Part shown: positions 1 through 64,000 of the stretch, in pieces
How the letters are laid out: each line of letters opens with the position of its first letter
How positions within the stretch are numbered: position 1 is the first letter of the stretch
NCBI GenBank assembly: GCA_977020255.1
Contig: CDROCS010001558.1
Coordinates: 372,001-436,000, forward strand
Length of the DNA stretch: 64,000 nucleotides
Direction of reading: 5' to 3'
Source: Obrimoposthia wandeli
Taxonomy: Eukaryota
Translations under genes and position numbers: made by a program
The notes under the pieces: generated by a model
Told to the model about the DNA's origin: nothing
Database searches by the model: none
What the model saw: the letters and a program-made list of their open reading frames with translations, nothing else

Positions 1-886
1 TCTCTAATGAAAATATTTTTTAGAATATTTTGATTTAATATTTTACAACAAAAATAATTTAAAATATATTCCTAAATTATGATTTTTAGTTTTTAAAATT
101 TTAAAAAAGGAAGAAGGAAAATTTATTGGACTTGTAAGAAGCCATTTCGCTGCCTCGCCGACGACAAATCAGAAGAAAGAAGTAGACCAGAAAAATCAAA
201 TCGGAAGAAATACTTTCGACATCGCCAGGAGAATTACAGTAGAAGAAAGAAAGGCTTGCAGAAAGAGGATCAAATTGCAACTGGATCAGGAATCTCCCCA
301 GAAACCCATTGACAACGTAAGACAAAGTAATTTGTTTTATTTGGTTTATAATTTTGATTGTTACACAAACGATTAAAATCTGCAACAAGAGCTGTTTTCC
401 ATATATTCATTGTAAAGAAATAAATATGATAAAAGTAAAGAATGTCTGTAAAAATAATAAACATATTACGTTCCATATCTTTACCACAATTAAGTAAGGT
501 ATGGGCAAAATTTTAGTTTTTTATTGGCATCTTGTCCGAGGGGAGCAGCAGATATTGTACGGGTGCCAGTCCTCGGACAAACACGTTAGTTGACGCTGGT
601 CTAGAGAACCTTCATTGAAAAGTCATAGTCAGAAATAACCTAGTGAGAGATTTGAGTATTTCTAAACGGAAAACTGAAATAGCTGGCTCGCGTTTGCAAC
701 AATACCGGCATTTCCTGCTTTCGTACAGATATCTCACAATCCTGTCAAGATGGAATTTTTAAGGAGAAAAATAAAGATATTATTTGTTAGACTCTGTAAC
801 TAGACTACAAAGAAATCTTCTGACTTCAAAATTAGGGTTCTATAAAAATGCCCTTACTCAAAAAGTACGTTAAAAATACGCCCAAT

Positions 887-1280
887 CAGGGGTGCATACA
901 GAAATTCTTATTTGGGATCCAAAAAATTGTTGTTTTTTAAATGGATTTCTTTATTTTATTATATAACAAAGTCTAGTTTTTTTTAGTTTTAGAAAACAAA
1001 TTTAAAATTTCATTTTCATCCATTGTAACACCTTCATAAATATATAATAAAGCTAGTCCATTTAATCTTTTTTGTGCAGTTGAATTTCTTAAATATGTTT
1101 TTAAGTATTTAATCGTTGAAAAAGACCTCTCTGTACTGCAGGTTGTCACTGGTAATGTTGTTAATATCTTTAAAAGTTGTAATATATTGGGAAATATTTC
1201 ATTTTTTATAAATTTTAACTTGAATTAGAAAATTTTGGGGGGTGCAAATGCACCTTTGCACCCCCCTAGTTGCGCTCGTG
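887..1280. mobile_element. hAT-like non-autonomous element (MITE)
   Basis: Flanked by near-identical 8-mers CGCCCAAT (879-886) / TGCCCAAT (1281-1288). Degenerate termini CAGGGGTGCATACAG vs revcomp CACGAGCGCAACTAG. Subterminal perfect 12-bp hairpin GGGGGGTGCAAA...TTTGCACCCCCC (1237-1266). No ORF. Confidence 0.5.
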
Positions 1281-2617
1281 TGCCCAATTAGAATTACAAT
1301 TTTATAAAAATTGTATGTTGAAAGGAATTTGTAAATGGACAATTTTAATACTCAGCGAAAAAATTAAACTTTATAAATAAAATTAAGTGGCAGTACATCT
1401 AATCACACCAAAAAGAATAAAACACTGTTGATATTTCTCACAAACACTATAAAAATCTAAAATACGCAAACATGGCTGAGGAAATATATTTTGATTACAA
1501 ATCTATAGAGTAGGTACTCATTCATTAATCAATTGTGATATTTTAACAATTTCTTACAGATATTTCAAATAAATTCATAAAATCGATTATTATAAATTAA
1601 TTTACTTAAGATAAAAGCAGAGTATTAATTACATGCAAAATTATACCAGTGAAATTTCTTCGGTTATTTCATTTGATATAATGTAATTTATACTTCTCTT
1701 TAAAAGAAACAGAAATGTATCATGAGGATATCAGATGTTGATAGAATAGTCAGTAAACCAAATGGACATTTGTGGTATCTGATTTTGGTCCTATGAAGCT
1801 AAAATACCATGCTCAGTGCATTTCATGCTATTGTTGATATACAAAAGCTCACGTTACTGCAACCTTTTGTATATCCTTTGGATGACAGAACGGAGTGGCC
1901 ATGATTGCTTTGCCCTAGGTGGCTGAGAGAGAAACATGAGAAAAATATAAAAACACACAAATGCACATAGATCAGGAAAATACACTACAACAAACGTTCC
2001 ACATAAGATTGGACCATCTAATGCTTGGTTGGTCCTCCCTTACGTCTGTCCTTGTTGGCTCATATGCTGGATTTTGGCTGGTTGTTACAAACTGAAGCTA
2101 GGATTTCTTTCCCTTATGTAAAACTACATTGGCAAAAGAAGTGGTCAATCCATGTAGCCGCTGGTATTCTTTGCAAATTGATTAACAACACAAGTACTGC
2201 GTTTTCGCATTCCCCTGTGGCTCTGATCGGCTTACTAAACTAAGCAAAAAGCTCGGATGAGAAATATTTGATCAATTACCATATTTAAAATACCTTACGA
2301 TGTTTGGCTTCATTTGCTTTTGTATTTTGTACAATGCTCTTTGGGAAAAAATTAAATGGGAATCAAGAATTACCTGGGTGAGATGTCTACGTCAAATAGT
2401 GACACTTTTATTATCAAGGGTTAAGACATTATCTGAAAGATGGCCTGAAGACATTAATATTTACCGTAAACATGTTGTTGAATCTTTATAGTCAAGGCAG
2501 GTTTTAAAACTGCACACATTTACTTATTTATATCAATATGAATAAATCGCTGAGAACTTATCCAACCATCCAAATATAGTAATAAAAAGTAAACAAAATG
2601 TCCCAACAAAATATAGT

Positions 2618-2953
2618 TTATTCTGAAGTTTTAGCTTCTGCAAGCTCTTGTAACTCGTCACAGAGGTTGCGAATAGCTTCTTTGGCGTCTCCAATTGTGT
2701 CAGCGGATCTGAGATTGTGATTCCCGGATGTAACAATGAAATTAGCAGTTCGGATCATGCCCCAATGTTGCTGCAGATTGCAATGCATCAGGATCATAGA
2801 CCGTATAAGAGAACCTGGCGTTTTCCTCTGTCTCATGGCCAAAAGAGCAAGGCTACCGCATTGAACTACCGTCTCCGCCAAAATTCCATCCATCCTTTCA
2901 AGTGGCTGCCTCGCAAACAGCAGCTCTAATTCCTGTGATTGAGATGCATTCAA
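2618..2953 (-). CDS. Orphan GC-rich ORF or exon fragment, product unknown
   Basis: 111-codon open frame clearly GC-richer than its flanks, like genuine exons in this window. No recognisable motif, TTG start, in-frame stop just upstream. Confidence 0.25.
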   Translation of the reverse strand: MNASQSQELELLFARQPLERMDGILAETVVQCGSLALLAMRQRKTPGSLIRSMILMHCNLQQHWGMIRTANFIVTSGNHNLRSADTIGDAKEAIRNLCDELQELAEAKTSE

Positions 2954-3823
2954 GGTTGATCATCGAGATTCGTCACAGAAAACATTATTAAAAAATATTA
3001 GTTGTGATTTTAACCCCTTACATATTAGTTAAAAACAAATCATATTAATTTACACAACATGAAACAACACATAGTAGCTAATATTAATCACATGGATCCT
3101 GTTGACAAATAGGAGCATAGCAGTTATTATACCTGAAAAGATCATTTTCAAAATAACAATTTTGAAAGCAAACGGTTAAAGTATAAAATGTTATTTTAGT
3201 GAACATGACATCGTTGAACAGTACTAAAGGTTATATTTTTAAGTAGGAAACTTAATTTTAAACATTTCTAAGATAATTTTATCTACCTAACATTAATCAT
3301 TGTATAAATTAAAATAAAACACTATTTTTGAAAACTATTTAAATTTTAGATAATATTTGGTTTATACATTTTGACTAAATATTTTGTGTATCACTGATAA
3401 TGTCTAGAATTTATGTTCATTTTTAAATGTTTGAAGTAAATTTATTCCAATAAAAAATATAAAGTTTGGTAATTACAACTTGATCAATCCAAAACATCAG
3501 CTTTCTTATACCCATGGTATATAGTCGGTTAGCTAAAATATAGGTACCACGGGTAAACAATGTTTGTGCCCCATCTGTCAATCGCGTATTGAAGAGAGCA
3601 TTTCCAGAATTTAGAGGATAGTGACTTTGATAAGCAAAAGCATTTTTGTGAGTCCTTCTCAAAGAACAAGAAACTCCCTAACTGTGTCATCGAATTGTTA
3701 GTCCAAATCTTACAACACAGAGTCCTCTAAAAACACTTGAAATCACTCTTTAGCTAAATAAAACTCATCAATATGGCATAATTTGTCGTGACTCTTATTG
3801 AAAGTATTCTGACAATTTTGTTG

Positions 3824-4927
3824 TTAAACTTGATGTTTATTTTTCCATTTGCAGATACTGACCTGGCCATCAGCAGGGCTACGTTCTAATCGAGTTTCAA
3901 GTTCGAGTACAGCATTCTCGATGAATTCTTTTCGCTGATGTAGAAGTATAAGTGAATCTGTGAGACCAAATCTGGTTTCCACAAACTCCAGCATTCGCTT
4001 TGAATCATTTGCACCTGAGTGGGTGATCTTGCCGTGACAAGCGCTCAGTGGACAACGAGGCAATCCGATAATTGCGTTCTCAACCATACAAAAGCCACAC
4101 ACACGATGGCCACAGCTTAGTAGAGCATCCGTCTGCTCTATCGTAGAGTTGTCATTGCTACTGTAACAACCACACACCAGACAGGAGCCTAGCTGCTCTG
4201 GCCACCACAAATCTCTAGGACAATGACAGAGTAGTGGCTCAAATTGCAGAGCCAATGATTTCGCGGCATGCCACCGTCTCCTAGCAACTGTTACCAGGGT
4301 CGTTGCTCTGCACATATTATTGAGTCCACGCAGAATTTGCAGGTCACGTTTCCACACACTTCTTTTCAGCATTTCTACATCGACTTCGCGATCTTCTGCT
4401 GCCTGTAAGAAACGATATCGTTCAATTCCGACTAAGGACTTTCCGTTGCAAGGAGCTTCTTCATTGCTCTCGACACAACCTTTGTTGCTCGAACCATTCA
4501 GACTGGTAGCAGCAACTCCTGTCTGTTCATCCGCTGTGTTTAGTTTCTCAAGCTCTGATCTGATCGCCTCCATTTTCGACACCATTTCCATGTAGATCCA
4601 GTCTGGGTCCGCCAAAATCGCAAGCACATTTTCATCCCCAACCACGAATATCTCACTGACGACATTCCTACCGACCTCGTGGGCCTTATCGTCGGTCTTC
4701 TGCATCACCAGCACAGGTTCTATGGTAACTCGACGACAAGCTTGGCAACGAGCTCTAATAATCTCCTCTGATCTGTAGGTAGCTTGGAAACAGTCCATAC
4801 ATAGACAGTGGCCGCATGGAAATTCGGTCCACTCATCTACATCACTGAACTCTGTGTAGCACAAAAAACAAATGTCATGATCTATTTCTTCTTCAAGATC
4901 GTGTTTAATTTGAAAATTCTGTGACAT
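3824..4927 (-). CDS. Intronless protein with two RING fingers (putative E3 ubiquitin ligase)
   Basis: 367-aa ATG ORF. N-terminal C3HC4 pattern CFLC...CGHCLCMDC...CQAC. C-terminal CLVC...CGHRVCGFC...CPLSAC. Coiled-coil-like middle. GC-rich versus flanks. Confidence 0.85.
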   Translation of the reverse strand: MSQNFQIKHDLEEEIDHDICFLCYTEFSDVDEWTEFPCGHCLCMDCFQATYRSEEIIRARCQACRRVTIEPVLVMQKTDDKAHEVGRNVVSEIFVVGDENVLAILADPDWIYMEMVSKMEAIRSELEKLNTADEQTGVAATSLNGSSNKGCVESNEEAPCNGKSLVGIERYRFLQAAEDREVDVEMLKRSVWKRDLQILRGLNNMCRATTLVTVARRRWHAAKSLALQFEPLLCHCPRDLWWPEQLGSCLVCGCYSSNDNSTIEQTDALLSCGHRVCGFCMVENAIIGLPRCPLSACHGKITHSGANDSKRMLEFVETRFGLTDSLILLHQRKEFIENAVLELETRLERSPADGQVSICKWKNKHQV

Positions 4928-7161
4928 ATTTTAAACTAACTGCAGCAAATCACAGAAAATCTTCTTGTTTATTAATTTATTTAATGTAATCTTTTTTTAG
5001 GAAACGTAAACATTTTTCCGCATTTTCTCAAAATTAAATTGCTGATTTTCTTCAAATAAATGCATTTTTAATATAATTACGCAATCTAGTATAATATCTA
5101 CACCTAAATACTTCGCTAATTTTCTCTGAACATCTAATACTGTTGACTGATTTCACGAAGCCCAATGTTCCTTTCTTACTTTTCTTAGGTTGAAATTGTT
5201 TAGTTCTACCTAATGCTAGAATCTCATGTTTCAATAATTTTTTTTACCTACGTCCCATTTATGTTTAACAAATATTAATTATGTATTTAATTATACTTTG
5301 TATATTTTTGTCTTCAATTTCATAATACTTATAGAATATTTTAATTTTATTCCTATGTAATGTTTCCTTGCAACCGATTAATTAATTTATTTTTTTTACA
5401 TAATGATATTTTTATTTTACCAAAATAATAACATAACATTTTAAAAAGTAAAATCAAAAAGTGAAAATACCAAATTCAAAAAATCTGCTGCCTTCGATAA
5501 AGAATTATATTTGAAACAGTTTATAAATTAATGGAATATGGATATTAAAATTAAAAGCAATAATGAGAGAGTATAATTCTAGACATAATTGTGGTGGACT
5601 ATCATATGATTTTTCCCAAATAGAACATTATCTCAGAATGAAACAATTGGAACCAAGAGAACTAAAAAGGATAACAGTATTATACTGCTGATACTTGGGG
5701 TAAAAAGCAGATATACTAAAAAATCTAACAAACAATGTAACCCTTGTTTAAAATAATATTTATGCTTTATGTCACCTATACCGGTGTTTTCTGCTAAGGA
5801 GTGCAGTTTATTTCAAAGACAGAACTTGACGAAGAATTAGTCGTTTTCAACGTGTACCCCGAGAACATCAACCCTTAAACGATTTCGAGGATGATTGAAC
5901 ACAAATACGATTGTAGCAAGATTTCATTGCATGTTGCTATATGATAACATTATGCTTAAATGGGTCTATAAAATAAAGGTTTATCAATATTGATGTATAT
6001 AAACAATGTGGAGTTACAAAACAAATCTGTGTTTCATTATTGATACGATATTGGTCGAAAGATCTTTCATTAAGCACAAATAGTTTTTTTCTCCTTGCAG
6101 AAGAAGTTTAAGGAATAGAATTTGAAATCAAAAAACTTGAAGAATTTATTTAAATTGAAATTTATGATATCATTAGACTTGTTTTATGTATTTTTCTACA
6201 TAAATTGTATAATTTCTCAGTTTTTAGGGTGATCAAATAGTAACCGAAATAAGTACATTTAGCCAAAATAGATCATCTAAAAAAGGTTTAATAATGACTG
6301 AAGTTTACACTAAAAATGACTGAAATTTCATTTCTTACTTCACAACAATATAAACCAATATTTAAAGATACTATTATTAAAGCATTCACAATCATTATTT
6401 GACTGACATTCACTTCTCAAAATGTCAATCACATTTACTGATACGCTTCTAAAACCTCATCTTGTGATTTGGGTTCAAACTAATTTTCGGTATTCGTTTT
6501 TCAGTTTCTATTCTGGCTACTTGTGTCCCATTGAAGTTATTTCTTTCTGGACAGAGCCTATCGGTATTTGAAATGTTTCTGTGCAACTTCTCCGTCGGTT
6601 GAAATTTGTTTCAGTTATAATCGCTTCCCGGCATGTTTTCACTGAACATTTTGCCTCATAATTTTGAGCATAATGTGTCTTCCATAATGTCTTTGTCTTC
6701 ACACACTCAGATTTTGGTGCATAGTTCATGCTTTGTGCATTCATGTTGGTGGTATGGATAATTATCATGGATTCAGATGATGTTTGTATAATAAAAATAA
6801 ACTACAACATATATATTCATGTTAGTGGGATGTGGTTCGTAAATATCGGTAATTTTAAAAAATTGAAAACAAAAATTTCTTGTAGTATTTTTGATATATT
6901 GTTGTTGGAGAAATTAATAAATAACGGTGTTTGTCAAATTGAAAATATCTATTCAGTTAATGAGATTTCAATTTTTTGTGGTTCTAATAATTATGGCTTT
7001 TTCAAAAATAATAAAATAGCGTTCTGATTTTTTAATGCCAGTAATTTTGTATATAAAAGTAATTCGGCAGCTGCTCTCACACGCAGACACATTCACACTG
7101 GCTTGGTAAATACTAAATATGGACAAAATCTGGATCCTAGAGAAATAGTATATAGTGTCGA

Positions 7162-7216
7162 TACTAAACCAAAGGAACGGAGCCCTTCCCCCGGGGGCTG
7201 TTCCTTTGGTTTAGTA
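7162..7216. repeat. Strong hairpin (17-bp perfect stem plus inner 5-bp stem)
   Basis: TACTAAACCAAAGGAAC (7162-7178) is the exact reverse complement of GTTCCTTTGGTTTAGTA (7200-7216); inner AGCCC/GGGCT. Confidence 0.9.
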
Positions 7217-7297
7217 CCAACAATATAGTGCCTAAATGTCTATATATAGTCATTTTTAGTCAAAATGACATTAAATGGCTTAAAATTACTCATCGAA

Positions 7298-7487
7298 TCT
7301 CGAAATCATGCATAGTAACTCAAGGCAATAGGTCCCCCAGAGGGTACCCTTTACTGCAAAACCATTTTGACGCTTTATGCACGATTTCCAGACTTGACCA
7401 AAATTTAGTCTCGAAATCGTGCATACTAACTCAAGGCAATAGGTCCTTCCCTGGGGGCTACCCTTTACTGCAAAACCATTTTTGACG
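7298..7487. repeat. ~75-bp direct duplication at the outer edge of the left Polinton TIR
   Basis: TCTCGAAATC(A/G)TGCATA..AACTCAAGGCAATAGGTCC...TACCCTTTACTGCAAAACCATTTTGACG occurs at 7298-7372 and 7409-7487. Confidence 0.85.
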
Positions 7488-7683
7488 TAGTATGCAATAT
7501 TTTAAGACTTTTTTCAAATATCGCGTTATTTCTTACCGTTTAAACAAAAGTAAATTAAGTAAATGATTTTAAGTGACCAAATTCTTCTTTGTGGAGCCTC
7601 CTAAAAGGTGAGCCTTTCATCCGAAGACCGGTGAGCACCTTTGGCAAAGAATATATATTTAGATTAATTTTGTTTATAGTAAA
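7453..7683 (+). repeat. Left inverted repeat of the Polinton remnant
   Basis: Aligns by eye along its length with the reverse complement of 13436-13663 (shared blocks CCCTTTACTGCAAAACCATT, TAAGTAAATGATTTTAAGTGACCAAA, TTCATCCGAAGACCGG, CTTTGGCAAAGAATATATATTTA). Confidence 0.9.
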
Positions 7684-7918
7684 AAGACAATAACACTCAC
7701 TAAAATCAATATATATTAAACTTTCTTATGCCCTTCAGTAATTATTCAAATAGGCTTCTATATCCCGAGTCTATCGACTTTGAATCCTTGAATTTGAATA
7801 AATAAAATCAAATATTTGCTTTTGGGAAATTCTTCGTCAGAGTAAGTATATATTCCTTTGAACAGATGTTCATCAGCTTTAATAAAAGCACTGAAGTTTT
7901 CAATTTTAATATTCAATT

Positions 7919-8209
7919 TCATTCTTTTGAAAATAGCATTGATATTATTAATGTCCGTTTGATGGATCCTTGAATGACATGATCAAACTTGGACTTTGTT
8001 AGCATAACATGGTAATTAAATCCAAAGGGAACAGGCATCTTGAGGAAATTCATTGTATAGCTGAAATAAGGTACAGATTCTTTAAATAGGTCTTCTTTTT
8101 CTCCATTGAAAATATATTCTAATTCTGTATCATCATCAGAATCTATCGGAATTGGGTTAACTTTAGTTGTATTTAAAATGTCATTCTTCCTCTTCTCCGT
8201 GATCTTCAA
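7919..8209 (-). CDS. Hypothetical ORF inside the Polinton remnant
   Basis: 96-codon ORF divergent from the TBP-like gene; no motif recognised. Confidence 0.25.
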   Translation of the reverse strand: MKITEKRKNDILNTTKVNPIPIDSDDDTELEYIFNGEKEDLFKESVPYFSYTMNFLKMPVPFGFNYHVMLTKSKFDHVIQGSIKRTLIISMLFSKE

Positions 8210-8356
8210 AATATTTTTTGTAAATTGAACATGATGAATGAGAGTAAACTGAAATGTTTCGGTAGTTATAGTTGACTACTTGAATCTGATTGGTTGATTC
8301 TCATTGGTTAATATGAAACTATATATGTTTGTGACATCATCAATTATTATCACATA

Positions 8357-8828
8357 ATGAAAATAATCAATATAAATTATAAAGGTAAATTTAAGAGAAG
8401 TGTTAGTCACTTACCTTTTCGATCAAAGAAACCTATACAATATGTTGAAAAGTTAAAGGATTATACTATAGTTATATTTCCAAAAGGTATTATTATTATT
8501 ACTATTATTATTAATATTTAGGCTCATGCAGAATTATGGGTTGCAAACAACCAATCAAACATGCTCAAAATATAGAAATTGAACGTATTCAATCTCTAAG
8601 TATCCTAGTGAATATCAACAAGAAGGTTAATTTGTATAATATATCTATGAAAATGGGAAGAAATTGTATGTTTGATTAAGAATTGTTTCAGCGCTTAGAA
8701 TTTTAAAGTATAATCCTATATGTGTTAATGTGTTTGCTAGTGGAAAAGTGATTATTCATGGTATTAAAGATTTTGATTATAATTGTCAAGTCGAGTATAT
8801 TGTATTTTTTCTTGAAAGTTTCTTATGA
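8357..8828 (+). pseudogene. TATA-binding-protein (TBP)-like gene, 2 exons, in the Polinton remnant
   Basis: Exon 1 8357-8486 (MKIININYKGKF...TIVIFPKG), 35-nt GT-AG intron 8487-8521, exon 2 (SCRIMGCK...FD*ELF/ALRILKYNPICVNVFASGKVIIHGIK). Both TBP repeat signatures are present (canonical LIFSSGKMVCTGAK and YEPELFPGL...LIFVSGKIVLTGAK). One premature stop and one 1-nt frameshift. Confidence 0.78.
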
Positions 8829-8950
8829 ACAAATTTTGATTTTGATTTTTCAAAAAATGTTTGTAGATTATATACTTCATTATAAAACTGTTAATAATAT
8901 TTAGTTAGACAAAAAGTAGATTATTGTTTTAACGTTTTAAAGTTTTACAT

Positions 8951-9720
8951 GTGAAATATATACGTGAAAGTAAAAGATTGAAATCGTTATTTATAAATTT
9001 TAACGGGAAACTATCTGCATATGATTTAGCTAAAGCCGGATTTTATAAACATGATGATGATTCAAGCGATAAAGTAAAATGTATATACTGTCAAGGAGCA
9101 ATATCCGATTGGGAATGGTATCTTAAACCAATGAAGCAACATATGAATTTTTTAAATTTTTTTAAAGTTAAATGTTTCAAATGTACCAATAATTGAAACT
9201 AGTAATAAGATAATTGATTTTGATACATCACCATTGATTGGAAAAGTATATGTATCAGATATTGATGTAAATTACTTGATATATGTTATTCAAAAAGTTT
9301 AGGACCCTATAATGATGCTAATATTATTGAGAAAATCGAAACAGATTGTATAATTAAATATCCTATAACTACAGAAAAATTCGATATGTTGATGGATACA
9401 AACCAAATCAGGTACTTGAAAAAAAAATTACAAAAGATATAATAAAATTTGTTTTAAAATATAAAATTATGCGGTATGGGGAATACAAATCACTATTTGA
9501 AATGATTTGTGATTTACATTATTTAGAAATAAAACATGAAAAACAATAAATAAATATACTTTCATACATGTTAAAAAAACCTGAATGTGTAGTATGTTTA
9601 AATAATCATATTGAAGTAGTATTTCTACCATGCGGACATGTAAATACATGTATTTCATGTTCCAAAAGGTTAGATTTATGTCCAGTATGTTGATATTTAA
9701 TTGAAAAGAGAGTAAGAAAT
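8951..9720 (+). pseudogene. Inhibitor of apoptosis (BIR + C-terminal RING), viral-IAP-like architecture
   Basis: BIR motif RLKS...LAKAGFY...DKVKCIYCQGAISDWE...H (8951-9196). IAP-type RING CVVCLNNHIEVVFLPCGHVNTCISCSKRLDLCPVC (9586-9690) followed by a premature TGA; linker disrupted. Confidence 0.82.
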
Positions 9721-9750
9721 GTAAAATTTCATGGTATAAACAATTGAAAT

Positions 9751-9960
9751 TTGGTGATTTATACAAGAATGGAGAAAAACGATAAATTAGTTGATAAAAC
9801 TGTTGAGGAAATTATAAAAGGAACAATAAATGGTGTTCAATACTTTTCAAGTTTTAATGAAGATAGTCGTGATCATTTTAAAGAAATAATTCGCTCACAT
9901 GTCTACAGAGATCTCAAATGGAAATTGGATTTTGAAAATTTCATTAAGATTATTTGTTAA
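9751..9960 (+). CDS. Small hypothetical Polinton ORF
   Basis: Short ORF packed between IAP and ATPase on the same strand; no motif. Confidence 0.25.
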   Translation: MVIYTRMEKNDKLVDKTVEEIIKGTINGVQYFSSFNEDSRDHFKEIIRSHVYRDLKWKLDFENFIKIIC

Positions 9961-10076
9961 AATATGATGTATATAACTTTTTCTGTATAAATTTTTAATT
10001 CATTTTTGGTGTATATATTAATAAAATACTTATAAACAATATTCTTATTCTTATACTTATTCTTCTTCTTATTATT

Positions 10077-10707
10077 ATGAAACTTAAAAATGATGCGGTA
10101 TATCAGATAGTGGGACTCAGTGAGAGTGGGAAAACACATTTTGTAACTAAATTATTACAAAACAATAAAATGTTTAATAATCGATTTAATAAGATTTATT
10201 GGCATTATGGTGATGTTTGCGAATCCGGGTTAACTAAAAGTGAATTATGTAAACTTAAAAACATAAAAATTATCAATGGTTTCGATCAAAACTGGTTAAA
10301 ACGGTTTATACGTGATGATGTTATAGAAAAATTTATGACTTGTATGATGAAGCAAATAAAGAGTCAAACTTTAATAATTTATTCACTAAAATAGCAAGAC
10401 GCAACTGTATTACTGTAATTTTCATTACTCAAAATCTATTTCATCAAGGCGGTAAACATAGAACAGGTAATTTAAACGTCCATTACTTGGTTTGTTTAAG
10501 AATCCTCGCGATCAAACAGTTTTTGACTATGTTTCACGTCAAGCATTTCCTAATTACAGGCAATATTTGATCAATTCATTTCAAGATGCAACTAAAAATC
10601 CCCATGGTTGCTTGTTTCTTGATTTTACTCAATCATGTTCTGATGAATTGAGAATAAGAACAGATATTTTCAACAAATGTATGGTGTATAAACAAAAACA
10701 AAGATAA
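10077..10707 (+). pseudogene. Polinton A32/FtsK-like DNA packaging ATPase (frameshifted)
   Basis: Walker A GLSESGKT, then YDLYDEA...LFTKIARRNCITVIFITQNLFHQG...LNVHYLV/FKNPRD...ATKNPHGCLFLDF...LRIRTDIF across three frames; typical Polinton ATPase motifs. Confidence 0.9.
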
Positions 10708-11029
10708 TATTTCTTTAAAATGAATTTCGAAAAAATACAAATACCTAATTATGTTGATACAAATTGGAAACCTGGAAAGCTAATCGAGTAAAAACATTGA
10801 TAAAAACAGTTTTGAAAGGAAGTCGAAATGCTGATCGCATTTTTAAAAAGAAAACAAAACCGACTACTAAAAAGAAACGTGTTAAAAATAAAACATGTAC
10901 TATGAAGGTAGTTAAAAAGACAAAGAATTGGATTGTAATTGATAAAAAGAGAAAACAAAAAGAAGGTTTTAAACAATTTTCTCAATAAGACTATAAACAA
11001 TTAAAGACTATAAATTCACATGTACAAGG

Positions 11030-11355
11030 AGCATATAAGGTATAAGGCGCATCTTGAAAATATCGGAATTTTCGATATGAAATACACGTATAAGGTGCAT
11101 TATCTGTTTAAAAATATGCTTGAAAAAATTCAACCAAAGAATCTCAACTATTCATTTATTTATCACTTTATATAACACTTTATCACTTTATAATTATAAC
11201 TTTTGTTAGAGATCAATCGTAACCTTGCAAAAAATAGCGTCTTTAATGTACTTTTTCGTGCGAAATTTTGAAAATAACTTCAACTTAATATATCTTAGGA
11301 ATTTTCGATATGAAATACACGTATAAGGCGCAGTGGTGTATAAGGTGCAGCCCCT
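11030..11355. mobile_element. Fragment of a Tc1/pogo-type MITE-like sequence
   Basis: Multiple TATAAGG(C/T)GCA motifs and a duplicated GGAATTTTCGATATGAAATACACGTATAAGG block; ends not resolved. Confidence 0.3.
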
Positions 11356-11382
11356 AATTTATTTATAAAAATATGTAAAAGA

Positions 11383-11703
11383 GTGTGCCTTGTACATGCA
11401 AATTTATGTACTTTCAGTTTAAATAATAATGAAAAGGTTCTACCTTACTTTCAAACGCTTTTAAAGGCACTTAGTTCACATAGAGCTCGAATTCTCAATT
11501 CATTTCCACCTTTTGTTATCGATAAATTAGTTGAAATTCTGTTTAATATAGTTAAAGGAAAAGTCAATCTCGGTAAACATAAGGCAAAAGTTACAAAACA
11601 CAAGAAAGTATTACTTGATATTGTTGATACAAAAAGGAGGATTTATTGGTGCACTTTTGCGAATAGTTCCGACTTATTGGGTCCCCTACTTGCTAGAGCT
11701 TAG
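11383..11703 (+). CDS. Conserved-type small basic Polinton ORF upstream of integrase
   Basis: ILNSFPPFVIDKLVEILFNIVKGKVNL...K..KHKKVL resembles the recurrent Polinton ORF pattern I..I.EI..N.LKG.V.L....KL.KYK..L; C-terminus appears frameshifted. Confidence 0.5.
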   Translation: MCLVHANLCTFSLNNNEKVLPYFQTLLKALSSHRARILNSFPPFVIDKLVEILFNIVKGKVNLGKHKAKVTKHKKVLLDIVDTKRRIYWCTFANSSDLLGPLLARA

Positions 11704-11751
11704 TCGTAAAGTATATGGGAAAGAAATTACCTCATTTTGATTTAAAAATAA

Positions 11752-12490
11752 ATTGTTGTAACGGAAACGATATGGTACGATCCTTAAGACCCAGTTGGAT
11801 ACAGCGGCGTTGGAACTCTATCATCAAACACCAAGTCGAGCCAAAAGAAAACTCAAGCATGGCTGAGCAATCAACTGTCGTACAGTCTCAACAAATCGAT
11901 ACGAAAAAGGTTCCCGACACGACCGTACAAAGCTAGTGGCCTTAATAATCTATGGCAATTAGATTTGATGGAGATGATACCTTATGAAAGCGGTTACAAA
12001 TATATATTAACATATATTGATGTATTTACCAGATTTGGGCGTAAAATCAAAATTTTAAAATAAAAAAAAAACAACAGTAAAATCAAAATCCGGTAAATAT
12101 ATAAATGCTGCCATCAATAATGTGATTGATGTTGTACCCGATAATGTACAAACAGATTCTGGAAAAGAATTTTATAACAAACATGTTAAAGCAACTTTTG
12201 ATAAATTAGGAGTAAATCAATACTCTGTGTTTCCACACTTTAAAGCGGCCTTGGTTGAACAATTTAATAGGACATTAAGAGATAAATTAAAGAAATATTT
12301 TGTTGTAATTGGATCAAAGAAATGGGTAAAGGTACTACCTAAACTGTTAATTTCATATAATCACTCACCACATCGCGGTTTAGGTGGTAAGAAACCTATT
12401 GATATTTCATTTGATGATTGATTTTTTTGTAATAAAAAATCAATAATAAAGAATCCCAAATACAAAGTTGGAGATTTTGTTCGCATATGG
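11752..12490 (+). pseudogene. Polinton rve (retroviral-like) integrase, disrupted
   Basis: WYDP*DPVGYSGV...AWLSNQLSYSLNKSIRKRFPTR...NLWQLDLMEM...YKYILTYIDVFTRF; VQTDSGKEFYN; KAALVEQFNRTLR; YNHSPHR; PKYKVGDFVRI. Confidence 0.92.
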
Positions 12491-12492
12491 GT

Positions 12493-12610
12493 GGATTGAA
12501 AAATCTAGTGAATTTGAGTTGTGCGGTTCAATTCGATCGGATTTTCTTGAATTACCCAAATATCTGCTTCCCGGTATGAATGTCAGTATAAAATTGATTA
12601 TTTCCAATGC
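12493..12610 (+). pseudogene. Polinton major capsid protein fragment
   Basis: IEKSSEFELCGSIRSDFLELPKYLLPGMNVSIKLI matches the Polinton MCP motif (EL.G.LH.D.F.Q.K.LL.GV.L.IKL.R); abuts the integrase end, i.e. a deletion junction. Confidence 0.6.
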
Positions 12611-12779
12611 AAACATAAAACAATAAACTAAAAATACTTTTTTTAATTATTTACATTTTTAGAATCTGAAATTTATATAGATTTAAATTATGTAAAGAGT
12701 TTTATTAAAAATTAATATATCTTAAAACATTCATAGGGCTATTCGGTTTAGACAAGCACCCGTTTTAAAACAATATAAA

Positions 12780-13115
12780 ATTTTTAATTCAAACAAGAAG
12801 GCAAATATTGTTAATAAGTTTGAATATGAGATTTATAAATTAAAAAATAATTCCGTTTACGGTAAAACGGTTGAGAATTTTAAGAGGCGGCTTGATATCA
12901 GAATAAGGGTATTTCTCTAAAACAAACTAAATTAAGACACCAAGACTACCTAAATTGTTACGAAAATGAAGAAATTATTAGTGTTAACCAGTCAGGTATA
13001 GCATCGGTTAACCATCAGCTTCATACAACATTTACCTCTAAAGTTATTTTAAAATGTTTTGACGATAAAAGGAGATGGGTTAGTAAGAATAAAAACCTTG
13101 CTTATGGTCATTTTA
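12780..13115 (+). pseudogene. Protein-primed DNA polymerase B fragments (motif B and C-terminus)
   Basis: FEYEIYKLKNNSVYGKTVENFKRR (PolB KxxxNSxYGK) joined to the C-terminal KVILKCFDDKRRWVSKNKNLAYGHF. Confidence 0.82.
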
Positions 13116-13435
13116 ATTTGAGTTAATAATTTTTAAATAAGATATATAGTTTTGTTATTATTGTTGTTGTTGTTGTTATCAAACTTGTTATCCAACTTTA
13201 TACAGAACGATATTTTTCAGTATATTGTGCTCTGGAACTTTTCGAATTAAGGATAGTAGAACTTTTTCAATATCATCAAAGTAAGATTTTATTTTTAAAA
13301 ATATTTAATATACATTTAATAGTTATGGGAGATATTCAATACTTCTATCATCATGAGACGCCGATTTGTAATAATATGAATAAATAATTTATTGATTTTA
13401 CTTATTATTTTAAAATCTTTTTTCAAGGTTAAAGG

Positions 13436-13663
13436 TTTACTATAAACAAAAGTAAATATATATTCTTTGCCAAAGATGCTGCCCGGTCTTCGGATGAAGG
13501 GCTCCCTCTTAAGAGGCTCCACAAGGGAGACTTTGGTCACTTAAAATCATTTACTTAAACTACTTTTGTTTTAAACGGTAAGAAATAGCGTGATATTTGT
13601 AAAATAGGTATTGAAATCTTGCATACTACGTCAACAATGGTTTTGCAGTAAAGGGTACCCCCC
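13436..13663 (-). repeat. Right inverted repeat of the Polinton remnant
   Basis: Reverse complement of 7453-7683 with scattered substitutions and indels. Confidence 0.9.
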
Positions 13664-14024
13664 AATGTATATGTATGTTTGTGTACCCATTGTTATTAGT
13701 TATAACCATCCTCTTTCTGATACCGATTTGTATGATGGTAAAAGTGGGAGTAGGTGGACGTGTCCGGTCTAATCCACACCCCCCCTTCCCCCCACTGTCC
13801 TTTAAAACCGAACATGTGTGTGGAGTGAAATTTCGTGCATGTGTGTGGAAAGAAATTTTCTACCCCCCCCCAACACTCAAAAAAACTAATGAACCCCATA
13901 TAACACCCTTTAAAATTGAAAATCTCATAGTGCTCTCAAAAAAGTGAGGAAGGTCCTGAGAGACCGTCTAGTGAGCCAACGCGTGCCCTTCGGGACTTTA
14001 GGGACTTCATGATTCGATTGAGAA

Positions 14025-15842
14025 TTGGGAAGACTGTACTCCAGGCAAAACACAAAACCCACTCGTCCGGCAACTTCAGCAGTAGCAGCAAGGAGATCCA
14101 ATATCTTCCAGAATTTTGAGGCGGCAATCAAATGCCCCTGGAAATTGATCCCGCTGTCTCAGCCGGAGATAGTACTCGCACCAGACTCAGACGAGGAGCT
14201 ATTCACCGATGACGTTCCGTCGGATGGTGAGGAAGACTTGACTCCATTCATCGATGAATGGATACAGCCAAGTATCGGAGCCCCAGGAGCCAATGATTCG
14301 ATGGACGAGGACGAGTGGCGCCTGTTCACTGATGAGTGGGATGGTCTCACTCCCTCTGCAACATCAACTCCGATAGCCGACAATACGGTGCCTGATCCGT
14401 TCAGAAGGCTGCAATCTCCGATACGTCCTGTTAGAAGAATAAAGGCGACGAATGAGGTTAGTCTATTAATTTATTTAAAATGTTATTTAATTTCATTTTT
14501 AGAAACTTCAACTGGATTTAGCACCGTCAGTGACCACGGCAGAGAGGCTGATTGAACCGCAGTACTTGGCGAGTCAATGTAGCCAGGATGATCCCAGGAG
14601 TGAGCAGCGATACCTACCGACCCCGGATAAATATGAGGTAAATTATTATAAATTAGTTAATAATTTTAATTATTCACATAGGAAGTCGAATTGGTAGAGG
14701 AAATTTGGGAGGAGGCAACTCTCAGACTGACCCTCGATAGGAAATAAGCGGTGGTTAAGAAACCTCGACGCCATCGGGTCAAAACCCACACGGTCCATCG
14801 GAAGAAGGCCAAGTTGGCGAAACAGGCTAACCTGCCCATCATTGAGGTAAATTATTTATATGTTGAAATTTTATTGATGTTTTTGTTGCAGGAACCAATA
14901 TAATTAACAGAGGAGACATGGGTCAAAATTTATCCTTTCCCGCAGAAGCGAACGAGGCGGGCTGCTGTACGGAAAACGAGGCGTCTTAGAAAGGCGAAAT
15001 CTTGTCTGCTCAAATCGACCGAAGTAACGATAGAGCGGCAGGAAAAACTTCCGTATCAGATTATTGAGGTAAATTTTTAGATATTTAAATATTTTTTAAA
15101 TAAATGAACTTTATTAAACATTTTATTAATGTTTTCTTTTGCAGGAACCCGTCCGGATAATTGAGGAGACTTGGGGAGAAATTACTCATTTTCCCAAGAA
15201 ACGAGCGAAGCGAGCAGAGGTGAAGAAGACGAGAAAATGTAGCACCTCAATTGGCCTTTATTCTGAGGCGGTGATTGGACGGCAGGATATTCTCCCATCT
15301 CCAGTGGACGACGGTCCAATTCTATACGAGAGGATTCCAGTCTCACCGATCGAGATTAGTCCGCCATCCAGTCAACGACGCCTGCAGGAGACATCACCGG
15401 CTTCTCCTCGTCCAACAACCAGCCAGAACTTAAAGAGGGCCTAGAATGAAGCTGGATTAAACGAATTCCTGGCGGAACTGGATACACCGACAATGCTTCC
15501 AGATTCGCGAGGGCAACAGGATGCCGTCTCACGCCAGCTTCAGCGTGAGAAGAAGGAGAAACAGAAGAAAGCTCCGCGGCAGAGAAAGGCTACTGCTTCT
15601 ATGCCGGGCCATCAACATCGGCTGCACCTCCACCCAAAATGTTGCGGCAACTATTGCCAAAACCTGAGGGAAGGATAATTGCTGCAAAACAACCGGTGAA
15701 GCCGAAAAAGAAACTGGACCGGCCAAAGAAGAAGGAACCAGTACCGCTTTCTCTAATAATACTTAGTCGGAGGGATTTCGATGAGGATGATCCCAATGAA
15801 GACTTTGTAAAAATTTTTAAGAATATAATTTATAAAAATTAA
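14025..15842 (+). pseudogene. Five-exon acidic/basic low-complexity gene with duplicated exons (probable Polinton accessory gene)
   Basis: Exons ~14025-14456, 14503-14637, 14682-14846, 14892-15068, 15145-~15840. All four introns are GT-AG and phase 0, and each follows a GAG codon. Exons 3-5 repeat ExxxxxEE(T/I)W...K/R-rich. In-frame stops in exons 3, 4 and 5. Confidence 0.7.
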
Positions 15843-16161
15843 TTTCATATGTTTTCTTTTTAATATTTATTTAAATATCATCTTTAAGTTTATTAAAATA
15901 TCAAGATGAAAAAATTAGTTAATTTATTCGACTGTGATTGGATTAATAAGGAATCATTTAAATTTTTTTAGGTTTAAATATAAATGCAATGATTAGTTAT
16001 AGATTTATTAAACTTTCATTTGATAAATAAAAATATATCATTTAATTGCCTGTGATTGGATTAAAAATGTCTTAAATTTATATATATAGGTTCAAATTTA
16101 TTAACCTATTCATAATTAAAAAATGGAATTCATTAAATTGCAAAGTTTGGTAACGAAGATA

Positions 16162-16440
16162 GAATCAAACATCAGAATAAATGAGAAGAAAGGGGACTTA
16201 AGAAAGAGGGTCCTCAATCAAAATTAGTATGCTGCTGTCGCGACCGAGTGGAATCGCCGGGTGGAGATACAAGATAGGAGGCTAGCAGAACGACGTCGGA
16301 TCGTGGAGTGGAATAAGAAGATCGAATAGGAAAAATGAAGGTGGATGAAAAAAGAAGAGAAGAGATGGAGAATGTTCGGCGAGCAGCAAGAAAGAGAATC
16401 CTCCAGATTAAACCGGAAAAAGGTCCTTCTACAAAAAAAT
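16162..16440 (+). pseudogene. Decayed R/K/E-rich ORF
   Basis: Purine- and GC-rich island translating as ...ATEWNRRVEIQDRRLAERRRIVEWNKKIE*...NVRRAARKRILQIKPEKGPSTKK* with several stops. Confidence 0.3.
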
Positions 16441-16895
16441 AATTTTTTTGATTATTATTTTTCTTTGTCTTTTATTGATTATATATATTGTTACATAATT
16501 GTCTAAATATTTTATATAATTGTCTAATTATTTTACATAAGCATACTAAATATAAACAATTTTATATATAATGTTTTTGTAAAATGGAAAATAAAAATTG
16601 GAATAAATTATACATAAAATTATCTCCAGATTTAATGGAAGATTATAAAAAAAATTACTTTTCAGAAATTGATACTCCGGAAATTGTTGGAGATAAATTA
16701 TGTAATTTAATTTCGAAATATTTAGGTATGTTTACATTTAATATAATTTATTTTAATATTCATAGAGAATTGACAATATATACCAATATTAATATGAAAG
16801 ACTGAATCCTGAGTACTTTGTTATTTTAATAAATTTTGATTAATGATTTTTTTATTCGTTATAAACAAAGGGATTTGTTACAAATTTGGGTAATT

Positions 16896-17384
16896 ATGAA
16901 GGAATATATCATAGATTTTGAGGCTTTCGTTAACAAAAATTGTGATTATATTATAAAAGAATTATGTATTATGGATGTAGGCGACGTTTTTCATCCTTTG
17001 CATTTCATATTTCACATAGATATCCCGTTTAAAAGTTTATATTACAAGAAAAAAGTTACTAATTTATATCTAACTAATTACTTTCATTTATTAAAATGAA
17101 AAGAAGGACATAAGGCTTTTTGTGAAATATGTATTTTCGATACAATAAAATCTAATTTTGATATAGAAAATGGAATTTTTTATGTTTTAGATGAAATGGA
17201 TGGCAAAAAGTATAAGACTTTAAAAAAATATTTTCCTAAATTGAGATTGAATACTTTAAATATTTCACGTGATCATCTATTAAAAATTCCACGAAATATT
17301 TGCTGTCCATATCGTAGTCATGGTGACCATTGCGCATATAAAAAATGTTTAAGTCTATCTTATTATTATTTGACATGTAGATAA
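16896..17384 (+). pseudogene. DEDD-exonuclease-like Polinton accessory ORF, copy A
   Basis: MKEYIIDFEAF...YIIKELC (ExoI-like DxE start) and C-terminal CPYRSHGDHCA. Premature TGA at 17097-17099 where copy B has TGG. Confidence 0.6.
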
Positions 17385-17538
17385 ACAATTCTTCTAATTG
17401 GAGAAATTCATTATTTAAAAATTCGATTTTTCATCCAATTGCAAATAAGCCTTTTGATTGGAGGAATAAAAATATTTTTTTTAACCAATAACATATAAAC
17501 AATCCTTCTCAGTGGAGGGATAAATTCAATTTTTTAAT

Positions 17539-17580
17539 CCAATTGGAAAAGAGCATGTGTGCATAAATTTTAGTATATAA
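17539..17580 (+). promoter_or_regulatory. CCAAT plus TATA box upstream of the spliced Cys/acidic-repeat gene (second copy TATA 19085-19091)
   Basis: CCAAT 17539-17543 and TATATAA 17574-17580, 41 nt before ATG 17622; conserved in the duplicate. Confidence 0.6.
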
Positions 17581-17621
17581 GCAAACACTTTCTTCATTTA
17601 AATCCTCGACAATTTGAAATA

Positions 17622-18449
17622 ATGACTATGGTAAGAATCTATACTTATTATTTCTTTATTAATATTTATTATTTCAGATTACTTGTATCCTGTTTCCAGC
17701 ATATTGTGGTGCTTCGGCTCTGCATGGAGGAGAGACCTGCATGGAGATAATGTCCGCCTACTATCGGACAAAGTCTAGCGGGCTTCAATTCTGCGTCTGC
17801 CCCTTCTGCAGAACAATGGAAGAGAATGAGTTTCGAGACTTCTTCGGTGAACATCGAGTTCACCTATCCTGTTTCACGGCCAACAACAAGAAGAGGGATA
17901 TCGTGCAATTGGTGCGCGATTCGCAGGCCGCTCCAGCTACTGCTCCAATTCCAGTTGCAGTCGATCAACCCTTTTACGGTCCTGCCATTGGTCCTTCTCT
18001 CCCGGCTCCTGATTCTGCTGCTGCCCCATCCACTCAAATGTCTAACAATGAGTGGATGATCGACATCTCCGAAGAAGATTTTGAGGAGTTGGCACCAGCA
18101 ACCCAATTCTCGAACAATGACTGGATGGAAAATATCACCCAGTCAGATTTCGAGATGGAGCTGCCTCAGTGGAGCGATAACTCCTGGTTGGAGACCATCG
18201 AGGAATCCGATTTCGTCGAGATAACGGACAACAGCTGGATGGATTCCGTCAATGAAGAGGACTTCCAACCAGCTACAGTTGGATTGCCTTCATTAGGTAT
18301 TTTTTTATTATTATTTTTATTATTATCTTTTAAAATTGTAATTATATTTATATTAAAGTAATTATATATATTTTATTTTTATTTTTTATTCAGGAAATAC
18401 CGTGATACAATCGTCATCCGCTACGACAGCTATCCGAAGTAAGAAGTAA
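17622..18449 (+). CDS. Spliced Cys/His + Trp-acidic repeat protein, copy A (truncated by the duplication breakpoint)
   Basis: Exons 17622-17630, 17678-18296, 18394-18449; 47-nt and 97-nt GT-AG introns keep frame; four [ND]NxW[ML]xx[IV]x[EQ]xDF repeats. Confidence 0.7.
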
Positions 18450-18932
18450 GAATATATCATAGATTTTTAGGCTTTCATTAACAAAAATGAGGATTATATT
18501 ATAAAAGAATTATGTATTATGGATGTATGCGACGTTTCTCATCCTTTGCATTTCATATTTCAAATAGATATCCCGTTTAAAAGTTTAGATTATAAGAAAC
18601 AATTTACTAATTTATATTTAACTAATTATTTTCATTTATTAAAATGGAAAGAAGGACATAAGGCTTTTTGTGAAATATGTATTTTCGATACTATTAAATC
18701 TAATTTTGAGATTGAAAATGGAATTTTTTATGTTTTAGATAAAATTGTTGGCAAAAAGTATAAGACTTTAAAAAAATATTTTCCCAAATTGAGGTTGAAT
18801 ACTTTAAATATTTCACGTGATCATCTATTAAAAATTCCACGAAATATTTGCTGTCCATATCGTAATCATGGTGACCATTGCGCATATAAAAAATGTTTAA
18901 GTCTTTTTTATTATTACTTGACATGTAGATAA
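18450..18932 (+). pseudogene. DEDD-exonuclease-like Polinton accessory ORF, copy B
   Basis: Duplicate of 16896-17384; start lost and the DxE Glu codon changed to TAG (EYIIDF*AF); remainder open. Confidence 0.6.
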
Positions 18933-19132
18933 ACAATTCTTCTAATTCATAATTTTCATTCAATTACAAATAATTCTTTTGATTGAAGGAATAAAAAATA
19001 TTTTTTTCGATCATTTAACATATAAACAAGCCTTCTCAATTGTTTTAATCCAATAGGAAAAGAGCATGTGTGCATAAATTTTAGTATATAAGCAAACACT
19101 TTCTTCATTAAAATCCCCGACTATTTGAAATA

Positions 19133-20812
19133 ATGACTATGGTAAGAATTTATACTTATTATTTCTTTATTAATATTTATTATTTCAGATTACTTGTATC
19201 CTGTTTCCAGCGTATTGTGGTACTTCGGCTCCGCATGGAGGAGAGACCTGCATGGAGATAATGTCCGCCTACTATCGGACAAAGTCTCGCGGGCTTCACT
19301 TCTTCGTCTGCCCCTTCTGCAGAACAATGGAGGAGAAGGAGTTTCGAGACTTCTTCGGTGAACATCGAGTTCACCTATCCTGTTTCACGTCCAACAACAA
19401 GGAGAGGGATATCGTGCAAGTGGTGCGCGATTCACAGGCCGCACCTGCTCCAATTCCAGTTGCAGTCGATCAACCCGTTTACGGTCCTGCGATTGGTCTC
19501 CCGTCTCCTGATTCTTCCCCATCCACTCAAATGAATAACAATGAGTGGATGAACGCCATATCCCAGTCAGATTTCGAGATGGAGCAATGGAGCGATAACT
19601 CCTGGTTGGAGACCATCGAGGAATCCGATTTCGTCGAGATTACTGACGACATCTGGATGGATTCCGTCAATGAAGAGGACTTCATTCCAGCTCCAGTTGG
19701 ATTGCCTTCATTAGGTATTACAGTAATTATTCACCTGTAAGGGTATTCATTAAAGCATGTTTTTGAGAGAGACCGACACCGAATCACTTATAGATGCATT
19801 ATTTAAAAGTCTCACATGTAAGAGTACAGTCGAATATTCAAACAAGAACTTAAAATCCAAAAAAAAGAAGATCAACAATAACAAAAAGAAAAGATCACCA
19901 ACAAAACAACAAATATGCAAAACAAGAATCAGATTCTCCAACTCAAAGAAATTTTCGCTTGTACTCTCTTTTGAAGCCACGGGGCGTGATCATCCAATTT
20001 GTTTCGAAGAAAAATAGAGGTAATAATTTTTAAAAATATATTTAATTTTTAATATATTTATTTCAGCAGCATCGTCCTCTACAACAGCCGCTTCTTCGTT
20101 GGCAATGTCGGCTACTACTCCAAATGCAGCATCTACAACTACGGCAGCACTTACTACAGCAGCATCTACTACATCAGCTGCGATTGCCTCAACATCGGCA
20201 GCATCGCCAATAGCAGCACCTTCAACCTCAGCTGCGTTTGTGTCAACTGTTAATATAAATAGTTGTATTCCCGTTCAATTAGGGGGAGGTTTGTCAGCGA
20301 CTGTAGAAAGAAAGAGGCGAGACCAATTTCTTAATAAGGTCCCACCAAAAAAACGTAGAGAAAACGGTGCTACTATAGAGTATCACCTAAATAATAAATA
20401 TTTTATAGTTAAGGTGCCATTAGGAAATGAAAATTTATTAAACGTAGGTGTAGATTCAAATATTGAAAATCTTTTAAAATCAGAAGTGACTAAATTAGGA
20501 CAGGCTAAGGTTCAATTTTGCGCAACAGTGCATTTTAAAAATGTCAATGAGGAGACTAAAACTTGGGTAATTTCACATAAAGCAACTGTTTTCTATGCTA
20601 ATTTTGTAACTGAAATTGGAAGAAACCTAGATGAAAAATTTGCTAATTATAGCGAGTTAAGTAGTGGATGGAATCTAGTTAGAATTCACGATGTTAGCTT
20701 TGTTCTAACAAAGTTCACTGACATGATATATCTTACATTCCTTCACCTAGATCTCTTCAACTTTCACGTTCCATTGTTAACGTACAAAATACTGATATCC
20801 CAGTTAATGTAA
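19133..20812 (+). pseudogene. Spliced gene joining Cys/His domain, Trp-acidic repeats and Ala/Thr linker to a Polinton pPolB N-terminal region (truncated)
   Basis: Exons 19133-19141, 19189-19714, 20067-; phase-1 intron 19715-20066 joins in frame. The 3' exon has KVQFCATVHF...SELSSGWNL.RI and, after a frameshift, SYIPSPRSLQLSRSIVNVQNTD, matching the pPolB N-terminal GSGW...SYI.LP......AIIN..N.D motif. Confidence 0.7.
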
Positions 20813-20886
20813 CAGATGAAGAAATATTTAAAAATCCTTTTGTAGATATAATTTATAGGAGCAAAAATGAGGGGACTCAGGTCAAC

Positions 20887-23127
20887 TTAATTTTGCTCGA
20901 ACATAATAAAAAATTCCATTGGTTGTCGACGAGGTTTGATATTTATTGGAGTACATTCAGTCAATATTCTATGTTTTAGTACCTCAGTTTTTGCTATGTC
21001 CCATTTATCTTTCATAAATATATTTCTAAATTCTTTACAAATTGGTACGACTTCCTTCATATTTTCGGTACACGTTTTCAAAAAAAGATTCCAACGATCA
21101 TCTTGACTTACTGACAAACCAAATTTATTTTCTAAATTATTTACTTCATTTATTAATCTTTCATTGATGTTTTTCACGGAACTCAAACGATCAAAATCGG
21201 CTAATTTAAAATTAAACTTTTCCAAAATATTGATTCCTAAAATTATGCTCGGTTTAATTTCTTTTGCAACATAGTAAAATCTACCTATGTTTTTATTTTT
21301 ATGTTTTAAAACTATATTTAATGTACCTAATATTTCCAATCTACTTCCATTAGCACATGAAACGTTATTTTCATTCATAATCTTATTCATACTACAATTA
21401 GTTATATCTAAAACATTTTTACTTATTACACTTATTTTAGCACCAGTATCTAATAAACAACTTATTTTTACATTATTCAACTCAATGTTAATGAACGGTT
21501 GGCCATCGCTATTATCATCACCAACAGTTAAAAACTTGAATCATATTTTTTGTTAATTAAAAAACATCATTAACTAAATCATTTTCAATAAAATCTACAT
21601 AATCATTATTTATTTTAATTTTTTACCATTCTCAGTATCACATAAAACATTACTATTCAAACTATTTAAATCAAACTCACAATCCATACATTCTTTATCA
21701 CAGTCATACTTAATTGTCTTCAAATTATTTACAAAACTACTTACATTAGATTCAGGGCTCCGATCATTTCCCCGTTTGATGGAGCCAACTCGTTTTCCGC
21801 CTGGCTGTGATTCTGTTTTTCCACAGTAATGTAGTCATCGATGACAGCAACTGGCTTCTTAATCTGGTCAGATCCTTGGTATCTCTGCTGATTTCTTAGC
21901 TGATGGACTGAAACATAATCTCGCTAGTATCTTCGCTCTTGTCCAAAACTGCCATTTGATACTTGCTGATCTCGCTGATATATTTGCTCTCGTCTTAATC
22001 TTCCATTTGGTACTTGCTAATCTCGCTGATAGCTATAGTTTTGCATGTATCCTTTATTACCTTGATCAAGTTTCCGGTAGCATTAGTTGATCGTATGTCC
22101 ATTTCGTCCGCAGAATGAACTATGATTGTGAGGACATTCTCGTCTAATATGTCCAACCTCATTGCAGCAATAACATTGTCGTCGCTCATAGTTTTCATTT
22201 ATCTTTGTCTTTTCAAGCCTTATCTGAGCTTATCCTTGAGTTAGCTTCATGTTCATTGGATTTCGATAAGCAGGTCTTCCATTTTCCACAATTCCAGCAT
22301 AAGTTCGATTATTTAAAGAAAATATCGGCTTTTCAATTATTGACTTCTTATTTATTTTTCTTCCAATTTCTTAATCATATCCTTGATAAATTTTGTTGGA
22401 GTATGTCCTTTTTGTTCTGTCCATTTCTTCGTTGCTTGGTTTTGGTTTCATCTTCAAAATGTCACCAGTGAGTTCGAGTCGGTTCATTTCTTCTGACTCA
22501 TCATCGAGACAGAATTTTAGTAAGAATTCTGTTAATTTGGAGGACGTAATCTTATGTCGCATTACATTCTCCACATTCTTCTCGATACGCTGAATAAAGG
22601 TGTCGACTGAATCATTACCTTTCTTGTATTTCAAGGCATTGAATAGGTCTGCTGCTAAATCTTGTCAAATGCTTCTTTAAGATTATCTTCAGAATTCTTC
22701 TTGTCATATGTTTAGTCATATTTTTCATGACATTTCTCGGTCATAAATACTCTAATCAGAATATTTCTTTGGCTGACATCGAGTGATATCATTTCAAAAT
22801 CTGACCTGATCTTCGGCAGGAACTCTTCGACTTCTTCTGATTCTGTATATTCTTTTGGTTGTGGAATAAGCTTCACGAGTTCTTCTATACTCGGCTTCTT
22901 TGATTCTTGTTGCGTGGTCGCCATGTTAAGTCTGTATAATACTTCAAACTATATTAAACACCAAATCTACCGTTCTCGTTCTGTGTGCTCTTTTAAGTAA
23001 AGCGCACTGTGGGGAAATGCAAGTAGTTGTGCAATAAGATGAAGAAAATTAGTTATGCAATCATACAGGTCAAACAATCAATTAATTAGTTTATTGTGAG
23101 ATTATAATTATAATTATTTACCTAACA
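20887..23127 (-). mobile_element. Ty3/gypsy LTR retrotransposon 5' remnant (short LTR candidate, gag, protease, start of RT)
   Basis: gag-like fragments 22924-21995; aspartic protease LLDTGAKISVI (ORF 21480-20887) followed by KHRILTECTPINIKPRRQP. TG...CA 120-bp LTR candidate 23008-23127 with a polyA signal on the minus strand. Truncated before the RT core. Confidence 0.75.
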
Positions 23128-24310
23128 ATTTATATTTCAAATAAAAAGTATTTCCAATAACGATAAGTTTCTTTAAAATCAGTTTTTAGGTACTGACATC
23201 AATACTCAAAAAGATAATACCGGTATTGAATTGGCAACAAAACTTGTTATTTTTATGTACATTTTCGAAAATTTGTTACAACTCTTCTTAGTTTGATAAT
23301 TAGCAGTTAAATATTCGACTTATTTGATTAGCTGGATTAATAAATAGTAACTTTAAAAAATCACAAAAATCCATTTTTTGCATTTTACATTTGAAAATTG
23401 CAATAAATGTTCGTTTAATAAATGTTCGTAATTTCATTGATAATATGCAATAAGACGTAAATTCCTGAAGAAATACCTCTAGGTCCGTTTGAATGCATAT
23501 ATTGCTTGCATTGAAGTTCACTTATCTTTTTGTGGTATTTTCTTTAATGATCGATTTATAGACTCTGGTTCCTATATAATATTATAGCTGTACTGCAGTG
23601 CAAAATTTGTGCAACTAAAACTATTAATTGCATCAGCATAAACATTTATTATTGTATTTTTCAATAGTAAAGTGATCTTTGCAAATTATATGTTCGGGGC
23701 ATTATAATATCATCGATTATACTTCACATGATCCGCGCAGATCACCTTTTATTCATCCTAATGCTACATACCAATTAATTTATAAAGATAAAGTAAAACT
23801 GGCAAGCAATCCCAACAGACCATACCGTGAATTTATTGAAACAAGGCGGTTTAACAGTGGCGGACGATCGATCTTAAAACGACAGCATAGAGGTCAGTAC
23901 GGCGGGACATACATATCTTGATCTGAGATCAATTCTGCGTTATTACATCTCTTTACACCAAATGTTTTGTTAGTGTAGGAAAATATTCGAGTTTATTTAA
24001 TTTTGTAATTATCATCTTAAGTTCTGACAGTGTAGATCTACCCAGATTATGTCTACTTATTCTACGTATGTACTGTTCATGAAATAAAGTACCTATAGAA
24101 AAATACTCAGTATTTTCAGTTTGAATTAGAAACCCGGGGCAAATATTTTAACGGGTTTTCTACGTTAACTTCGAAAAAGTCCTAAATAACTAGAATAATT
24201 GAGAAACAGGAAACCTCGAGTACAATTTATAAACCAGTATTTCTATTTGTGAGTACGACACAAATGGCACACGGAGGTGGGAGCAATAGGGGGCAGTTTA
24301 TAAAGAGAGA

Positions 24311-24451
24311 TCAACTACAGTAAGTCATGGTTGAGTGTGTATTGCCGCCGCTATTGTTGGTCCCGGTCTTTGTGCTGCTGTGCACTTGGACGTGATGGTG
24401 CAGAGACGTGCTGTGAACTGCTGGGTGCTGCTGATGGTGCTGCTGATGGTT
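24311..24451 (-). CDS. GTF2E1: TFIIE-alpha exon 7 (H/Q-rich terminal exon, inferred)
   Basis: Acceptor TTACAG, phase 0 with the donor at 27669; 47 codons NHQQHHQQHP...MTYCS*; continues the Q/H-rich tail. No homology support. Confidence 0.55.
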   Translation of the reverse strand, partial: NHQQHHQQHPAVHSTSLHHHVQVHSSTKTGTNNSGGNTHSTMTYCS

Positions 24452-27400
24452 CTGTAAGGTACCAATACCACTTGAAAAATTTCCTCATGAACTATCAGTT
24501 TGAGACCACTTGCAAGGGAACTTCTCAGAATTGAAAATCATAGTTTTTATAACATTTTTAAATTTACCTTTGTAACCTAAAATAATTAGAAAAACTTTCT
24601 TTCCCATATTCATTTTAAAACTGTTTATTTGTTTGTTTAAGCTAAAATTGTAACAAATGTAGACTCATTGATAAATATTTAATTTTTTAATTACTTAACA
24701 TAACATCAAAATGACTTATTTTATTTTCATGTTAAAATTTCAATTTTTTAAAATAATAATAAAGGTAATATTTAAACAATGTAAAAATTTAATAATTCGA
24801 TGTAATTAGTAAACGATAAGAATATTTGTGATTTTTACTTCGATAACTTCCCATGTACGCCCTGTGACGCGTTGAACTTTATCGAACTGTGACAGGACAT
24901 GAGGTCCTTGATTTTAAAGCTGTCAAATAAAATTCAACACCTGCAATTAAATGAGGAATTTAAATTTAAAGTTTTGAAAAAATTGCTAAATACTTTATTT
25001 CTATCAAATCAAATAATAAAATAATTTTTATGCAACTGAAAATATTCATCGATCAAGACGATTTGCAAAAAAACCCAATTGCTTAAAGTAAATTTAGCCA
25101 ATAGAAAATTTGAAAAATTGACCAATAAAGCCTTTGACATATAATTAAAATTTATCTTCTAATACTTTTTTCAGTTAGTTGTGTACTTGAATAACCTTGT
25201 TTTGGAGTATTTGGTCAATTTCCTTTTCAACTAACTCTATACATGATCTTATTATCTGGACTCTATTGAGGGTGTTGCACTGTCTTCAATCCACTTGTCT
25301 CTATCTTTACGGTTGTGGTGACAGAGGGAGAGTGTATGTACCAGTATCATGCAAAGGTCATCCATAAACGACATATCGTACTCAAACCTCTTAGTCTCCA
25401 TTGATATGTACCAAAGGAAGACGTGTTCGATATATCCCTTCTCTCTATTCCCATTGTGGCTTTCGTTTTTATCTGCTCTTTCGATTACAAGGCTAGAATA
25501 GCAAACCCCAGTATTAGCTCAGTCTAAAAATATATATATTATATCCCCACTCTAGTCCAAAACACGTTAAACATCAAGCACTTCCGATATCTCGATTTAC
25601 TACGAAGCAACTTTGTTAACACACCGTCAAGTAATTTCATTCCTCTGAGTTTCCATGATGGTGGAATGTAGACTGATGGTGTTTTCGCTTAAGGTTATAA
25701 TGTTAACTTAAATGTTACAAGAACAAGGAGCATGCTGTCAAACGATTGTCCATCGTCTCGCTACTCAAACACTGAGGCACGAACTGGCTACAATGTTAGC
25801 AAATTCCTAAAGCCACCAATATGTTTTGCACTGTCTTCTTATTCACAGTTAGAGTTATTGCAAGCTCTCTTTGGTAAATTCCTCGTTCATTTTGGATGAT
25901 TTTGACAAGAGATTCCTTCTTGTCTTCACCAATTTCTACTGGTCTGTAAACTCTCTCAGCATCAAAGATACCGGTTCATCCAAAATTAAATTCGTTAGGC
26001 CTCTGTGAGGCCTCAGTTTTATATGCTGATTGCAGTTTATTTATTATTTGCCATTAATTAACCTTTTATCTCATAGATTAATTTTTTTCGGATCTTTATA
26101 ATTAGATAAAAAGATTATTTTGGCGTTGCCAAATGGCAACGCTAGGAGATAATGGGTTAAAACCCTTCAATAACAAAAATCAAATTCACTGTATAGTATC
26201 TGTATAATGTCAACACCCTATAATCTGATTTATTCATTTAGTTAGATTAGCTAAAAATATGAAAAAGTTATTTATGCCCCTTTGACACAGCGTATCAAAT
26301 TATGTATTCGACATTTTATTATTTGGCCAGTTGTGTATTCGGCAGTTGTAAGCCATTAGTCGATTCGAACAATATTCGGACCGGCACCAATATGAAGCGT
26401 ACCTACTACGTAAACCTTACTCGAAATCGTGTAACTGTTACTCAATTTAATTTGTCCGAACATTCAAAAACGAGTAAACCTCACGATTTTGCATTAAACC
26501 CTACATTCTGCACACATGTAATTTGCAGTGTACATGAAATGACCAAAACCATAAATGAGTTAAGCTGAGTGTAAATGAATATATATTCTTTAAAGACTTT
26601 CGGAGTTAATTCCACTTTAGGCTACCTTTATAAACACATTTCTATATTCAAATCTGATTCTTTTTAAATATTGCATTCTTAGAAATATAAGGTTTCGAAT
26701 TGAATTTGAGGCCTTTAATTACGTCATGTAATTAGAATTTCCAGAATAAAATACTACTGTGACTTTCGAGCGCTTGGTTTTGATTATTTTTGATATCAAT
26801 TGTGCAAAACTTTGTTTATTACAATAAATTAAAATAAAAAAAAAGTATTACAATACTTTGCGACAACCAGAGCCTGATGTGGACTACCAAAACAAAACGT
26901 ATCCCAAGTGCTATGTCGTAATGGTGGGTGGTGATAGCCATCCAGAGATGTGCTACACACACAGGACCAGGAGTCAAGTTGGATTGCGACATTCCAGGAT
27001 ATGACCTATAATTGTGTCACGTAATCAAGTGTGTGTTCCCTTTTTATTGCGGTTGGTTCTTCACCTTTTTATTCTCTTTCGGGCCTACGCCCTTTTATCC
27101 ATGTTAAAGCCATCTTTATCCATCAGTCACATCACTCTATGACTGCCACATACAATTCCAGGCGTGATGTGATTGGTGGCGTCTTTATATATAAGAGCTG
27201 GTATAATATAGCAATTGCCAGTCTCTGTCGTAGTTTTATCGTTTGTTTTAACTATTTATAAAGTTTTTTGAATTTATAAGTAAAGATGTTGTTAATTAAT
27301 TTAAACTAAAAAATTAATATCTTACTTCATATTTTAAAATAATTTGAATTAAAAATATATCATTTATATCACTAAGTATTAAACAATGAAAATTTTAAAA

Positions 27401-27669
27401 AGACTTCTCAAAATATTATTGATACAGAGTTTTTAACATATTCATTGTTACACATATTCAAAATGGCTGAATTCTTCCAACAAAAAAGTATTATTTTAAA
27501 AATATAACAGTTTTGTGTAATACCGTGCCACTGTTACACGCACAAGTAAGGTTTACACGAAAAATTGATTGTGTGTGAGGTGTACACGATTTCGAAAAGA
27601 AGGTCATGTAAACATTACAGTCATTCATTTGTTTTTATAGTACCGACACATGTAGACACCTGTAAATAC

Positions 27670-28036
27670 CTGATCGCCGCGATAAATATGTTGCTGTTGT
27701 TGCAGCTGGTGCTGATGTTGTAGGGGTTGTTGCAATGTTTGCTGGGGCTGCGGTGGCGGTGGAGAGTAGTTGACAGTGTCGAAGCTGAAGTCCACAAACA
27801 TCTGACCGAACTGACAGTATCTGACGCGCTCATCGGGCAACATCTGGGCCAGGGTGGCCTCAGAAACGTCGCTGAAAGACACTGGCCTACGTTGACAGGT
27901 GACCCGCGGGTGCCGTATCCATGGTGCTTTAAATCGCAACACGGGGGTTGCGATGCTGGTGGCGAATATATTCTGATGGTGCTGGAGCTCGTTCTCGGGA
28001 TTGTACTCATTGGCCATCAGCAACTCGATCGTGTCT
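27670..28036 (-). CDS. GTF2E1: TFIIE-alpha exon 6 (C-terminal domain)
   Basis: PRVTCQRRPVSFSDVSEATLAQMLPDERVRYCQFGQMFVDF matches the TFIIE-alpha C-terminus (P.V.VAGRPFSYSEVS..LVAQMTPEEKEAYI.MGQ.MF.D). Acceptor CTCTCTCAG is phase 2, matching the exon 5 donor. Confidence 0.85.
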
Positions 28037-30627
28037 CTGAGAGAGGCACCGAGATTTACAAATTTGTAGAATGCTAATTTAAATTCAAAAATTTCAGAGC
28101 AAAGTCTATAAGAATCCAATTTATTTTAAGGGTTTAATGATTTTGAAATAAAATTTTAAAAATTTGACCTTAGAAATGGAAACTGAAAACAACTATGAGT
28201 GAAAGATTCGAAAAAATAACATAATGGAATATTTGAAGTTTAGGGCTACGCAACCTCTCCTTAGTGGAATAATCTTGATACAGCTGACAGGTATTTCTTT
28301 AGTAAAAATAACCACAACTTTTATTCTTGCTTGTTCACGATTCTATCTCGAACTCGTCGGGGTGCCTATGGAAATTAGCAAATTCTGAAGACAGTGTATT
28401 AAGATGAAGGTAGTAAAATGTGGTTAACTACAGTTTACAATTGATCAGGTATAAGAAGAATCTAAATATGGCCCACTACTATCGATCCTTAAACTAGTAC
28501 TGAGCACCGTGTCGAGTTACTCATTTAGAGGGTGGTTGAATTTTAGCTTTTGAAAGTAGATTTTAAAACAGGAATTAAAGATTTTAACTGGATGGGTTTT
28601 ACAAAATATGAAATATTTCTAAAATAACTGAATCAATCTTACTGATCATAACAATTAGTTCTCGTACAAAATAGTCATTTTCGTTTCGATGATTTCAACA
28701 ATTATTTCTCGTCTTCAATATTTGTTCAATATAAAGTAAGCTACAGCTTTTTATATTGGTGGTTGACAAATCAGGATAAGCTGATTCTGATTTGCTGCTC
28801 AGACTGAAATTTATTTTCTTCAGTATGTAGCTATGTTGCCCTGGTGACTTCTGGTGTTTGCTATGTCACTCATCTACGGCAATCAACTCACTTAGCTAGC
28901 CTCACGTTACTTGACTTATACAATCATCAAGGTCACCTGAGGTTAATTAACTCATTTTTTGAATTAATAAACCCCCTAAAAGTCTTTTTTGAGTTTTAAT
29001 TACAATATTTTACTATTTTCATTTGCTCTTAATATGTCCTTCTTGGCTAAGACAATAATTATAGCTAATTTGTATTGAAATTTTGATCTTCATTTGTCCA
29101 TTTCTGAAAATCAAAATTACGAATTTCAAGAATGCAATTAATTTTAGAAGATTGTTGAACACCTTCCTAGAAAGCATTATGAAAAATTCTGGTGACACCT
29201 AGTTGAATTTTCGAAAAAGTACATATCATCAATTTACAGTCTTAGATATCCCGTAAAACAATATTTAGATGCGTCTTTGAATCATGCATGATCACTAGGT
29301 TCCGGTGATATACAAAATAAATGTCATATTATCTTAAAGTTAAATGATTTTAATAAAATGACGTATTCTCATAATTTTTATGAGATGAAAATTTCGGTAT
29401 TGTATGCAGTAACTTATCATTTGATATATTTAAATTCATGGTTAATAATATATTGAAACAGGATATCTTGCGGTTATAATTAGAGATCAGTTTTATTGTA
29501 TACCTTTTAATTTTAAAATTAATAAAGAAGACACAAAAAATATTTGAAACAAATAGTCATAGATAGGTATTATTAGAGAAATCTCATTAGAGATAATAAT
29601 CCTCATAAACAACAACTTCATCGTTCAATTATCCAATAATTCTAGGTTATGCCAGTACATCATGAACAATGTGACCTGATTTAATACAAGTTAATTCCTC
29701 GACAAACAAATCATTTATGGATCATTTATGGAAAAAAACTGAGCAAAATACAGTTATAATAGAAGCGCGGTTACAATTAGAGAACATAGGAAATATGGTA
29801 TATTAAATCTAGGTAAGAATATTTTCTTGATTTTTTTTAATAAAATTAGTATCAGGAAAAGCTTTGTATCAAATATGTATTTTAGCAGTTCAGTATGACT
29901 CATCAAAATTGCACGATTCTACATTGCTTTATTGATATTTATAGAATTTGATATGCGTTTGAACACACAGTGTAGTATATCGGTATTAAGGGGGAAATCA
30001 TTTTATTGTCATTGTGCGTTTTGCATTTTACTATAATTAGAGGTCAGGTGATTAATAGCATTTAAAAATTTCATCCTAGGCAAATATTAGAGGTTAGACG
30101 ATTATTGGACACTGGGCGAATAATAGAAGAAATACGGTATACTAATTTAACTAAACGGATTCAAACAATAATTCTCGTCAATCCACACCAAATAAAACTG
30201 TTAGCAATCACTCTAGAACAGAGGCAGCTGACTTCTTTTGGCAAAGGGCCACACATTTTTTGAATTCTGTGGGTCATTATAAAGCAGCAGATTTTTAATG
30301 ACATTAAAACCATTATTGATTTATTTAATTTTATTCTATTCCAATTTTCCTATTTTACAGTTAAAATACGAATATATTATATCAATTATATTATCAATTA
30401 TTATTATATATTATATCAATTCGTTTTCATATTACTCATTGACCAGAAATACATAAGCTCAGTAAATATAAGGTGTTATTGATTGCACATGAAACACTTG
30501 TGGCCGCACGAAACCCTTCGAAGCCCGCGCGCTGTTTGTTGCCAGATCCTGCTCTAAATATACATACCACAACATACTGCTGTTTGGCTAAGCAGCTATG
30601 CAACTTAAATACACGACACTTTATCAA

Positions 30628-30790
30628 AATATCCCATGTCAACATCACCCTAATATCCCGTGTCAGCGTCCCCATAATATCCCGTGTCAACATCACTCTG
30701 ATATCCCGTGTCAACATCACCCTAATATCCCATGTCAAAGTCACCCTAATATCCCGTATCAACGTCACCCTAATATCCTGTTTCAACATC
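30628..30790. repeat. 24-bp minisatellite, ~7 copies
   Basis: Unit AATATCCC(G/A)TGTCAAC(A/G)TCACCCT, same family as 42616-43800. Confidence 0.92.
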
Positions 30791-30936
30791 AGTAGGTATA
30801 TGTGACTTCTGGCCCAACAAAAAAAAATTTCCCCGATTATTACAATCATTAAATGTCAAGAACATAAGAGTCAATTGTTGTTAAGGCAATGATATTTCTA
30901 ATGTAGAATTCAATTGAAACTTGGAATATATATATA

Positions 30937-31836
30937 CAGGGTGTCCCATTGAATTTGAACTATTTCTTATGTAAATAAAAACACACATACAATTTTTATT
31001 GAATATTGATTTTTATATTTTATAAAGTAAGGGTTTTTATTTTATTATACAGACAATATATATAATAGGTTATTATGGAAAATATCGATCGGGACATCAT
31101 AATTTTATATTATGAAAATAACAGGAGTATAATTTCACCTAATTAGAGCCTACAATAAGAAATATAAATTGAAGCATAAATGATAAAAATAAAGTTCGGA
31201 AAATAATAAAGAAGTTTAAAACTGGAAATTTAAAAATAATTCAAAAAGTTGGAAGTGGTGGGAAAATGATAATTGATGACGATGGTAAAGGATTAGAAGA
31301 CAGGACAGAAAGTTTGAAAGTTTTACTTCTGGGGTTACCTAAAATATAACGAGTATAAAAAATTGATGAAACAAAGTAATAATGGATTAAAAAAAGTTAT
31401 TTTTTAACAAGATGGAGTTCCACGACATATTGCGTCAAATGTCAGAGTTCTTGAAAACAGCTTAATAATCAGTAGGCATTTTGAAATGTCTTGGCCTCCT
31501 AGAAGCCCGGATCTTAATCCAATGTATTTTTACTTCTAGGGTTACCTGAAATATAAAGTGTATGAAAAATCGTTAAACTCATTGGATCAATTAGAAGAAA
31601 GAATTAAATTCTGTATTGAAGAAATGAAACTATTAGATTTCGAAAAAGTTATCAAAAATGTACCGTTAAGACTTCAAGCAATTATTGAACAAAATGGCAA
31701 ACATATTGAACATAATGATAAATTTATATAATTTTTTTTTTGTCTACAATCTATTTATTAGTGTTTTTATAATATATACATTATATTGCTTTGTGATTTT
31801 AATTTATAATAGTTCGTTTTTCTGTGGGACACCCTC
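30937..31836 (+). mobile_element. Deleted Tc1/mariner-superfamily transposon
   Basis: TIRs CAGGGTGTCCCA / TGGGACACCCTC flanked by TA; transposase relic QDGVPRH...WPPRSPDLNPMYFYF*GYLKYKVY. Confidence 0.88.
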
Positions 31837-32203
31837 TATATATATTCAATAAGAATATTAGAAGTAATGTTTGGGAGATAAATTAATAAGATTTAATTTG
31901 ATTTAGAAGATATGCTCTAGAAGAGAAATCAATGTGATGTATAAGAGATTTAGGATTGTGGTGGTGAGATATCATAATACTACTGTTCTAAGGAGAAATT
32001 ATTCATAATATTTTATAAATATTGTAGACATAGCTTGTATTGATATCTTTGCATTCATAGATTTTATCGTGGTTACAGAGTCTTAATTTTCAAAGAGTAT
32101 GTATTTTTATGTATTTTTACTAATGTATGTATTTTACACATATTTCTATCATAAATAAGAAAATTATAGCTAAAGTAGATATTTTACTAAAATTCTTCTA
32201 TAC

Positions 32204-32563
32204 TGTTTGTTTACATTTTGACATTAACTTTAAAAAGTCGAACTCCATCGCATAACTTGAACATTTATTTGCATTCATTAAAATAACACTGATTTCTCGA
32301 CCCCGACTCTGCATTCCGAAATTTTCCAATGAAACCCGATACTCTGAACTGTCTACTCGAAATCGAAAATTGAAACTTGTCTAATTTGAATACAAAATAT
32401 ATTTTTTACTAATGTTTATTTAAATTTCATTATTTATACCATATTGGTATTTATGTTTTCCGAAACTGAAACTGCAAAAGTACGGTAATACATTTAAATA
32501 AATTGCACTTCCGCTGTTTACTTTAATTAATTATCTTTTTGAAATGCAATTTATATTGCAACA
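32204..32563 (-). repeat. 3' LTR of the BEL/Pao element
   Basis: 360-bp direct repeat of 39942-40298. Confidence 0.95.
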
Positions 32564-32619
32564 TACCCCCTCGATTAAATCCTAATCAATAATACAACAA
32601 GGGCATGTCACAAAGAAAA

Positions 32620-35600
32620 TGCTACCTGGACAAAAATCAAAGCGGCAGAAAACAAGAACTCTTTCTCTCGCAATACCCTACACATACATTTCCTACATAC
32701 TTCGTCTTCTCCTTTCCTTCCACCATCCATTTTACTACCCGTACCAATCCATCTTGTCCTTTTATTAATTCTAGTATTCTTGCCAATGGTCATTTTTCTC
32801 GTTCATTTTTTCTCTCCAATATCAGCACGACATCGTCTACTTTTAATGGTTCTTTCGTTTCCCACCACTTCTGTCTAACTACCCACATCGGCACGATCTC
32901 CTTCATCCATCATTTCAATAATTGCTCCACCAGACCTTGTAACAACTTCCACCGATGTTTTACATTATTCGCGGACAGTTCGCAATTTACCGTACCTCTA
33001 GGTATCAAAAACCTATTTGGCGTCAATGAAGTAATTTCCTTATTATCTTGACTCACATAACTCAATGGCCTAGAATTTACAAGACTCTCAACTTCAATTA
33101 ACATCGTATCAAATTCTTCATCCGACAATTCGCACTCTTCATCACTCTTTTCATCGCCCTTTTTACCGATTTTACCATTATCTCAAATACACCACCAAAG
33201 TGAGGACTACCTGGCGGATTGAAAACCCATCTAATATCATTATTTACTAACTCTGCTTTAAGTGCATAAGTATCGAACTTAACTTGTTCTATTAGATTTG
33301 CTGTTCCCACAAAATTCAAACCGTTATCCAACAACATTATTGTTGGCCTTCCTCTTCTTCCATGAACCTTTTAAAAGCTTTGACGAATGCATCAGTGTCC
33401 AAACCATATCCCATCTCCAAATGTACCGCTCGAGTCTGTGGACAAGTAAATAGACAAACATACCTTTTTGCTCTTACCTGTCTCCGACCCTGCTTTGTCA
33501 AAAAAGGTTCTGCAATATCCACACCGACTCTTACAAACGCCCTTAGTGGTTTTTCCAATCTGAACTGAGGTAATGGTGCCAACATATTTTGCATATAGGC
33601 TGCTTTTGCTCTTTTGCAAATCACACATTCCGTTTAAATTTTTCTAATTAATCGTCGAGCCTTTAAAATCCAAAATCTTCTCTGTAGTAGACTTAATATA
33701 TGCTGAATTCCGGCGTAGTGAAAATTCCCATCATGTAAATATTTCACTACTAACCTTGCTAACCATCCTTCACCTGACAATATCACTGAGAACTTACTAT
33801 CATAATTAAAAAAATTCAGCATAATTAATCTGGACTTTGTTCTTATAATCCCTCCTAAACTTTAAGATTTTGCTATTTTTAAGACTTCCCCAGTCTTCAC
33901 TAAACTTTTTATTTATATCTGAAAATATTTCATTTGATCTTCTTTGATCAGCTTACTAATACTGAGTTCCATTTCTTCAACGGGTAATTCTCCTTTTATC
34001 CACACTTCTTTTTTCTTTCTACAATTATCTATAAATCGATCCATCCAAGCTCTTATCCTTTTTATTTTTGTCAATACTTTTCAATTTCTAGTATTTCTTC
34101 ATGTACGGCTTTCACCTCGTATGTCAATAAGGTACATACTTTCTTCTCAGTATCCTCAAATTTCTCAAATTTACTATTTATCGTCCACATTTCTTATGTT
34201 TTCTTTAAATATTCTGGTCCTTCATACCACTTCCTGATAGAGACACATTCATTTACACTTACCCCTCGCGATAAAATATCCGCTGGGTTTTCTTTTGTCG
34301 GTACATGTTTCCATTGATTTATATCTGTTGTTTCTTGGATCTTTCCAATTCTTTTTGCAACAAATGGTTTATAATTTCTCCCTTGTTATTATATCCACCA
34401 CAACACACCTTCACTATATGACCATAATATCACCTTCTTACAATCTTCATTCCACGATCTCGCTATAACTTTTGTTAGTTTAATCCCTTCACATGCGGCC
34501 ATCAATTCCAATCTCGGAAAACTCACTGTTTTCAACGGTGCTACTTTCGATTTCGCTGCTATTAACGCAACTTTTAGTTTCCCTTTATTCCTTGTCCTTA
34601 GATATGCAACGGATCCATAAACTTCTGATGAAGCATCTACGAAGACGTGAATCTATCTCTCTTTATCCAGTTATATTCCGACCCATCTCGGAATTTGAAC
34701 TTGGTATAGTTCTTGCATTGTGAAAGCCACATCATTATATCTTTCTTTAAATCTCCTTCTATCTTTTCATCTCAACCTAATCCATTTAACCATACATTTT
34801 GCATTAATATCTTCGCTTTCACAGTAAACGGACTCACGAACCCTAAATGGTCAGATACTGTTGACAAAATACTTAGGAATTCTCGCTTACTAATATTGAT
34901 ACCGTAATCTACTTTGGTTTTGATCATAAAATAATCTTCTTGAGGATCCCACTGAATTCCTAATGTCTTAACGTTCTTCATCTTTAATACCTTTGCTTGA
35001 TATAATAATGGAATCTGCTTGTTGATTTCTTCAATACTAGTTATCCATTTTTTGGCTTCCATTTTCGCTCCTTTCAATAATTATTTTACTTCAGACATTG
35101 TACTCTTAGCTATATCTTCTGTATCTACAGAGCACAATGTATCATCCATATAGGTATTTTCCAAGATCAATATCGCACTATCTGGAAACTTATCCTTGTA
35201 TCTATCTGCATTTGCCCTCGATACCGTTTGTGCCTAAAATGGCGATACATTTAACCCGAACACTATCCGTTTATATTCATATTCGATACATTTCCTTCTT
35301 TGTCGTTCCCTAAAAAAACGTAACCATTTTCGATCCGAACGATCTACCTTTACTTGTAAATACATTTCCGTGATATCACAAGTCAATGCAATTCTTTTGT
35401 CTCGAAATCTCAGAAGTATTTCCATCAAGTCTCCCTGTAGCTTTGGCCCGCTATCAATGAAATCATTTAAACACTTGCCGCAGTCTTTTGCGGCGGCGTC
35501 GAAAACTATTCTTACTTTAGTAGTATTTCTATCCCGTTTTACCACTGGTAAATGCAGTAAATACAATCGCGTCTCCTTCGTATCTTCTTTCTTAAGTGGT

Positions 35601-36480
35601 CTTATGTACCCTTTTTCTATTTGATCATCAATGATCTTTGAGTAATCTTCTGATAATTCATTATCTTTATTTGACCTTATTTGCAAACTCTCCAATCTTC
35701 TCATTGCCATTTGCTCATTAACTTGAAGTTCCATAATCCCATTTTTCCATGGAATCTTCACTTCATATCTTCATTCTTCCATTGCCATCGCCTTTACGCT
35801 ATTCTCGTAACTCAGTTTATCCGTCTTGTTCATTATTTTTGTATCGTCACAAAGGTTTTCAACTTCCAAAAATCGACGTAGCTGACTGTCTAATTATGTT
35901 CCCCAAATAACTTCTGATGAAGTTTGTTTGGTTTTTGTATGTCCTTCCAAAATTTGCTCGACCTACACATGTCCACTCTAGTGGTGTCCTTCGTGCTATT
36001 GGATCTTTAGATCCTCCCCATCGTTCTTCAATGCTCCTATGCATTTCAATTAAATCTGCTTTTATTAACATTTCGACTTTCTTTCCATTATCACTTACCG
36101 AGAACATGATATTTTGTCGGCGTTTCCAGCTCTTGTTGATGCTGTTCCAATCAACTACTCGTAAGTCACCCGCGACTTCTTTTATCGCTAACGCCTGTAT
36201 TCTCCTTCTAAATGATTTTTCTAAATTTTGAATTAGGAATGACACCCTCTTGCACTCCTAATTCTTAATTTGTCCGCCGATAACTCCTACTGGTGTGCTC
36301 ACTGCTTCGCCTTCTAAACCTAATTAATCAGCAGCTGTCTTGCTAATGCAGCTTACCGTACTCGCATCATCCAATAAGGCGTTCGTCCGTTTCTTATAAT
36401 TACTGGTACCGTTCTTAACATCACAGTTGAATTGTGATCAACGTGGAAATTTGTTTGATCTTGGATGCAATAGCCAATTA
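32620..36480 (-). pseudogene. BEL/Pao pol (protease, RT, RNase H, integrase), many stops and frameshifts
   Basis: NALLDDAST (protease); LHLPVVKRDRNTTKVRIVFDAAAK...GPKLQGDLMEILLRFR; TYMDDTL (RT); CLFTCPQTRAVHLE; DNGLNFVG; FNPPGSPHFGGVFEIMVKSVK; IEVESLVNSRPL; LTPNRFL. Confidence 0.92.
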
Positions 36481-38473
36481 TGTTTGGTTTTACATCCGTC
36501 TATTTTGCATTATGGTTCTCTTCTGCATTCTTTGACCCAGTGCCTGGCTTTAGGCAGTTATTACACAGCTTCTTCTGCTTAACTGCTTTCCATCTTTCCT
36601 CTGTATTCATTTCTATAAACTTAAAACATTGATCAGTATAATGTGCTTCTCCACTATTGTGACATTTTTACCATGTTTCAGGAACCGTTCTTGTTGATGC
36701 TAATTCCGATTGTTCTGGAACTATTTTCTCAGATGTGTCCCCAAAATATATTTATCTTCTAGTATATGTTTTCCTTTGATTACATCGGTCCATTTTGACA
36801 AGCTTGTCTCCTAGCTCAGGTTTTCTTTTAGTATCCTGACATACTTCTTCTGCTTCCCTTAAATCTTTCGTATTTTGCTGGGCCCATATCAGCCCATATC
36901 ATCAGTCTTCTAGAGAATTTTCTCTACCTTCTCGTCTTTTCCAACTTGTCCATTTTAACATTGCTTGTCAAGGTAACTTTCCTAAGAATGTTTGATACAA
37001 GCAACTGTTTCCTAAATCTTCAGTTTTGTTCAAACTTCTTAATTTTACTAATATATTTTTTAATAATTCTGACAACTTTTCAAATTCTGAGACTTCGTCA
37101 TGTTTCATTATTTTTAACTTCTCAACGTCCTTCAATACGTTTCGATAATTTCTTTCGTCCCCTCCATATATTTCTCTAATCTTTCTAATGCTTTATCATA
37201 AGCTTCTTCTGATAATCCTAAATGTTCTACCAATCTAAATGGTTCCGATCCTAAATACTGTCGCATATGCAATAATTTGCACGTTTTTTCTACTCTTTTT
37301 CTTCTGATTAATTAGTTAAATGTGGTTTTCCAACTTTCGTAATTTGAGTTTTGACCACCAAATATAGGCAATGTTAACCTTTTTAATTCTGTAAATCCAT
37401 TCCTATTATTTGATTGATTGCTCGTTGTGGATGCTATTTTGCTTTCCATATCTGTTCTTAATAGTTCTGTTGACAGTATTCCTAATTCGTCGTGCAACAT
37501 ATTTATTTCTTCTAATTCTTTCTCTAACTCATTTACCCATTCTTGTCTTCCCAAATCAGATGTTACCCTTGTAAACATGTTAGCTCTCCTGATACCATCT
37601 CGAAATTCTCTTCATAGTCTTCCAACCTTCGATCGGTTTCTTTACCGCTTATGATGCCTGAATTGCTAAATTCCTAGTCCTTGTCAGTTGTGCCTTTTTG
37701 TATCTTTTTTCGTACAAGTCTTTTCTCAACTTTTCCTCACGATAACCTAAGATTCTCTCCTCATCTGAACATCCTTTTAACTTAAGTATGAAGTGTAATG
37801 TATTTCCCTTATTGATTTTATAAATTCATTTCCTGATTGTTTTCCTTCAAAGGTTAAGTTTTGTACCTCTGTAGGTAATCCTAATTTTTCGTTTATTATA
37901 TCATTAAGCTTGATTATCTTATTGTCCATAGACGTGAAACCGCTTATTATTTCCCCTGTAAAGGTTTTTACAAATATTTGCCTCTTTTCTAAATCAAAAG
38001 GCAAGATATAACTATTAAAACTTTTATTAACTAAAAAAAAATTTCTCATTTTGAGTAGCTGCCATCTGGATAACTTTAATCTTCTTTCCTTTATAAGTCC
38101 ATTTCCCCTCGTACATTTCATCCACTATTTTTAATTGTGATGGTCTTACTTTTCTTTCTTCAGCTATTATACTTTTTTATTCTTCATTTGAAATTCCTTG
38201 ATACACCTGCTTTCTTCTGACCTTTCATTGTTTTTCTATCGCTATTTCCACTTTCTGCTTTTTTTCTTCTTTTAAGTTCCAATTCTTATGCAGTTTTAAG
38301 GCCTTTTTAATCATTTTATTTTGTGTCTTTTTAAGACTTTTTTCCATCTTTATTCTGGGTAGTTGATATTTAATGGCTTTGACTACCTCCTGGCTATAGC
38401 TTTGTCCTCCTATCTCCTCTAAAGGTGTCTCCCTTTCTTCTTCTAGAACCAACTTATTCAATAGGACACTCAC
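36480..38473 (-). pseudogene. BEL/Pao gag, disrupted
   Basis: ELKRLTLPIFGGQNSNYESWKTTF (Pao gag DUF1759-type motif), charged helical N-terminus, Cys/His knuckles near 36500-36670. Confidence 0.8.
37772..37980 (-). other. Ubiquitin-like domain embedded in the BEL/Pao gag region
   Basis: QIFVKTFTGEII...INEKLGLPTEVQNLTFEGKQ and, after one frameshift, YKINKGNTLHFILKLKGC align with ubiquitin MQIFVKTLTGKTI...[20 protein letters not shown]...YNIQKESTLHLVLRLRGG. Confidence 0.85.
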
Positions 38474-38722
38474 TCAGTCCTCCTCCTCCCCCTATTCCTT
38501 TTCCTTTTTCTCTCTTTCCTATCTTTGTTTTCTGCAGCTTTTCTTTTATTGTCTTTACTATTACTATTATTTGTATTATTAATATTATTTAATCTTACCC
38601 CTTGCCTCCCGTTTCCAGACTCTCCACTCTTCCTGCTTACTGAGACAAGCTCTTTTCATGTTTGTAAAGTTCTGTTGACTCGTGTGGCAAGAGGTTGATT
38701 TTTTATTATTTAATTATTTAAT

Positions 38723-38930
38723 TCACACATAGGGTAAGAGAAACAAGAAGATACAATCAATCACAAATGAATCATCGACCCGTTCTGGAGCTCCATCTTC
38801 TGTTTCTTCGGCCTCTGGATCCTCTTCAACAGCCTTTGGTGTTTCGTCAACAACCTTCACTGCTTCTTCAGTAACTTTGGTTGCCTCCTCTACGACCTTT
38901 GGGTTCTCCTCGACAACTTTTGTCACTTCT
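38723..38930 (-). other. Acidic KV(V/T)EE-repeat coding-like segment within the BEL leader
   Basis: KVVEENP KVVEEAT KVTEEAV KVVDETP KAVEEDP heptad repeats followed by a hydrophobic tail; origin unknown. Confidence 0.45.
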
Positions 38931-39243
38931 TTTAAATATAATTTTTGAACGACGCCTTATGAAATTTTTGATTATTTCCGAAATCGCTTCCAACTATATC
39001 ACTCCATGACATTTCTCTGTTAATCCCGTAATAATTATTTATATGTATAAAGTTTAAAAAATTTAAGTTTTTTTTATTTATTCTTTTCAAAATTACAATA
39101 CCCGAACCCCTAACAAAATCCCCTCGTATACTTTCCCGGGGCAATTTGAAGGGGCCACCACAACCTAACAGATTAACCTCAACAAATTCCGACTCAAATA
39201 CAGCCGTCACACTCAGTCGATCACCAAGACCTCTCTGTGCCAA

Positions 39244-39895
39244 ACCACCAACCAAAACTTCCACAGATTGTATATCATCTATACTTATTTTAGCTTCTTC
39301 CAACATTTTCGAAAGAGTCTCCGTAACCTCCTGTAATAGAGAAGTTGAAAGATTCTCGAAATCATCTCGCTTTATTCGCATATGAACATCAACATCATTC
39401 ATGAAACATTCAATATTCATTGGGATCTCAGTGGAATTTGCACTCACCAATTTTTTACGTTTTTCACATTCCTGAGTGAGACGAATATACGGTTTCTTTC
39501 CATCAATTACATCCAACTTTAAAGTGCTCTCAAAGTTGATCTTCGCCTGCTCATAATTAACACGGTCAAAGCCTCTTCCATCCACATATGCACACGTACT
39601 TGCAACTACTTCATTTTAACTTTGTTAAAAGCAACAATATTTGCTTGCAATTTTGAGTATCCCATGTCAATAAATGCTACTTGTCTCGGTTTTTGTTCAG
39701 CTTCTGGAAAATCCGGACAGTAGATACCATATGAAACTGCAGATGCAGTTGTATCATGGATACGTTTTATACAGTTAAGATTCGCAGTTTGTGCAGCATC
39801 TAGAACCGCTCGACGTTCGCTATCAGTAGCAGCATTAGGAACTTTGATCACGACATCTACTACTTTTGTTGATAGATTCATTTCAGCAACTTTTC
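39244..39895 (-). pseudogene. Captured Hsp110/HSPA4-family (Hsp70 superfamily) nucleotide-binding-domain fragment
   Basis: VVDVVIKVP...ERRAVLDAAQTANLNCIKRIHDTTASAVSYGIY..DFPEAEQKPRQVAFIDMGYS...GRGFD...RLTQECEKRKKLVSANSTEIPMNIECFMNDVDV...DIQSVEVLVGG. These are Hsp110-type features. Intronless, with one frameshift. Confidence 0.92.
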
Positions 39896-39941
39896 CATCT
39901 TCAGCGATTTGACCGGTATTAACCTCGTTATCTGCTACTAT

Positions 39942-40298
39942 TGTTTGTTTTCATTTTGACTTTAACATTAAAAGGTCGAACTCTATCGCATAACTTGAAC
40001 ATTTATTTGCATTCATTAAAATAACACTGATTTTTTGACCCCGACACTGAATTCTGAAATTTTCCAATGAAACCCGATACTCTGAACTGTCTACTCGAAA
40101 TCGAAAATTGAAACTTGTCTAATTTGAATACAAAATATATTTTTTACTAATGTTTATTTAAATTTCATTATTTATACCATATTGGTATTTATGTTTTCCG
40201 AAACTGAAACTGCGGAAGTAGGGTAATACATTTAAACAAAATGCACTTCCGCAGTTTTCTTTATTTAATTTTTTTTAAATGCACTTTATATTGCAACA
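39942..40298 (-). repeat. 5' LTR of the BEL/Pao element
   Basis: 357-bp direct repeat of 32204-32563, followed on minus by the PBS-like TAGTAGCAGA. Confidence 0.95.
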
Positions 40299-42615
40299 TA
40301 TACCTTCATCTGAAATATTCAATTTTAAGGGGCATAATTCACTTTTTCAAAGGCAACGTATAGCAAATATAAATATAGAAGACATACCGGGGAGGACGAT
40401 TAAATGGAGCAATTGGAGCAGAAACATAGTAATCCACTGGAAATTGGAATAGAGTTTGAATGTGTTCTGATTGGTTGATACAAAAAATATTTGCAAGGAG
40501 ATGGAATAGAGCAATGAAATAGAACAGACACTATAGTAATATTGTGTGGATGCGTGTGTGCGTGTGTGCGTATGTGTGGATACTTATAAAAATATATGTG
40601 CAAAAATTTGCAAGTTGATTGAATAGAGCAAGGAAATAGAACATAGATACTATAGTAATATTGTGTGTGTGGATACTTACAAAAATATATACTCACAATA
40701 CTCACAAAATATGTACAAGGTATTACCTACAAAAATGTATCTAATTACAAAACATGACATTATTACTCTATCTTTATTATTATTTATATTTTCAATTCCA
40801 TATTGTATATCGATATTGTTTATCAAAAGATAATAACAACTATAGCTTTCTGATAAAAATCGAAGAAACTGAAGACATAAGAAGTGAAATTAGGATATAT
40901 CTACTAATTATGTTTTAAACAAGAATTATTGATGTATTCGATATATGTGGAGAAGTTCGGGAAATTAAAGTAAGTGAGAAATTATGGTTAATTAGAGGTA
41001 AAAGTAAAATATGTATAACTTATTCGATATATGTTTGAAAGTAGGGAAATTGGATGATGGTTTATGTATGAGTTTCAGACGGAAATTAGAAGGTCCTAGA
41101 CCTGAAATTAAAGCATAGATATTAACAATTTAGAAGGAGGTTAGAAGGAAAAAATGACATAGAAGACAAATTGATGGTTCAGAGGATGCTTCTAGAAGAT
41201 AAATTAACAAGATGGGTTCGAGATTATCGATGTTAACCCAATTTCAGCTCGGTTTAGAAGACAAAATAATAAGATGTTTAAACAATTATTCAGCAGATTC
41301 AGAGCCGAAATTTATGATATTTAGGTGGTTAAGATATTTAAGATATTTAAGATATGTGATATTTGTGAGCATTGCTTGGAATTTTTGATTACCGAAACAG
41401 TGTACATTGATAGAGTGTGTATTCGATTCACTTCAGTTTTAGTAGTCTTATTGAAAGTTTACATTTATCATTGTGCGAATAGTAAAGGGATAATCAATAA
41501 CAATCCTAAATGGGATGAGAAGATCAAAAGTAATCAATAAAGGGGAGAAAGTACGAGAGTGAATCTATTTTTTGCTTTATCTCAAAATGGAGGCGGATAT
41601 GTTTAGAAGACATATGACACTTATTAGGAAATTTGATTGTAACACCATACTTCTCTATCATTTCTTATATGTAAACTGAATCGTCTAAGATCGTAACCTA
41701 GGAAAAGAGGATCAATCCGATTTCGAAGCAAGAATATATCATTGATGTCGATATCATTCATATACGAAATATACTATAGTTTATAATATTATGAAGAAAC
41801 TTGTTTTAATTATTATAAAATAATTCTTACAAACTATTTGAAAAATATATTTTTAAACCACATTGCAACTATTTGCAAGTCATATGCAAAATCTTTGTTC
41901 TATTTTTAGAAACATTGTAACATCTATTCTCATTGGTTAATTTGAGCCTCAGTTTTATATAAAGGAAGAGATATTTCATTAATATTGTTAAACATGAATG
42001 CAATTACCTATTTATACCACTGTACCAATACTTTTCATGGATATGATATGCATTTTCTCAAGAAGCATATCCATTACATTTTTATATATCCGGTATCACT
42101 GAAAAAAATCAAATTCGATTACTTAATATTTGATATTAATAAATCAGATATGGAGAGAATCAATTAAATACTTATAAAGATCAATTGCGAGTATCATCTG
42201 CAAGAACCCAAATTCATTATCAAAGGAAATGATTCTATTTTCAGAAATATCAATGAATCAAAACTAGATGTCTGCCCAACTGGATTACAATGGAATATTA
42301 ATATCAAGATACAAGGAGACAAGATCGAACCCAGTGGATTGGTGACTCCGGTTTGGAAAATATTTTATGGATATAATAAATAAATGTTTTATATTTCGTA
42401 TCTTTATTTTCTCCTTTATAATTATTTATTAATATTTAATAAGAAAGAAGCCTGACAGTTATGAATATATTGTTAGAAATATTGATATTTATTGAATCAG
42501 ATGATTCGTGAAACGATAGTAATGAATAGTAACATGAATACCTCAATAAAATGGAGAGAAACATAATAATCTTTAGAAAATTAATACCTAACCTAATGAT
42601 GATTCAATAATCAAT

Positions 42616-43800
42616 AATATCCCGTGTCAACGTCACCATAATATCCCGTGTCAGTGTCACCATAATATCCCGTGTCAACGTCACTCTGATATCCCGTGTC
42701 AACGTGACTCTAATATACCGTGTCCAAATCACCCTAATATCCCGTGTCAGCGTCATAATATACCGTGTCAACGTCACCATAATATCCAGTGTCAACGTCA
42801 CTCTGATATCCCGTGTCAACGTGACTCTAATATACCATGTCCACATCACCCTAATATCCCGTGTCAGCGTCATAATATCCCGTGTCAACGTCACCATAAT
42901 ATCCCGTGTCAACGTCACCCTAATATCCCATGTCAACGTCACCCTAATATTCCGTATCAACGTCACCCTAATATCCCGTGTCAACGTCACCCTAATATCC
43001 CATGTCAACGTCACCCTAATATTCCGTATCAACGTCACCCTAATATTCCGTGTCAACGTCACCCTAATATTCCGTGTCAACGTCACCATAATATCCCATG
43101 TCAACGTCACCCTAACATCCCGTGTCAACATCACCCTAATATACCGTGTCAACATCACCATAATATACCGTGTCAGCGTCACCATAATATCCCTTGTCAA
43201 TATCACCCTAACATCCCATGTAAACATCACCCTAATATCCCGTGTCAACATCACTCTGATATCCCATGTCAACATCACCCTAATATCCCGTGTCAACATC
43301 ACCCTAATATCCCATGTCAACATCACCCTAATATCCCGTGTCAACGTCACCATAATATCCCGTGTCAAAATCATTCTGATATCCCATGTCAACATCACCC
43401 TAATATCCCATGTCAACATCACCCTAATATCCCGTGTCAACATCACCATAATATCCCGTGTCAGCGTCACCATAATATCCCGTGTCAACATCACTCTGAT
43501 ATCCCATGTCAACATCACCCTAATATCCCGTGTCAACGTCACTCTGATATCCCATGTCAACATCACTCTGATATCCCGTGTCAACGTCACTCTGATATCC
43601 CATGTCAGTATCACCCTAATATCCCGTGTCAACATCACTCTGATATCCCGTGTCAACGTCACTCTGATATCCCATGTCAACATCACTCTGATATCCCGTG
43701 TCAACGTCACTCTGATATCCCATGTCAGTATCACCCTAATATCCCGTGTCAACATCACTCTGATATCCCGTGTCAACATCACCCTAATATCCCATGTCAA
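42616..43800. repeat. 24-bp minisatellite, ~49 copies, at the 5' end of TFIIE-alpha intron 5
   Basis: Unit ATATCCC(G/A)TGTCAAC(A/G)TCAC(C/T)(C/A)T(A/G); a few 21-nt variants; begins 27 nt inside the intron. Confidence 0.97.
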
Positions 43801-43827
43801 GGTAGTTACCCAAGCAGCCAGACTAAC

Positions 43828-44117
43828 CTGTGACCACTGTCGAGGAAACTAGACGATGTTAATGCTCCAGGAACGCGTCCCGGGGCCATCATCTGTGTAG
43901 GGGGACTCGCTGCCCTAGATTTACCATCGCCAGAATTGACCGTGTCTATAACAGAGCCGGTACCGATAAGTTGTCTCGCCCAGACAGGATTTTCTTTGAT
44001 ATGCTCACTGCCGTCCTTGAAGATCTGGCTCCAGCTGGCGTCGCTGCGCAGATTGACAGCGATCTGCTGCTGCTGCTCGATGGCAGGACCTCCTGATTCC
44101 CCCGCTCCAAGTTTGTT
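43828..44117 (-). CDS. GTF2E1: TFIIE-alpha exon 5
   Basis: Acceptor CTGCAG; contains IKENPVWARQ (cf. AKERPIWLRE); donor AG|GTTAGT, phase 2. Confidence 0.8.
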
Positions 44118-44350
44118 CTGCAGTATGTACAAGAAGAAATAAATTGTGCAGGTGGCTTCACAGAGCCCTATACAACAATTGTATCGGCATATATTTGTCT
44201 CTAATCAGCTACAATCAGAATGTCAATTATAATTTTTGTTTACAAATAAAATACGACAACTACTTGTTAACTTTCTAATTTCTCTCAAATCCACATGATT
44301 GCGTTTTTATTTTTCGCAGTAACCAATTATCTTTACAGAAAGACACTCAC

Positions 44351-44437
44351 CGGTATATTGAAGTCTGGCCGCACCATGTCCGCTCCAAGTGTGTGCTTGT
44401 TGCACTCTTCGTACAGCATGATGAATGGGTTGTTGAT
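44351..44437 (-). CDS. GTF2E1: TFIIE-alpha exon 4
   Basis: CTACAG|INNPFIMLYEECNKHTLGADMVRPDFNIP|GTGAGT; 87 nt, phase 0/0; corresponds to [23 protein letters not shown]. Confidence 0.78.
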
Positions 44438-45319
44438 CTGTAGCGGATGGAAGCGATTACATTTCGTTATGCTCAAATCGGTACAGCGAAAATTTTACAC
44501 GAGAAAAAAAAACGCCATTAGTGACGAATCTAAGATTTTGGAAGGGAGTGAACAGAAGTTATGATAAGACAACCAATTAATTAAAATAATAATTTATTTA
44601 TCGGCGTCGCTGAATATCAATTTCAGTTCAAAGACTCAGTCACAATTCTACTTTTGTACTATACAGCTCGCTACTGATAGAAACATTTATGCAGCTGCCT
44701 ATATATAGGCTTGTAACATAAGTTATATATATTTTGAAGACATATTTAAGGATCGTCACGGTCAGATAGTCTATCAAAATACTTTCAATCATTTTCTAAA
44801 CACATCTTCTAACGCGGAGGTAACTCAAAATATATATTTTTCAAAAACATCATATGTTTATTCTTAAACCAACGAAACATATCTTAGTTTAACGATTTCA
44901 CATTATCTAATGTTTATTACATAATGAACTTTAAAAACGGCTACAATGGTTTAAAAATTGATAGGTTATAAATAAGGGAGTAAGGGGGTGAATTATTTTA
45001 TTTAGATTGAGATGCCTTTGTTTTCTTGTGTTATGTGCGCTGTGAGGTATTGCATTATCTTGTATAATATGAAGGCGTATAAAATTGTGTCGTCCTCTAT
45101 TCTGTGTTACATTTTTTGCCAACATATCTAAAGAAATACAATAAATTTTATTGTTTTGTTTTCTGTAAAGTATCCTAATATTTTTTTTGATAATGAGTCA
45201 TCAATGAGTAATTAACTTATTCAAGGATTCCGTCGTCAATTATAGAGATGGAAAAATCCCAATTTTCCATTAGAGAAGATTTAAAATTAGTAAAAGAAAT
45301 GAACTTGTAAAGTGATATA

Positions 45320-47113
45320 CAGTTGTGATCAAAAGTAAGTGTCCACTTTGTAATAAATTATAAAATATATTTAAATAAATTTGTTTATAAATTTATTTAA
45401 GCAATTTTCAATTCTTTCTTTTGTTTTAATATTATAAATAAATTGACGGATTTTTAAAAATATAAAATTATAAGTAATTTATTACAGTGTTGTGATTTTG
45501 TAGCAGTTTTAATATCAAATCAAAACGAAAGTGATCAAAATTAAGTGTCCATATATATCATGTAATGATTAAGTAATTATAATTTATTTCTTTTAGCGTA
45601 AACCTATATATATTTATATATATAATATGATTTTTGTTTTAATATTATAAATATATTGACGGATTTTTAAAATTATAAGTAATTTATTAGTGTTGTGATT
45701 TTTTAGCAGTTTTAATATCAAATCAAAACGAAAGTGATCAAAATAAAGTGTCCATATACATCATGTAATGATTAAGTAATTATAATTTCTTTCTTTTGGC
45801 GTAAACCTATATATATTTATATATATAATTTGATTTTTTTTCTTTTCAGCAATGGTTAAAATAAATGAAGACATTAGAATGGAGATAATAAGGAAAATAA
45901 AATACGGTGTGTGCTATCGTAAGATTGCGATAGAGTTCAATCTTAGTTGGCATTCTCAAAAATGTATATAGACTAATTCTATAAAAAATAAATCAAAACC
46001 TTGTAGACCGCGAAAAATATCGGAGAAACAATGTTGTTTATTGTGCCGAAAGACTGCCACTGATCCTTTCTTAACAGTAAAAGAGCTCGCTGTAGAGACA
46101 AATTTACAGGACAAAGTATCATTAATCACTGTGAGATGATACTTACGCCACAGTAATTTATTTTCCTGAAAACCAGCTAAAAATCTGGTTTTAGTTTTTC
46201 AGAAAAAATACATTAGATGACGCTTTTTTTGGTGTAAAGACAAAGACATGTTCATTTCAGATTGAAAAAACTATGTATTTTCTGATGAGGCTTGCTTTCA
46301 AACATATAAATCTTCTCGTATAGTTGTTCGAAGACTTCCCAATTCAAGGTTTAAAACGAAATATACAGTGAAATTTGGTGGACTTTCTATTTGTGTATGG
46401 AGTGCTATCACCGGATACAGTAAACGTTCAATAATTTTGTGTCCCGGTAATGTTAATTCTGGTAACTACCAAGAAATACTTCAAGAGGCGTGGTCATGTA
46501 TTAAAAATCCCAACTCAATATTAATACAGGATGGTGCGCCTGCTCATAGATGAATCCACTATTAATTATCCGGAGAGGAACGAAATATCTTTTGTTCGTG
46601 ATTGGCCTCTATATTCCCCAGACATAAATATCATTGAAAATATCTAGGGAATCATGAAAAGAAACATGAAAAATCAAATTTTTCGAAGAAAAATAGTATA
46701 ATTTGATTCAGTGAAGGATTTCGATTAAATACCTGATGTAATAATATGTCATCTCTACAATTCTATCCTGAGTTGGCGTCAGGCTATAATTAAATTTAAA
46801 GGCAATAATAGTAAATATTAATAGCAAATAATTAATAAATATTGAAACTTTCATAGAACCTTTGTTGTTTAATTGCTGAATAAATGTTTAAACGTTGTTT
46901 TATAACTTACTTTGTAGTTGGACACTTACTTTTAATAGTAGTGCATTACTTATTATATTCTAAATATTATTTTTCTCCTGATTACGAAAAAAAATATAGT
47001 AATATTATATATTTTAAAATTAGTTTCTAAATACTAAGATTCATTATATTTATGATATTTTAGAAAAATTCCAATAAAAATTCTAATTGGACACTTACTT
47101 TTGACCACAACCG
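45320..47113 (+). mobile_element. Tc1 (DD34E-type) transposon with IR/DR ends, inactive
   Basis: TIRs CAGTTGTGATCAAAAGTAAGTGTCCA / TGGACACTTACTTTTGACCACAACCG (24/26), TA TSD; inner DR copies 45531-45551, 45734-45754, 46919-46933. Transposase 45851-46820 with FSDE, VKFGG..I.VW, IQDGAPAH, PDINIIEN; multiple stops. Confidence 0.93.
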
Positions 47114-47664
47114 TATGTAATTGATCAACCTATATAAATTCAAGATTACAAAGAAATGGCGTTTCAGATATTATTAAATGCATGCGTCCAGAAATATCAC
47201 CAAGTAGATATGCAGCTTTATTAAAAGCTTAGCCAACAGCAAGTCCAATAGAAAATATTTTCGAAACATAATTAAATGTTAAGACCTGACGCAAACTTTA
47301 AAGCAGATAACATGGAAAAAACGCGATTGTTTAACAACAATATTAAAAAAAATGTTAATGTAACTGTGTTTGATTTTTTAATATTTTTGATAATGCCTTG
47401 AATGATGAAAATAAGTAATTGTTAAGATTTATATGTAATTAAAACCGTTTTAAACAAAAAATCGTTACATGATACATCGTTAATTGATTGGTTAAATAAA
47501 GTTGAAGATTTTGAAAAATAAACCGTTAAAATATTTTTTAGGTTAAATCAGGTTAATTATGACAAACAGCCTAATGAGTCAGAAAATGCATTCTAATTAT
47601 ATAGCTGGTATTTGACAGTAAATCAAATTTCTTCTCATCGTAGAAAAGAGGAATAGAAACATAA

Positions 47665-47855
47665 ATAGTCATATTGTTGAAGAAAAAATTTCGAATGTCT
47701 GGAGTGGGTAGCTAACCATCCAATTCACTCCCATCGATTCTCCACTGTGATATGCCTGTGCATAGTCATATTGTTGAAGAAAATTTTTCGAATGTCTGGA
47801 GTGGGTAGCTAACCATCCAATTCACTCCCATCGTTTCTCCACTGTGATATGCCTG
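47665..47855. repeat. ~97-bp tandem duplication
   Basis: ATAGTCATATTGTTGAAGAAAA...CTCCACTGTGATATGCCTG at 47665-47758 and 47762-47855. Confidence 0.9.
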
Positions 47856-48798
47856 ATATCACTGTCATACAATATTTAAATAGTATATTAATTTGTCAGA
47901 ATCTAATAAGTTTGCAGAAGTAATTGAGTGTCTGTATGGCATCCTCATTAAATAAATAACCACACGACATCCTCACTCGAAGGTCAAAAACAAAGATCGG
48001 AATAAAACTGTTGCTTCTGTGTGAATAAATTTGTAGTATGAACGTATGACAAGAAATGAATCTAACAATACCAATTGTTAACAGATGATATTTAGAAAAC
48101 ACATTTATTTCTAGTTATATTATAGTCAAAGTCTCAAACTGATGGCCGTGGTTAATATCCGTACGAAAAATATGTTGAAAATTAATCTGAATAAATATTT
48201 TTACACCAATATCAGATGGTTAAATCAAGGAACGGGTTTAAATAATAAATTAAAGCTACGTTTTCATGGAGGAAAATAGAAATCCAGTTTGAGAATCATC
48301 CTAATTAAAATTATGCTCATTTGATAAAAAAATGAAATGTAAAAAGATTGAGATTTTAGTTTATATTATTTCTTACAATTTCTTACAAAAAATAAATAAA
48401 ATCAAAAATGTATAACTTACAACTTCAAATCTTAGTAGCTCACAAAATACAGTTTGAATAGAAGCAAACAAAAGTTTGATTGTGAGCCAAATGTGAACCA
48501 AGTATTTCAGCTTGTCGTTTAGAAAGATTCCAATCTCTCATTTATCGGACACTGATCTATCAATAAAGATTATCTAGGCTTCAGGTTTTCATAATCTGTA
48601 TCCTAACATCATTTTCTATAATATACTCCGATAGAGAAATGTTATAAATTACAATGATAAAAATATTATAATTTCTCTTTTTTTGGAATTCAATTCATAA
48701 GTGTTTTTTAAATTGAATGTGATGGTATATTAAAATTACTCTTGCCCTAATCAAGATGCATAACTACTTATCATATGTCATATTTAAAAAAGCCTTAC

Positions 48799-49062
48799 AT
48801 TCATGTTGAAGCGCTTTATCTCTTCGCGGGAATTGATACGCTTCTCTTTATCCTCGATGGGCTGCACAATGCCCATACAAATTCGGCAGATCATCTCATT
48901 GCGAGTCGGGTCGAAGATTGAGAGCATATCCAGGTCCTCATACAGTTCAGCGCAAGTCGCATCCGAACACTGGTACTTGCCCGAGCAAATGTCACGGTTT
49001 TGTTCGGCCTCCAGCTTGCTACTGGTCTGCTTCAGTCGGTACATGAAACTGTTGAGGGCTTG
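48799..49062 (-). CDS. GTF2E1: TFIIE-alpha exon 3 (zinc ribbon)
   Basis: TTGCAG|QALNSFMYRL...YQCSDATC..LYEDLDMLSIFDPTRNEMICRIC...KRFNMN|GTAAGG; matches [31 protein letters not shown]...ARFNEQ; 264 nt, phase 0/0. Confidence 0.9.
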
Positions 49063-49869
49063 CTGCAATGGGCAATACAGACATGAGCAACAACAAAAAA
49101 TAAATGTCTGCAATATTTACGTGTACAACTTTATTAAATACAAGGGAAGTTATCAAAGATGGAAATCAGATTTTTTTTAAATATTTTAATATTTGTTTTT
49201 GTATCCTAAAGCATTGTGGTTAGCAAAATATTTTCTACCTGTATTCATTATTATCAAATATATTTATTTACTTTTTTATTTGTTCGTTTAAGTTAATATT
49301 GTAACGAATGCAACCGCATTTTTAAAATTGTTATTATTAATAACTTTAAATTATTTTATATTTTTTTTGATAATTATTTTGTCATTGTTATTTTAGAGGG
49401 ATTTATGCATATTTTCTACTTTATTAAACATCAAAGTAAACTCATTATGCATAAATTTATTAATTTGGATTATTTATATTTCTTATGTTTTCGAGAATTT
49501 ATTATTTTAACATTGTTTCTGACAATTATTTTTTGAATTTTTTAAAAACTGGAGAATATTTGTGATTTCCACTTCGATAACTTCCTTTGTTAGTTCAAGT
49601 TGGAAACCTTCCGTGTAGCTGAAATTTTTTCTTTCCGTGGTATTTTTACTGGATGTTAAGTTTTTGTTGTTACTGCTTAATCTCTGTAAGCCCATCTGTG
49701 ATCTATTATACAATTCTGATTCATACAAAATTGATAATATAAAGTGTGTTCAATAAGTAGACTTACAGTATCAAATTAATATAACTCGAAATTCACAGTA
49801 TATAAAGAGTATATGTAGACATTATAATGTTCAAATTGTTTTCCTTCATAATTAATGCATCAGACTATG

Positions 49870-50330
49870 CGAACCCTCAAAGACTGACACACATGGTTGC
49901 ACATTTCATTAGAGAATGCACCTGAAATTTCGTTTTTAAAATTGATCAAGATTGTATTTAGTTCTTGAAAAAATTATGCTTTATACCACCAATAAAAATC
50001 CATTGGAATGAGATCAGGCACTACTGCTGGGCATTCAACTGCACCTCTCCATCCAAGCCAAAGACCTTCAAAACGATCATCTAACCGTGGTCTTACACAA
50101 ACTTATAAATGCGCAGGCGCAGCATCCTGCATGAACCATAAGTTTTGAAAATTTTCCAAAAAATTGAAAAAAAGGTGAAACCAGTCATTTAGCATCATTA
50201 CTTAACTTTGACCTTCCACATTTTCATCAAAGAAATACGGCCCAATTAACCCATCACCGTGAATGGTTCCCAAAACCATAACACCAGGAGTGCTTACTTC
50301 TTTTTTTGAAATTATGTGTGGATTGTATTT
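49870..50330 (-). pseudogene. mariner-like transposase fragment
   Basis: PGVMVLGTIHGDGLIGPYFFDENV...WFMQDAAPAH...PAVVPDLIPMDFYWW. Confidence 0.85.
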
Positions 50331-50978
50331 TTAAAATCTAACTCTAAAGCAAAAACTAATAAGAACTACTGTATGAAAAAAAAGAAACCCCTTTAAATTG
50401 TTCTGTTGGATGCACAAGTTATTAGAGTAAAAAAACATCTGAAAAATATTCATGTGTTAAGGTTGAGAATTAAGAAAATTAAATATTTAGTCAATTAAAT
50501 ACTAAAATAAAAATCCTTGAAAGCAAGGTTGGAAATTAAATTAAATATTAAATTTAGTTTTAGATTTGAAATTAATGAAATTTAGGAAAAAATTAGGAGG
50601 ACCACGAAGGTCGTGTATAGTGTGAAATGTGTATAAAAGTTAGAACTAATTAACTAAAAGGGCAAGAAATTAAAGAAGAAAAAGACTAATTAAGAAAGTC
50701 AAGCAAATAACTATTTAGAATTCCCCAAGAAGTTGATTGACAAGCCGTCAATTAAAGTAAGTCTTTTGTGTGAGCAATTGAACCAATATTGTTTTCAGCT
50801 GTCAAGCTAATCGACAGAATTTGCCTATAAAAGCCGTCGACTTGCCAATAGGACGCACACAGAGAAACTAAACAGAGCAGCACAATATCCCAGGAATCGG
50901 AGCATTAGTAAGTAGAGATTGGTGAATGCAGCCAACTTAATCGATAATTTAGATTTTCCGTATCAACCGGAAAAATCA

Positions 50979-51268
50979 ATATCCCAATCTACCGAGGAAT
51001 AGACCACAAGGCAGCAGATTCCCAGTTATCTCCAGTCTATTTTTCAATCTATTTCCTGATCTCGCCAACTCGAGCAGACTAGACTAGGAGACGAGGATCC
51101 AGTGATTGCGGAGAAAATAAAGGATATCCCAATCTACCGAGGAATAGACCACAAGGCAGCAGATTCCCAGTTATTTTCAATCTATTTTTCAATCTATTTC
51201 CTGATCTCGCCAACTCGAGCAGACTATACTAGGAGACGAGGATCCAGTGATTTCGGAGAAAATAAAGG
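50979..51268. repeat. ~145-bp tandem duplication
   Basis: ATATCCCAATCTACCGAGGAATAGACCACAAGG...GGAGAAAATAAAGG at 50979 and 51124. Confidence 0.9.
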
Positions 51269-51334
51269 TATAAAGACCGAAAATTTAAGGAAGTTTTTGC
51301 CTTTATTGAGTAAAGATAAAATAAAGTTGTCCAA

Positions 51335-52190
51335 ATTAAAAGAAGATTTTGCCCTTCATTTCGTATTGATAATTTAAAGCTTGTCCAAGATAAAATAAAG
51401 TTTTTCCGATTTAAAAGAAGATTTTGCCCTTCATTGCGTATTGACAATTTAAAGTTTGTCCAAGATAAAATAAAGTTTTTTCCGATTTAAAAGAAGATTT
51501 TGCCCTTCATTGCGTATTGACAATTTAAAGTTTGTCCAAGATAAAATAAAGTTTTTCCGATTTAAAAGAAGATTTTGTCCTCCATTGCGTATTGACAATT
51601 TAAAGTTTGTCCAAGATAAAATAAAGTTTTTCCGATTTAAAAGAAGATTTTGCCCTTCATTGCGTATTGATAATTTAAAGTTTGTCCAAGATAAAATAAA
51701 GTTTTTCCGATTTAAAAGAAGATTTTGCCCTTCATTGCGTATTGATAATTTAAAGTTTGTCCAAGATAAAATAAAGTTTTTCCGATTTAAAAGAAGATTT
51801 TGCCCTCCATTGCGTATTGATAATTTAAAGTTTGTCCAAGATAAAATAAGTTTTTTCGATTTAAAGGAAGATTTTGCCCTTCATTGCGTATTGACAATTT
51901 AAAGTTTGTCCAAGATAAAATAAAGTTTTTCCGATTTAAAAGAAGATTTTGCCCTCCATTGCGTATTGACAATTTAAAGTTTGTCCAAGATAAAATAAAG
52001 TTTTTCCGATTTAAAAGAAGATTTTGCCCTCCATTGCGTATTGACAATTTAAAGTTTGTCCAAGATAAAATAAAGTTTTTCCAATTTAAAGGAAGATTTT
52101 GCCCTTCATTGCGTATTGACAATTTAAAGTTTGTCCAAGATAAAATAAAGTTTTCCAATTTAAAGGAAGTTTTCGCCCTTCATTGATTAT
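51335..52190. repeat. 75-bp tandem array, ~11 copies
   Basis: Unit AAAAGAAGATTTTGCCCTTCATTGCGTATTGACAATTTAAAGTTTGTCCAAGATAAAATAAAGTTTTTCCGATTT; highly homogeneous. Confidence 0.97.
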
Positions 52191-53539
52191 TCGATTTTCC
52201 AATTTAAAGGAAGTTTTGCCCTTCATTGATTCTCGATAAATTAAAGTTGTCCAAAATAAAGGAAGTTTTTGAAAATCTATAACTTGAGCTTATTCTCGAG
52301 TTAGAGGAACAACTCTAAAAATCTCGATCCCCCTTAGCGTAAAATCGATACGTGGTTCATCCCCACTTCTTGTAGAGACTCACAGAAGTCCTTTAGGAAT
52401 TTTATCATACTTTTTAGAAATACGTACATAAACGTATTGTGGTGTTAGTTACGTGAATTTTGAATAAACAATTTCCTACATTAGAACAAGTTGTTTTTAC
52501 ACCCTTCAGACTAAGAGACGTCAAATCAAATACCTTCAGATAGTACAAGAGATTAGGCAACCATAAAACTAAGTAGGCCACGACCAACTTTAAGACCTGC
52601 TTCTAATCGAACTCACGTTGGGGTCCTCCGCACATAAGAGGCTCTATACCAAGTTTCGTATAGAAACCCCAACACATGCTTAGAAGTCACCTAAGCTACG
52701 TAATGTTAAACAATTTCTATAGAAATGCCTCTTACGTAAGGGTCTCGAATGTCTAGTGAAAATTTTTGATTATGCAGTTGTATTCTTATAATTATACGAA
52801 CGATACCCAAGTATGGTCATGGACCAACAACGACAATTCAGAGCTAGATTCAGATCAAAGTATTTATCTGCGCTTGGAGGAATGTTTTTAGTGTTCTAGG
52901 CGATACCGAGGAGAAACTGCAGCTGGTCTTCCTTCACGCTCAGCCTATTGTTGAAGGTTTTGCCAAGCACCACGGCTCATTTCGCTAAGTCAATTACTAG
53001 AGCCAGTGACCCCACGATTTGATATGACTCCTCGAAATTCACTTTGCCGTCCCACTCACTGGGATCGACTTTCAAAAATTCTTTCGACAAACCAAGGCAA
53101 TCGAAAAGCTACAGAGTTTACTCCGTAAAGAACTGCACTATCATATTTTCACTGGAACCTGATGCAAAGACCGATTAATTTGGAGTATTGATGTTCCTGA
53201 CCCGTTTGTAAAGAAAAGAAGCTGAGGTGAAGGCAGTGTGAGTTTCCAACCTGGGTGCCGACTGCTCATGGACCAGCTCCAAAGCAACCTCGTATCTCGG
53301 ACTATCCTCGACTTTCTTGTATCAGGCTTCCTTGGGGACGACTTTCCACTTCTAAAGTACACCGTCGACGCGGTCCTCGAATCCAATATACCACAGACAG
53401 TCAGGCACCGGCTGCACCTAGAAGAACTCTTGAACCTCATTGCATATTGAAGACATTGCCTTGGTGTGTGCAATATCAAATTGGTTGTCAAACCCATCAA
53501 ACCCATGTTTTTCTTCTGAGTTTTACTCGTTCTATCGCA

Positions 53540-53760
53540 ACATTTCTTGGGACTGGGCCAGGTGATGTGTAGGCTCATAATTCTGGTGATACAGTGTTGA
53601 GGTAAGTGCATCAGGATCACAGCTTTGTTCCATGTGGCCTTCACTTCTTTGCATGTCTGGCCTGCTGATTCTCGGATGGTCTTCTTGTCTACAGTGTGAT
53701 GGTGTAGGAAAGTAGAAGAGCTAGCTTGTTCGGAAAAAAACTTTGTCCCACGAATACCAG
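53540..53760 (-). pseudogene. N-terminal fragment of an unclassified DNA transposase
   Basis: TIRESAGQTCKEVKATWNKAVILMHLPQHCITRIMSLHITW resembles the recurrent invertebrate transposase N-terminus (ES...V..EV..FW.KA.IP....HCI.K...L...W); superfamily not assigned. Confidence 0.4.
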
Positions 53761-54234
53761 GATTAAATATTCCGATTAAACGTACAGAAAATCCAACAAG
53801 TGGACACCATTGTGTACAGCCGTGGCTAAACATTTACGATCAAAGTAAAATATAAAGAAATTGGACTTAAATAAACATTGAGCTACAACAAATTTCGCAG
53901 CCTTGTTAGTCAATCAGATTTCAATAAATACAGTTCTTGGAAATCGATACCATTCTTAGAAATAGGTTGTTTTCGTTTCCTTGAAAATCAGTTATGGTTT
54001 ACTTACAAAAATGATAGTAATCGATAGTATATTTACACAATTTAATGACGTTTTTTCGGTAATTAGATAACTAAACCTTCATTGAATCAAGCCTGAATTA
54101 TCACCATGTACAATATGTACAAGTATTCTGTGAATGTAATTATAGAAATAATATTAAGATAATTTCAATGACAAAATTTTATAAAATTTACTGATTTCCA
54201 CAAAAATGGTTAACTCTACGGGACATTTACTTAC

Positions 54235-54414
54235 CTTGACGTTGATGTAGTAGTAGTCTTTCTTGATAGTCTTCTCATTCTCATCAGTCGAAGCCTGCAT
54301 TTTTTGTTGGATAAGTTTGTCCTGGAGCAACTTCGTTAGGCAACTTCTGATAGTGGGGTGATCGAGATTCAGCTTCTCCGCCAGATCTTTATCGGTCATG
54401 TAATTGTGATGCAT
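54235..54414 (-). CDS. GTF2E1: TFIIE-alpha exon 2 (winged helix)
   Basis: TCACAG|MHHNYMTDKDLAEKLNLDHPTIRSCLTKLLQDKLIQ...KKDYYYINVK|GTAAGT; matches [28 protein letters not shown]...RHNYYFINY; 180 nt. Confidence 0.92.
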
Positions 54415-54474
54415 CTGTGAATGAAAAAGAAAACGAGGAGGAACATTTATGATTGGAAAATAAGAAAAACTCAC

Positions 54475-54576
54475 TAGTACATTCATAAGAGATAAATGTA
54501 TAGGATCATAAAACACTTTTAAAATTGCCAACAGCATCTGCCGTATCTCCGGATATAATTTAAGTCTGTTATTCAT
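54475..54576 (-). CDS. GTF2E1: TFIIE-alpha exon 1
   Basis: ATG 54576; EIRQMLLAILKVFYDPIHLSLMNVL|GTGAGT matches [24 protein letters not shown]; 60-nt intron to exon 2. Confidence 0.85.
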
Positions 54577-57500
54577 TCTAAAATCTATTTACTTTTAATA
54601 CATTATCAAAAAAATCACACACTTCTTTATTAAATATTTTGTAAAAAACATTAGAAGCTTAAAGTAACTAAATATTGAAAAATGAATTTAATTTCAAGAA
54701 AATCAATCATAAAAGTTTAATTGCAGTTATGTTAAAAATTAATTTGATTTATTAACTGACAATTAAATTTAGTTTGGTACATCCAATGCCAATCATTCAT
54801 TCTTAAACTGAAGTGATTTTAGGATACCACTGGTTTATTTTTGTACTTTGTACCCTGAACTTTTATTTTAAGTTAAATTAATTTAGAATAATTGATTAAA
54901 TTAATTAAGTATCCGCAATTGTTACTATATCGCGATTTATTTACGTGTGTGCGTGGTATAAATTTACATATAAATAATTGTTATCTCCCGGTTTGTATGC
55001 TTTTTTCTATGGTATTTGTATAAATCATTTAGCAATTTTAGTATGATTAGCTGATCCAGTGATTTTATTACTGTTAAACTAGAGATTCGCGACATATCTT
55101 GCAAATTTACTATCACTTTCACTTGATGCACAATCTAAACCTTTGAATACCTCTGGAAGTCTTCGATTTGCTAATCATTTCAGTAACCCTTAAAAATAAT
55201 AAATAGAGAATGCCAAAACAAGTTTATTTTAAATATTAATAATAAAACATGATAAAACAATATAGTGAAACATAAAAAAATAATAATTTAGTATTAGATT
55301 AAAAATCTTTAAAACTATCGATCAGAGTATTTAGTGGAAGAGCATTGTGAAAAGCGCGATTTTAAAAAGTTATGTTTATAACAAAATTAAAAAAGAATAT
55401 ATTACATGTATGAAAAAACTATTTAGATAATAATCTTAGGGAATATTTGATATACAAGAAAATGTTTGCAGTACCCTTCAAATCACTTCGTCAAGCCACA
55501 TTATAGGAACATAGGTTAAAGGCGACTGATCTAATGCATCAAATATTCACATTCATTACTTACTGTTTCGTGAATTCCTCTTGAATGTACGTATTCTTAA
55601 TGTATTGAGCAGGCACACTATATATATATAAAATGATTATATTCTTACGAAAAGTGTTTCAATTGTTTTTGACAGCCAGAGATTATTGTCTTAATCAAAT
55701 TTGTAAAATTCGATGCATTATATAATATTTTTGTAATCTAACTAGCTTGCTACAGTGTTTATGTAAAAAGTTGCTCTACGTTTATTGTCATCTTACATAG
55801 TTTTGTGCTATACTATCTTATATATACTGTACTCCTAATCAAAATTAATTAAATATTCCAGTTTTGAAACTTAATGTCGAAATTTTACAATAAAACGTTT
55901 ATCATCCATTAATAGTCATTTCCATATTACTTCATAACATTTGTATTAACTCGCCATTTACCATTACATTCTATTAAACAAGAACAGATTTAAAAATTAC
56001 ACTATTGTTTAAGGTGAAATCGTTAAATAAATTAATAAAATTGTTATATATTTAAACTAATTTAAATTAACTTTGCACCGTAGAATCATGCCAGTGTCAA
56101 ATTGAGAGCTTTATGTGTTCATATTTTTATCCTACTATAATTGTTATTAAGCTTAAAAATATATTTGAAAATGTACAAATTATTATTTTTATTTGTATTG
56201 AATAGATAATTTATAAATTTAAATGTTACATTTCTTACTCTATATATAAATTTTATCATAAAATAATGTAATGAAGTCTAAAAGTATTTAAAATGTTCAT
56301 TGATAAAAATAATTATTTAAAAAATAAACAATTTGAAAGTTTGCCTCTATATAAAACATTTTGAACTTACTTTCGTTAAATTACCCTAAAATATAAAACC
56401 CATGAAAAAATAATTCTAAAAGCTTCTAATTTAATTTACAACTATATTTAAATAAAATTAAAATTTTAATGTTTTAAATTAAAATTCTATCATTAGATAA
56501 AGTACAAAAATTATAGACATTTTGATTACACAAACGTTAAAGTGTTTTAGGATTAAGAAAACAAAATTTTGTATCAAAGACGAAATAAAAATTATTTTAA
56601 CAAAAGATATAGACCAATTGAAATTAAATTGAAAAAATTAACATTATTTTAAAACAAATAAAAGTGCAATAATTCAGGTCATATTCTTAACTAAAAAATG
56701 TCCCAATATATATAAAATAATATAGTACACGAATAAAACATTTTACATTCGTAAAGTAATAAGATTATCTTTGAAACAATTAAACGAAAACTTAAAATTG
56801 ATTATATAAATAAGTTTCATGTCTTAATAAATATTTAGTTATTTACATTCTTACAAATAAAAAAGAAATATAATTTAATGTTTAAAAGACGCAAAAATAA
56901 TAAATAAACATTGAAATAAAACATTTTGCACTTTAAACATCAGAAAAACAACTAATAAAATGAAAATTTATGGAAATCAAAATTAATAATAATTAGAACG
57001 ACCCATTTCATTATATTTAAGTACATTTCGTTTAAATTTTGAAATTAATTATATATAACATCAGATTCTTCTTTGTTCAAGATTTCTACTTGTTCATCTA
57101 TTTTATTTCCCAGTTCTTCTTATGAAACAACTGAAGTCTATCATAAATGACATATTTAAGTATTTTCAACATTTATACCATCAGGAGATTATAAAGACCA
57201 TTTCAGTAAATTAATATTGTACATTTGAATGACACCAACAACCCGTTTGGCTATGTGAGGCATTGCATTATTATGTTGGTATGTGTAAGGTAGTCCTAAC
57301 GTATCGTTAAAATGTGCTAAAATATATCATTCAAATTACAATTCATATGTTTCATCAAATGAAAATTCCAATAAAAGTTATAAAACCGTAAACCATAACT
57401 CCTCCTTCCAAAATACTCACAAATCTCTTAAACATGTGTTGGGAATTAAAATATTACAATTTAAATTTAAATCAATTTATCAAAGTGCCCACAGTCGAAC

Positions 57501-57591
57501 AGCAATTGTTGTCAGTGATGTCCTAGTTTTATCTTGTGCTTCGCGGTTGGAAAATTGCCCGCGAAGTAGGAGATAACACAGAAGAAATGAC

Positions 57592-58942
57592 TGTTATATG
57601 TAGAATAGTTACGTATGACTAATTTCCAATACTGTGCTTCTTCCAAAAGTCAGCTTCGCAAAATGTTACAACTCTGGGCAATAAATTCGATCTCCAATAT
57701 TGTGCCTCCTCCAAAAGTTAGCTTTGCAAAATGTTACAACTCTGGGCAATAAATTCAATCTCCAATATTGTGCCTCCTCCAAAAGTTAGCTTTGCAAAAT
57801 ATTACAACTCTGGGCAATAAATTTAATTTCCAATATTGCGCTTTTTTCCCAAAGACTAAAAATGCAAATCTTGTTCTGACATATATTTGTAATACTTCAA
57901 TAAATTAGGAAATTTGTTTTTTGTAACAAATCACTATCGACGATTGCTATTTATAGCAATCGCCCAGTCTAAATGCCAAGAGCGGCGGCAGCAACCGTGT
58001 GCTGATTCAATCGACGATTGCTAAAAATAGCAATCGCCCAAAAGGGAAAAACAACAAGTGTTGCCAGACCGGGACCAAATCAGACACACAGGCCCGGTAA
58101 AACAACGTTGGCGAATTTGTGACATATACAAACACACAGATTGCCCAGATAAAATTCGGCACTTAAATTTTTAGAAAATAGACCGAGAAAAGAGAGATAG
58201 GTAGATTATAGCAATTAAAGATTAAACTAAAACATCTAAAAGTAAAATTGATGATATTATGTGTTTGTATATCTCTGAGGTTCCTGGAGTTACACGGAAG
58301 AAGGTGGGTAGAAGTTACACTGACTAGCTTATTGCAACTATGATACACAAAAGTCGACATACAGGCTTCTGGCGAAGAGTTCTTTAGTGACAATTTGTGT
58401 TGGTCATCTTAAGATGAGATGGGCTAGGTCAGTAGAAAATCAGGGTTGTGTTATGCAGAGAAGTAGACAGAGACAAGGACATAGGGTTGCAGCTAGAACT
58501 GTTTCACAACCCAGGCTGCACCGGCACAGGCAGTCACGCAGTCGACCCATTGGTTTTGATGGCAGCGGTAGACTTGGGTTTTCTCGGGTCTGAGGCGTAC
58601 TGGCCAATACACACAGGGGCGGCTGGGCAAGCGGGAAATTTGTTGTCAGGGAGGCAACTGCTTCCGAGCCGGGATGATTGAAGGTTGTTGCCTCTCCGGA
58701 TGATGATGAAGGGAAAAGGTCTGCTGCTACTGGGCGGTAATATTTTTATGATAAGAATCCATTTTATCAACCGCTTTTTTCGCCGCCTTCCTGATGAGCC
58801 TGGCAAGGCGAAACGGGCTAACAACCCGTCGGAGGCTGAAATTTGAAAAACCTCCCTAATTGTGGGCACTTTAGATTAGTTTATAAAATGTCAATTTAAA
58901 TTGACTTTCTTAATTAATTTAATTTTAATTAAAGACCCAACA
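57592..58942 (+). mobile_element. Solo-LTR-like element carrying a hammerhead ribozyme (copy 1, 1351 bp)
   Basis: Termini TGTTATAT...CCCAACA; 4-bp TSD TGAC (57588-57591, 58943-58946); internal 68-bp tandem repeats (57626-57850); hammerhead 112 nt from the 3' end. Confidence 0.85.
58785..58836 (+). ncRNA. Type I hammerhead ribozyme
   Basis: Stem I GCCTTC/GGAGGC; core CTGATGA; stem II GCCT/AGGC with loop GGCA; GAAA; stem III CGGG/CCCG with loop CTAACAA; GTC cleavage triplet (cut after 58830). Confidence 0.95.
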
Positions 58943-59159
58943 TGACTGCATCCTCTATCGATTTTTTCTGCCTATCCAATATTAAGTGAACCACATACAC
59001 ACATGTTATTTTACTGCTTCTATCTTTGTAGTGGTGCCAATTTACTTGTGTGTCTGCAAATTTATGTAATGTCACTTATAATAGAAAAATTAATATAAAA
59101 TTGTTTGGCATAGAGAGATTTGTTATAATTTCTAAAACTACTTTTTTAAATTGCTACAG

Positions 59160-59460
59160 AAAAGAAGAATTATTGCTGATCATATTTATTACTGTTATTA
59201 CAGAAAACAAAGAATATTACTGACCATATCTATTACTGTTATTACAGAATACAGCAATTATTGCTGACCATAATTATTACAGAATACAGAAATTATTGCT
59301 GACCATATTTATTACGGTTTTACAGAAAATAGAAATTATTGCTGACCATTGTTATTGCATTGCTGATTAAAACAGAATTTTAACTGATAATTATTTTATT
59401 GTTATTGCTGATTATTATTTGTTGCTGTTATTACTGAAAACAGAAATTATTGCTAATGAA
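59160..59460. repeat. Degenerate ~40-bp tandem repeat
   Basis: Recurring AATTATTGCTGACCATATTTATTACTGTTATTACAGAA-like units. Confidence 0.75.
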
Positions 59461-61972
59461 TTAGTTGGAAATAATAATCAAATATAACACATGCCCAATC
59501 TTTTTTGTTTATTTCCATGCCCAAAAAAATAATAAAAATCTGCCTTCCTCACTTAATACTAAAAATAGTGAGTTGCATACGCCGCTCTTCAATTTGTGTC
59601 AATTGGTATTTCTTTTTATTTTCAGTCAATTTTTTTCCTTTAGTATATTGCGTAGTATAAACTACTTACTTTCTTTAAGAACTTATTGGTGGGTACATTT
59701 TCTGAAATATTTATTTTTATTTTTAACACAGTTGTATTTTGCTTTTTTATCTCCTTATACTTTATTTTAATTTGACAAACAAGATTTTGATATTATATCG
59801 AACTGGAACTTTGACTTATAATTTTGATTTAGATTTATTCATTTTGGGTATACTAAGTTTGAACTTTTTAAAATTTTCCGTTATTTTTTTTCGCACATTT
59901 CTTTTTTGGCAAATAAAATACTTTATGGAATCAGGAACTAATTTTCCATTCAAACATTCAATCTAAAATATATTAACTCAGAAGTACTATAAATAAACTT
60001 AAAAATAAGATTGTTTCAATGATTAACACTGTTTTATTCGTGAGTTTTAAAATATAATTCCATAGATCTTTATTTAAAATAAAAATTTATAATTAAACAG
60101 CATATTCATTTATTTGATATAAATATCAATTGTTACTTAAACAAATAACTTATTTATTATATATTTTACTTTAAAAAATCATTAATAATTAAACAGATTT
60201 TTACTCACAAAATCTGTAAAATATTTAATTTGTTTATTATATTAAAAAAATACAATATAATTACAATAATGTTTACAATAAAATATTACAATTTTTGAAA
60301 TATATAATAATTATATCTACTTACAAGTTACAGTAGATTAACACTTAAACTTTCAATATATTTTCTTTTAAAGGTCATAAATTAAATTAATTAATACCAT
60401 GTGTGTAAGAAAATGCAGATATTTCAAAATAACCTTGTTGTAAAAATCAATTTAAACATAATTATAATTTTTTAACTATAATATTTTACAATAATAAAAT
60501 TGTGAAACCATTTTATGTTTGTCAAAATGTTACTAATAATTAAGAACCAAAAATAAAATTAAATACATGTTATTTACAATTTAGTAATAAATTATTATTT
60601 ATACTTTTCAGCAGTAAATAATCATACATTTTGTACCAATTTTTTAGTTAGATATTTGACCAATTGTTGCCTTGCAAAAAAAATGATATAAATCTATGGT
60701 TTTATAATGAAAATATGCTTAAATCTGTGATTTTACAATACTTTTAAGGTTTAAATATCATATGATACCTTAAAAACAGTAAAATAATGTAAAAAAATAT
60801 TCAGTATATTTGTATACTATCTTTTTTATTACTGGGATCATAGTAATAGAAACAAAATTTTCAATTTTTACTCATAACTATTACCTAAAGTGGTCAAACG
60901 ATCGATTATAAAGAACATTGAGAGCTTTTATATTTCAATACTTTCTTTTACATAAGATTCTCTAAATCTGATACGAATACGCCACTTCAAAGTTTTCAGT
61001 AAATACTGATTGACTGCTGATTGACTAAAGAAAGCCTACATGATGGTTTAATTAGTAAGTATTACATGGTAGGTAAACAAGTTGATAAGAATAGAGCAGA
61101 TAAGTCTAAGTAATATAGTAAATAATACATTTTAGAGTCTTTACATATAATACTTATATTAACTTATTTATTATTTAAATTTAATACATATAACATAGTT
61201 ACAATAAAAGCTCAGTCTAGCACACGTCATTTTCGCACATGCTGCACCGGACAACAGAATGACAAGAAAATACAAAGGCATTGTACGAAGAACACTTTTG
61301 TTTTATTTTTCGCTCAAGCTCCAAAGTGCTCTGGCAACTTTTCCGTTGTTGTGGCAGTCAGTTACAGTTGTTCCTTAATAGGTGACTCGACGCAAACCAA
61401 CTTGGTTGATGCCCGAATCATTGCACAAATGTTGGTCAGTCGTGGTCGTCTGTTAACAAGTGGCGGCACATCTCATAGCCAAGTTTAACTTTAAATTTGT
61501 AGTCAGTTTCATTGTCGGCTGAGGATTCGTTGTTGAAGATCATGCAGCGTAGCATGCAGTATTCAAAAGAGGAAATTCAGTGCATAAAGTAATCGCTAAC
61601 ATTTGTATTTTGTAGCATATGTTTGGAAAAACTTGTCCAGAATATCCACTTCGGATTTAGTGAGGCTGTAAAATTGGACAACCGGGCTTTTACCTTCCAG
61701 CAAGTTTTGTTCAGACCAATGTTGAGATAACAGAAGAAGAACAGTTAACTTTTTCTTGTTTCAGAATGAACATAGCGTATTGAAAATGTTGTCCTTGTAG
61801 AAGTAAATTGTGTCACCGTGTGTCCTGTTCACTGAACTTTTTGCTGTATGTGGAATTTCATGTCGATTCAATTTTATGGTTCCTACTATAGTCGTTTTTG
61901 AGCAAGAAAACGCTAGAACAGTTTTAGTGACACAAAGAAGTTATCAGCTGTCGACGTTTCAAAATACATACG

Positions 61973-63059
61973 TGTTGGGATTTAAAATTAATTAATTTTT
62001 GTCAATTTAAATTGACATTTTACAGAGGTCCCCACAATCAGGGAGGTATTCATTATCAGCCTCCGACGGGGTAAAAACCCCGTTTCGCCTTGCCAGGCTC
62101 GTCAGGGAGACGGCTAGATAAGTGGTTTTTACCACAAAAGTTTTCTGCCCAACTACTACCACCTCTCCAGTCAGCAGCAACAACACCGGCTGCACTATCT
62201 CTGACGCAAATGTCACTCCCTCGCTCATCTCCGTCATCCATGAAGACAACCTTTAAGTACAGCGATCTCTCTCTCTCCCTCTCTCCTCCACCTTCCTCTA
62301 TCGTCATCCAGAGAAACTGCATCATCATCATCATCAGCAGCAGCAACATCATCATCATTCACACATTTCGGGATTTCTCTTCTGATTCAGCGGCCACATT
62401 GGCTATGCGTGACAGTGTGTCTCAACTACAGCAGTAACTATAGTGGCAGCAGCATCAGTCGATAATGTGGTATTGACCTGCATCCATGTGGGCGACTTAT
62501 CTCCCTGGCGCCATTATCTCTCCACAACCGCAGCTATCTCCATTTGCTACCAGCTATCTCTACCTGCCAGATCTTCTCCTCGTGTCGGAGTCGTGCCTAC
62601 CGGTAGCGGTCTTAAAATATGTATATGGCCTACCAAATTCCCAACTGTGCAGATGCAGTGCTGTATGTCTGGGATTAAATATAAATCCTGTATAGCAGCT
62701 AAAAATAAACACACAAAAAATTTACTTTGAATTTTCGACAAAAATTATTGAACATTGAATATTCTGCGAAGTATATACCAAAAAATTACAAAACTATTAA
62801 ATCAAATTGAAACTATTTGAAATTATTTGATCAACAATTTGGAAACTATTAAATCAATTTGAAACTATTTGATCAACAATTTGGAAACTATTAAATCAAT
62901 TGAAAACTTTTTGATCAACAATTAGCAAACTATTAAATCAATTTGAAACTATTTGATCACCACGGAAACAAGAAACAATTTCATTAATATTGTTGCTATT
63001 ATTATTTGATCATCAATATAATTTTGTTTGATTATTTGTTGCTTTGGAACAATATAACA
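61973..63059 (-). mobile_element. Solo-LTR-like element carrying a hammerhead ribozyme (copy 2, 1087 bp)
   Basis: On minus, termini TGTTATAT...CCCAACA; 4-bp TSD TACG on plus (61969-61972, 63060-63063); 42-bp tandem repeats (62791-62960). Removing it restores the piggyBac frame VMELRMYFETSTADNFF. Confidence 0.88.
62059..62111 (-). ncRNA. Type I hammerhead ribozyme
   Basis: Minus strand GTCTCC CTGACGA GCCT GGCA AGGC GAAA CGGGG TTTTTA CCCCG TC GGAGGC: intact core, changed stem I/III sequence with pairing retained; cut after the C opposite 62065. Confidence 0.95.
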
Positions 63060-64000
63060 TACGTAGCTCCATTACTATTGCCAAAGGAATTGAGGATAAT
63101 ACAGCCTTCTTTTGAAGATATAGAGTGTCATAGCTGATGTAAACCAGATATATCAAGGAGAATGCATTGTTGTTGATCACCCAATATATCTTAATGCAAA
63201 ATTTACCAGCTTTTGTAGGTATGCATTGTCTGAAGCTTACACATTCATGAAATTTGATAAACTGATCATCCACGGTCAATAATGGTTCTCCGACGAATAG
63301 TTGCTTTGAAGAGCATCCTTGAGAAGAATGACAATGTTTCTTATCGCAGCAATTTTTTTACGATTTATCGTGACGTAAAGTACCATTAAAACAGAAAGCA
63401 GTTTTCAACTGCTCAAATTGTTAAACACACATCGTCACATATGCTTTGAATCCACCAAAATTGAATAGTGATATGAATGTATTTTATTTCAAAATCTAAA
63501 ATACCTTGATAAAAACTGTTTCAAATGTTTTGAAAACCATATCAAACTTCAAGGTAAAGTAGAAAATTGATCAAAAGTGTTTAATAATAAAATATTTTAT
63601 GAAAATTTACCGTTTTACAACATTCAGTCTGTAATTTATTTTAAAATATATCAAGTAAATTCAACACTTGTTAAAATTATAATGTCAAATGAAATCTGCT
63701 ACATATAGCATAGATCCTATATCAACTGTATTTAAATATGAAAAAATACTAGGAAAAATACTAACGGCTGTTGTTAAGATAAAACAGTCAAAAATTATGG
63801 TTGAATTCCCTGAAAGTTAATAATTGCATTAATAAAACCATTGATCAAAGTCATAAATGGAGATAAAATAAACCTATCAAATAAAAGACATAGTTAGAAG
63901 AAAAGGTTTACTCCCTATTTACCAGACAGTTTATATAAGTTAGCATTTGTTAGGTTCCAAAACGGACAGTTAAATTACGATAATAAATAAAATTGGCTAT

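Follow-up and report, generated by a model that had tools for sequence, protein, structure and literature searches.

Retrotransposons with long terminal repeats (LTRs) are known to capture pieces of host mRNA, and such a capture usually cripples the element. A decayed BEL/Pao element of Obrimoposthia wandeli carries, between its LTRs, a fragment of an Hsp110 gene. The locus raises the question of how this fragment entered the element, whether it was multiplied together with it, and what, if anything, it does there. Here, we analysed the whole stretch of 64,000 nucleotides that contains the element, which is called the window below. The explanation that we favour, and that we regard as fairly probable, is that a piece of host Hsp110 mRNA was captured by template switching, that it was amplified to tens of copies, and that it was read in frame ahead of a Gag that is predicted to be cut free at a ubiquitin domain.

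The BEL/Pao element and its Hsp110 piece

The element is a single, decayed BEL/Pao copy of 8.1 kb, which occupies positions 32204-40298 on the minus strand. Its features, in the order in which the element is read, are the following.

40299-40303 and 32199-32203: target site duplication of 5 bp, beside the 5' LTR and the 3' LTR, respectively
39942-40298, minus strand: 5' LTR, 357 nt, TG...CA
39894-39950, minus strand: end of the LTR, primer binding site (PBS) and a short linker; the frame of the first Hsp110 piece is open throughout, and a stop is found just upstream in the LTR
39931-39940, minus strand: PBS-like motif, 1 nt after the 5' LTR
39244-39893, minus strand: fragment of an ATPase domain of the Hsp110/HSPH1 type (residues about 127-345), interrupted by one frameshift near 39610
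38935-39243, minus strand: 103 codons without a recognised family, which continue the frame of the second Hsp110 piece without a stop
37981-38934, minus strand: rest of a decayed coding-like extension, with 7 breaks against 12.8 (1 of 1000 shuffles as low)
38726-38956, minus strand: acidic repeat piece, inside the extension
37769-37980, minus strand: ubiquitin-like domain (UBL) directly before Gag, broken by frameshifts, its terminal di-glycine not intact
32682-37768, minus strand: decayed BEL/Pao gag-pol, colinear with the intact relative P0171
32564-32572, minus strand: polypurine-tract-like run before the 3' LTR, read from the sequence
32204-32563, minus strand: 3' LTR, 360 nt, TG...CA

The element belongs to BEL/Pao: gag, protease, reverse transcriptase (RT), RNase H and integrase follow each other in one frame, and TG...CA LTRs, a short target duplication, a PBS and a polypurine tract are all present. 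The Pao-type RNase H region (PF05380) was matched with an E value of 4.6e-21, and the colinearity of gag-pol with P0171 spans residues 151 to 1958. Including the UBL, gag-pol has 22 stops and 15 frameshifts per 1758 aligned codons, and the copy in the window is therefore dead; the stop counts imply a decay of 6-9%. The PBS-like site, which we take to be of the initiator-Met tRNA type, agrees in 9 of 10 letters with a motif present in 25 of 80 related loci. Matches to this motif within the window are at chance level (3 seen against 2.3 expected), and the site is identified because of its position 1 nt after the LTR. The two LTRs differ by 20 mismatches and one 3-nt gap over 360 aligned columns. 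All 21 differences are located at the two ends, with none in the central 158 nt (P 9e-5 under random placement). Gene conversion or recombination is the likely reason for this uneven pattern, and LTR identity thus understates the age of the copy.

Several other features were observed elsewhere in the window. These are a TFIIE-alpha-like piece at 54157-54588 (Pfam E 1e-9), a 368-codon frame with two RING fingers at 3827-4930, a P-loop ATPase piece at 9999-10394, which is presumably Polinton-like, a duplicated 1.5-kb unit with open frames at 16902-19740 and a retroviral-type protease piece at 20887-21540. Tandem arrays at 42567-43850, 30507-30844 and 51176-52300 are made of a 24-nt unit, in two places, and of a 75-nt unit.

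The frameshift near 39610, which is absent from an earlier note made on this DNA, divides the Hsp110 fragment into two pieces, and there is no in-frame stop. The first piece (residues 127-221, E 1.8e-25) and the second piece (residues 230-345, E 1.7e-24) both have human HSP105 as their best match. The next-best match of both is yeast Sse1 (1e-18 to 1e-19), and Hsp70 proteins are far weaker (about 1e-7 to 1e-8). By descent, the fragment is thus a member of the Hsp110 (HSPH) subfamily, nearer to HSPH1 and Sse1 than to Hsp70. For comparison and for the tree described below, we used the 92 of 150 matching Hsp110 proteins that have at least 340 amino acids and cover the segment. Against these, the fragment has 0 missing and 0 extra columns. 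Being gap-free over 217 codons, the copy in the window has no intron, which does not by itself show that an intron was lost. The earlier note had described an intronless Hsp110-type ATPase-domain segment of ~650 nt, in sense orientation, starting ~35 nt downstream of the PBS and lying between matching LTRs with an intact target duplication. This description is accurate: the fragment is on the minus strand like gag-pol, and its distance from the PBS is about 37 nt. The same note had named a target duplication of the insert's own, or a poly(A), as marks that would speak against capture by the element, and neither was found. The longest word common to the flanks of the two junctions has 5 nt, a length equalled or exceeded by 1900 of 2000 random pairs, and there is no poly(A) at the 3' end of the Hsp110 piece.

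The fragment is not a working Hsp110, because residues 1-126 and everything after residue 345, including the whole substrate-binding part, are missing; what is present is also frameshifted here. From what we know of the fold, we assume that residues 127-345 alone cannot work as a chaperone. At 51 well-conserved columns, 12 are altered in the fragment, about as expected from the window copy's own decay; the median in intact genes is 5, and 7 of the 92 have as many alterations or more. A chaperone role of the piece is unlikely.

A coding-like stretch from the Hsp110 piece to Gag

The earlier note had placed the insert in the leader of the element. This placement is not supported. Read from 39243 to 37981, the stretch between the insert and the UBL is interrupted by 8 breaks, of which four are stops and four are frameshifts. 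Its block shuffles have 16.9 ± 2.2 breaks, and 0 of 1000 were as low. Four gag-pol blocks of equal length have 6-9 breaks each (0 of 500 shuffles each), and the decay rate of gag-pol predicts about 9 breaks for the extension. The antisense strand of the extension has an ordinary break count. In flank controls, 2 of 10 segments were fairly open (2 and 4 of 300 shuffles), and none was as far from the null as the extension. The supposed leader is decayed coding sequence, as coding-like as gag-pol. The first part of it, the 103 codons past the Hsp110 homology, is open without a break, as in 7 of 20000 shuffles. The window holds one decayed copy, in which private and shared breaks of the extension cannot be told apart; from these counts we infer that one continuous frame ran from the Hsp110 piece to Gag in the parent element.

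Searches with the 103-codon tail and with the later pieces gave no convincing Pfam family or solved-structure match, and an atlas search with the tail gave one sub-threshold lead (0.77). Asn/Lys-rich and Lys/Glu-rich pieces are found within 37981-38934, for which no family was found, and there is no likeness between the extension and the N-terminal end of P0171. The segment 38726-38956 has an acidic 7-residue-like repeat with a hydrophobic end, again of no family found; it may be a second captured piece.

On the other side of the insert, the Hsp110 frame is open across the PBS to 39950, a run of 16 codons that is at chance level (5234 of 20000 shuffles). In the 3' LTR, the frame corresponding to that of the Hsp110 piece has no stop over the final 59 codons (635 of 20000 shuffles). 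The frame that crosses the PBS in the window differs from the one used by its relatives.

These relatives were placed by an RT tree of 88 sequences with at least 330 aligned residues each; shorter sequences, L045 among them, were left out. The window groups, with support of 1.0, with L001, L002, L003, P0169, P0170 and P0171. Within this group, the N-terminal end of Gag is on record for L002, L003 and P0171. In these three and in L045 (4 of 4), a ubiquitin domain with a di-glycine end lies right before Gag, in the same open frame. The UBL of the window and its UBL-Gag junction each align with those of P0171 (0 of 2000 shuffles each), and an atlas search with the UBL-Gag part of P0171 returned only generic Gag clusters. 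A profile built from these four domains detected none among the remaining 77 loci and 31 proteins, though only 41 loci extend at least 600 nt ahead of the Gag core. With its RT in the clade and its UBL directly before Gag, the window element belongs to this ubiquitin-before-Gag clade of BEL elements. On these sequences, the ubiquitin domain is old and common to the clade as a whole. In P0171, residues 124-226 comprise a near-perfect ubiquitin tail, then a diverged full unit, then Gag, which suggests a captured polyubiquitin piece; the first unit could be an assembly join.

In three members, the frame is open before the PBS and on into Gag, over 540 codons upstream in L002, at least 136 in L003 and at least 86 in L045. 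The PBS motif occurs in 22 other loci; in two of these, a frame leads from the PBS into gag-pol, and it is open for 6 and 29 codons upstream of the PBS. L003 has 30-nt and 54-nt tandem repeats (L003:1-320 and 574-735) in the open frame before ubiquitin. L002:509-8152 is an intact BEL frame of 2547 codons. It begins with residues 1-39 of a GMF protein (E 9e-7), which are joined to a TRAF RING-zinc finger segment (E 8e-16), and these are followed by a stretch of no family, the in-frame PBS, ubiquitin and Gag-Pol. This cargo would lie in the LTR, since it comes before the PBS (the 3' LTR is outside the L002 contig), and its position thus differs from that in the window, where the cargo follows the PBS. 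L002 suggests that elements of this clade take up host sequence in front of ubiquitin-Gag and in its frame. The earlier note had also counted the Hsp110 piece and the UBL as two proteostasis-related host modules that the element acquired. A common theme of this kind is not supported: the UBL is clade-wide and old, and the cargo of L002 (GMF, TRAF) is unrelated.

Donor, copy number and rival explanations

In the Hsp110 tree, the piece is sister to P0005 with support of 0.99. Both lie in a weakly supported group (0.72), in which the six members of named source are all flatworms, from Macrostomum, Schistosoma, Trichobilharzia, Hydatigera and Neobenedenia. The donor is likely to have been a flatworm host gene, as judged from the tree. 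An exhaustive protein search with the first piece gave relatives of at most 59% identity and no close host protein, and word-based protein searches with the second piece gave no match. There is no Hsp110 in the 80 related BEL loci, and no related BEL locus was found among viral contigs.

The piece is truncated at both ends, in sense orientation, gap-free and of flatworm type, without poly(A) or a target duplication of its own. Together, these features support capture of the gene piece by the LTR element, and this part of the earlier proposal stands, without its placement in a non-coding leader. A partial piece within one LTR element, with neither poly(A) nor its own target duplication, is what characterises LTR-mediated retrocopies. 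These also replace part of the internal open reading frames; here gag-pol is complete in layout, and the piece may have displaced some of the extension. The capture probably went through an RNA intermediate.

Copy number was approached with contigs from four runs (X1-X4) of one sample, which may be the source of the window, with copy-specific letters collapsed, or another individual; of the words of the region, the runs contain 0.23-0.39. Relative to the median depth of the element body, the insert stands at 0.29, 0.31, 0.33 and 0.29 in X1 to X4, and the neighbouring 600 nt at 0.37, 0.31, 0.24 and 0.26. The insert is 25-91 times deeper than the median of low-depth long contigs, contig depth being a rough measure and not a copy number. 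At four insert positions, 9-17 X1 contigs have a letter different from the window. Letters private to the window (40 of 877 listed) number 4 in the 650-nt insert and 33 in the 5750-nt body, which is an equal density. Position 39928, in the gap between PBS and insert, is covered by 4-9 contigs per run from other copies. Among the matches listed, no contig bridges either insert junction by 31 letters. No joint that skips the insert was seen among the 15 of 243 listed, which are too few to weigh. Contig depth in this one sample thus indicates that the insert is likely present in tens of copies and is not a one-off; in our reading, an active parent passed the Hsp110 piece on to a subfamily of tens of copies. 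About two thirds of the family depth is without the insert. At 39138, ten X1 contigs diverge from the window on the gag side, and there is thus a second lineage with a common insert-adjacent stretch but a different extension.

The favoured explanation can be described as a series of steps. A host Hsp110 mRNA would have been co-packaged with an active ancestral element, and two template switches would have copied a piece of it into the element. The insert-bearing element would then have multiplied to tens of copies, in which the Hsp110 piece would have been translated in frame, at the start of a single long polyprotein. Host deubiquitinases are predicted to cut behind the di-glycine of ubiquitin and so to free Gag with a fixed N-terminal end. 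In an element that is read as one frame, only captures that are in sense, in frame and stop-free would survive, as observed here, and given a cut at ubiquitin, anything upstream of it would be dispensable. The Hsp110 piece is, on this reading, tolerated cargo, and it is probably functionless.

The strongest rival is an ordinary LTR-mediated retrocopy, an amplified passenger that was untranslated or separately read, in frame by chance and with no tie to ubiquitin and Gag. One random junction in three would keep the frame, the 16 open codons over the PBS are no more than chance would give, the only copy seen has eight breaks on the way from the piece to the UBL, and re-amplified retrocopies are described in the accessible part of PMC5131818. 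We nevertheless consider this rival rather improbable. The break density of the extension equals that of gag-pol, in three relatives a single frame starts ahead of the PBS and continues into Gag, and in L002 host pieces sit in that very frame.

It is more doubtful that a function preserved the piece, whether as a decoy protein that acts on the host chaperone system, through small RNAs that arise from it and target host Hsp110, or as a shield from silencing. About a third of the family depth carries the insert, lobe II of an Hsp70 has been crystallised alone (1xqs_C, 191 aa), and the available text of PMC13534243 offers a precedent for small-RNA targeting. There is also a deficit of stops in the insert, with a raw P of 0.009. 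After correction for codon make-up, the piece and its tail together have 1 break against about 5.2-5.7 expected (P 0.02-0.04), but significance is lost when the Hsp110 part is taken by itself (P 0.11-0.14), and we settled on this test with the data already in view. Since the deficit shrinks on correction, we do not claim selection. The altered conserved columns, which reflect little beyond the decay of this copy, the cargo that varies among relatives and the large share of the family that lacks the insert also speak against a function.

A low-depth contig (run X3, record 23) bears on a third rival. Over 39681-39899 it can be aligned with 27 differences and one gap, and 50 nt on the PBS side are left unfitted. 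This contig may be the host Hsp110 gene. If so, the 5' switch point would be near 39895-39899, and that third of the piece had no intron to lose. The rival itself is that a host exon entered the element at the DNA level, through repair or gene conversion, or that a spliced read-through transcript joined it to the element, with no template switch on mature mRNA; in its favour, the contig is intron-free over 219 nt. We hold such an origin to be very unlikely: no intron remnant is found across the 217 codons, and both ends are cut within coding sequence, in sense, as in the retrocopies described in the part of PMC5131818 at hand. An assembly chimera, or a depth that stems from an expanded host Hsp110 family, agrees with the lack of a spanning contig among the matches listed and with the roughness of contig depth as a measure, but it is scarcely credible, given the intact target duplication and LTR ends, the frame that runs on for 103 codons beyond the 3' junction, the similar depth of the insert and the adjoining non-Hsp110 sequence in all four runs, and the contigs of other copies over 39928.

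Returning to template-switch capture into a ubiquitin-spaced frame, we tentatively propose a wider role for this layout, which we consider possible. Ubiquitin would serve as a host-cut release site before Gag, and the extension as a cargo bay, in which different lineages load different host mRNA pieces in frame (Hsp110 in the window, GMF and TRAF in L002), remain mobile and express these pieces at high copy number as free chimeric proteins. The element would thereby be an exon-shuffling engine, its products maybe acting as decoys against host pathways. If ubiquitin is the cut site, this would explain in a simple way how host fragments can be carried and exchanged by such elements; captures should be in sense, in frame and upstream of ubiquitin, and a free cargo protein should be detectable.

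Comparison with known systems

LTR-mediated retroposition in animals was described by Tan et al. (2016, PMC5131818), whose accessible text includes cases in the Pao elements BATUMI and BEL18_AG, sets out the template-switch route of capture and the re-copying of retrocopies, and cites maize Bs1. The window insert is like these retrocopies in that it is a partial coding piece, cut at both ends, in sense within an LTR element, without poly(A) or its own target duplication and probably able to be re-copied. In that text, the retrocopies replace part of the internal open reading frames, and they are non-autonomous and found at few sites. In contrast, the gag-pol layout is complete in the window, where the piece precedes it as part of a coding extension and where contig depth points to tens of copies. 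The fixation of extra domains in LTR elements is called rare in the accessible part of PMC9289625. Among titles and abstract starts, with most subscription papers, Repbase and supplements outside this scope, we found no description of Hsp70 or Hsp110 capture by LTR elements and none of ubiquitin before a BEL/Pao Gag.

The nearest parallel for the ubiquitin domain comes from cytopathic pestiviruses. In BVDV CP Rit, according to the available portion of PMC8310069, ubiquitin lies in the polyprotein and host hydrolases cut behind it, which fixes the next N-terminal end. As is likely for the window element, a captured ubiquitin is part of a polyprotein, with host sequence upstream. Pestiviruses are RNA viruses, and their captures, as presented there, are recent dead ends for which cleavage was shown, whereas the window clade has an old, clade-wide domain before Gag, at which cleavage is predicted.

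Planarian Burro/GYPSM1 (PMC6431247, in its accessible part) is likewise a flatworm LTR element with host-like polyprotein domains, and Ubi2/SUMO is found among its motifs. It is a giant Gypsy element of over 30 kb, with its extra domains after an N-terminal Gag, unlike the 8.1-kb BEL/Pao element of the window, which has its extras before Gag and a truncated cargo. Drosophila telomeric retrotransposons, as far as the available text of PMC13534243 describes them, resemble the window family in that host fragments are fixed in the family consensus and amplified with the family. They are non-LTR elements with 140-235 bp pieces of piRNA genes, for which small-RNA evidence exists and which are proposed there as a small-RNA source or a shield from silencing; the window piece has 650 nt, is in frame and is known from DNA alone.

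Capture of host pieces by LTR elements is known. What sets the present case apart is the position of the cargo, ahead of everything else in a polyprotein frame with a ubiquitin spacer, in a family with gag-pol kept. The Hsp110 piece appears to ride there in a family whose gag-pol layout is preserved, and it is this layout, rather than the Hsp110 piece, that deserves attention.

Follow-up and report, generated by a model that had tools for sequence, protein, structure and literature searches.

We identified a type I hammerhead-ribozyme motif in the LTRs of a coding, enveloped retrotransposon of Obrimoposthia wandeli, on the strand antisense to the genes, an arrangement that we did not find described in the searched literature. 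Two solo LTRs carry it in the window (the whole 64,000-nucleotide stretch of DNA that was analysed). The reading that we prefer, at a probability of about one half, is that the predicted cut removes the cap from backwards LTR transcripts, limiting silencing or interference.

Two solo LTRs in the window

Solo LTR 1 (1351 bp, TG..CA) occupies 57592..58942 on the minus strand and is flanked by the 4-bp TSD TGAC (57588-57591 and 58943-58946). It derives from a gag-env-pol Ty3/Gypsy element, and the element sense is the minus strand. Solo LTR 2 (1087 bp, TG..CA), at 61973..63059 on the plus strand, is bounded by the 4-bp TSD TACG (61969-61972 and 63060-63063). It belongs to a sister subfamily, in which the internal region is 79-88% identical to that of family 1.

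Both hammerheads described in the earlier note are present, and the core pattern has two matches in the window (shuffle mean 0.00). Each copy has the type I core, with CUGANGA, GAAA and an NUH triplet arranged around a three-way junction and stem I open. Copy 1 (58782..58839, plus strand) is antisense to the element of LTR 1. It begins with GCC (58782-84), and stem I (58785-90 with 58831-36) leads to CUGAUGA (58791-97), stem II (58798-809) with its loop GGCA (58802-05), GAAA (58810-13) and stem III (58814-28). The predicted cut follows the GUC ending at 58830, and an invariant UGA is found at 58837-39. Copy 2 (62056..62114, minus strand) is antisense to LTR 2, with the predicted cut between 62065 and 62064. 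The distance from predicted cut to LTR edge is 112 nt in copy 1 and 92 nt in copy 2.

Stem II and its loop GGCA are identical in both copies, as had been claimed, and GCC stands ahead of stem I in both. Downstream of each hammerhead we also recovered CCTCCCT(A/G)ATTGTGGG. The CCUCC competitor segment with its small hairpin lies at 58851..58866 on the plus strand (CCUCC at 58851-55) in copy 1 and at 62031..62046 on the minus strand in copy 2. The 16-bp palindrome GTCAATTTAAATTGAC was confirmed at 58890..58905, 38-53 nt from the LTR 5' end, and at 62001..62016 (two matches in the window, compared with 0.14 after shuffling). These features had been taken for a shared 3' module. Given the LTR boundaries and the strand of the two copies, however, what was taken for such a module is the initial ~160 nt of U3, at the 5' end of the LTR, read antisense.

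A TATA-like box within an inverted repeat (57947..57956, minus strand) probably serves as the sense promoter and would lie close to the U3/R boundary, and the cut site falls between this box and the LTR edge. The 28-bp inverted repeat occurs twice in LTR 1 (57938-57965 and 58012-58040), and one occurrence contains the box. A 68-bp tandem repeat is found close to the U5 end of LTR 1 (57621-57841). The middle of U3 is completely different between subfamilies.

The carrier element

A genome search with copy 1 gave 40 scored matches among 2,390 candidates, including several same-strand pairs 13-15 kb apart. In five of the paired regions the LTRs are 99.6-99.8% identical. The carrier is a ~15-kb (14.6-15.1 kb) gag-env-pol Ty3/Gypsy errantivirus, assigned by gene order, length and Pfam domains. 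Its LTRs start with TGTTGG and finish with ..AACA, and a 4-bp TSD was identified in all three full elements with located ends as well as at both window solo LTRs. In one copy scanned with Pfam we identified PF03732, a protease, PF00078, PF17917, PF17921 and PF00665, which is the order gag, then PR-RT-RNase H-integrase. A class III fusogen (gB-like, PF24664; E 6e-47 and 1e-29) is encoded between gag and pol. The gag, gB-like fusogen, protease, RT, RNase H, integrase and 3' exonuclease ORFs of this copy all lie on the strand opposite the hammerhead.

A conserved TGG-led motif follows the 5' LTR; a guessed tRNA pattern for the primer-binding site gave no matches. At the junctions examined (among them locus L032 at ~7230-7268), the 3' LTR is abutted only by a conserved AGGAT (4-6 purines) and not by a long polypurine tract. 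A short inverted repeat is present 25-35 nt upstream of the 3' LTR, in two sequence forms.

GAG-ENV-POL errantiviruses with an env of the HSV gB type have been reported from flatworms, nematodes and bryozoans (Chary and Hayashi, eLife 2026, PMC13524379). As described there, these elements share with the carrier the gag-env-pol order, the class III fusogen and a high copy number. Their size is also similar: coordinates of Smed_errantivirus_1-4 in supplement 1 of that paper give about 14.5-14.9 kb, compared with 14.6-15.1 kb here. The architecture and size of the carrier match those of the gB-type GAG-ENV-POL errantiviruses, of which it is a putative member. The main text of PMC13524379 has no occurrence of the words 'ribozyme' or 'exonuclease'.

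The exonuclease ORF (DEDDh-type, PF00929, E 2e-10) is located immediately before the 3' LTR (L032:6167-7003). It is 30-99% identical across subfamilies, compared with 87-94% for pol, and has 139 scored matches at an identity of at least 92%. A 388-aa frame lies between it and the integrase. Relatives of the exonuclease or of the env piece were not identified in the viral contigs searched.

Extent, position and strand

The hammerhead core pattern has 9,483 matches in the genome, compared with 91 for the reversed control, and the core with exact GCC and GGCA has 6,277, compared with none. We sampled 92 of the first 100 core matches listed (the eight omitted are LTR-pair mates or had already been sampled). 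Among these, 79 are of the GGCA type, three belong to a branch with loop GUAA, and ten failed the hammerhead parse. An LTR terminus is found downstream of 69 of the 79 sampled hammerheads.

In every one of the ten two-LTR regions examined, the hammerhead is antisense to the genes and lies 92-112 nt from the LTR 5' end. It lies opposite gag/env/pol in five of five family-1 regions and in five of five further regions, one of which (C14) is rearranged; pol in these further regions is 87-94% identical at the protein level. Eight of the 13 further regions considered (C1569, C2220, C4059, C17, C10, C6, C34 and C18) are without a two-LTR element of the carrier family and were excluded from the orientation count. 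The hammerhead is also antisense beside the exonuclease ORF in three partial loci, one with a different loop II.

In LTRs of 719-1351 bp from distant branches, the alignable part is limited to 48-64 nt spanning the ribozyme (four of six pairs), and alignment is lost between the ribozyme and the LTR end. The two closer LTR pairs align across 145-161 nt. Relative to the 3' LTR junction, the ribozyme sits at a constant position a short way inside. LTR ends are generally conserved, and a ribozyme acquired a single time by an ancestral LTR and then copied without function could owe its persistence to lying close to such an end. The loss of alignment towards that end counts against this passenger explanation, as do compensatory changes in all three stems around an intact core (see below). 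We regard it as largely refuted and very improbable.

In a third LTR branch (L230, L234, L244-L269 and L354), the antisense hammerhead lacks GCC, its loop II reads GUAA or AUAA, and a distinct 18-bp palindrome is present. The tertiary module of this branch has been swapped, with position and strand retained. The motif GGCAYTT may have flipped strand between branches; it is also readable as small hairpins.

Hammerhead class and selection on the stems

The cleavage triplet is GUC in 70 of the 79 sampled copies. Searches with the Rfam hammerhead families gave no hits at the gathering threshold; the best was Hammerhead_3, at 21 bits compared with a threshold of 48.5 (E 0.71). All three stems vary in a compensatory manner among the 79 copies. 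Stem I has three such pairs (G-C in 56 and A-U in 20; C-G in 48 and U-A in 26; U-A in 61 and C-G in 10), stem II has one (C-G in 42, U-A in 35), and stem III has one (G-C in 59, C-G in 16). Twenty-two rows with little damage were picked by hand; 97.2% of their cells are paired, and in seven of the 18 pairs both sides change. None of 500 shuffles reaches the covariation score observed in these rows, and controls slid along the sequence are 24-49% paired. Kinship among copies inflates such tests, but the changes are spread over several subfamilies.

Covariation of stems I and III had been claimed from the two window copies. It holds across subfamilies but hardly between those two. The 3' strand of stem I, GGAGGC, is identical in both, and the difference in stem I is thus non-compensatory. 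Among the related copy-2-type hammerheads examined, most of which have GCCTCC, none but the window copy showed the T of GTCTCC. The change in stem III, CGGG compared with CGGGG, amounts to one extra pair. The broader claim of selection on RNA structure is supported by the two-sided changes in the 22 rows and by the hammerhead being the sole alignable LTR segment in distant branches.

An extension of stem I beyond a bulge (TTTC/GAAA or TATC/GATA), also proposed in the earlier note, did not hold up. The helix is kept in ten of the 79 copies, and in eight of 61 distinct copies compared with 5.9 when partners are swapped. In both window copies the energy of the hammerhead fold exceeds that of the predicted minimum-energy fold by 3.4-3.8 kcal/mol (in a model that does not include pseudoknots), which counts against activity. 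In a branch C copy the hammerhead fold is the predicted minimum.

A probable pseudoknot between loop I and loop II

GCC is present in 68 of the 79 sampled copies, and the trinucleotide after stem I is UGA in 76 and UAA in three. Within this sample, GCC and the GGC of the loop do not covary. Support for their pairing comes from hammerheads of the same geometry in phages and, weakly, from a GCT/AGCA subfamily in this genome.

A motif scan of public contigs recovered type III hammerheads with loop I UGAYGCC in seven of eight cases and UAAUGCC in the eighth. These phage motifs have loop I URA-N-GCC, loop II GGCA and the same 6-bp and 4-bp stems as the LTR hammerhead. They differ from it in that the loop I of the LTR hammerhead is opened, with GCC before stem I and UGA after it. 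Because the phage loop I contains UGA although the search pattern did not, we read UGA and GCC as one loop I, opened by circular permutation. The invariant UGA therefore belongs to a split loop I.

Scanning viral contigs with both loops left free gave 66 loci, 49 of them distinct, and 16 passed the type III filter. Of the pseudoknot cells in these 16 hammerheads, 38 of 48 are Watson-Crick (GCC/GGC, GCU/AGC and UUG/CAA); shuffles average 21.9, and none of 10,000 reaches 38. In the genome itself, eight copies combine GCU with AGCA, a count that comes without an expected value, and four of these are one old subfamily at three independent loci. One more member of the subfamily retains the U-A pair and one does not. 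Comparative evidence of this kind makes the GCC/GGC pseudoknot well supported.

Base pairing between the loops of stems I and II is shared with the pseudoknotted hammerheads of Perreault et al. (2011, PMC3088659), where such loop-loop pairings are described as important for the rate. The motif indicates that one tertiary module, UGA..GCC with GGCA, serves both the type I and the type III permutation, in an animal retroelement and in phages.

Loci of the old subfamily are L363, L364, L366, L367 and L369; in L368 the loop has changed without a change in its partner. In the phage and metagenome type III motifs (L270-L277 and L283-L348), loop I URA-N-NNN pairs with loop II. These hammerheads are often found directly before a ribosome-binding-like site and a start codon.

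The downstream CCUCC segment

CCUCC is complementary to the first five nucleotides of the 3' cleavage product and overlaps a small CCC..GGG hairpin. A product helix of at least 4 bp can form in 33 of 34 distinct branch A copies, compared with 14.8 after shuffling and with 29-34% when the tails of other branches are used. The corresponding counts are ten of 23 in branch B (shuffle 4.3) and eight of 12 in branch C, where the helix has a different sequence and the count is slightly above the shuffle value of 5.9. In branches A and C the helix overlaps the small hairpin. We infer that the CCUCC segment may act as a two-state switch for product release.

The palindrome

The exact 16-mer palindrome occurs 4,566 times in the genome, compared with once for the control. 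It is typical of branch A, where 31 of 46 copies have it exactly and 43 have it within two mismatches. The expectation that it would be conserved in further copies was borne out there but not in branch B (0 of 26) or branch C (0 of 4); among copies without a branch assignment it is exact in three of 16. A different palindrome is found in 18 of 26 branch B copies and a third one in three of four branch C copies. Palindromes clamped by G/C are present in the region in 32 of 46 branch A copies (shuffle 1.3) and 14 of 26 branch B copies (shuffle 0.4). It is the palindromic character that is kept across branches, and not the sequence.

The palindrome had been suggested to be a dimerisation or packaging hairpin at a new 5' end made by the ribozyme, as part of the supposed 3' module. 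Its abundance and the occurrence of different G/C-clamped palindromes in branches A and B agree with that model. The cut RNA is antisense, however, and is not the packaged genome: the ribozyme lies opposite gag-env-pol and the primer-binding motif, and therefore makes no end of the packaged RNA. In addition, branches B and C keep the ribozyme without the 16-mer. We consider this model quite unlikely. A role in dimerisation of the sense genome is possible, as the palindrome is the same there. Because it reads alike on both strands, it may be either a U3 DNA site or a sense-genome dimer site, and we treat it as a separate, strand-neutral feature of U3.

Proposed cutting of antisense RNA

Because the ribozyme is on the antisense strand, it cannot process the genome or mRNA. 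Backwards transcripts, whether from the LTR promoter or from the host, would at the 3' LTR pass the ribozyme first and then enter the coding region. The substrate would be upstream-antisense RNA arising at the LTR promoter or read-through from the host, such as transcripts of piRNA clusters. The GGC of loop II would pair with the GCC before stem I, and the U of UGA would contact the last A of the loop. Such tertiary contacts would permit fast cleavage at low Mg2+. The CCUCC segment would then capture the 5' GGAGG of the product, favouring release and making the cut hard to reverse. The capped upstream piece would be degraded, and the uncapped downstream piece would be poorly exported and processed.

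In the account of ribozyme cleavage given in PMC6938672, the upstream product is broken down starting at the 3' end, and the 5'-OH downstream product is stable. A simple exonuclease 'torpedo' terminator is thus unlikely, and RNA antisense to the genes could persist. It also counts against the cap-stripping reading that ~90% of the LTR is transcribed before the cut.

The stability of the 5'-OH product, as described in the same source, keeps alive an alternative in which the product itself is the purpose. Here the ribozyme would make a defined, stable, uncapped antisense RNA, running from ~100 nt inside U3 into the 3' end of the element, as a regulator of copy number or timing. Resistance of 5'-OH products to XRN2 (PMC6938672), the hairpin that the new 5' end is predicted to form in branches A and C, and the constant position just inside the 3' LTR junction all fit such an RNA. 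However, it would have no conserved 3' end signal (AATAAA occurs within 600 nt in five of ten elements, at unrelated places), and the same product, when made at a solo or 5' LTR, would extend into host DNA that has no relation to the element. We consider this alternative doubtful.

Cleavage might instead drive cap-independent translation of an antisense protein, a role reported for hammerheads in fungal RNA viruses (PMC13725137). Within 3 kb of the 3' LTR ribozyme, we did not identify an ATG-started antisense ORF of at least 40 aa common to the branches, nor any antisense ORF common to the ten elements checked. This makes translation hardly credible and, as the absence of a conserved downstream ORF, also counts against the stable regulatory RNA.

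A wider form of the preferred cap-removal reading would be an RNA-only counter-defence of an autonomous enveloped retrotransposon lineage, in which a fast antisense hammerhead in each LTR, together with the product-release switch, cuts backwards transcripts. The 'trap' transcripts of piRNA clusters would also be cut from their cap and poly(A) tail, and the coding region would be poorly converted into silencing RNA. We offer this view tentatively, with the odds against it.

An antisense hammerhead in a coding, recently active errantivirus points to another job for ribozymes, the managing of antisense RNA. There is a precise predicted cut site at thousands of loci, and naturally decayed copies can serve as controls. 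Host transcripts running through any insertion in one of the two directions might be cleaved as well.

Relation to known ribozyme retroelements

Across the sources consulted (PMC4918200; PMC7761336; PMC6431247; PMC7229834; PMC13725137; bioRxiv 10.64898/2026.07.22.740005), the only LTR hammerheads described are those of non-autonomous plant retrozymes, where they lie on the sense strand. Plant LTR retrozymes (Cervera, Urbina & de la Pena, 2016, PMC4918200; PMC7761336) resemble the carrier in having a hammerhead in each LTR, a 4-bp TSD and Ty3/Gypsy-type ends. According to the same two accounts, they differ in being non-coding and non-autonomous, with less than 1 kb between ribozymes, whereas the carrier is coding and ~15 kb long. 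Their hammerheads are also type III, on the strand of the tRNA-primer-binding site, and those of the carrier are type I, on the opposite strand. The full gag-env-pol and the type I hammerhead on the opposite strand rule out the carrier as a plant-type LTR retrozyme.

Type I hammerheads in animals are described from Penelope-like elements, which are autonomous carriers, and from non-LTR retrozymes (PMC7229834; bioRxiv 10.64898/2026.07.22.740005). These share with the carrier the hammerhead type and the thousands of copies. As presented in both sources, they are organised as short tandem repeats without LTR, PBS or 4-bp TSD, and their helix III is often weak; here it is 4-5 bp long, in a carrier that is a true LTR element. 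The LTRs, the 4-bp TSD and the absence of short tandem repeats rule out the carrier as an animal non-LTR retrozyme or Penelope-like element. Hammerheads in the LTRs of autonomous animal Ty3/Gypsy elements were not found in the literature searched, a scope outside which lie repeat databases and subscription journals.

A retrozyme-like cycle has also to be weighed. Two hammerheads on the same strand flank every full element, and antisense RNA cut at both LTRs could be circularised to a ~13-14 kb or LTR-sized RNA, as an intermediate of replication or recombination; the chemistry of the ends would be that on which retrozyme circles rely, as described in PMC7761336. However, the primer-binding motif occupies the opposite strand, unlike in plant retrozymes, and five close-spaced clusters look like separate or nested LTRs of different subfamilies rather than tandem arrays of a unit. 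The competitor hairpin, moreover, would oppose religation by the ribozyme. Such a cycle is unlikely.

Other features of the window

A unit of ~1.5 kb with short ORFs is duplicated at 16902-19740 and is also found at locus L078. A 24-bp tandem array at 42567-43850 is open in several frames, and a 75-bp tandem array is present at 51176-52300. Four frames on the minus strand have presumed identities: we take that at 3824-4930 to resemble a RING-finger protein, that at 20887-21540 a retroelement protease, that at 35234-35770 a piece of a BEL/Pao RT, and that at 38932-39615 a piece of an Hsp70-family protein.

What the first reader, a model, noticed from the sequence alone, without database searches (positions are those of the whole stretch)
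57592..58942. Animal LTR-type element with a built-in hammerhead ribozyme (candidate LTR retrozyme or ribozyme-processed LTR retrotransposon family)
Seen: a 1351-bp unit with TG...CA termini (TGTTATAT...CCCAACA), an exact 4-bp TSD (TGAC), U3-like tandem repeats, and a canonical type I hammerhead (CUGAUGA/GAAA/GUC) cutting 112 nt before the 3' end. Known: 4-bp TSD plus TG/CA is the Ty3/gypsy integrase signature. LTR retrozymes with hammerheads in their LTRs are described in plants, whereas metazoan hammerheads are mostly linked to Penelope-like elements and non-LTR tandem retrozymes. Inference: this is a solo LTR of an animal LTR element whose RNA ends are made by self-cleavage (LTR-to-LTR unit RNA, possibly circular) rather than by the usual R-region polyadenylation.
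Basis: partly seen in the sequence, partly recalled or inferred. Interest (0 to 1): 0.92.

Follow-up and report, generated by a model that had tools for sequence, protein, structure and literature searches.

The report
Antisense hammerhead ribozyme in Gypsy LTRs

Summary
Observation confirmed. Window 57592-58942 is a TG...CA unit with an exact 4-bp duplication (TGAC) and 68-bp tandem repeats. It holds a complete type I hammerhead at 58785-58836, cutting after 58830, 112 nt from the end.

It is a solo LTR. The same repeat occurs in same-strand pairs, 99.6-99.8% identical and 13-14.6 kb apart. The pairs flank a Ty3/gypsy-type interior: Gag fused to a Monjiviricetes-type glycoprotein, then PR, RT, RNase H, IN and an ISG20/SDN1-like exonuclease.

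The hammerhead looks real. Its core pattern occurs about 6,250 times in the genome, across many LTR families that share only this ~175-300-nt end module. In 37 distinct versions the core is near-invariant, N7 and loop III vary freely, H17 is never G, and 11 of 16 pairs show compensatory changes. Diverged relatives pass Rfam's Hammerhead_1 cut-off.

All ORFs and the tRNA-Trp primer-binding site lie on the opposite strand. The ribozyme is antisense, at the outer (5') edge of U3, so it cannot make the ends of the genomic RNA. It is not an LTR retrozyme or a Penelope pseudo-LTR.

The most likely role, inferred only, is cutting antisense transcripts at the LTR edge. No RNA data exist for this organism.

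The scan had already noted the same antisense hammerhead elsewhere in this genome.

The parts
57588..57591 (.). Left copy of the 4-bp target-site duplication (TGAC)
   Evidence: Read directly. Paralogous copies of the flanking repeat lack the 1351 bp (joints).
57592..58942 (-). Solo LTR, 1351 bp. On the element's sense (-) strand it reads TGTTGGG...ATATAACA; on + it reads TGTTATAT...CCCAACA.
   Evidence: At least 42 genomic matches, many in same-strand pairs 13-14.6 kb apart. LTR pairs are 99.6-99.8% identical. Strand is set by the ORFs and PBS.
58943..58946 (.). Right copy of the target-site duplication (TGAC)
   Evidence: Nine solo LTRs of the family group have perfect 4-bp duplications.
57621..57838 (.). 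68-bp tandem repeat, 3.2 copies. It lies at the U5-proximal end of the LTR in true orientation, and its sequence and copy number differ between subfamilies.
   Evidence: Most other copies match only from query position 290-346 onward.
57938..58042 (-). Two hairpins (CGACGATTGC...GCAATCG) with TATA-like loops; on the - strand one reads TATAAATA. Candidate core promoter block of the LTR (inferred).
   Evidence: Sequence. This is the second most widely shared block of the LTR in DNA contigs (depth peak at 57931-58048). Some LTR variants keep only this block plus the hammerhead module (C6788 and C1743).
58785..58836 (+). Type I hammerhead ribozyme motif with predicted cleavage between 58830 and 58831. 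It is antisense to the element's genes.
   Evidence: (93.1 bits with model R1).
58831..58855 (+). Alternative hairpin GGAGG...CCUCC that can sequester the 3' strand of helix I after cleavage (inferred).
   Evidence: Sequence. Kept in the A-type and B-type families and the L051/L053/L059 types.
58890..58905 (.). 16-bp palindrome GTCAATTTAAATTGAC in the conserved end module
   Evidence: Conserved between LTR families that are otherwise unalignable.
61973..63059 (+). Second, diverged solo LTR in sense orientation, with TACG duplications at 61969-61972 and 63060-63063. It shares only its first ~175 nt with the LTR at 57592-58942.
62059..62111 (-). Hammerhead of the second LTR: CUGACGA core, a 5-bp helix III, and wobble changes in helix I.
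   Evidence: (90.1 bits).
57437..57591 (+). Start of a related LTR (TGTTGGG..., conserved hairpin at 57526-57579), interrupted by the solo LTR and continuing after 58946. It has no intact hammerhead.
   Evidence: Model R1 finds nothing there at E <= 1. Contigs end at 57437 with diverse flanks.

Best explanation
Shown:
- The unit is a solo LTR of an abundant, recently active, ~15-kb Ty3/gypsy-type retroelement.
- In sense order the element is: 5' LTR, tRNA-Trp primer-binding site, leader, Gag fused to a Monjiviricetes-type fusion glycoprotein, PR, RT, RNase H, IN, unknown ORFs, an ISG20/SDN1-like exonuclease, 3' LTR.
- A conserved end module of ~175-300 nt at the outer (5') edge of U3 encodes, on the antisense strand, a complete type I hammerhead.
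- This module is shared by many LTR families whose remaining LTR sequence cannot be aligned.

Inferred:
- The ribozyme is active in RNA copied from the antisense strand and cuts it 112 nt inside the LTR edge.
- In the 3' LTR, the cut falls just before antisense transcripts enter the coding interior. Such transcripts could start in the LTR or read in from the flank. The cut separates the capped leader from an uncapped 5'-OH antisense body.
- In the 5' LTR, the cut falls just before antisense transcripts leave the element.
- The likely benefit to the element is fewer long antisense RNAs. That would mean less double-stranded RNA and small-RNA silencing, and less read-out into host DNA.
- The ribozyme plays no part in forming the ends of the sense genomic RNA. 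Those ends probably follow the usual route from a TATA-like box to an ATTAAA signal in the LTR.
For: LTR identity:
- Same-strand paired copies, 99.6-99.8% identical.
- 4-bp duplications in full-length copies (CAAT, TATG) and in nine solo LTRs.
- A solo LTR on contig C794 sits at exactly the locus that carries a full-length copy on C906.

Orientation:
- PR/RT/RNaseH/IN, Gag, glycoprotein and exonuclease ORFs are all on the strand opposite the hammerhead in three copies.
- The primer-binding site TGGTGAGCTCGAC lies 2 nt after the LTR end. It matches the 3' end of tRNA-Trp genes (12 of 13, plus CCA). Other copies extend the match into the T-loop.
- 6 of 6 loci chosen by the primer-binding-site pattern alone carry the hammerhead on the opposite strand.

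Ribozyme:
- About 6,250 genomic matches to the core pattern against 0 for the reversed control.
- In 37 distinct versions, C3, A13 and A15.1 are invariant and the other core positions are kept in 35-36 of 37.
- N7 is free (U17/C16/A4) and loop III is hypervariable in sequence and length.
- U16.1 is kept in 36 of 36, and H17 is C or U, never G.
- 91.3% of cells pair, against 29-55% in slid controls.
- 11 of 16 pairs show double changes, with 72 such cells against 24.6 in shuffles (0 of 500 shuffles reach this).
- Six diverged relatives exceed the Rfam RF00163 gathering score. All lie 100-230 nt before a ...CCCAACA LTR end.

Module conservation:
- The two LTRs in the window align only over the first ~175 nt.
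- In DNA contigs, words from the module are about 150 times deeper than words from the LTR body.
Against: - No RNA evidence at all. Only DNA-type contig runs hold the sequence, so neither antisense transcription nor cleavage is shown.
- The helices pair almost as well on the complementary strand (89.4% against 91.3%). Only the core consensus assigns the strand.
- The whole end module is conserved, including the palindrome and other non-ribozyme parts. Some of that conservation may serve the sense RNA or integration.
- A related, apparently abundant LTR (57437 onward) has no intact hammerhead, so the ribozyme is not indispensable for spread.
- Rfam does not report the window's own copy.
- The proposed benefit (limiting antisense RNA) is conjecture.
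Confidence: 0.55

Rival explanations
1. Passenger or relic. The hammerhead was captured once, for example from a ribozyme-bearing retroelement. It persists because the U3 edge module is constrained for other reasons: integrase recognition, plus-strand priming next to the LTR edge, or 3'-UTR structure of the sense RNA. On this view, cleavage of antisense RNA is absent or irrelevant to the element.
For: - The whole ~175-300-nt module is conserved, not only the ribozyme.
- The helices pair nearly as well on the sense strand.
- A related LTR family lacks an intact motif.
- No canonical polypurine tract sits next to the LTR, so this edge may carry unusual cis signals.
Against: - A constraint on the sense strand does not predict exact retention of all hammerhead core positions.
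- It also does not predict free variation precisely at N7 and loop III, nor H17 never being G, across 37 versions and many families.
- It does not predict compensatory changes in all three helices.
Confidence: 0.2
2. Retrozyme-like antisense unit RNA. Transcripts of the hammerhead strand that span two ribozymes are cut to unit length and circularised. The two ribozymes could be the two LTRs of one element or adjacent LTRs. This would give a second, non-coding RNA life cycle or a regulatory circular RNA.
For: - Two same-strand hammerheads delimit every full-length copy.
- An earlier, unchecked scan note reports a five-ribozyme tandem array elsewhere in this genome (s1-224191).
- Plant retrozymes show that such a cycle exists (PMC4918200).
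Against: - The unit between ribozymes is about 13.9 kb of antisense coding sequence and lacks a primer-binding site on that strand.
- No short tandem arrays were seen among about 250 listed hits.
- My search for LTR-to-LTR junctions found a target-site preference, not tandem LTRs.
Confidence: 0.1
3. One reading: the ribozyme makes the ends of the element's own genomic (sense) RNA in place of R-region polyadenylation.
For: LTR placement of the ribozyme and a 4-bp duplication, as in plant LTR retrozymes.
Against: The ribozyme is on the strand opposite all ORFs and the tRNA-Trp primer-binding site, in every copy examined.
Confidence: 0.02

Closest known systems
Plant LTR retrozymes (Cervera et al. 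2016, PMC4918200)
   Same: - Hammerhead embedded in both LTRs.
- TG...CA ends and 4-bp duplications.
- Link to Ty3/gypsy machinery.
   Different: - Retrozymes are small, non-coding and non-autonomous, and carry type III hammerheads.
- Their ribozyme is on the same strand as the PBS and PPT, and that RNA becomes a circular template.
- Here the element is ~15 kb and coding, the ribozyme is type I, and it lies on the strand opposite the PBS and genes.
Hammerheads in Penelope-like element pseudo-LTRs and Terminons (PMC4209133; cited in PMC7229834)
   Same: Type I hammerhead in the terminal repeat of an animal retroelement, present in high copy number.
   Different: - There is no Penelope-type RT or GIY-YIG gene here.
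- These are true LTRs with integrase-type ends, 4-bp duplications and a tRNA primer site.
- The hammerhead has a stable 4-5-bp helix III, unlike the minimal dimeric Penelope variants (the last point is from my own knowledge of that literature).
Metazoan non-LTR retrozymes (PMC7229834; bioRxiv 10.64898/2026.07.22.740005)
   Same: Canonical type I hammerhead in an invertebrate-type genome.
   Different: Those are 170-400-nt tandem repeats without LTRs, PBS or PPT. Here the motif is dispersed, one per LTR, and no short tandem arrays were found.
HDV-like ribozymes at the 5' end of R2/RTE-type non-LTR retrotransposons (own knowledge)
   Same: A self-cleaving ribozyme built into an autonomous retroelement to process a co-transcript at the element boundary.
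   Different: Those act on the sense RNA and define its 5' end. This one is a different ribozyme class and sits on the antisense strand.

Membership tests
Hammerhead ribozyme, type I | Conserved catalytic core: CUGANGA, GAAA, and U16.1-H17 with H not G | tested here: met
   The window copy has all of these. Across 37 distinct versions each core position is kept in 35-37; N7 is free; H17 is C in 34 and U in 2.
Hammerhead ribozyme, type I | Three helices around the core, supported by covariation | tested here: met
   91.3% of cells pair. 11 of 16 pairs show double changes, and 0 of 500 shuffles reach the covariation score. A smaller hand-made alignment gives the same direction.
Hammerhead ribozyme, type I | Topology: helix I open, helices II and III closed by loops | tested here: met
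   Sequence and minimum-energy fold.
Hammerhead ribozyme, type I | Reaches the Rfam RF00163 gathering score | tested here: inconclusive
   The window copy is not reported even at E <= 10. Six diverged homologues in the same genome score 35.8-38.5 bits against a cut-off of 34.
Hammerhead ribozyme, type I | Site-specific self-cleavage | not testable with these tools
   No RNA runs are available. This needs in vitro transcription.
Ty3/gypsy (Metaviridae-type) LTR retrotransposon | Two near-identical direct LTRs with TG...CA ends and 4-5-bp duplications | tested here: met
Ty3/gypsy (Metaviridae-type) LTR retrotransposon | Domain order PR-RT-RNaseH-IN with gypsy-type RNase H and H2C2 integrase domains | tested here: met
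   Pfam hits PF00078, PF17917, PF17919, PF17921 and PF00665, in that order on one strand.
Ty3/gypsy (Metaviridae-type) LTR retrotransposon | Primer-binding site complementary to a tRNA 3' end next to the 5' LTR | tested here: met
   The match is to tRNA-Trp.
Ty3/gypsy (Metaviridae-type) LTR retrotransposon | Polypurine tract immediately upstream of the 3' LTR | tested here: not met
   The sequence upstream of the 3' LTR reads ...TATACCCCCATAGGAT, which is not purine-rich.
LTR retrozyme | Small non-coding, non-autonomous interior | tested here: not met
   The interior is 12.6 kb and holds gag, env-like and pol ORFs.
LTR retrozyme | Hammerhead on the same strand as the PBS and PPT, so that the cleaved RNA is the reverse-transcription template | tested here: not met
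   The PBS and ORFs are on the opposite strand. The polarity of plant retrozymes is taken from PMC4918200.
Penelope-like element pseudo-LTR | Flanks a Penelope RT (with or without GIY-YIG) ORF, often in tandem or partial-tandem copies | tested here: not met
   The interior encodes a retroviral-type PR-RT-RH-IN.
Metazoan non-LTR retrozyme | Head-to-tail repeats of about 170-400 nt, one hammerhead each | tested here: not met
   Listed hits are single or lie 13-14 kb apart. There is no tandem repeat over the ribozyme.

The most novel reading that the evidence does not exclude
The antisense hammerhead may be an active counter-defence device of an env-bearing Ty3/gypsy lineage. It would decapitate antisense transcripts at the LTR edge and so starve the host's small-RNA silencing of double-stranded or antisense precursor. 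It might act together with the element's own ISG20/SDN1-like (small-RNA-degrading type) exonuclease. This would be the first ribozyme known to act for a retroelement on the strand it does not use for replication.
Probability: 0.12. Interest if true: 0.85.

Novelty: new variant of a known kind. Interest (0 to 1): 0.62.

Why it matters
In the papers I could search, animal hammerheads are tied to Penelope-like elements, Terminons and non-LTR retrozymes. LTR-borne hammerheads are a plant retrozyme feature, and there the ribozyme is on the template strand.

Here a canonical type I hammerhead is kept, with covariation, in thousands of true LTRs of autonomous-type, glycoprotein-bearing Gypsy elements of an animal. 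It is always on the strand the element does not use for its genes or for priming.

That breaks the usual logic that the ribozyme processes the element's own RNA. It points instead to selection acting on antisense transcripts of a retroelement. The idea is directly testable by cleavage assays and strand- and end-specific RNA sequencing in this species.

Tried and rejected
1. Rfam scan of the window at gathering score and at E <= 10. No hammerhead was reported for the window copy. Only relatives elsewhere pass.

2. RNA evidence. One run search found only four DNA-type contig runs from one sample. Laying them gave copy-number and empty-site information but nothing about RNA ends or strand.

3. 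Cross-species test. The nearest RT-IN relatives are only 42-52% identical. Three of their contigs hold no hammerhead by model R1 or by Rfam. This is a weak test, because those contigs may not reach an LTR.

4. Metagenome scan with the core-plus-helix-II pattern. It found 19 contigs, all unrelated GC-rich hammerheads with no flank homology. They are not relatives.

5. Tandem-LTR or retrozyme-like arrays. A search for an LTR end followed by 0-6 nt and an LTR start gave 59 hits, enriched for 4-nt spacers. The four loci fetched are LTR ends next to unrelated DNA that begins TGTTA. This is a target-site preference, not arrays.

6. Strand assignment from G-U pairs. The asymmetry is too small to use (36 G-U cells against 25 A-C cells).

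7. Loop II to upstream-GCC pseudoknot (the idea comes from the earlier scan note s1-204595). Both partners are conserved, but loop variants show no compensating change, so it is unsupported.

8. A primer-binding site on the hammerhead strand (TGGGGGTATAC after the LTR). I rejected it in favour of the tRNA-Trp site on the other strand, which extends into the T-loop in other copies.

9. Pfam scan of the short ORFs on the hammerhead strand. The call failed on a coordinate slip and was not repeated, so those ORFs of 91-170 aa remain unexamined.

Full report
**1. Observation**

The unit is as described.
- TGTTATAT begins at 57592 and CCCAACA ends at 58942. TGAC flanks both sides, at 57588-57591 and 58943-58946.
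- A 68-bp unit is repeated 3.2 times at 57621-57838.
- A complete hammerhead lies at 58785-58836. It has helix I GCCUUC/GGAGGC, CUGAUGA, helix II GCCU-GGCA-AGGC, GAAA, helix III CGGG-7 nt-CCCG, then U and C17 at 58830.
- The predicted cut is therefore 112 nt before the end of the unit.
- The minimum-energy fold of 58776-58842 is exactly this junction. Its energy is unremarkable against shuffles (z = -0.96).
- The core-plus-helix-II pattern occurs twice in the window, at 58791 (+) and 62082 (-), against 0.00 expected.
- Rfam reports nothing for the window at gathering score or at E <= 10.

**2. It is an LTR**

- A search of the window's own genome (1.35 Gb) found at least 42 matches. Many are same-strand pairs 13.2-14.7 kb apart.
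- I fetched three such pairs. Their terminal repeats are 99.6-99.8% identical over 1.14-1.32 kb.
- Two of the three have perfect 4-bp duplications, CAAT and TATG. The third has none.
- Nine solo LTRs from several subfamilies also have perfect 4-bp duplications next to TGTT...AACA ends.
- A solo LTR on contig C794 has the same flanks as the full-length copy on C906 (100% and 99.5% identity). The two are allelic or haplotig forms, which points to recent LTR-LTR recombination.
- DNA contigs of the only public runs that hold the sequence include copies of the flanking repeat without the 1351 bp.

**3. The element and its true orientation**

- Every long ORF in the three full-length copies lies on the strand opposite the hammerhead.
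- Pfam scans give this order on that strand:
  - Retrotrans_gag, fused in one frame to a Monjiviricetes-type viral fusion glycoprotein;
  - aspartyl protease, RT, RNase H, and integrase (H2C2 zinc finger plus core);
  - ORFs with no family match;
  - an RNase_T-family exonuclease, whose nearest solved relatives are ISG20, Arabidopsis SDN1 and ISG20L2.
- All three copies carry frame breaks. I describe them only.
- In this orientation the 5' LTR ends ...ATATAACA and is followed by AT and then TGGTGAGCTCGAC.
- A pattern built from that site's complement plus a T-loop found other elements whose site extends to TTCGAATCACGTCGAGCTCA-CCA. It also found a tandem array of tRNA-Trp(CCA) genes ending ...TTCGAATCACGTCGGGCTCA.
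- The primer-binding site therefore matches tRNA-Trp in 12 of 13 positions.
- All six loci picked by that pattern alone carry a hammerhead 0.6-1.3 kb away, on the strand opposite the primer site.
The 'U3-like' repeats lie at the U5 end, and the hammerhead is antisense, at the outer edge of U3.
- On the sense strand the LTR has a TATAAATA inside a hairpin near 57950 and an ATTAAA near 57822. From these I infer a U3 of about 1 kb and an ordinary R region. This is inference only.
- No purine-rich tract precedes the 3' LTR.

**4. Is the hammerhead real?**

- The 28-nt core pattern, allowing up to 3 mismatches, occurs about 6,250 times in the genome. The reversed control gives 0.
- The two LTRs in the window align only over their first ~175 nt in sense orientation. 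That stretch is the ribozyme module plus a 16-bp palindrome and the TGTTGGG end.
- Many further LTR families share the first 250-305 nt.
- In DNA contigs, words from the module are about 150 times deeper than words from the LTR body.
- A search of the genome with Rfam Hammerhead_1 found six hits above the gathering score. These have different helices: AUCUCC/GGAGAU and GUCCCC/GGGGAC for helix I, GUCC/GGAC for helix II, and CCGG/CCGG for helix III. A further hit just below the cut-off (33.6 bits) has CAGUU/AACUG for helix III. Each hit lies 100-230 nt before a ...CCCAACA end.
- I built a covariance model from 12 versions and collected 43 matches, 37 of them distinct.
- In that set 91.3% of cells pair, against 29-55% when the partners are slid.
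- 11 of 16 pairs show changes on both sides. There are 72 such cells against 24.6 in shuffles, and 0 of 500 shuffles reach the covariation score.
- Column counts:
  - C3 37/37, U4 35, G5 36, A6 36;
  - N7 is U in 17, C in 16 and A in 4;
  - G8 35, A9 35, G12 35, A13 37, A14 36, A15.1 37;
  - U16.1 36/36;
  - H17 is C in 34 and U in 2, never G.
- Loop III varies freely in length and sequence.
- This is the pattern expected of a selected hammerhead.
- The helices alone do not tell the strand, since they pair 89.4% on the complement. Only the core does.
- Activity itself is untested.

**5. What it probably does**

- The sense genomic RNA carries only the complement, so the ribozyme can act only on antisense transcripts.
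- In the 3' LTR the cut falls just before such transcripts enter the coding interior. In the 5' LTR it falls just before they leave the element.
- My best reading (inferred) is that it truncates and uncaps antisense RNA. That would limit double-stranded RNA, small-RNA silencing or read-out into the host.
- Rivals:
  - a passenger motif kept by other constraints on the U3 edge, supported by conservation of the whole module and by a related LTR at 57437 onward that lacks an intact motif;
  - a retrozyme-like antisense unit RNA, for which I found no arrays;
- No RNA runs exist for the organism.

**6. Comparison with what is known**

- In plant LTR retrozymes the hammerhead is type III, the element is non-coding, and the ribozyme strand carries the PBS and PPT (PMC4918200).
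- Animal type I hammerheads are described in Penelope pseudo-LTRs, Terminons and tandem non-LTR retrozymes that lack LTR, PBS and PPT (PMC7229834, PMC4209133, bioRxiv 10.64898/2026.07.22.740005).
- Two full-text searches found no report of a hammerhead in LTRs of autonomous animal LTR retrotransposons.
- I therefore file this as a new variant of a known kind: a ribozyme in a retroelement terminal repeat.
- Earlier notes of this scan describe the same antisense hammerhead in Gypsy LTRs elsewhere in this genome. My tests agree with them. They add that the repeats are true LTRs and that a tRNA-Trp primer site fixes the polarity.

**7. Limits**

- Cross-species tests were weak or negative.
- Copy numbers are lower bounds.
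- The promoter and poly(A) assignments, and the function, are inferences.

Noticed in passing
L035:3480-7787 (+), from G000:C1900; also L031:7144-9180 (-): The element's Gag (Retrotrans_gag) runs in one open frame into a Monjiviricetes-type viral fusion glycoprotein. The C-terminal part of the glycoprotein is in frame with the aspartyl protease. An env-like gene placed between gag and pol, rather than after pol, is an unusual layout.
   Followed up: partly
L031:1806-2933 (-); L036:3509-4063 (+): The last ORF before the 3' LTR is an RNase_T-family 3'-5' exonuclease. Its nearest solved relatives are ISG20, Arabidopsis small-RNA-degrading nuclease 1 and ISG20L2 (E from 2e-5 to 1e-4). This is unusual cargo for an LTR element and could be relevant to RNA silencing.
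   Followed up: partly
window 57437-57591 and 58947 onward: A related LTR (TGTTGGG start, conserved hairpin at 57526-57579) was split by the solo-LTR insertion. It has only a degenerate remnant where relatives carry the hammerhead. It appears highly repeated in DNA contigs.
   Followed up: partly
G000:C794:499718-503755 (L006) compared with G000:C906:842741-858690: The same insertion site, with identical flanks and CAAT duplication, carries a solo LTR on one contig and a full-length ~15-kb element on the other. This is probably a haplotype polymorphism.
   Followed up: yes
G000:C5734:143177-151119 (L067 covers 143000-144300): A tandem array of at least 40 tRNA-Trp(CCA) genes with a ~207-bp period.
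   Followed up: partly
Flanks of LTR insertions: After the 4-bp duplication the target DNA usually begins with T, often TG or TGTTA. 'LTR end, 4 nt, TGTTA' occurs 26 times among 59 pattern hits. This suggests a palindromic target-site preference that mimics LTR ends.
   Followed up: partly
Immediately upstream of the 3' LTR in sense orientation (/scratch C906 coordinates 1542-1580, reverse complement): There is no purine-rich tract at the plus-strand primer position. The conserved sequence there reads ...GTCAGAGGTCTGAC TTTGTATACCCCCATAGGAT.
   Followed up: no
Leader of the element, /scratch C906 coordinates 13695-14014: 80-bp tandem repeats (about 4 copies) between the primer-binding site and gag. 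Repeats in the U5 part of the LTR differ in sequence and number between subfamilies.
   Followed up: no
L077-L095 (JGI metagenome contigs): Nineteen unrelated GC-rich contigs carry hammerheads with the same helix II and loop (GCCC-GGCA-GGGC). One group of seven near-identical loci may be a distinct environmental hammerhead family.
   Followed up: partly

What the first reader, a model, noticed from the sequence alone, without database searches (positions are those of the whole stretch)
61973..63059. Second, diverged hammerhead-LTR copy inserted cleanly into a piggyBac transposase
Seen: the same TGTTATAT...CCCAACA termini, a 4-bp TSD (TACG), and a hammerhead 92 nt from the 3' end. Length and most internal sequence (42-bp instead of 68-bp repeats) differ from copy 1. 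Excising it rejoins the piggyBac frame (VMELRMYFETSTADNFF), which independently fixes the boundaries. Inference: at least two subfamilies transposed independently by integrase-type insertion, so the ribozyme is an ancestral, retained feature and not a chance match.
Basis: partly seen in the sequence, partly recalled or inferred. Interest (0 to 1): 0.88.

Follow-up and report, generated by a model that had tools for sequence, protein, structure and literature searches.

The report
Solo retroelement repeat with antisense hammerhead
This 1,087-base insert is a leftover terminal repeat of a virus-like jumping gene, and like about 3,500 sister copies it carries a textbook self-cutting RNA motif, but on the strand opposite the element's genes, a placement I found no report of in animals.

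Summary
Window 61973-63059 is a 1,087-bp element with TG..CA ends and a 4-bp duplication (TACG). It carries an intact type I hammerhead motif whose cut site lies 92 nt from one end. It sits in frame inside a decayed piggyBac-like transposase.

It is a solo LTR. The same repeat type flanks roughly 13.5-kb elements as 99-100% identical pairs with 4-bp duplications. The hammerhead core occurs 3,507 times in the 1.35-Gb genome and 0 times in a reversed control.

The main correction concerns strand. The family's genes (gag with a zinc knuckle, a mononegavirus-type fusion glycoprotein, a DEDDh exonuclease) and the tRNA-primer-like site lie on the strand opposite the ribozyme. The ribozyme is therefore antisense and sits about 92 nt inside the 5' (U3) edge of the LTR.

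The first ~180 nt of the LTR, including the ribozyme, stay conserved between subfamilies whose LTRs are otherwise unalignable. There are a few compensatory changes, and the G·U pairs are valid only on the ribozyme strand.

No RNA data exist, so cleavage and function are inferred. Other windows of this genome gave the same antisense reading earlier in the scan. I found no published description.

The parts
61969..61972 (.). Left copy of the 4-bp target-site duplication, TACG.
   Evidence: the same four bases recur at 63060-63063.
61973..63059 (+). Solo LTR of 1,087 bp. It reads TGTTGGG...ATATAACA on the + strand. The + strand is taken as the element's sense strand by analogy with full-length family members.
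   Evidence: Termini. The same LTR type flanks internal regions with genes on the TGTTGGG-to-ATATAACA strand.
63060..63063 (.). Right copy of the target-site duplication, TACG.
62053..62122 (-). Type I hammerhead ribozyme motif. Helix I is 62111-62106 paired with 62064-62059, with a distal extension of 62121-62117 paired with 62057-62053. The core CUGACGA is at 62105-62099, helix II at 62098-62087, GAAA at 62086-62083 and helix III at 62082-62066.
   Evidence: The core is intact and all 15 pairs are standard.
62064..62065 (-). Predicted self-cleavage site: GUC (62067-62065), then a cut before G62064. This is 92 nt from the LTR edge.
   Evidence: The position is inferred from the hammerhead consensus; cleavage has not been shown.
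61973..62160 (.). Block of about 180 nt that is conserved between otherwise unalignable LTR subfamilies. It holds the LTR edge, an AT-rich stretch, a 16-bp palindrome, the GGAGG..CCUCC hairpin and the hammerhead.
   Evidence: mean pairwise identity is 0.6-0.94 inside the block and 0.06-0.35 upstream; most genomic hits cover only the last ~300 nt.
62001..62016 (.). 16-bp palindrome GTCAATTTAAATTGAC inside the conserved block.
   Evidence: it is present in nearly all family copies.
62806..62962 (.). 42-bp tandem repeats in the variable part of the LTR.
   Evidence: family D7: start-to-start spacing 52, 42, 42.
63061..63357 (-). piggyBac-like transposase pseudogene, the piece upstream of the insertion. 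It ends ...VMELR.
   Evidence: PF13843, E 0.0099, profile positions 118-174, below the cut-off.
61764..61940 (-). piggyBac-like transposase pseudogene, a piece downstream of the insertion. It is frameshifted and contains the motif GTIKLNRHEIP.
   Evidence: PF13843, E 0.053, profile positions 215-263, below the cut-off.
57592..58942 (-). Copy 1, a solo LTR of another subfamily. Its hammerhead is on the + strand with the core at 58791-58813. It is flanked by the duplication TGAC (57588-57591 and 58943-58946).

Best explanation
Shown: window 61973-63059 is a solo long terminal repeat. It was left by LTR-LTR recombination after integrase-mediated insertion (TG..CA ends, 4-bp TACG duplication) of an LTR retroelement into a decayed piggyBac-like transposase copy.

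Shown: its family is large and protein-coding. Full-length members are about 14-15 kb. They carry gag with a CCHC knuckle, a mononegavirus-type fusion glycoprotein and a DEDDh (RNase_T-type) exonuclease. Relatives in other assemblies add a Ty3/Gypsy-type PR-RT-RNaseH-integrase between the glycoprotein and the exonuclease.

Shown: each LTR carries a complete type I hammerhead motif, but on the strand opposite the genes, about 92-112 nt inside the 5' (U3) edge of the LTR. The motif lies in a ~180-nt block that is the only part conserved between LTR subfamilies.

Inferred: the ribozyme acts only in RNA transcribed antisense to the element, either from an LTR or internal antisense promoter or by read-in from flanking DNA. 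It would cut such RNA at GUC|G just before it enters the element body. That would separate the antisense body RNA from its capped 5' part and leave a 5'-OH end. In a full-length element, cuts in both LTRs would release a unit-length antisense RNA.

Inferred: the benefit to the element is most likely control of its own antisense RNA. In this particular solo copy the motif is intact but is probably just a passenger.
For: Solo LTR and integrase-type insertion:
- Termini, duplication and restored reading frame.
- Paralogous piggyBac-like copies are uninterrupted at this place.

Family structure:
- 3,507 core matches against 0 in the reversed control, with many same-strand pairs about 13.5 kb apart.
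- LTR pairs are 99-100% identical and flanked by 4-bp duplications: CTTG for L057/L058 and AAAT for L060/L059.
- In an unbiased sample of 30 ribozyme loci, 11 abut the internal region, 6 abut the primer-binding side, and about 13 look solo, with matching 4-bp duplication candidates for 9 of them.

Strand:
- In locus C1650, gag (Retrotrans_gag, CCHC), Monjiviricetes_fusion (E 5.6e-28) and RNase_T (E 4.2e-08) all lie on the strand opposite the hammerhead. They run in that order from the ATATAACA side to the TGTTGGG side.
- The exonuclease ORF is antisense to the ribozyme in five separate full-length copies.
- TT-TGGTGAGCTCGACCC follows the ATATAACA end.
- Relatives carry glycoprotein, then PR-RT-RH-IN (RVT_1, rve), then RNase_T on one strand.

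Ribozyme reality:
- The core is invariant and 95.3% of pair cells are standard, against 26-53% in slid controls.
- Four pairs show changes on both sides, a level reached in only 3 of 500 shuffles.
- The U.G pairs in helix I are carried by young elements with identical LTR pairs. They would be A.C mismatches on the sense strand. A.C and other mismatches occur only in single decayed copies.

Conservation: the identity block covers the ribozyme and the 92 nt to the LTR edge.
Against: - No RNA run exists for this organism in the index. The three holder runs are DNA-like contigs from one sample, so neither antisense transcription nor cleavage has been seen.
- Rfam models do not reach their thresholds.
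- Covariation rests mostly on two or three diverged sequences. The rest of the family is recent, so conservation among those copies says little.
- In the older copy 2 subfamily only 9 of 27 ribozymes are fully intact, as expected if dead copies decay neutrally.
- One LTR lineage in the window lacks the ribozyme. Distant relatives elsewhere show none, although their LTRs may not have been sampled.
- The whole 180-nt block is conserved, not the ribozyme alone, so part of the constraint may be a DNA-level or sense-strand function.
The Gypsy assignment therefore rests on relatives.
- No polypurine tract was recognised in either orientation.
Confidence: 0.6

Rival explanations
1. The hammerhead is a hitch-hiking fossil. 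A ribozyme-bearing repeat, such as a retrozyme or a Penelope-like fragment, was captured once in antisense orientation near the U3 edge of an ancestral LTR. It has since been copied passively, with no function for the element.
For: - No expression or cleavage evidence exists.
- The motif decays in old copies.
- It is absent from one related LTR lineage and from distant relatives.
- Most copies are young, so identity among them is uninformative.
Against: - The block that holds the motif is the only part conserved between subfamilies whose LTRs are otherwise unalignable.
- The core is invariant across lineages that differ by compensatory changes in all three helices.
- Propagated variants are G.U pairs valid only on the ribozyme strand.
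Confidence: 0.22
2. This is an animal LTR retrozyme. The ribozyme strand would be the functional RNA strand of a non-autonomous LTR element. Transcripts cut at two LTR ribozymes would circularise and serve as the retrotransposition template.
For: - A hammerhead sits inside an LTR with TG..CA ends and a 4-bp duplication, as in plant retrozymes (PMC4918200).
- Two ribozymes flank each full-length unit.
- Some copies have lost pol, as in C1650.
Against: - Genes and the TGG-type primer site are on the opposite strand.
- Internal regions encode gag, a glycoprotein and an exonuclease rather than being short and non-coding.
- The motif is type I, not type III.
- The unit between ribozymes is about 13.5 kb, not 0.6-1 kb.
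Confidence: 0.08
3. The conserved block serves a sense-strand or DNA-level function, such as integrase recognition, plus-strand priming in the absence of a polypurine tract, or a 3' UTR structure. The hammerhead-like reading on the other strand would then be incidental.
For: - Conservation covers the whole ~180 nt up to the LTR edge, including a 16-bp palindrome and hairpins that fold on either strand.
- No polypurine tract was found next to the LTR.
Against: - A full hammerhead core with three correctly placed helices is very unlikely by chance. I estimate this from the number of fixed core bases and paired positions. In practice the scanner found 0 false hits in both strands of the 64-kb window (strict setting) and of 78 kb of related loci (relaxed setting).
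- The G.U pairs become A.C mismatches on the sense strand.
- Compensatory changes keep the hammerhead helices.
Confidence: 0.08

Closest known systems
Plant LTR retrozymes (Cervera et al. 2016, PMC4918200)
   Same: Both have a hammerhead ribozyme embedded in each LTR, TG..CA ends, 4-bp target duplications and a link to Ty3/Gypsy machinery.
   Different: Retrozymes are short, non-coding and non-autonomous. They carry type III ribozymes on the same strand as the PBS and PPT, and they yield 600-1000 nt circular RNAs. Here the ribozyme is type I, lies antisense to the genes and the PBS, and the unit is a ~14-kb coding element in an animal genome.
Metazoan non-LTR retrozymes and type I hammerhead repeats (Cervera and de la Pena 2020, PMC7229834; 2026 preprint 10.64898/2026.07.22.740005)
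   Same: Both have a canonical type I hammerhead with a stable helix III and a low-GC repeat context, in an animal genome.
   Different: Those are 170-400 nt tandem repeats. The paper states that they lack LTRs, PBS and PPT and have longer duplications, and they are linked to Penelope-like elements. Here the motif lies inside true LTRs with 4-bp duplications.
Penelope-like element pseudo-LTR hammerheads
   Same: Both are a type I hammerhead inside the terminal repeat of a retroelement.
   Different: According to the literature (recalled, not tested here), PLE ribozymes are minimal, with a 1-2 bp helix III, act as dimers and lie on the sense strand. PLEs have RT plus GIY-YIG and no integrase-type 4-bp duplication. 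Here helix III is 5-6 bp, the element is integrase-type and the motif is antisense.
Envelope-carrying Ty3/Gypsy elements with captured extra ORFs, such as chuvirus-type glycoproteins in insect elements (PMC7642597) and DEDDy exonuclease ORF3 in rotifer LTR elements (PMC5408684)
   Same: All are LTR retroelements that have acquired a glycoprotein of RNA-virus type or a 3'-5' exonuclease ORF.
   Different: I found no ribozyme reported in those LTRs. Here the glycoprotein sits before pol in relatives, the exonuclease is DEDDh (RNase_T) type, and an antisense hammerhead is present.

Membership tests
Hammerhead ribozyme, type I | Conserved catalytic core: CUGANGA, GAAA, and a U-H cleavage dinucleotide after helix III. 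| tested here: met
   CUGACGA, GAAA and GUC are present in copy 2. The core occurs 3,507 times genome-wide.
Hammerhead ribozyme, type I | Three helices around the core, with helix I open and helices II and III closed by loops. | tested here: met
   The helices have 6, 4 and 5 bp, and 95.3% of cells are paired across 41 variants. Four pairs show compensatory change. Slid controls give 26-53%.
Hammerhead ribozyme, type I | Score at or above the Rfam gathering threshold for a hammerhead model. | tested here: not met
   No hit at gathering score. The best was 21 bits to Hammerhead_3 against 48.5, and that match was mis-threaded.
Hammerhead ribozyme, type I | Self-cleavage of the RNA. | not testable with these tools
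   No RNA runs are available. An in vitro assay is needed.
LTR retrotransposon (solo LTR) | TG..CA termini and a 4-6 bp target-site duplication. | tested here: met
   TGTTGGG...ATATAACA with TACG on both sides.
LTR retrotransposon (solo LTR) | The same repeat occurs as direct pairs flanking a coding internal region. | tested here: met
   Pairs are 99-100% identical and about 13.5 kb apart. The internal region holds gag, a glycoprotein and an exonuclease. LTRs of the copy 2 subfamily abut the same internal start.
LTR retrotransposon (solo LTR) | A primer-binding site next to the 5' LTR and a polypurine tract next to the 3' LTR. | tested here: inconclusive
   A TT-TGG... site follows the ATATAACA end, but no matching tRNA was identified. 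No purine-rich tract precedes the other LTR.
Ty3/Gypsy (Metaviridae-like) | Pol with PR-RT-RNaseH-integrase in that order. | tested here: inconclusive
   This order is seen in relatives from other assemblies at 44-51% glycoprotein identity. This genome's own pol could not be fetched.
Plant-type LTR retrozyme | A non-coding internal region, with the ribozyme on the PBS-to-PPT strand, and type III topology. | tested here: not met
   The internal region is coding, the ribozyme is antisense to the genes and the PBS, and the topology is type I.
Metazoan non-LTR retrozyme | Short (170-400 nt) tandem repeats without LTR features. | tested here: not met
   The motif lies in 0.8-1.35 kb LTRs with 4-bp duplications. 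It is dispersed, not tandem.
piggyBac transposase (host of the insertion) | A match to PF13843 at the curated cut-off. | tested here: inconclusive
   There are two colinear sub-threshold hits, 15.6 and 13.3 bits against 22.4. The copy is decayed, with stops and frameshifts.

The most novel reading that the evidence does not exclude
The antisense hammerhead may be an anti-silencing device of an envelope-carrying retroelement. Any transcript that reads into the element in antisense, such as a piRNA-cluster precursor or a convergent host transcript, would be cut just before the element body. That would uncouple the antisense body RNA from its capped or processed 5' part and leave a 5'-OH end. The expected effect is less double-stranded RNA and less phased small-RNA production against the element. 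It might work together with the element's own DEDDh exonuclease.
Probability: 0.12. Interest if true: 0.9.

Novelty: new variant of a known kind. Interest (0 to 1): 0.62.

Why it matters
Hammerhead ribozymes in eukaryotic mobile elements are known from plant LTR retrozymes, animal non-LTR retrozymes and Penelope-like elements. In those cases they lie on the strand that becomes the mobile RNA. The animal type I repeats are described as lacking LTR features (PMC7229834).

This family is different. It is a protein-coding, envelope-carrying LTR element, apparently autonomous in its intact copies. It keeps a canonical ribozyme in about 3,500 LTR copies on the opposite strand. If the ribozyme is active, it would be a way for a retroelement to process or disable its own antisense RNA. 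That makes a testable link between self-cleaving RNAs and antisense or small-RNA control of endogenous retroviruses.

For genome annotation, these hammerheads mark LTR edges and should not be read as retrozymes.

Tried and rejected
- Rfam at gathering and at E-value thresholds gave no usable hammerhead call.
- I first treated C1650:1349408/1359805 as the LTR pair of an element in ribozyme orientation. The flanks and ORFs showed that the genes run the other way. My first minus-strand ORF coordinates were mis-mapped and were corrected.
- A word-indexed protein search with the exonuclease ORF found only one weak hit.
- The search for RNA runs returned only three DNA-like contig runs from one sample. 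Laying them showed depth and junction support but no RNA ends, no strand information and no empty allele of copy 2.
- I looked for the ribozyme in relatives from other assemblies (L070-L074). There was none, but those contigs show no LTR pairs, so absence from their LTRs is not established.
- I tried to match the primer-binding-like site to a tRNA from memory and found no convincing match. It is left open.
- Chance origin of the motif was rejected on the core, helix and copy-number evidence.

Full report
**Observation.** The + strand of the window reads ...ATACG|TGTTGGG at 61973 and ...ATATAACA|TACG after 63059. This gives a 1,087-bp unit with TG..CA ends and a 4-bp TACG duplication. On the minus strand the unit carries a complete hammerhead core:
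- CUGACGA at 62105-62099.
- A 4-bp helix II with a GGCA loop at 62098-62087.
- GAAA at 62086-62083.
- A 6-bp helix III at 62082-62066.
- C17 at 62065.
- Helix I as GUCUCC (62111-62106) paired with GGAGGC (62064-62059), plus a distal UUAUC/GAUAA extension.

The predicted cut lies 92 nt from the CCCAACA end. The 42-bp tandem repeats at about 62806-62962 are confirmed, as are the 68-bp repeats of copy 1. Copy 1 and copy 2 align over only 99 nt around the ribozyme, at 81% identity.

**Host sequence.** Removing the unit and one TACG restores ...VMELRMYFETSTADNFF... on the minus strand. Stop-free pieces on both sides give weak, colinear hits to PF13843, the piggyBac-type transposase. Their E-values are 0.0099 and 0.053, and they match profile positions 118-174 and 215-263. 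The host is therefore a decayed piggyBac-like copy. In at least eight paralogous copies (68-78% identity) the two flanks are contiguous to within about 13-25 nt and carry no 1.1-kb insert. I could not read those junctions base by base.

**What it is.** The 24-nt ribozyme core (one mismatch allowed) occurs 3,507 times in the 1.35-Gb assembly and 0 times for the reversed control. Many same-strand pairs lie about 13.5 kb apart. Five such pairs are 99-100% identical over 0.4-1.3 kb, and two show clean 4-bp duplications, CTTG and AAAT. These are LTRs of full-length elements.

In an unbiased sample of 30 ribozyme loci, 11 abut a shared internal sequence and 6 abut the primer-binding side. About 13 look solo, and 9 of those have matching 4-bp duplication candidates. 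LTRs of the copy 2 subfamily at C529, C3247 and C1650 abut the same internal start. The window's copy 2 is therefore a solo LTR of that family. DNA-like contigs from the only available runs show 1,400-7,000 times the unique depth over the ribozyme module.

**Strand.** No ORF follows the LTR on the ribozyme strand. On the opposite strand, five independent full-length copies carry an ORF with a DEDDh exonuclease signature next to the CCCAACA side. Locus C1650 was held in full. There the opposite strand carries, in order from the ATATAACA side:
- a gag-like ORF (Retrotrans_gag, weak) and a CCHC knuckle;
- a Monjiviricetes-type fusion glycoprotein (E 5.6e-28);
- an RNase_T exonuclease (E 4.2e-08).

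The ATATAACA end is followed by TT-TGGTGAGCTCGACCC, the usual layout of a primer-binding site. The element's sense strand therefore reads TGTTGGG...ATATAACA. The hammerhead is antisense and sits near the 5' (U3) edge of the LTR.

An exhaustive protein search with the glycoprotein piece found relatives at 44-51% identity. Their contigs carry gag, glycoprotein, PR-RT-RNaseH-integrase (RVT_1, rve) and an RNase_T ORF on one strand. This points to a Ty3/Gypsy-like element with the envelope gene before pol. I could not fetch pol from this genome's own copies.

**Is the ribozyme under constraint?**
- Among 24 LTR tails from different subfamilies, mean pairwise identity is 0.6-0.94 over the last ~180 nt in ribozyme orientation. 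It falls to 0.06-0.35 upstream. Part of the peak is inflated because 22 tails were chosen by the core pattern. The flanks of the core were not selected and are also conserved.
- On 41 distinct ribozyme variants, 95.3% of pair cells are standard pairs, against 26-53% when partners are slid. Four pairs show changes on both sides, a level reached in 3 of 500 shuffles. Most of these come from a second, more diverged ribozyme lineage in other LTR-like repeats (L015:1007-1062, L069:79-132).
- Three different C-to-U changes in helix I give U.G pairs and are carried by several copies, including young elements with identical LTR pairs. On the sense strand they would be A.C mismatches. A.C and other mismatches occur only in single decayed copies. 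This favours selection on the ribozyme-strand RNA.
- In the older copy 2 subfamily only 9 of 27 ribozymes are fully intact, consistent with neutral decay after insertion.

**Limits.** Rfam does not call the motif. There is no RNA evidence: the runs that hold the sequence are DNA-like contigs from one sample. One LTR in the window lacks the ribozyme. It lies at 57437-57591 plus 58947-59489 and is split by copy 1. Distant relatives from other assemblies show none in 78 kb, although their LTRs may not be on those contigs. No polypurine tract was recognised.

**Mechanism.** What is shown is an intact antisense hammerhead in a conserved LTR-edge block of a large retroelement family. What is inferred is its action. 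It would self-cleave antisense transcripts at GUC|G, about 92-112 nt before they leave the LTR into the element body, and the cut would leave a 5'-OH end. With two LTRs, a unit-length antisense RNA would be released. The most likely benefit is control of the element's own antisense RNA. The rivals are a passive fossil, a retrozyme-like life cycle on the ribozyme strand, or a sense-strand or DNA-level function of the block.

**Comparison with what is known.** Plant LTR retrozymes share the ribozyme-in-LTR design, but they are non-coding and type III, and the ribozyme is on the PBS-to-PPT strand (PMC4918200). Animal type I hammerhead repeats are described as lacking LTR, PBS and PPT (PMC7229834) and are linked to Penelope-like elements (10.64898/2026.07.22.740005). 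Captured glycoproteins and exonuclease ORFs in LTR elements have precedents (PMC7642597, PMC5408684), without ribozymes in the text terms I searched. Full-text searches found no description of an antisense hammerhead in animal LTR elements.

**Earlier notes of this scan.** Notes on other DNA of the same genome reached the same antisense reading. I derived it independently here from gene order and junctions.

Noticed in passing
window 57437-57591 and 58947-59489: A third LTR, TGTTGGG..ATATAACA on the + strand, flanked by the duplication CATG at 57433-57436 and 59490-59493. It is split by the nested insertion of copy 1 (57592-58942, duplication TGAC). It keeps the terminal block and an upstream hairpin (CTTCGCGG..CCGCGAAG) but has no hammerhead. 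Contigs from other copies of this LTR type skip the copy 1 insert.
   Followed up: partly
L015:1007-1062 and L069:79-132: A second, more diverged hammerhead lineage inside other LTR-like repeats. Compared with the main family it has compensatory changes in all three helices, for example helix II U-A to C-G and helix I GCCUCC/GGAGGC to AUCUCC/GGAGAU.
   Followed up: partly
L057, L046, L060, L062, L065 (junctions at about 1643-1654) and L058, L045, L059, L064: Full-length family members have no purine-rich tract before the sense 3' LTR (...TTTGTTTACCCCCATAGGAT|TGTTGGG). The PBS-like TGGTGAGCTCGACCC matches no tRNA 3' end that I could recall, so priming of both DNA strands is unexplained.
   Followed up: no
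L062 and L063: An element pair with short 432-bp LTRs whose outer edge carries the PBS-like TCACCAA. This may be the product of aberrant reverse transcription.
   Followed up: no
L070-L074 (ENA ERZ25039515 contigs; GCA_003506685.1 DNYW01000170.1): Relatives with gag, a Monjiviricetes-type fusion glycoprotein placed before PR-RT-RNaseH-integrase, and a following RNase_T ORF. One ORF of 2,855 aa fuses the glycoprotein with pol.
   Followed up: partly
L031:4913-5446 (minus strand) and L057:1972-2772 (minus strand): A DEDDh (RNase_T, PF00929) exonuclease ORF is the last gene of the element. The L057 copy is an intact 266-aa ORF. Only one weak homologue was found by the word-indexed search.
   Followed up: partly
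window 62060-62037 (minus strand) and the equivalent place in all copies: The 3' strand of helix I (GGAGG) can also pair with a conserved downstream CCUCC, 13 nt away. This alternative hairpin would compete with the active ribozyme fold.
   Followed up: no
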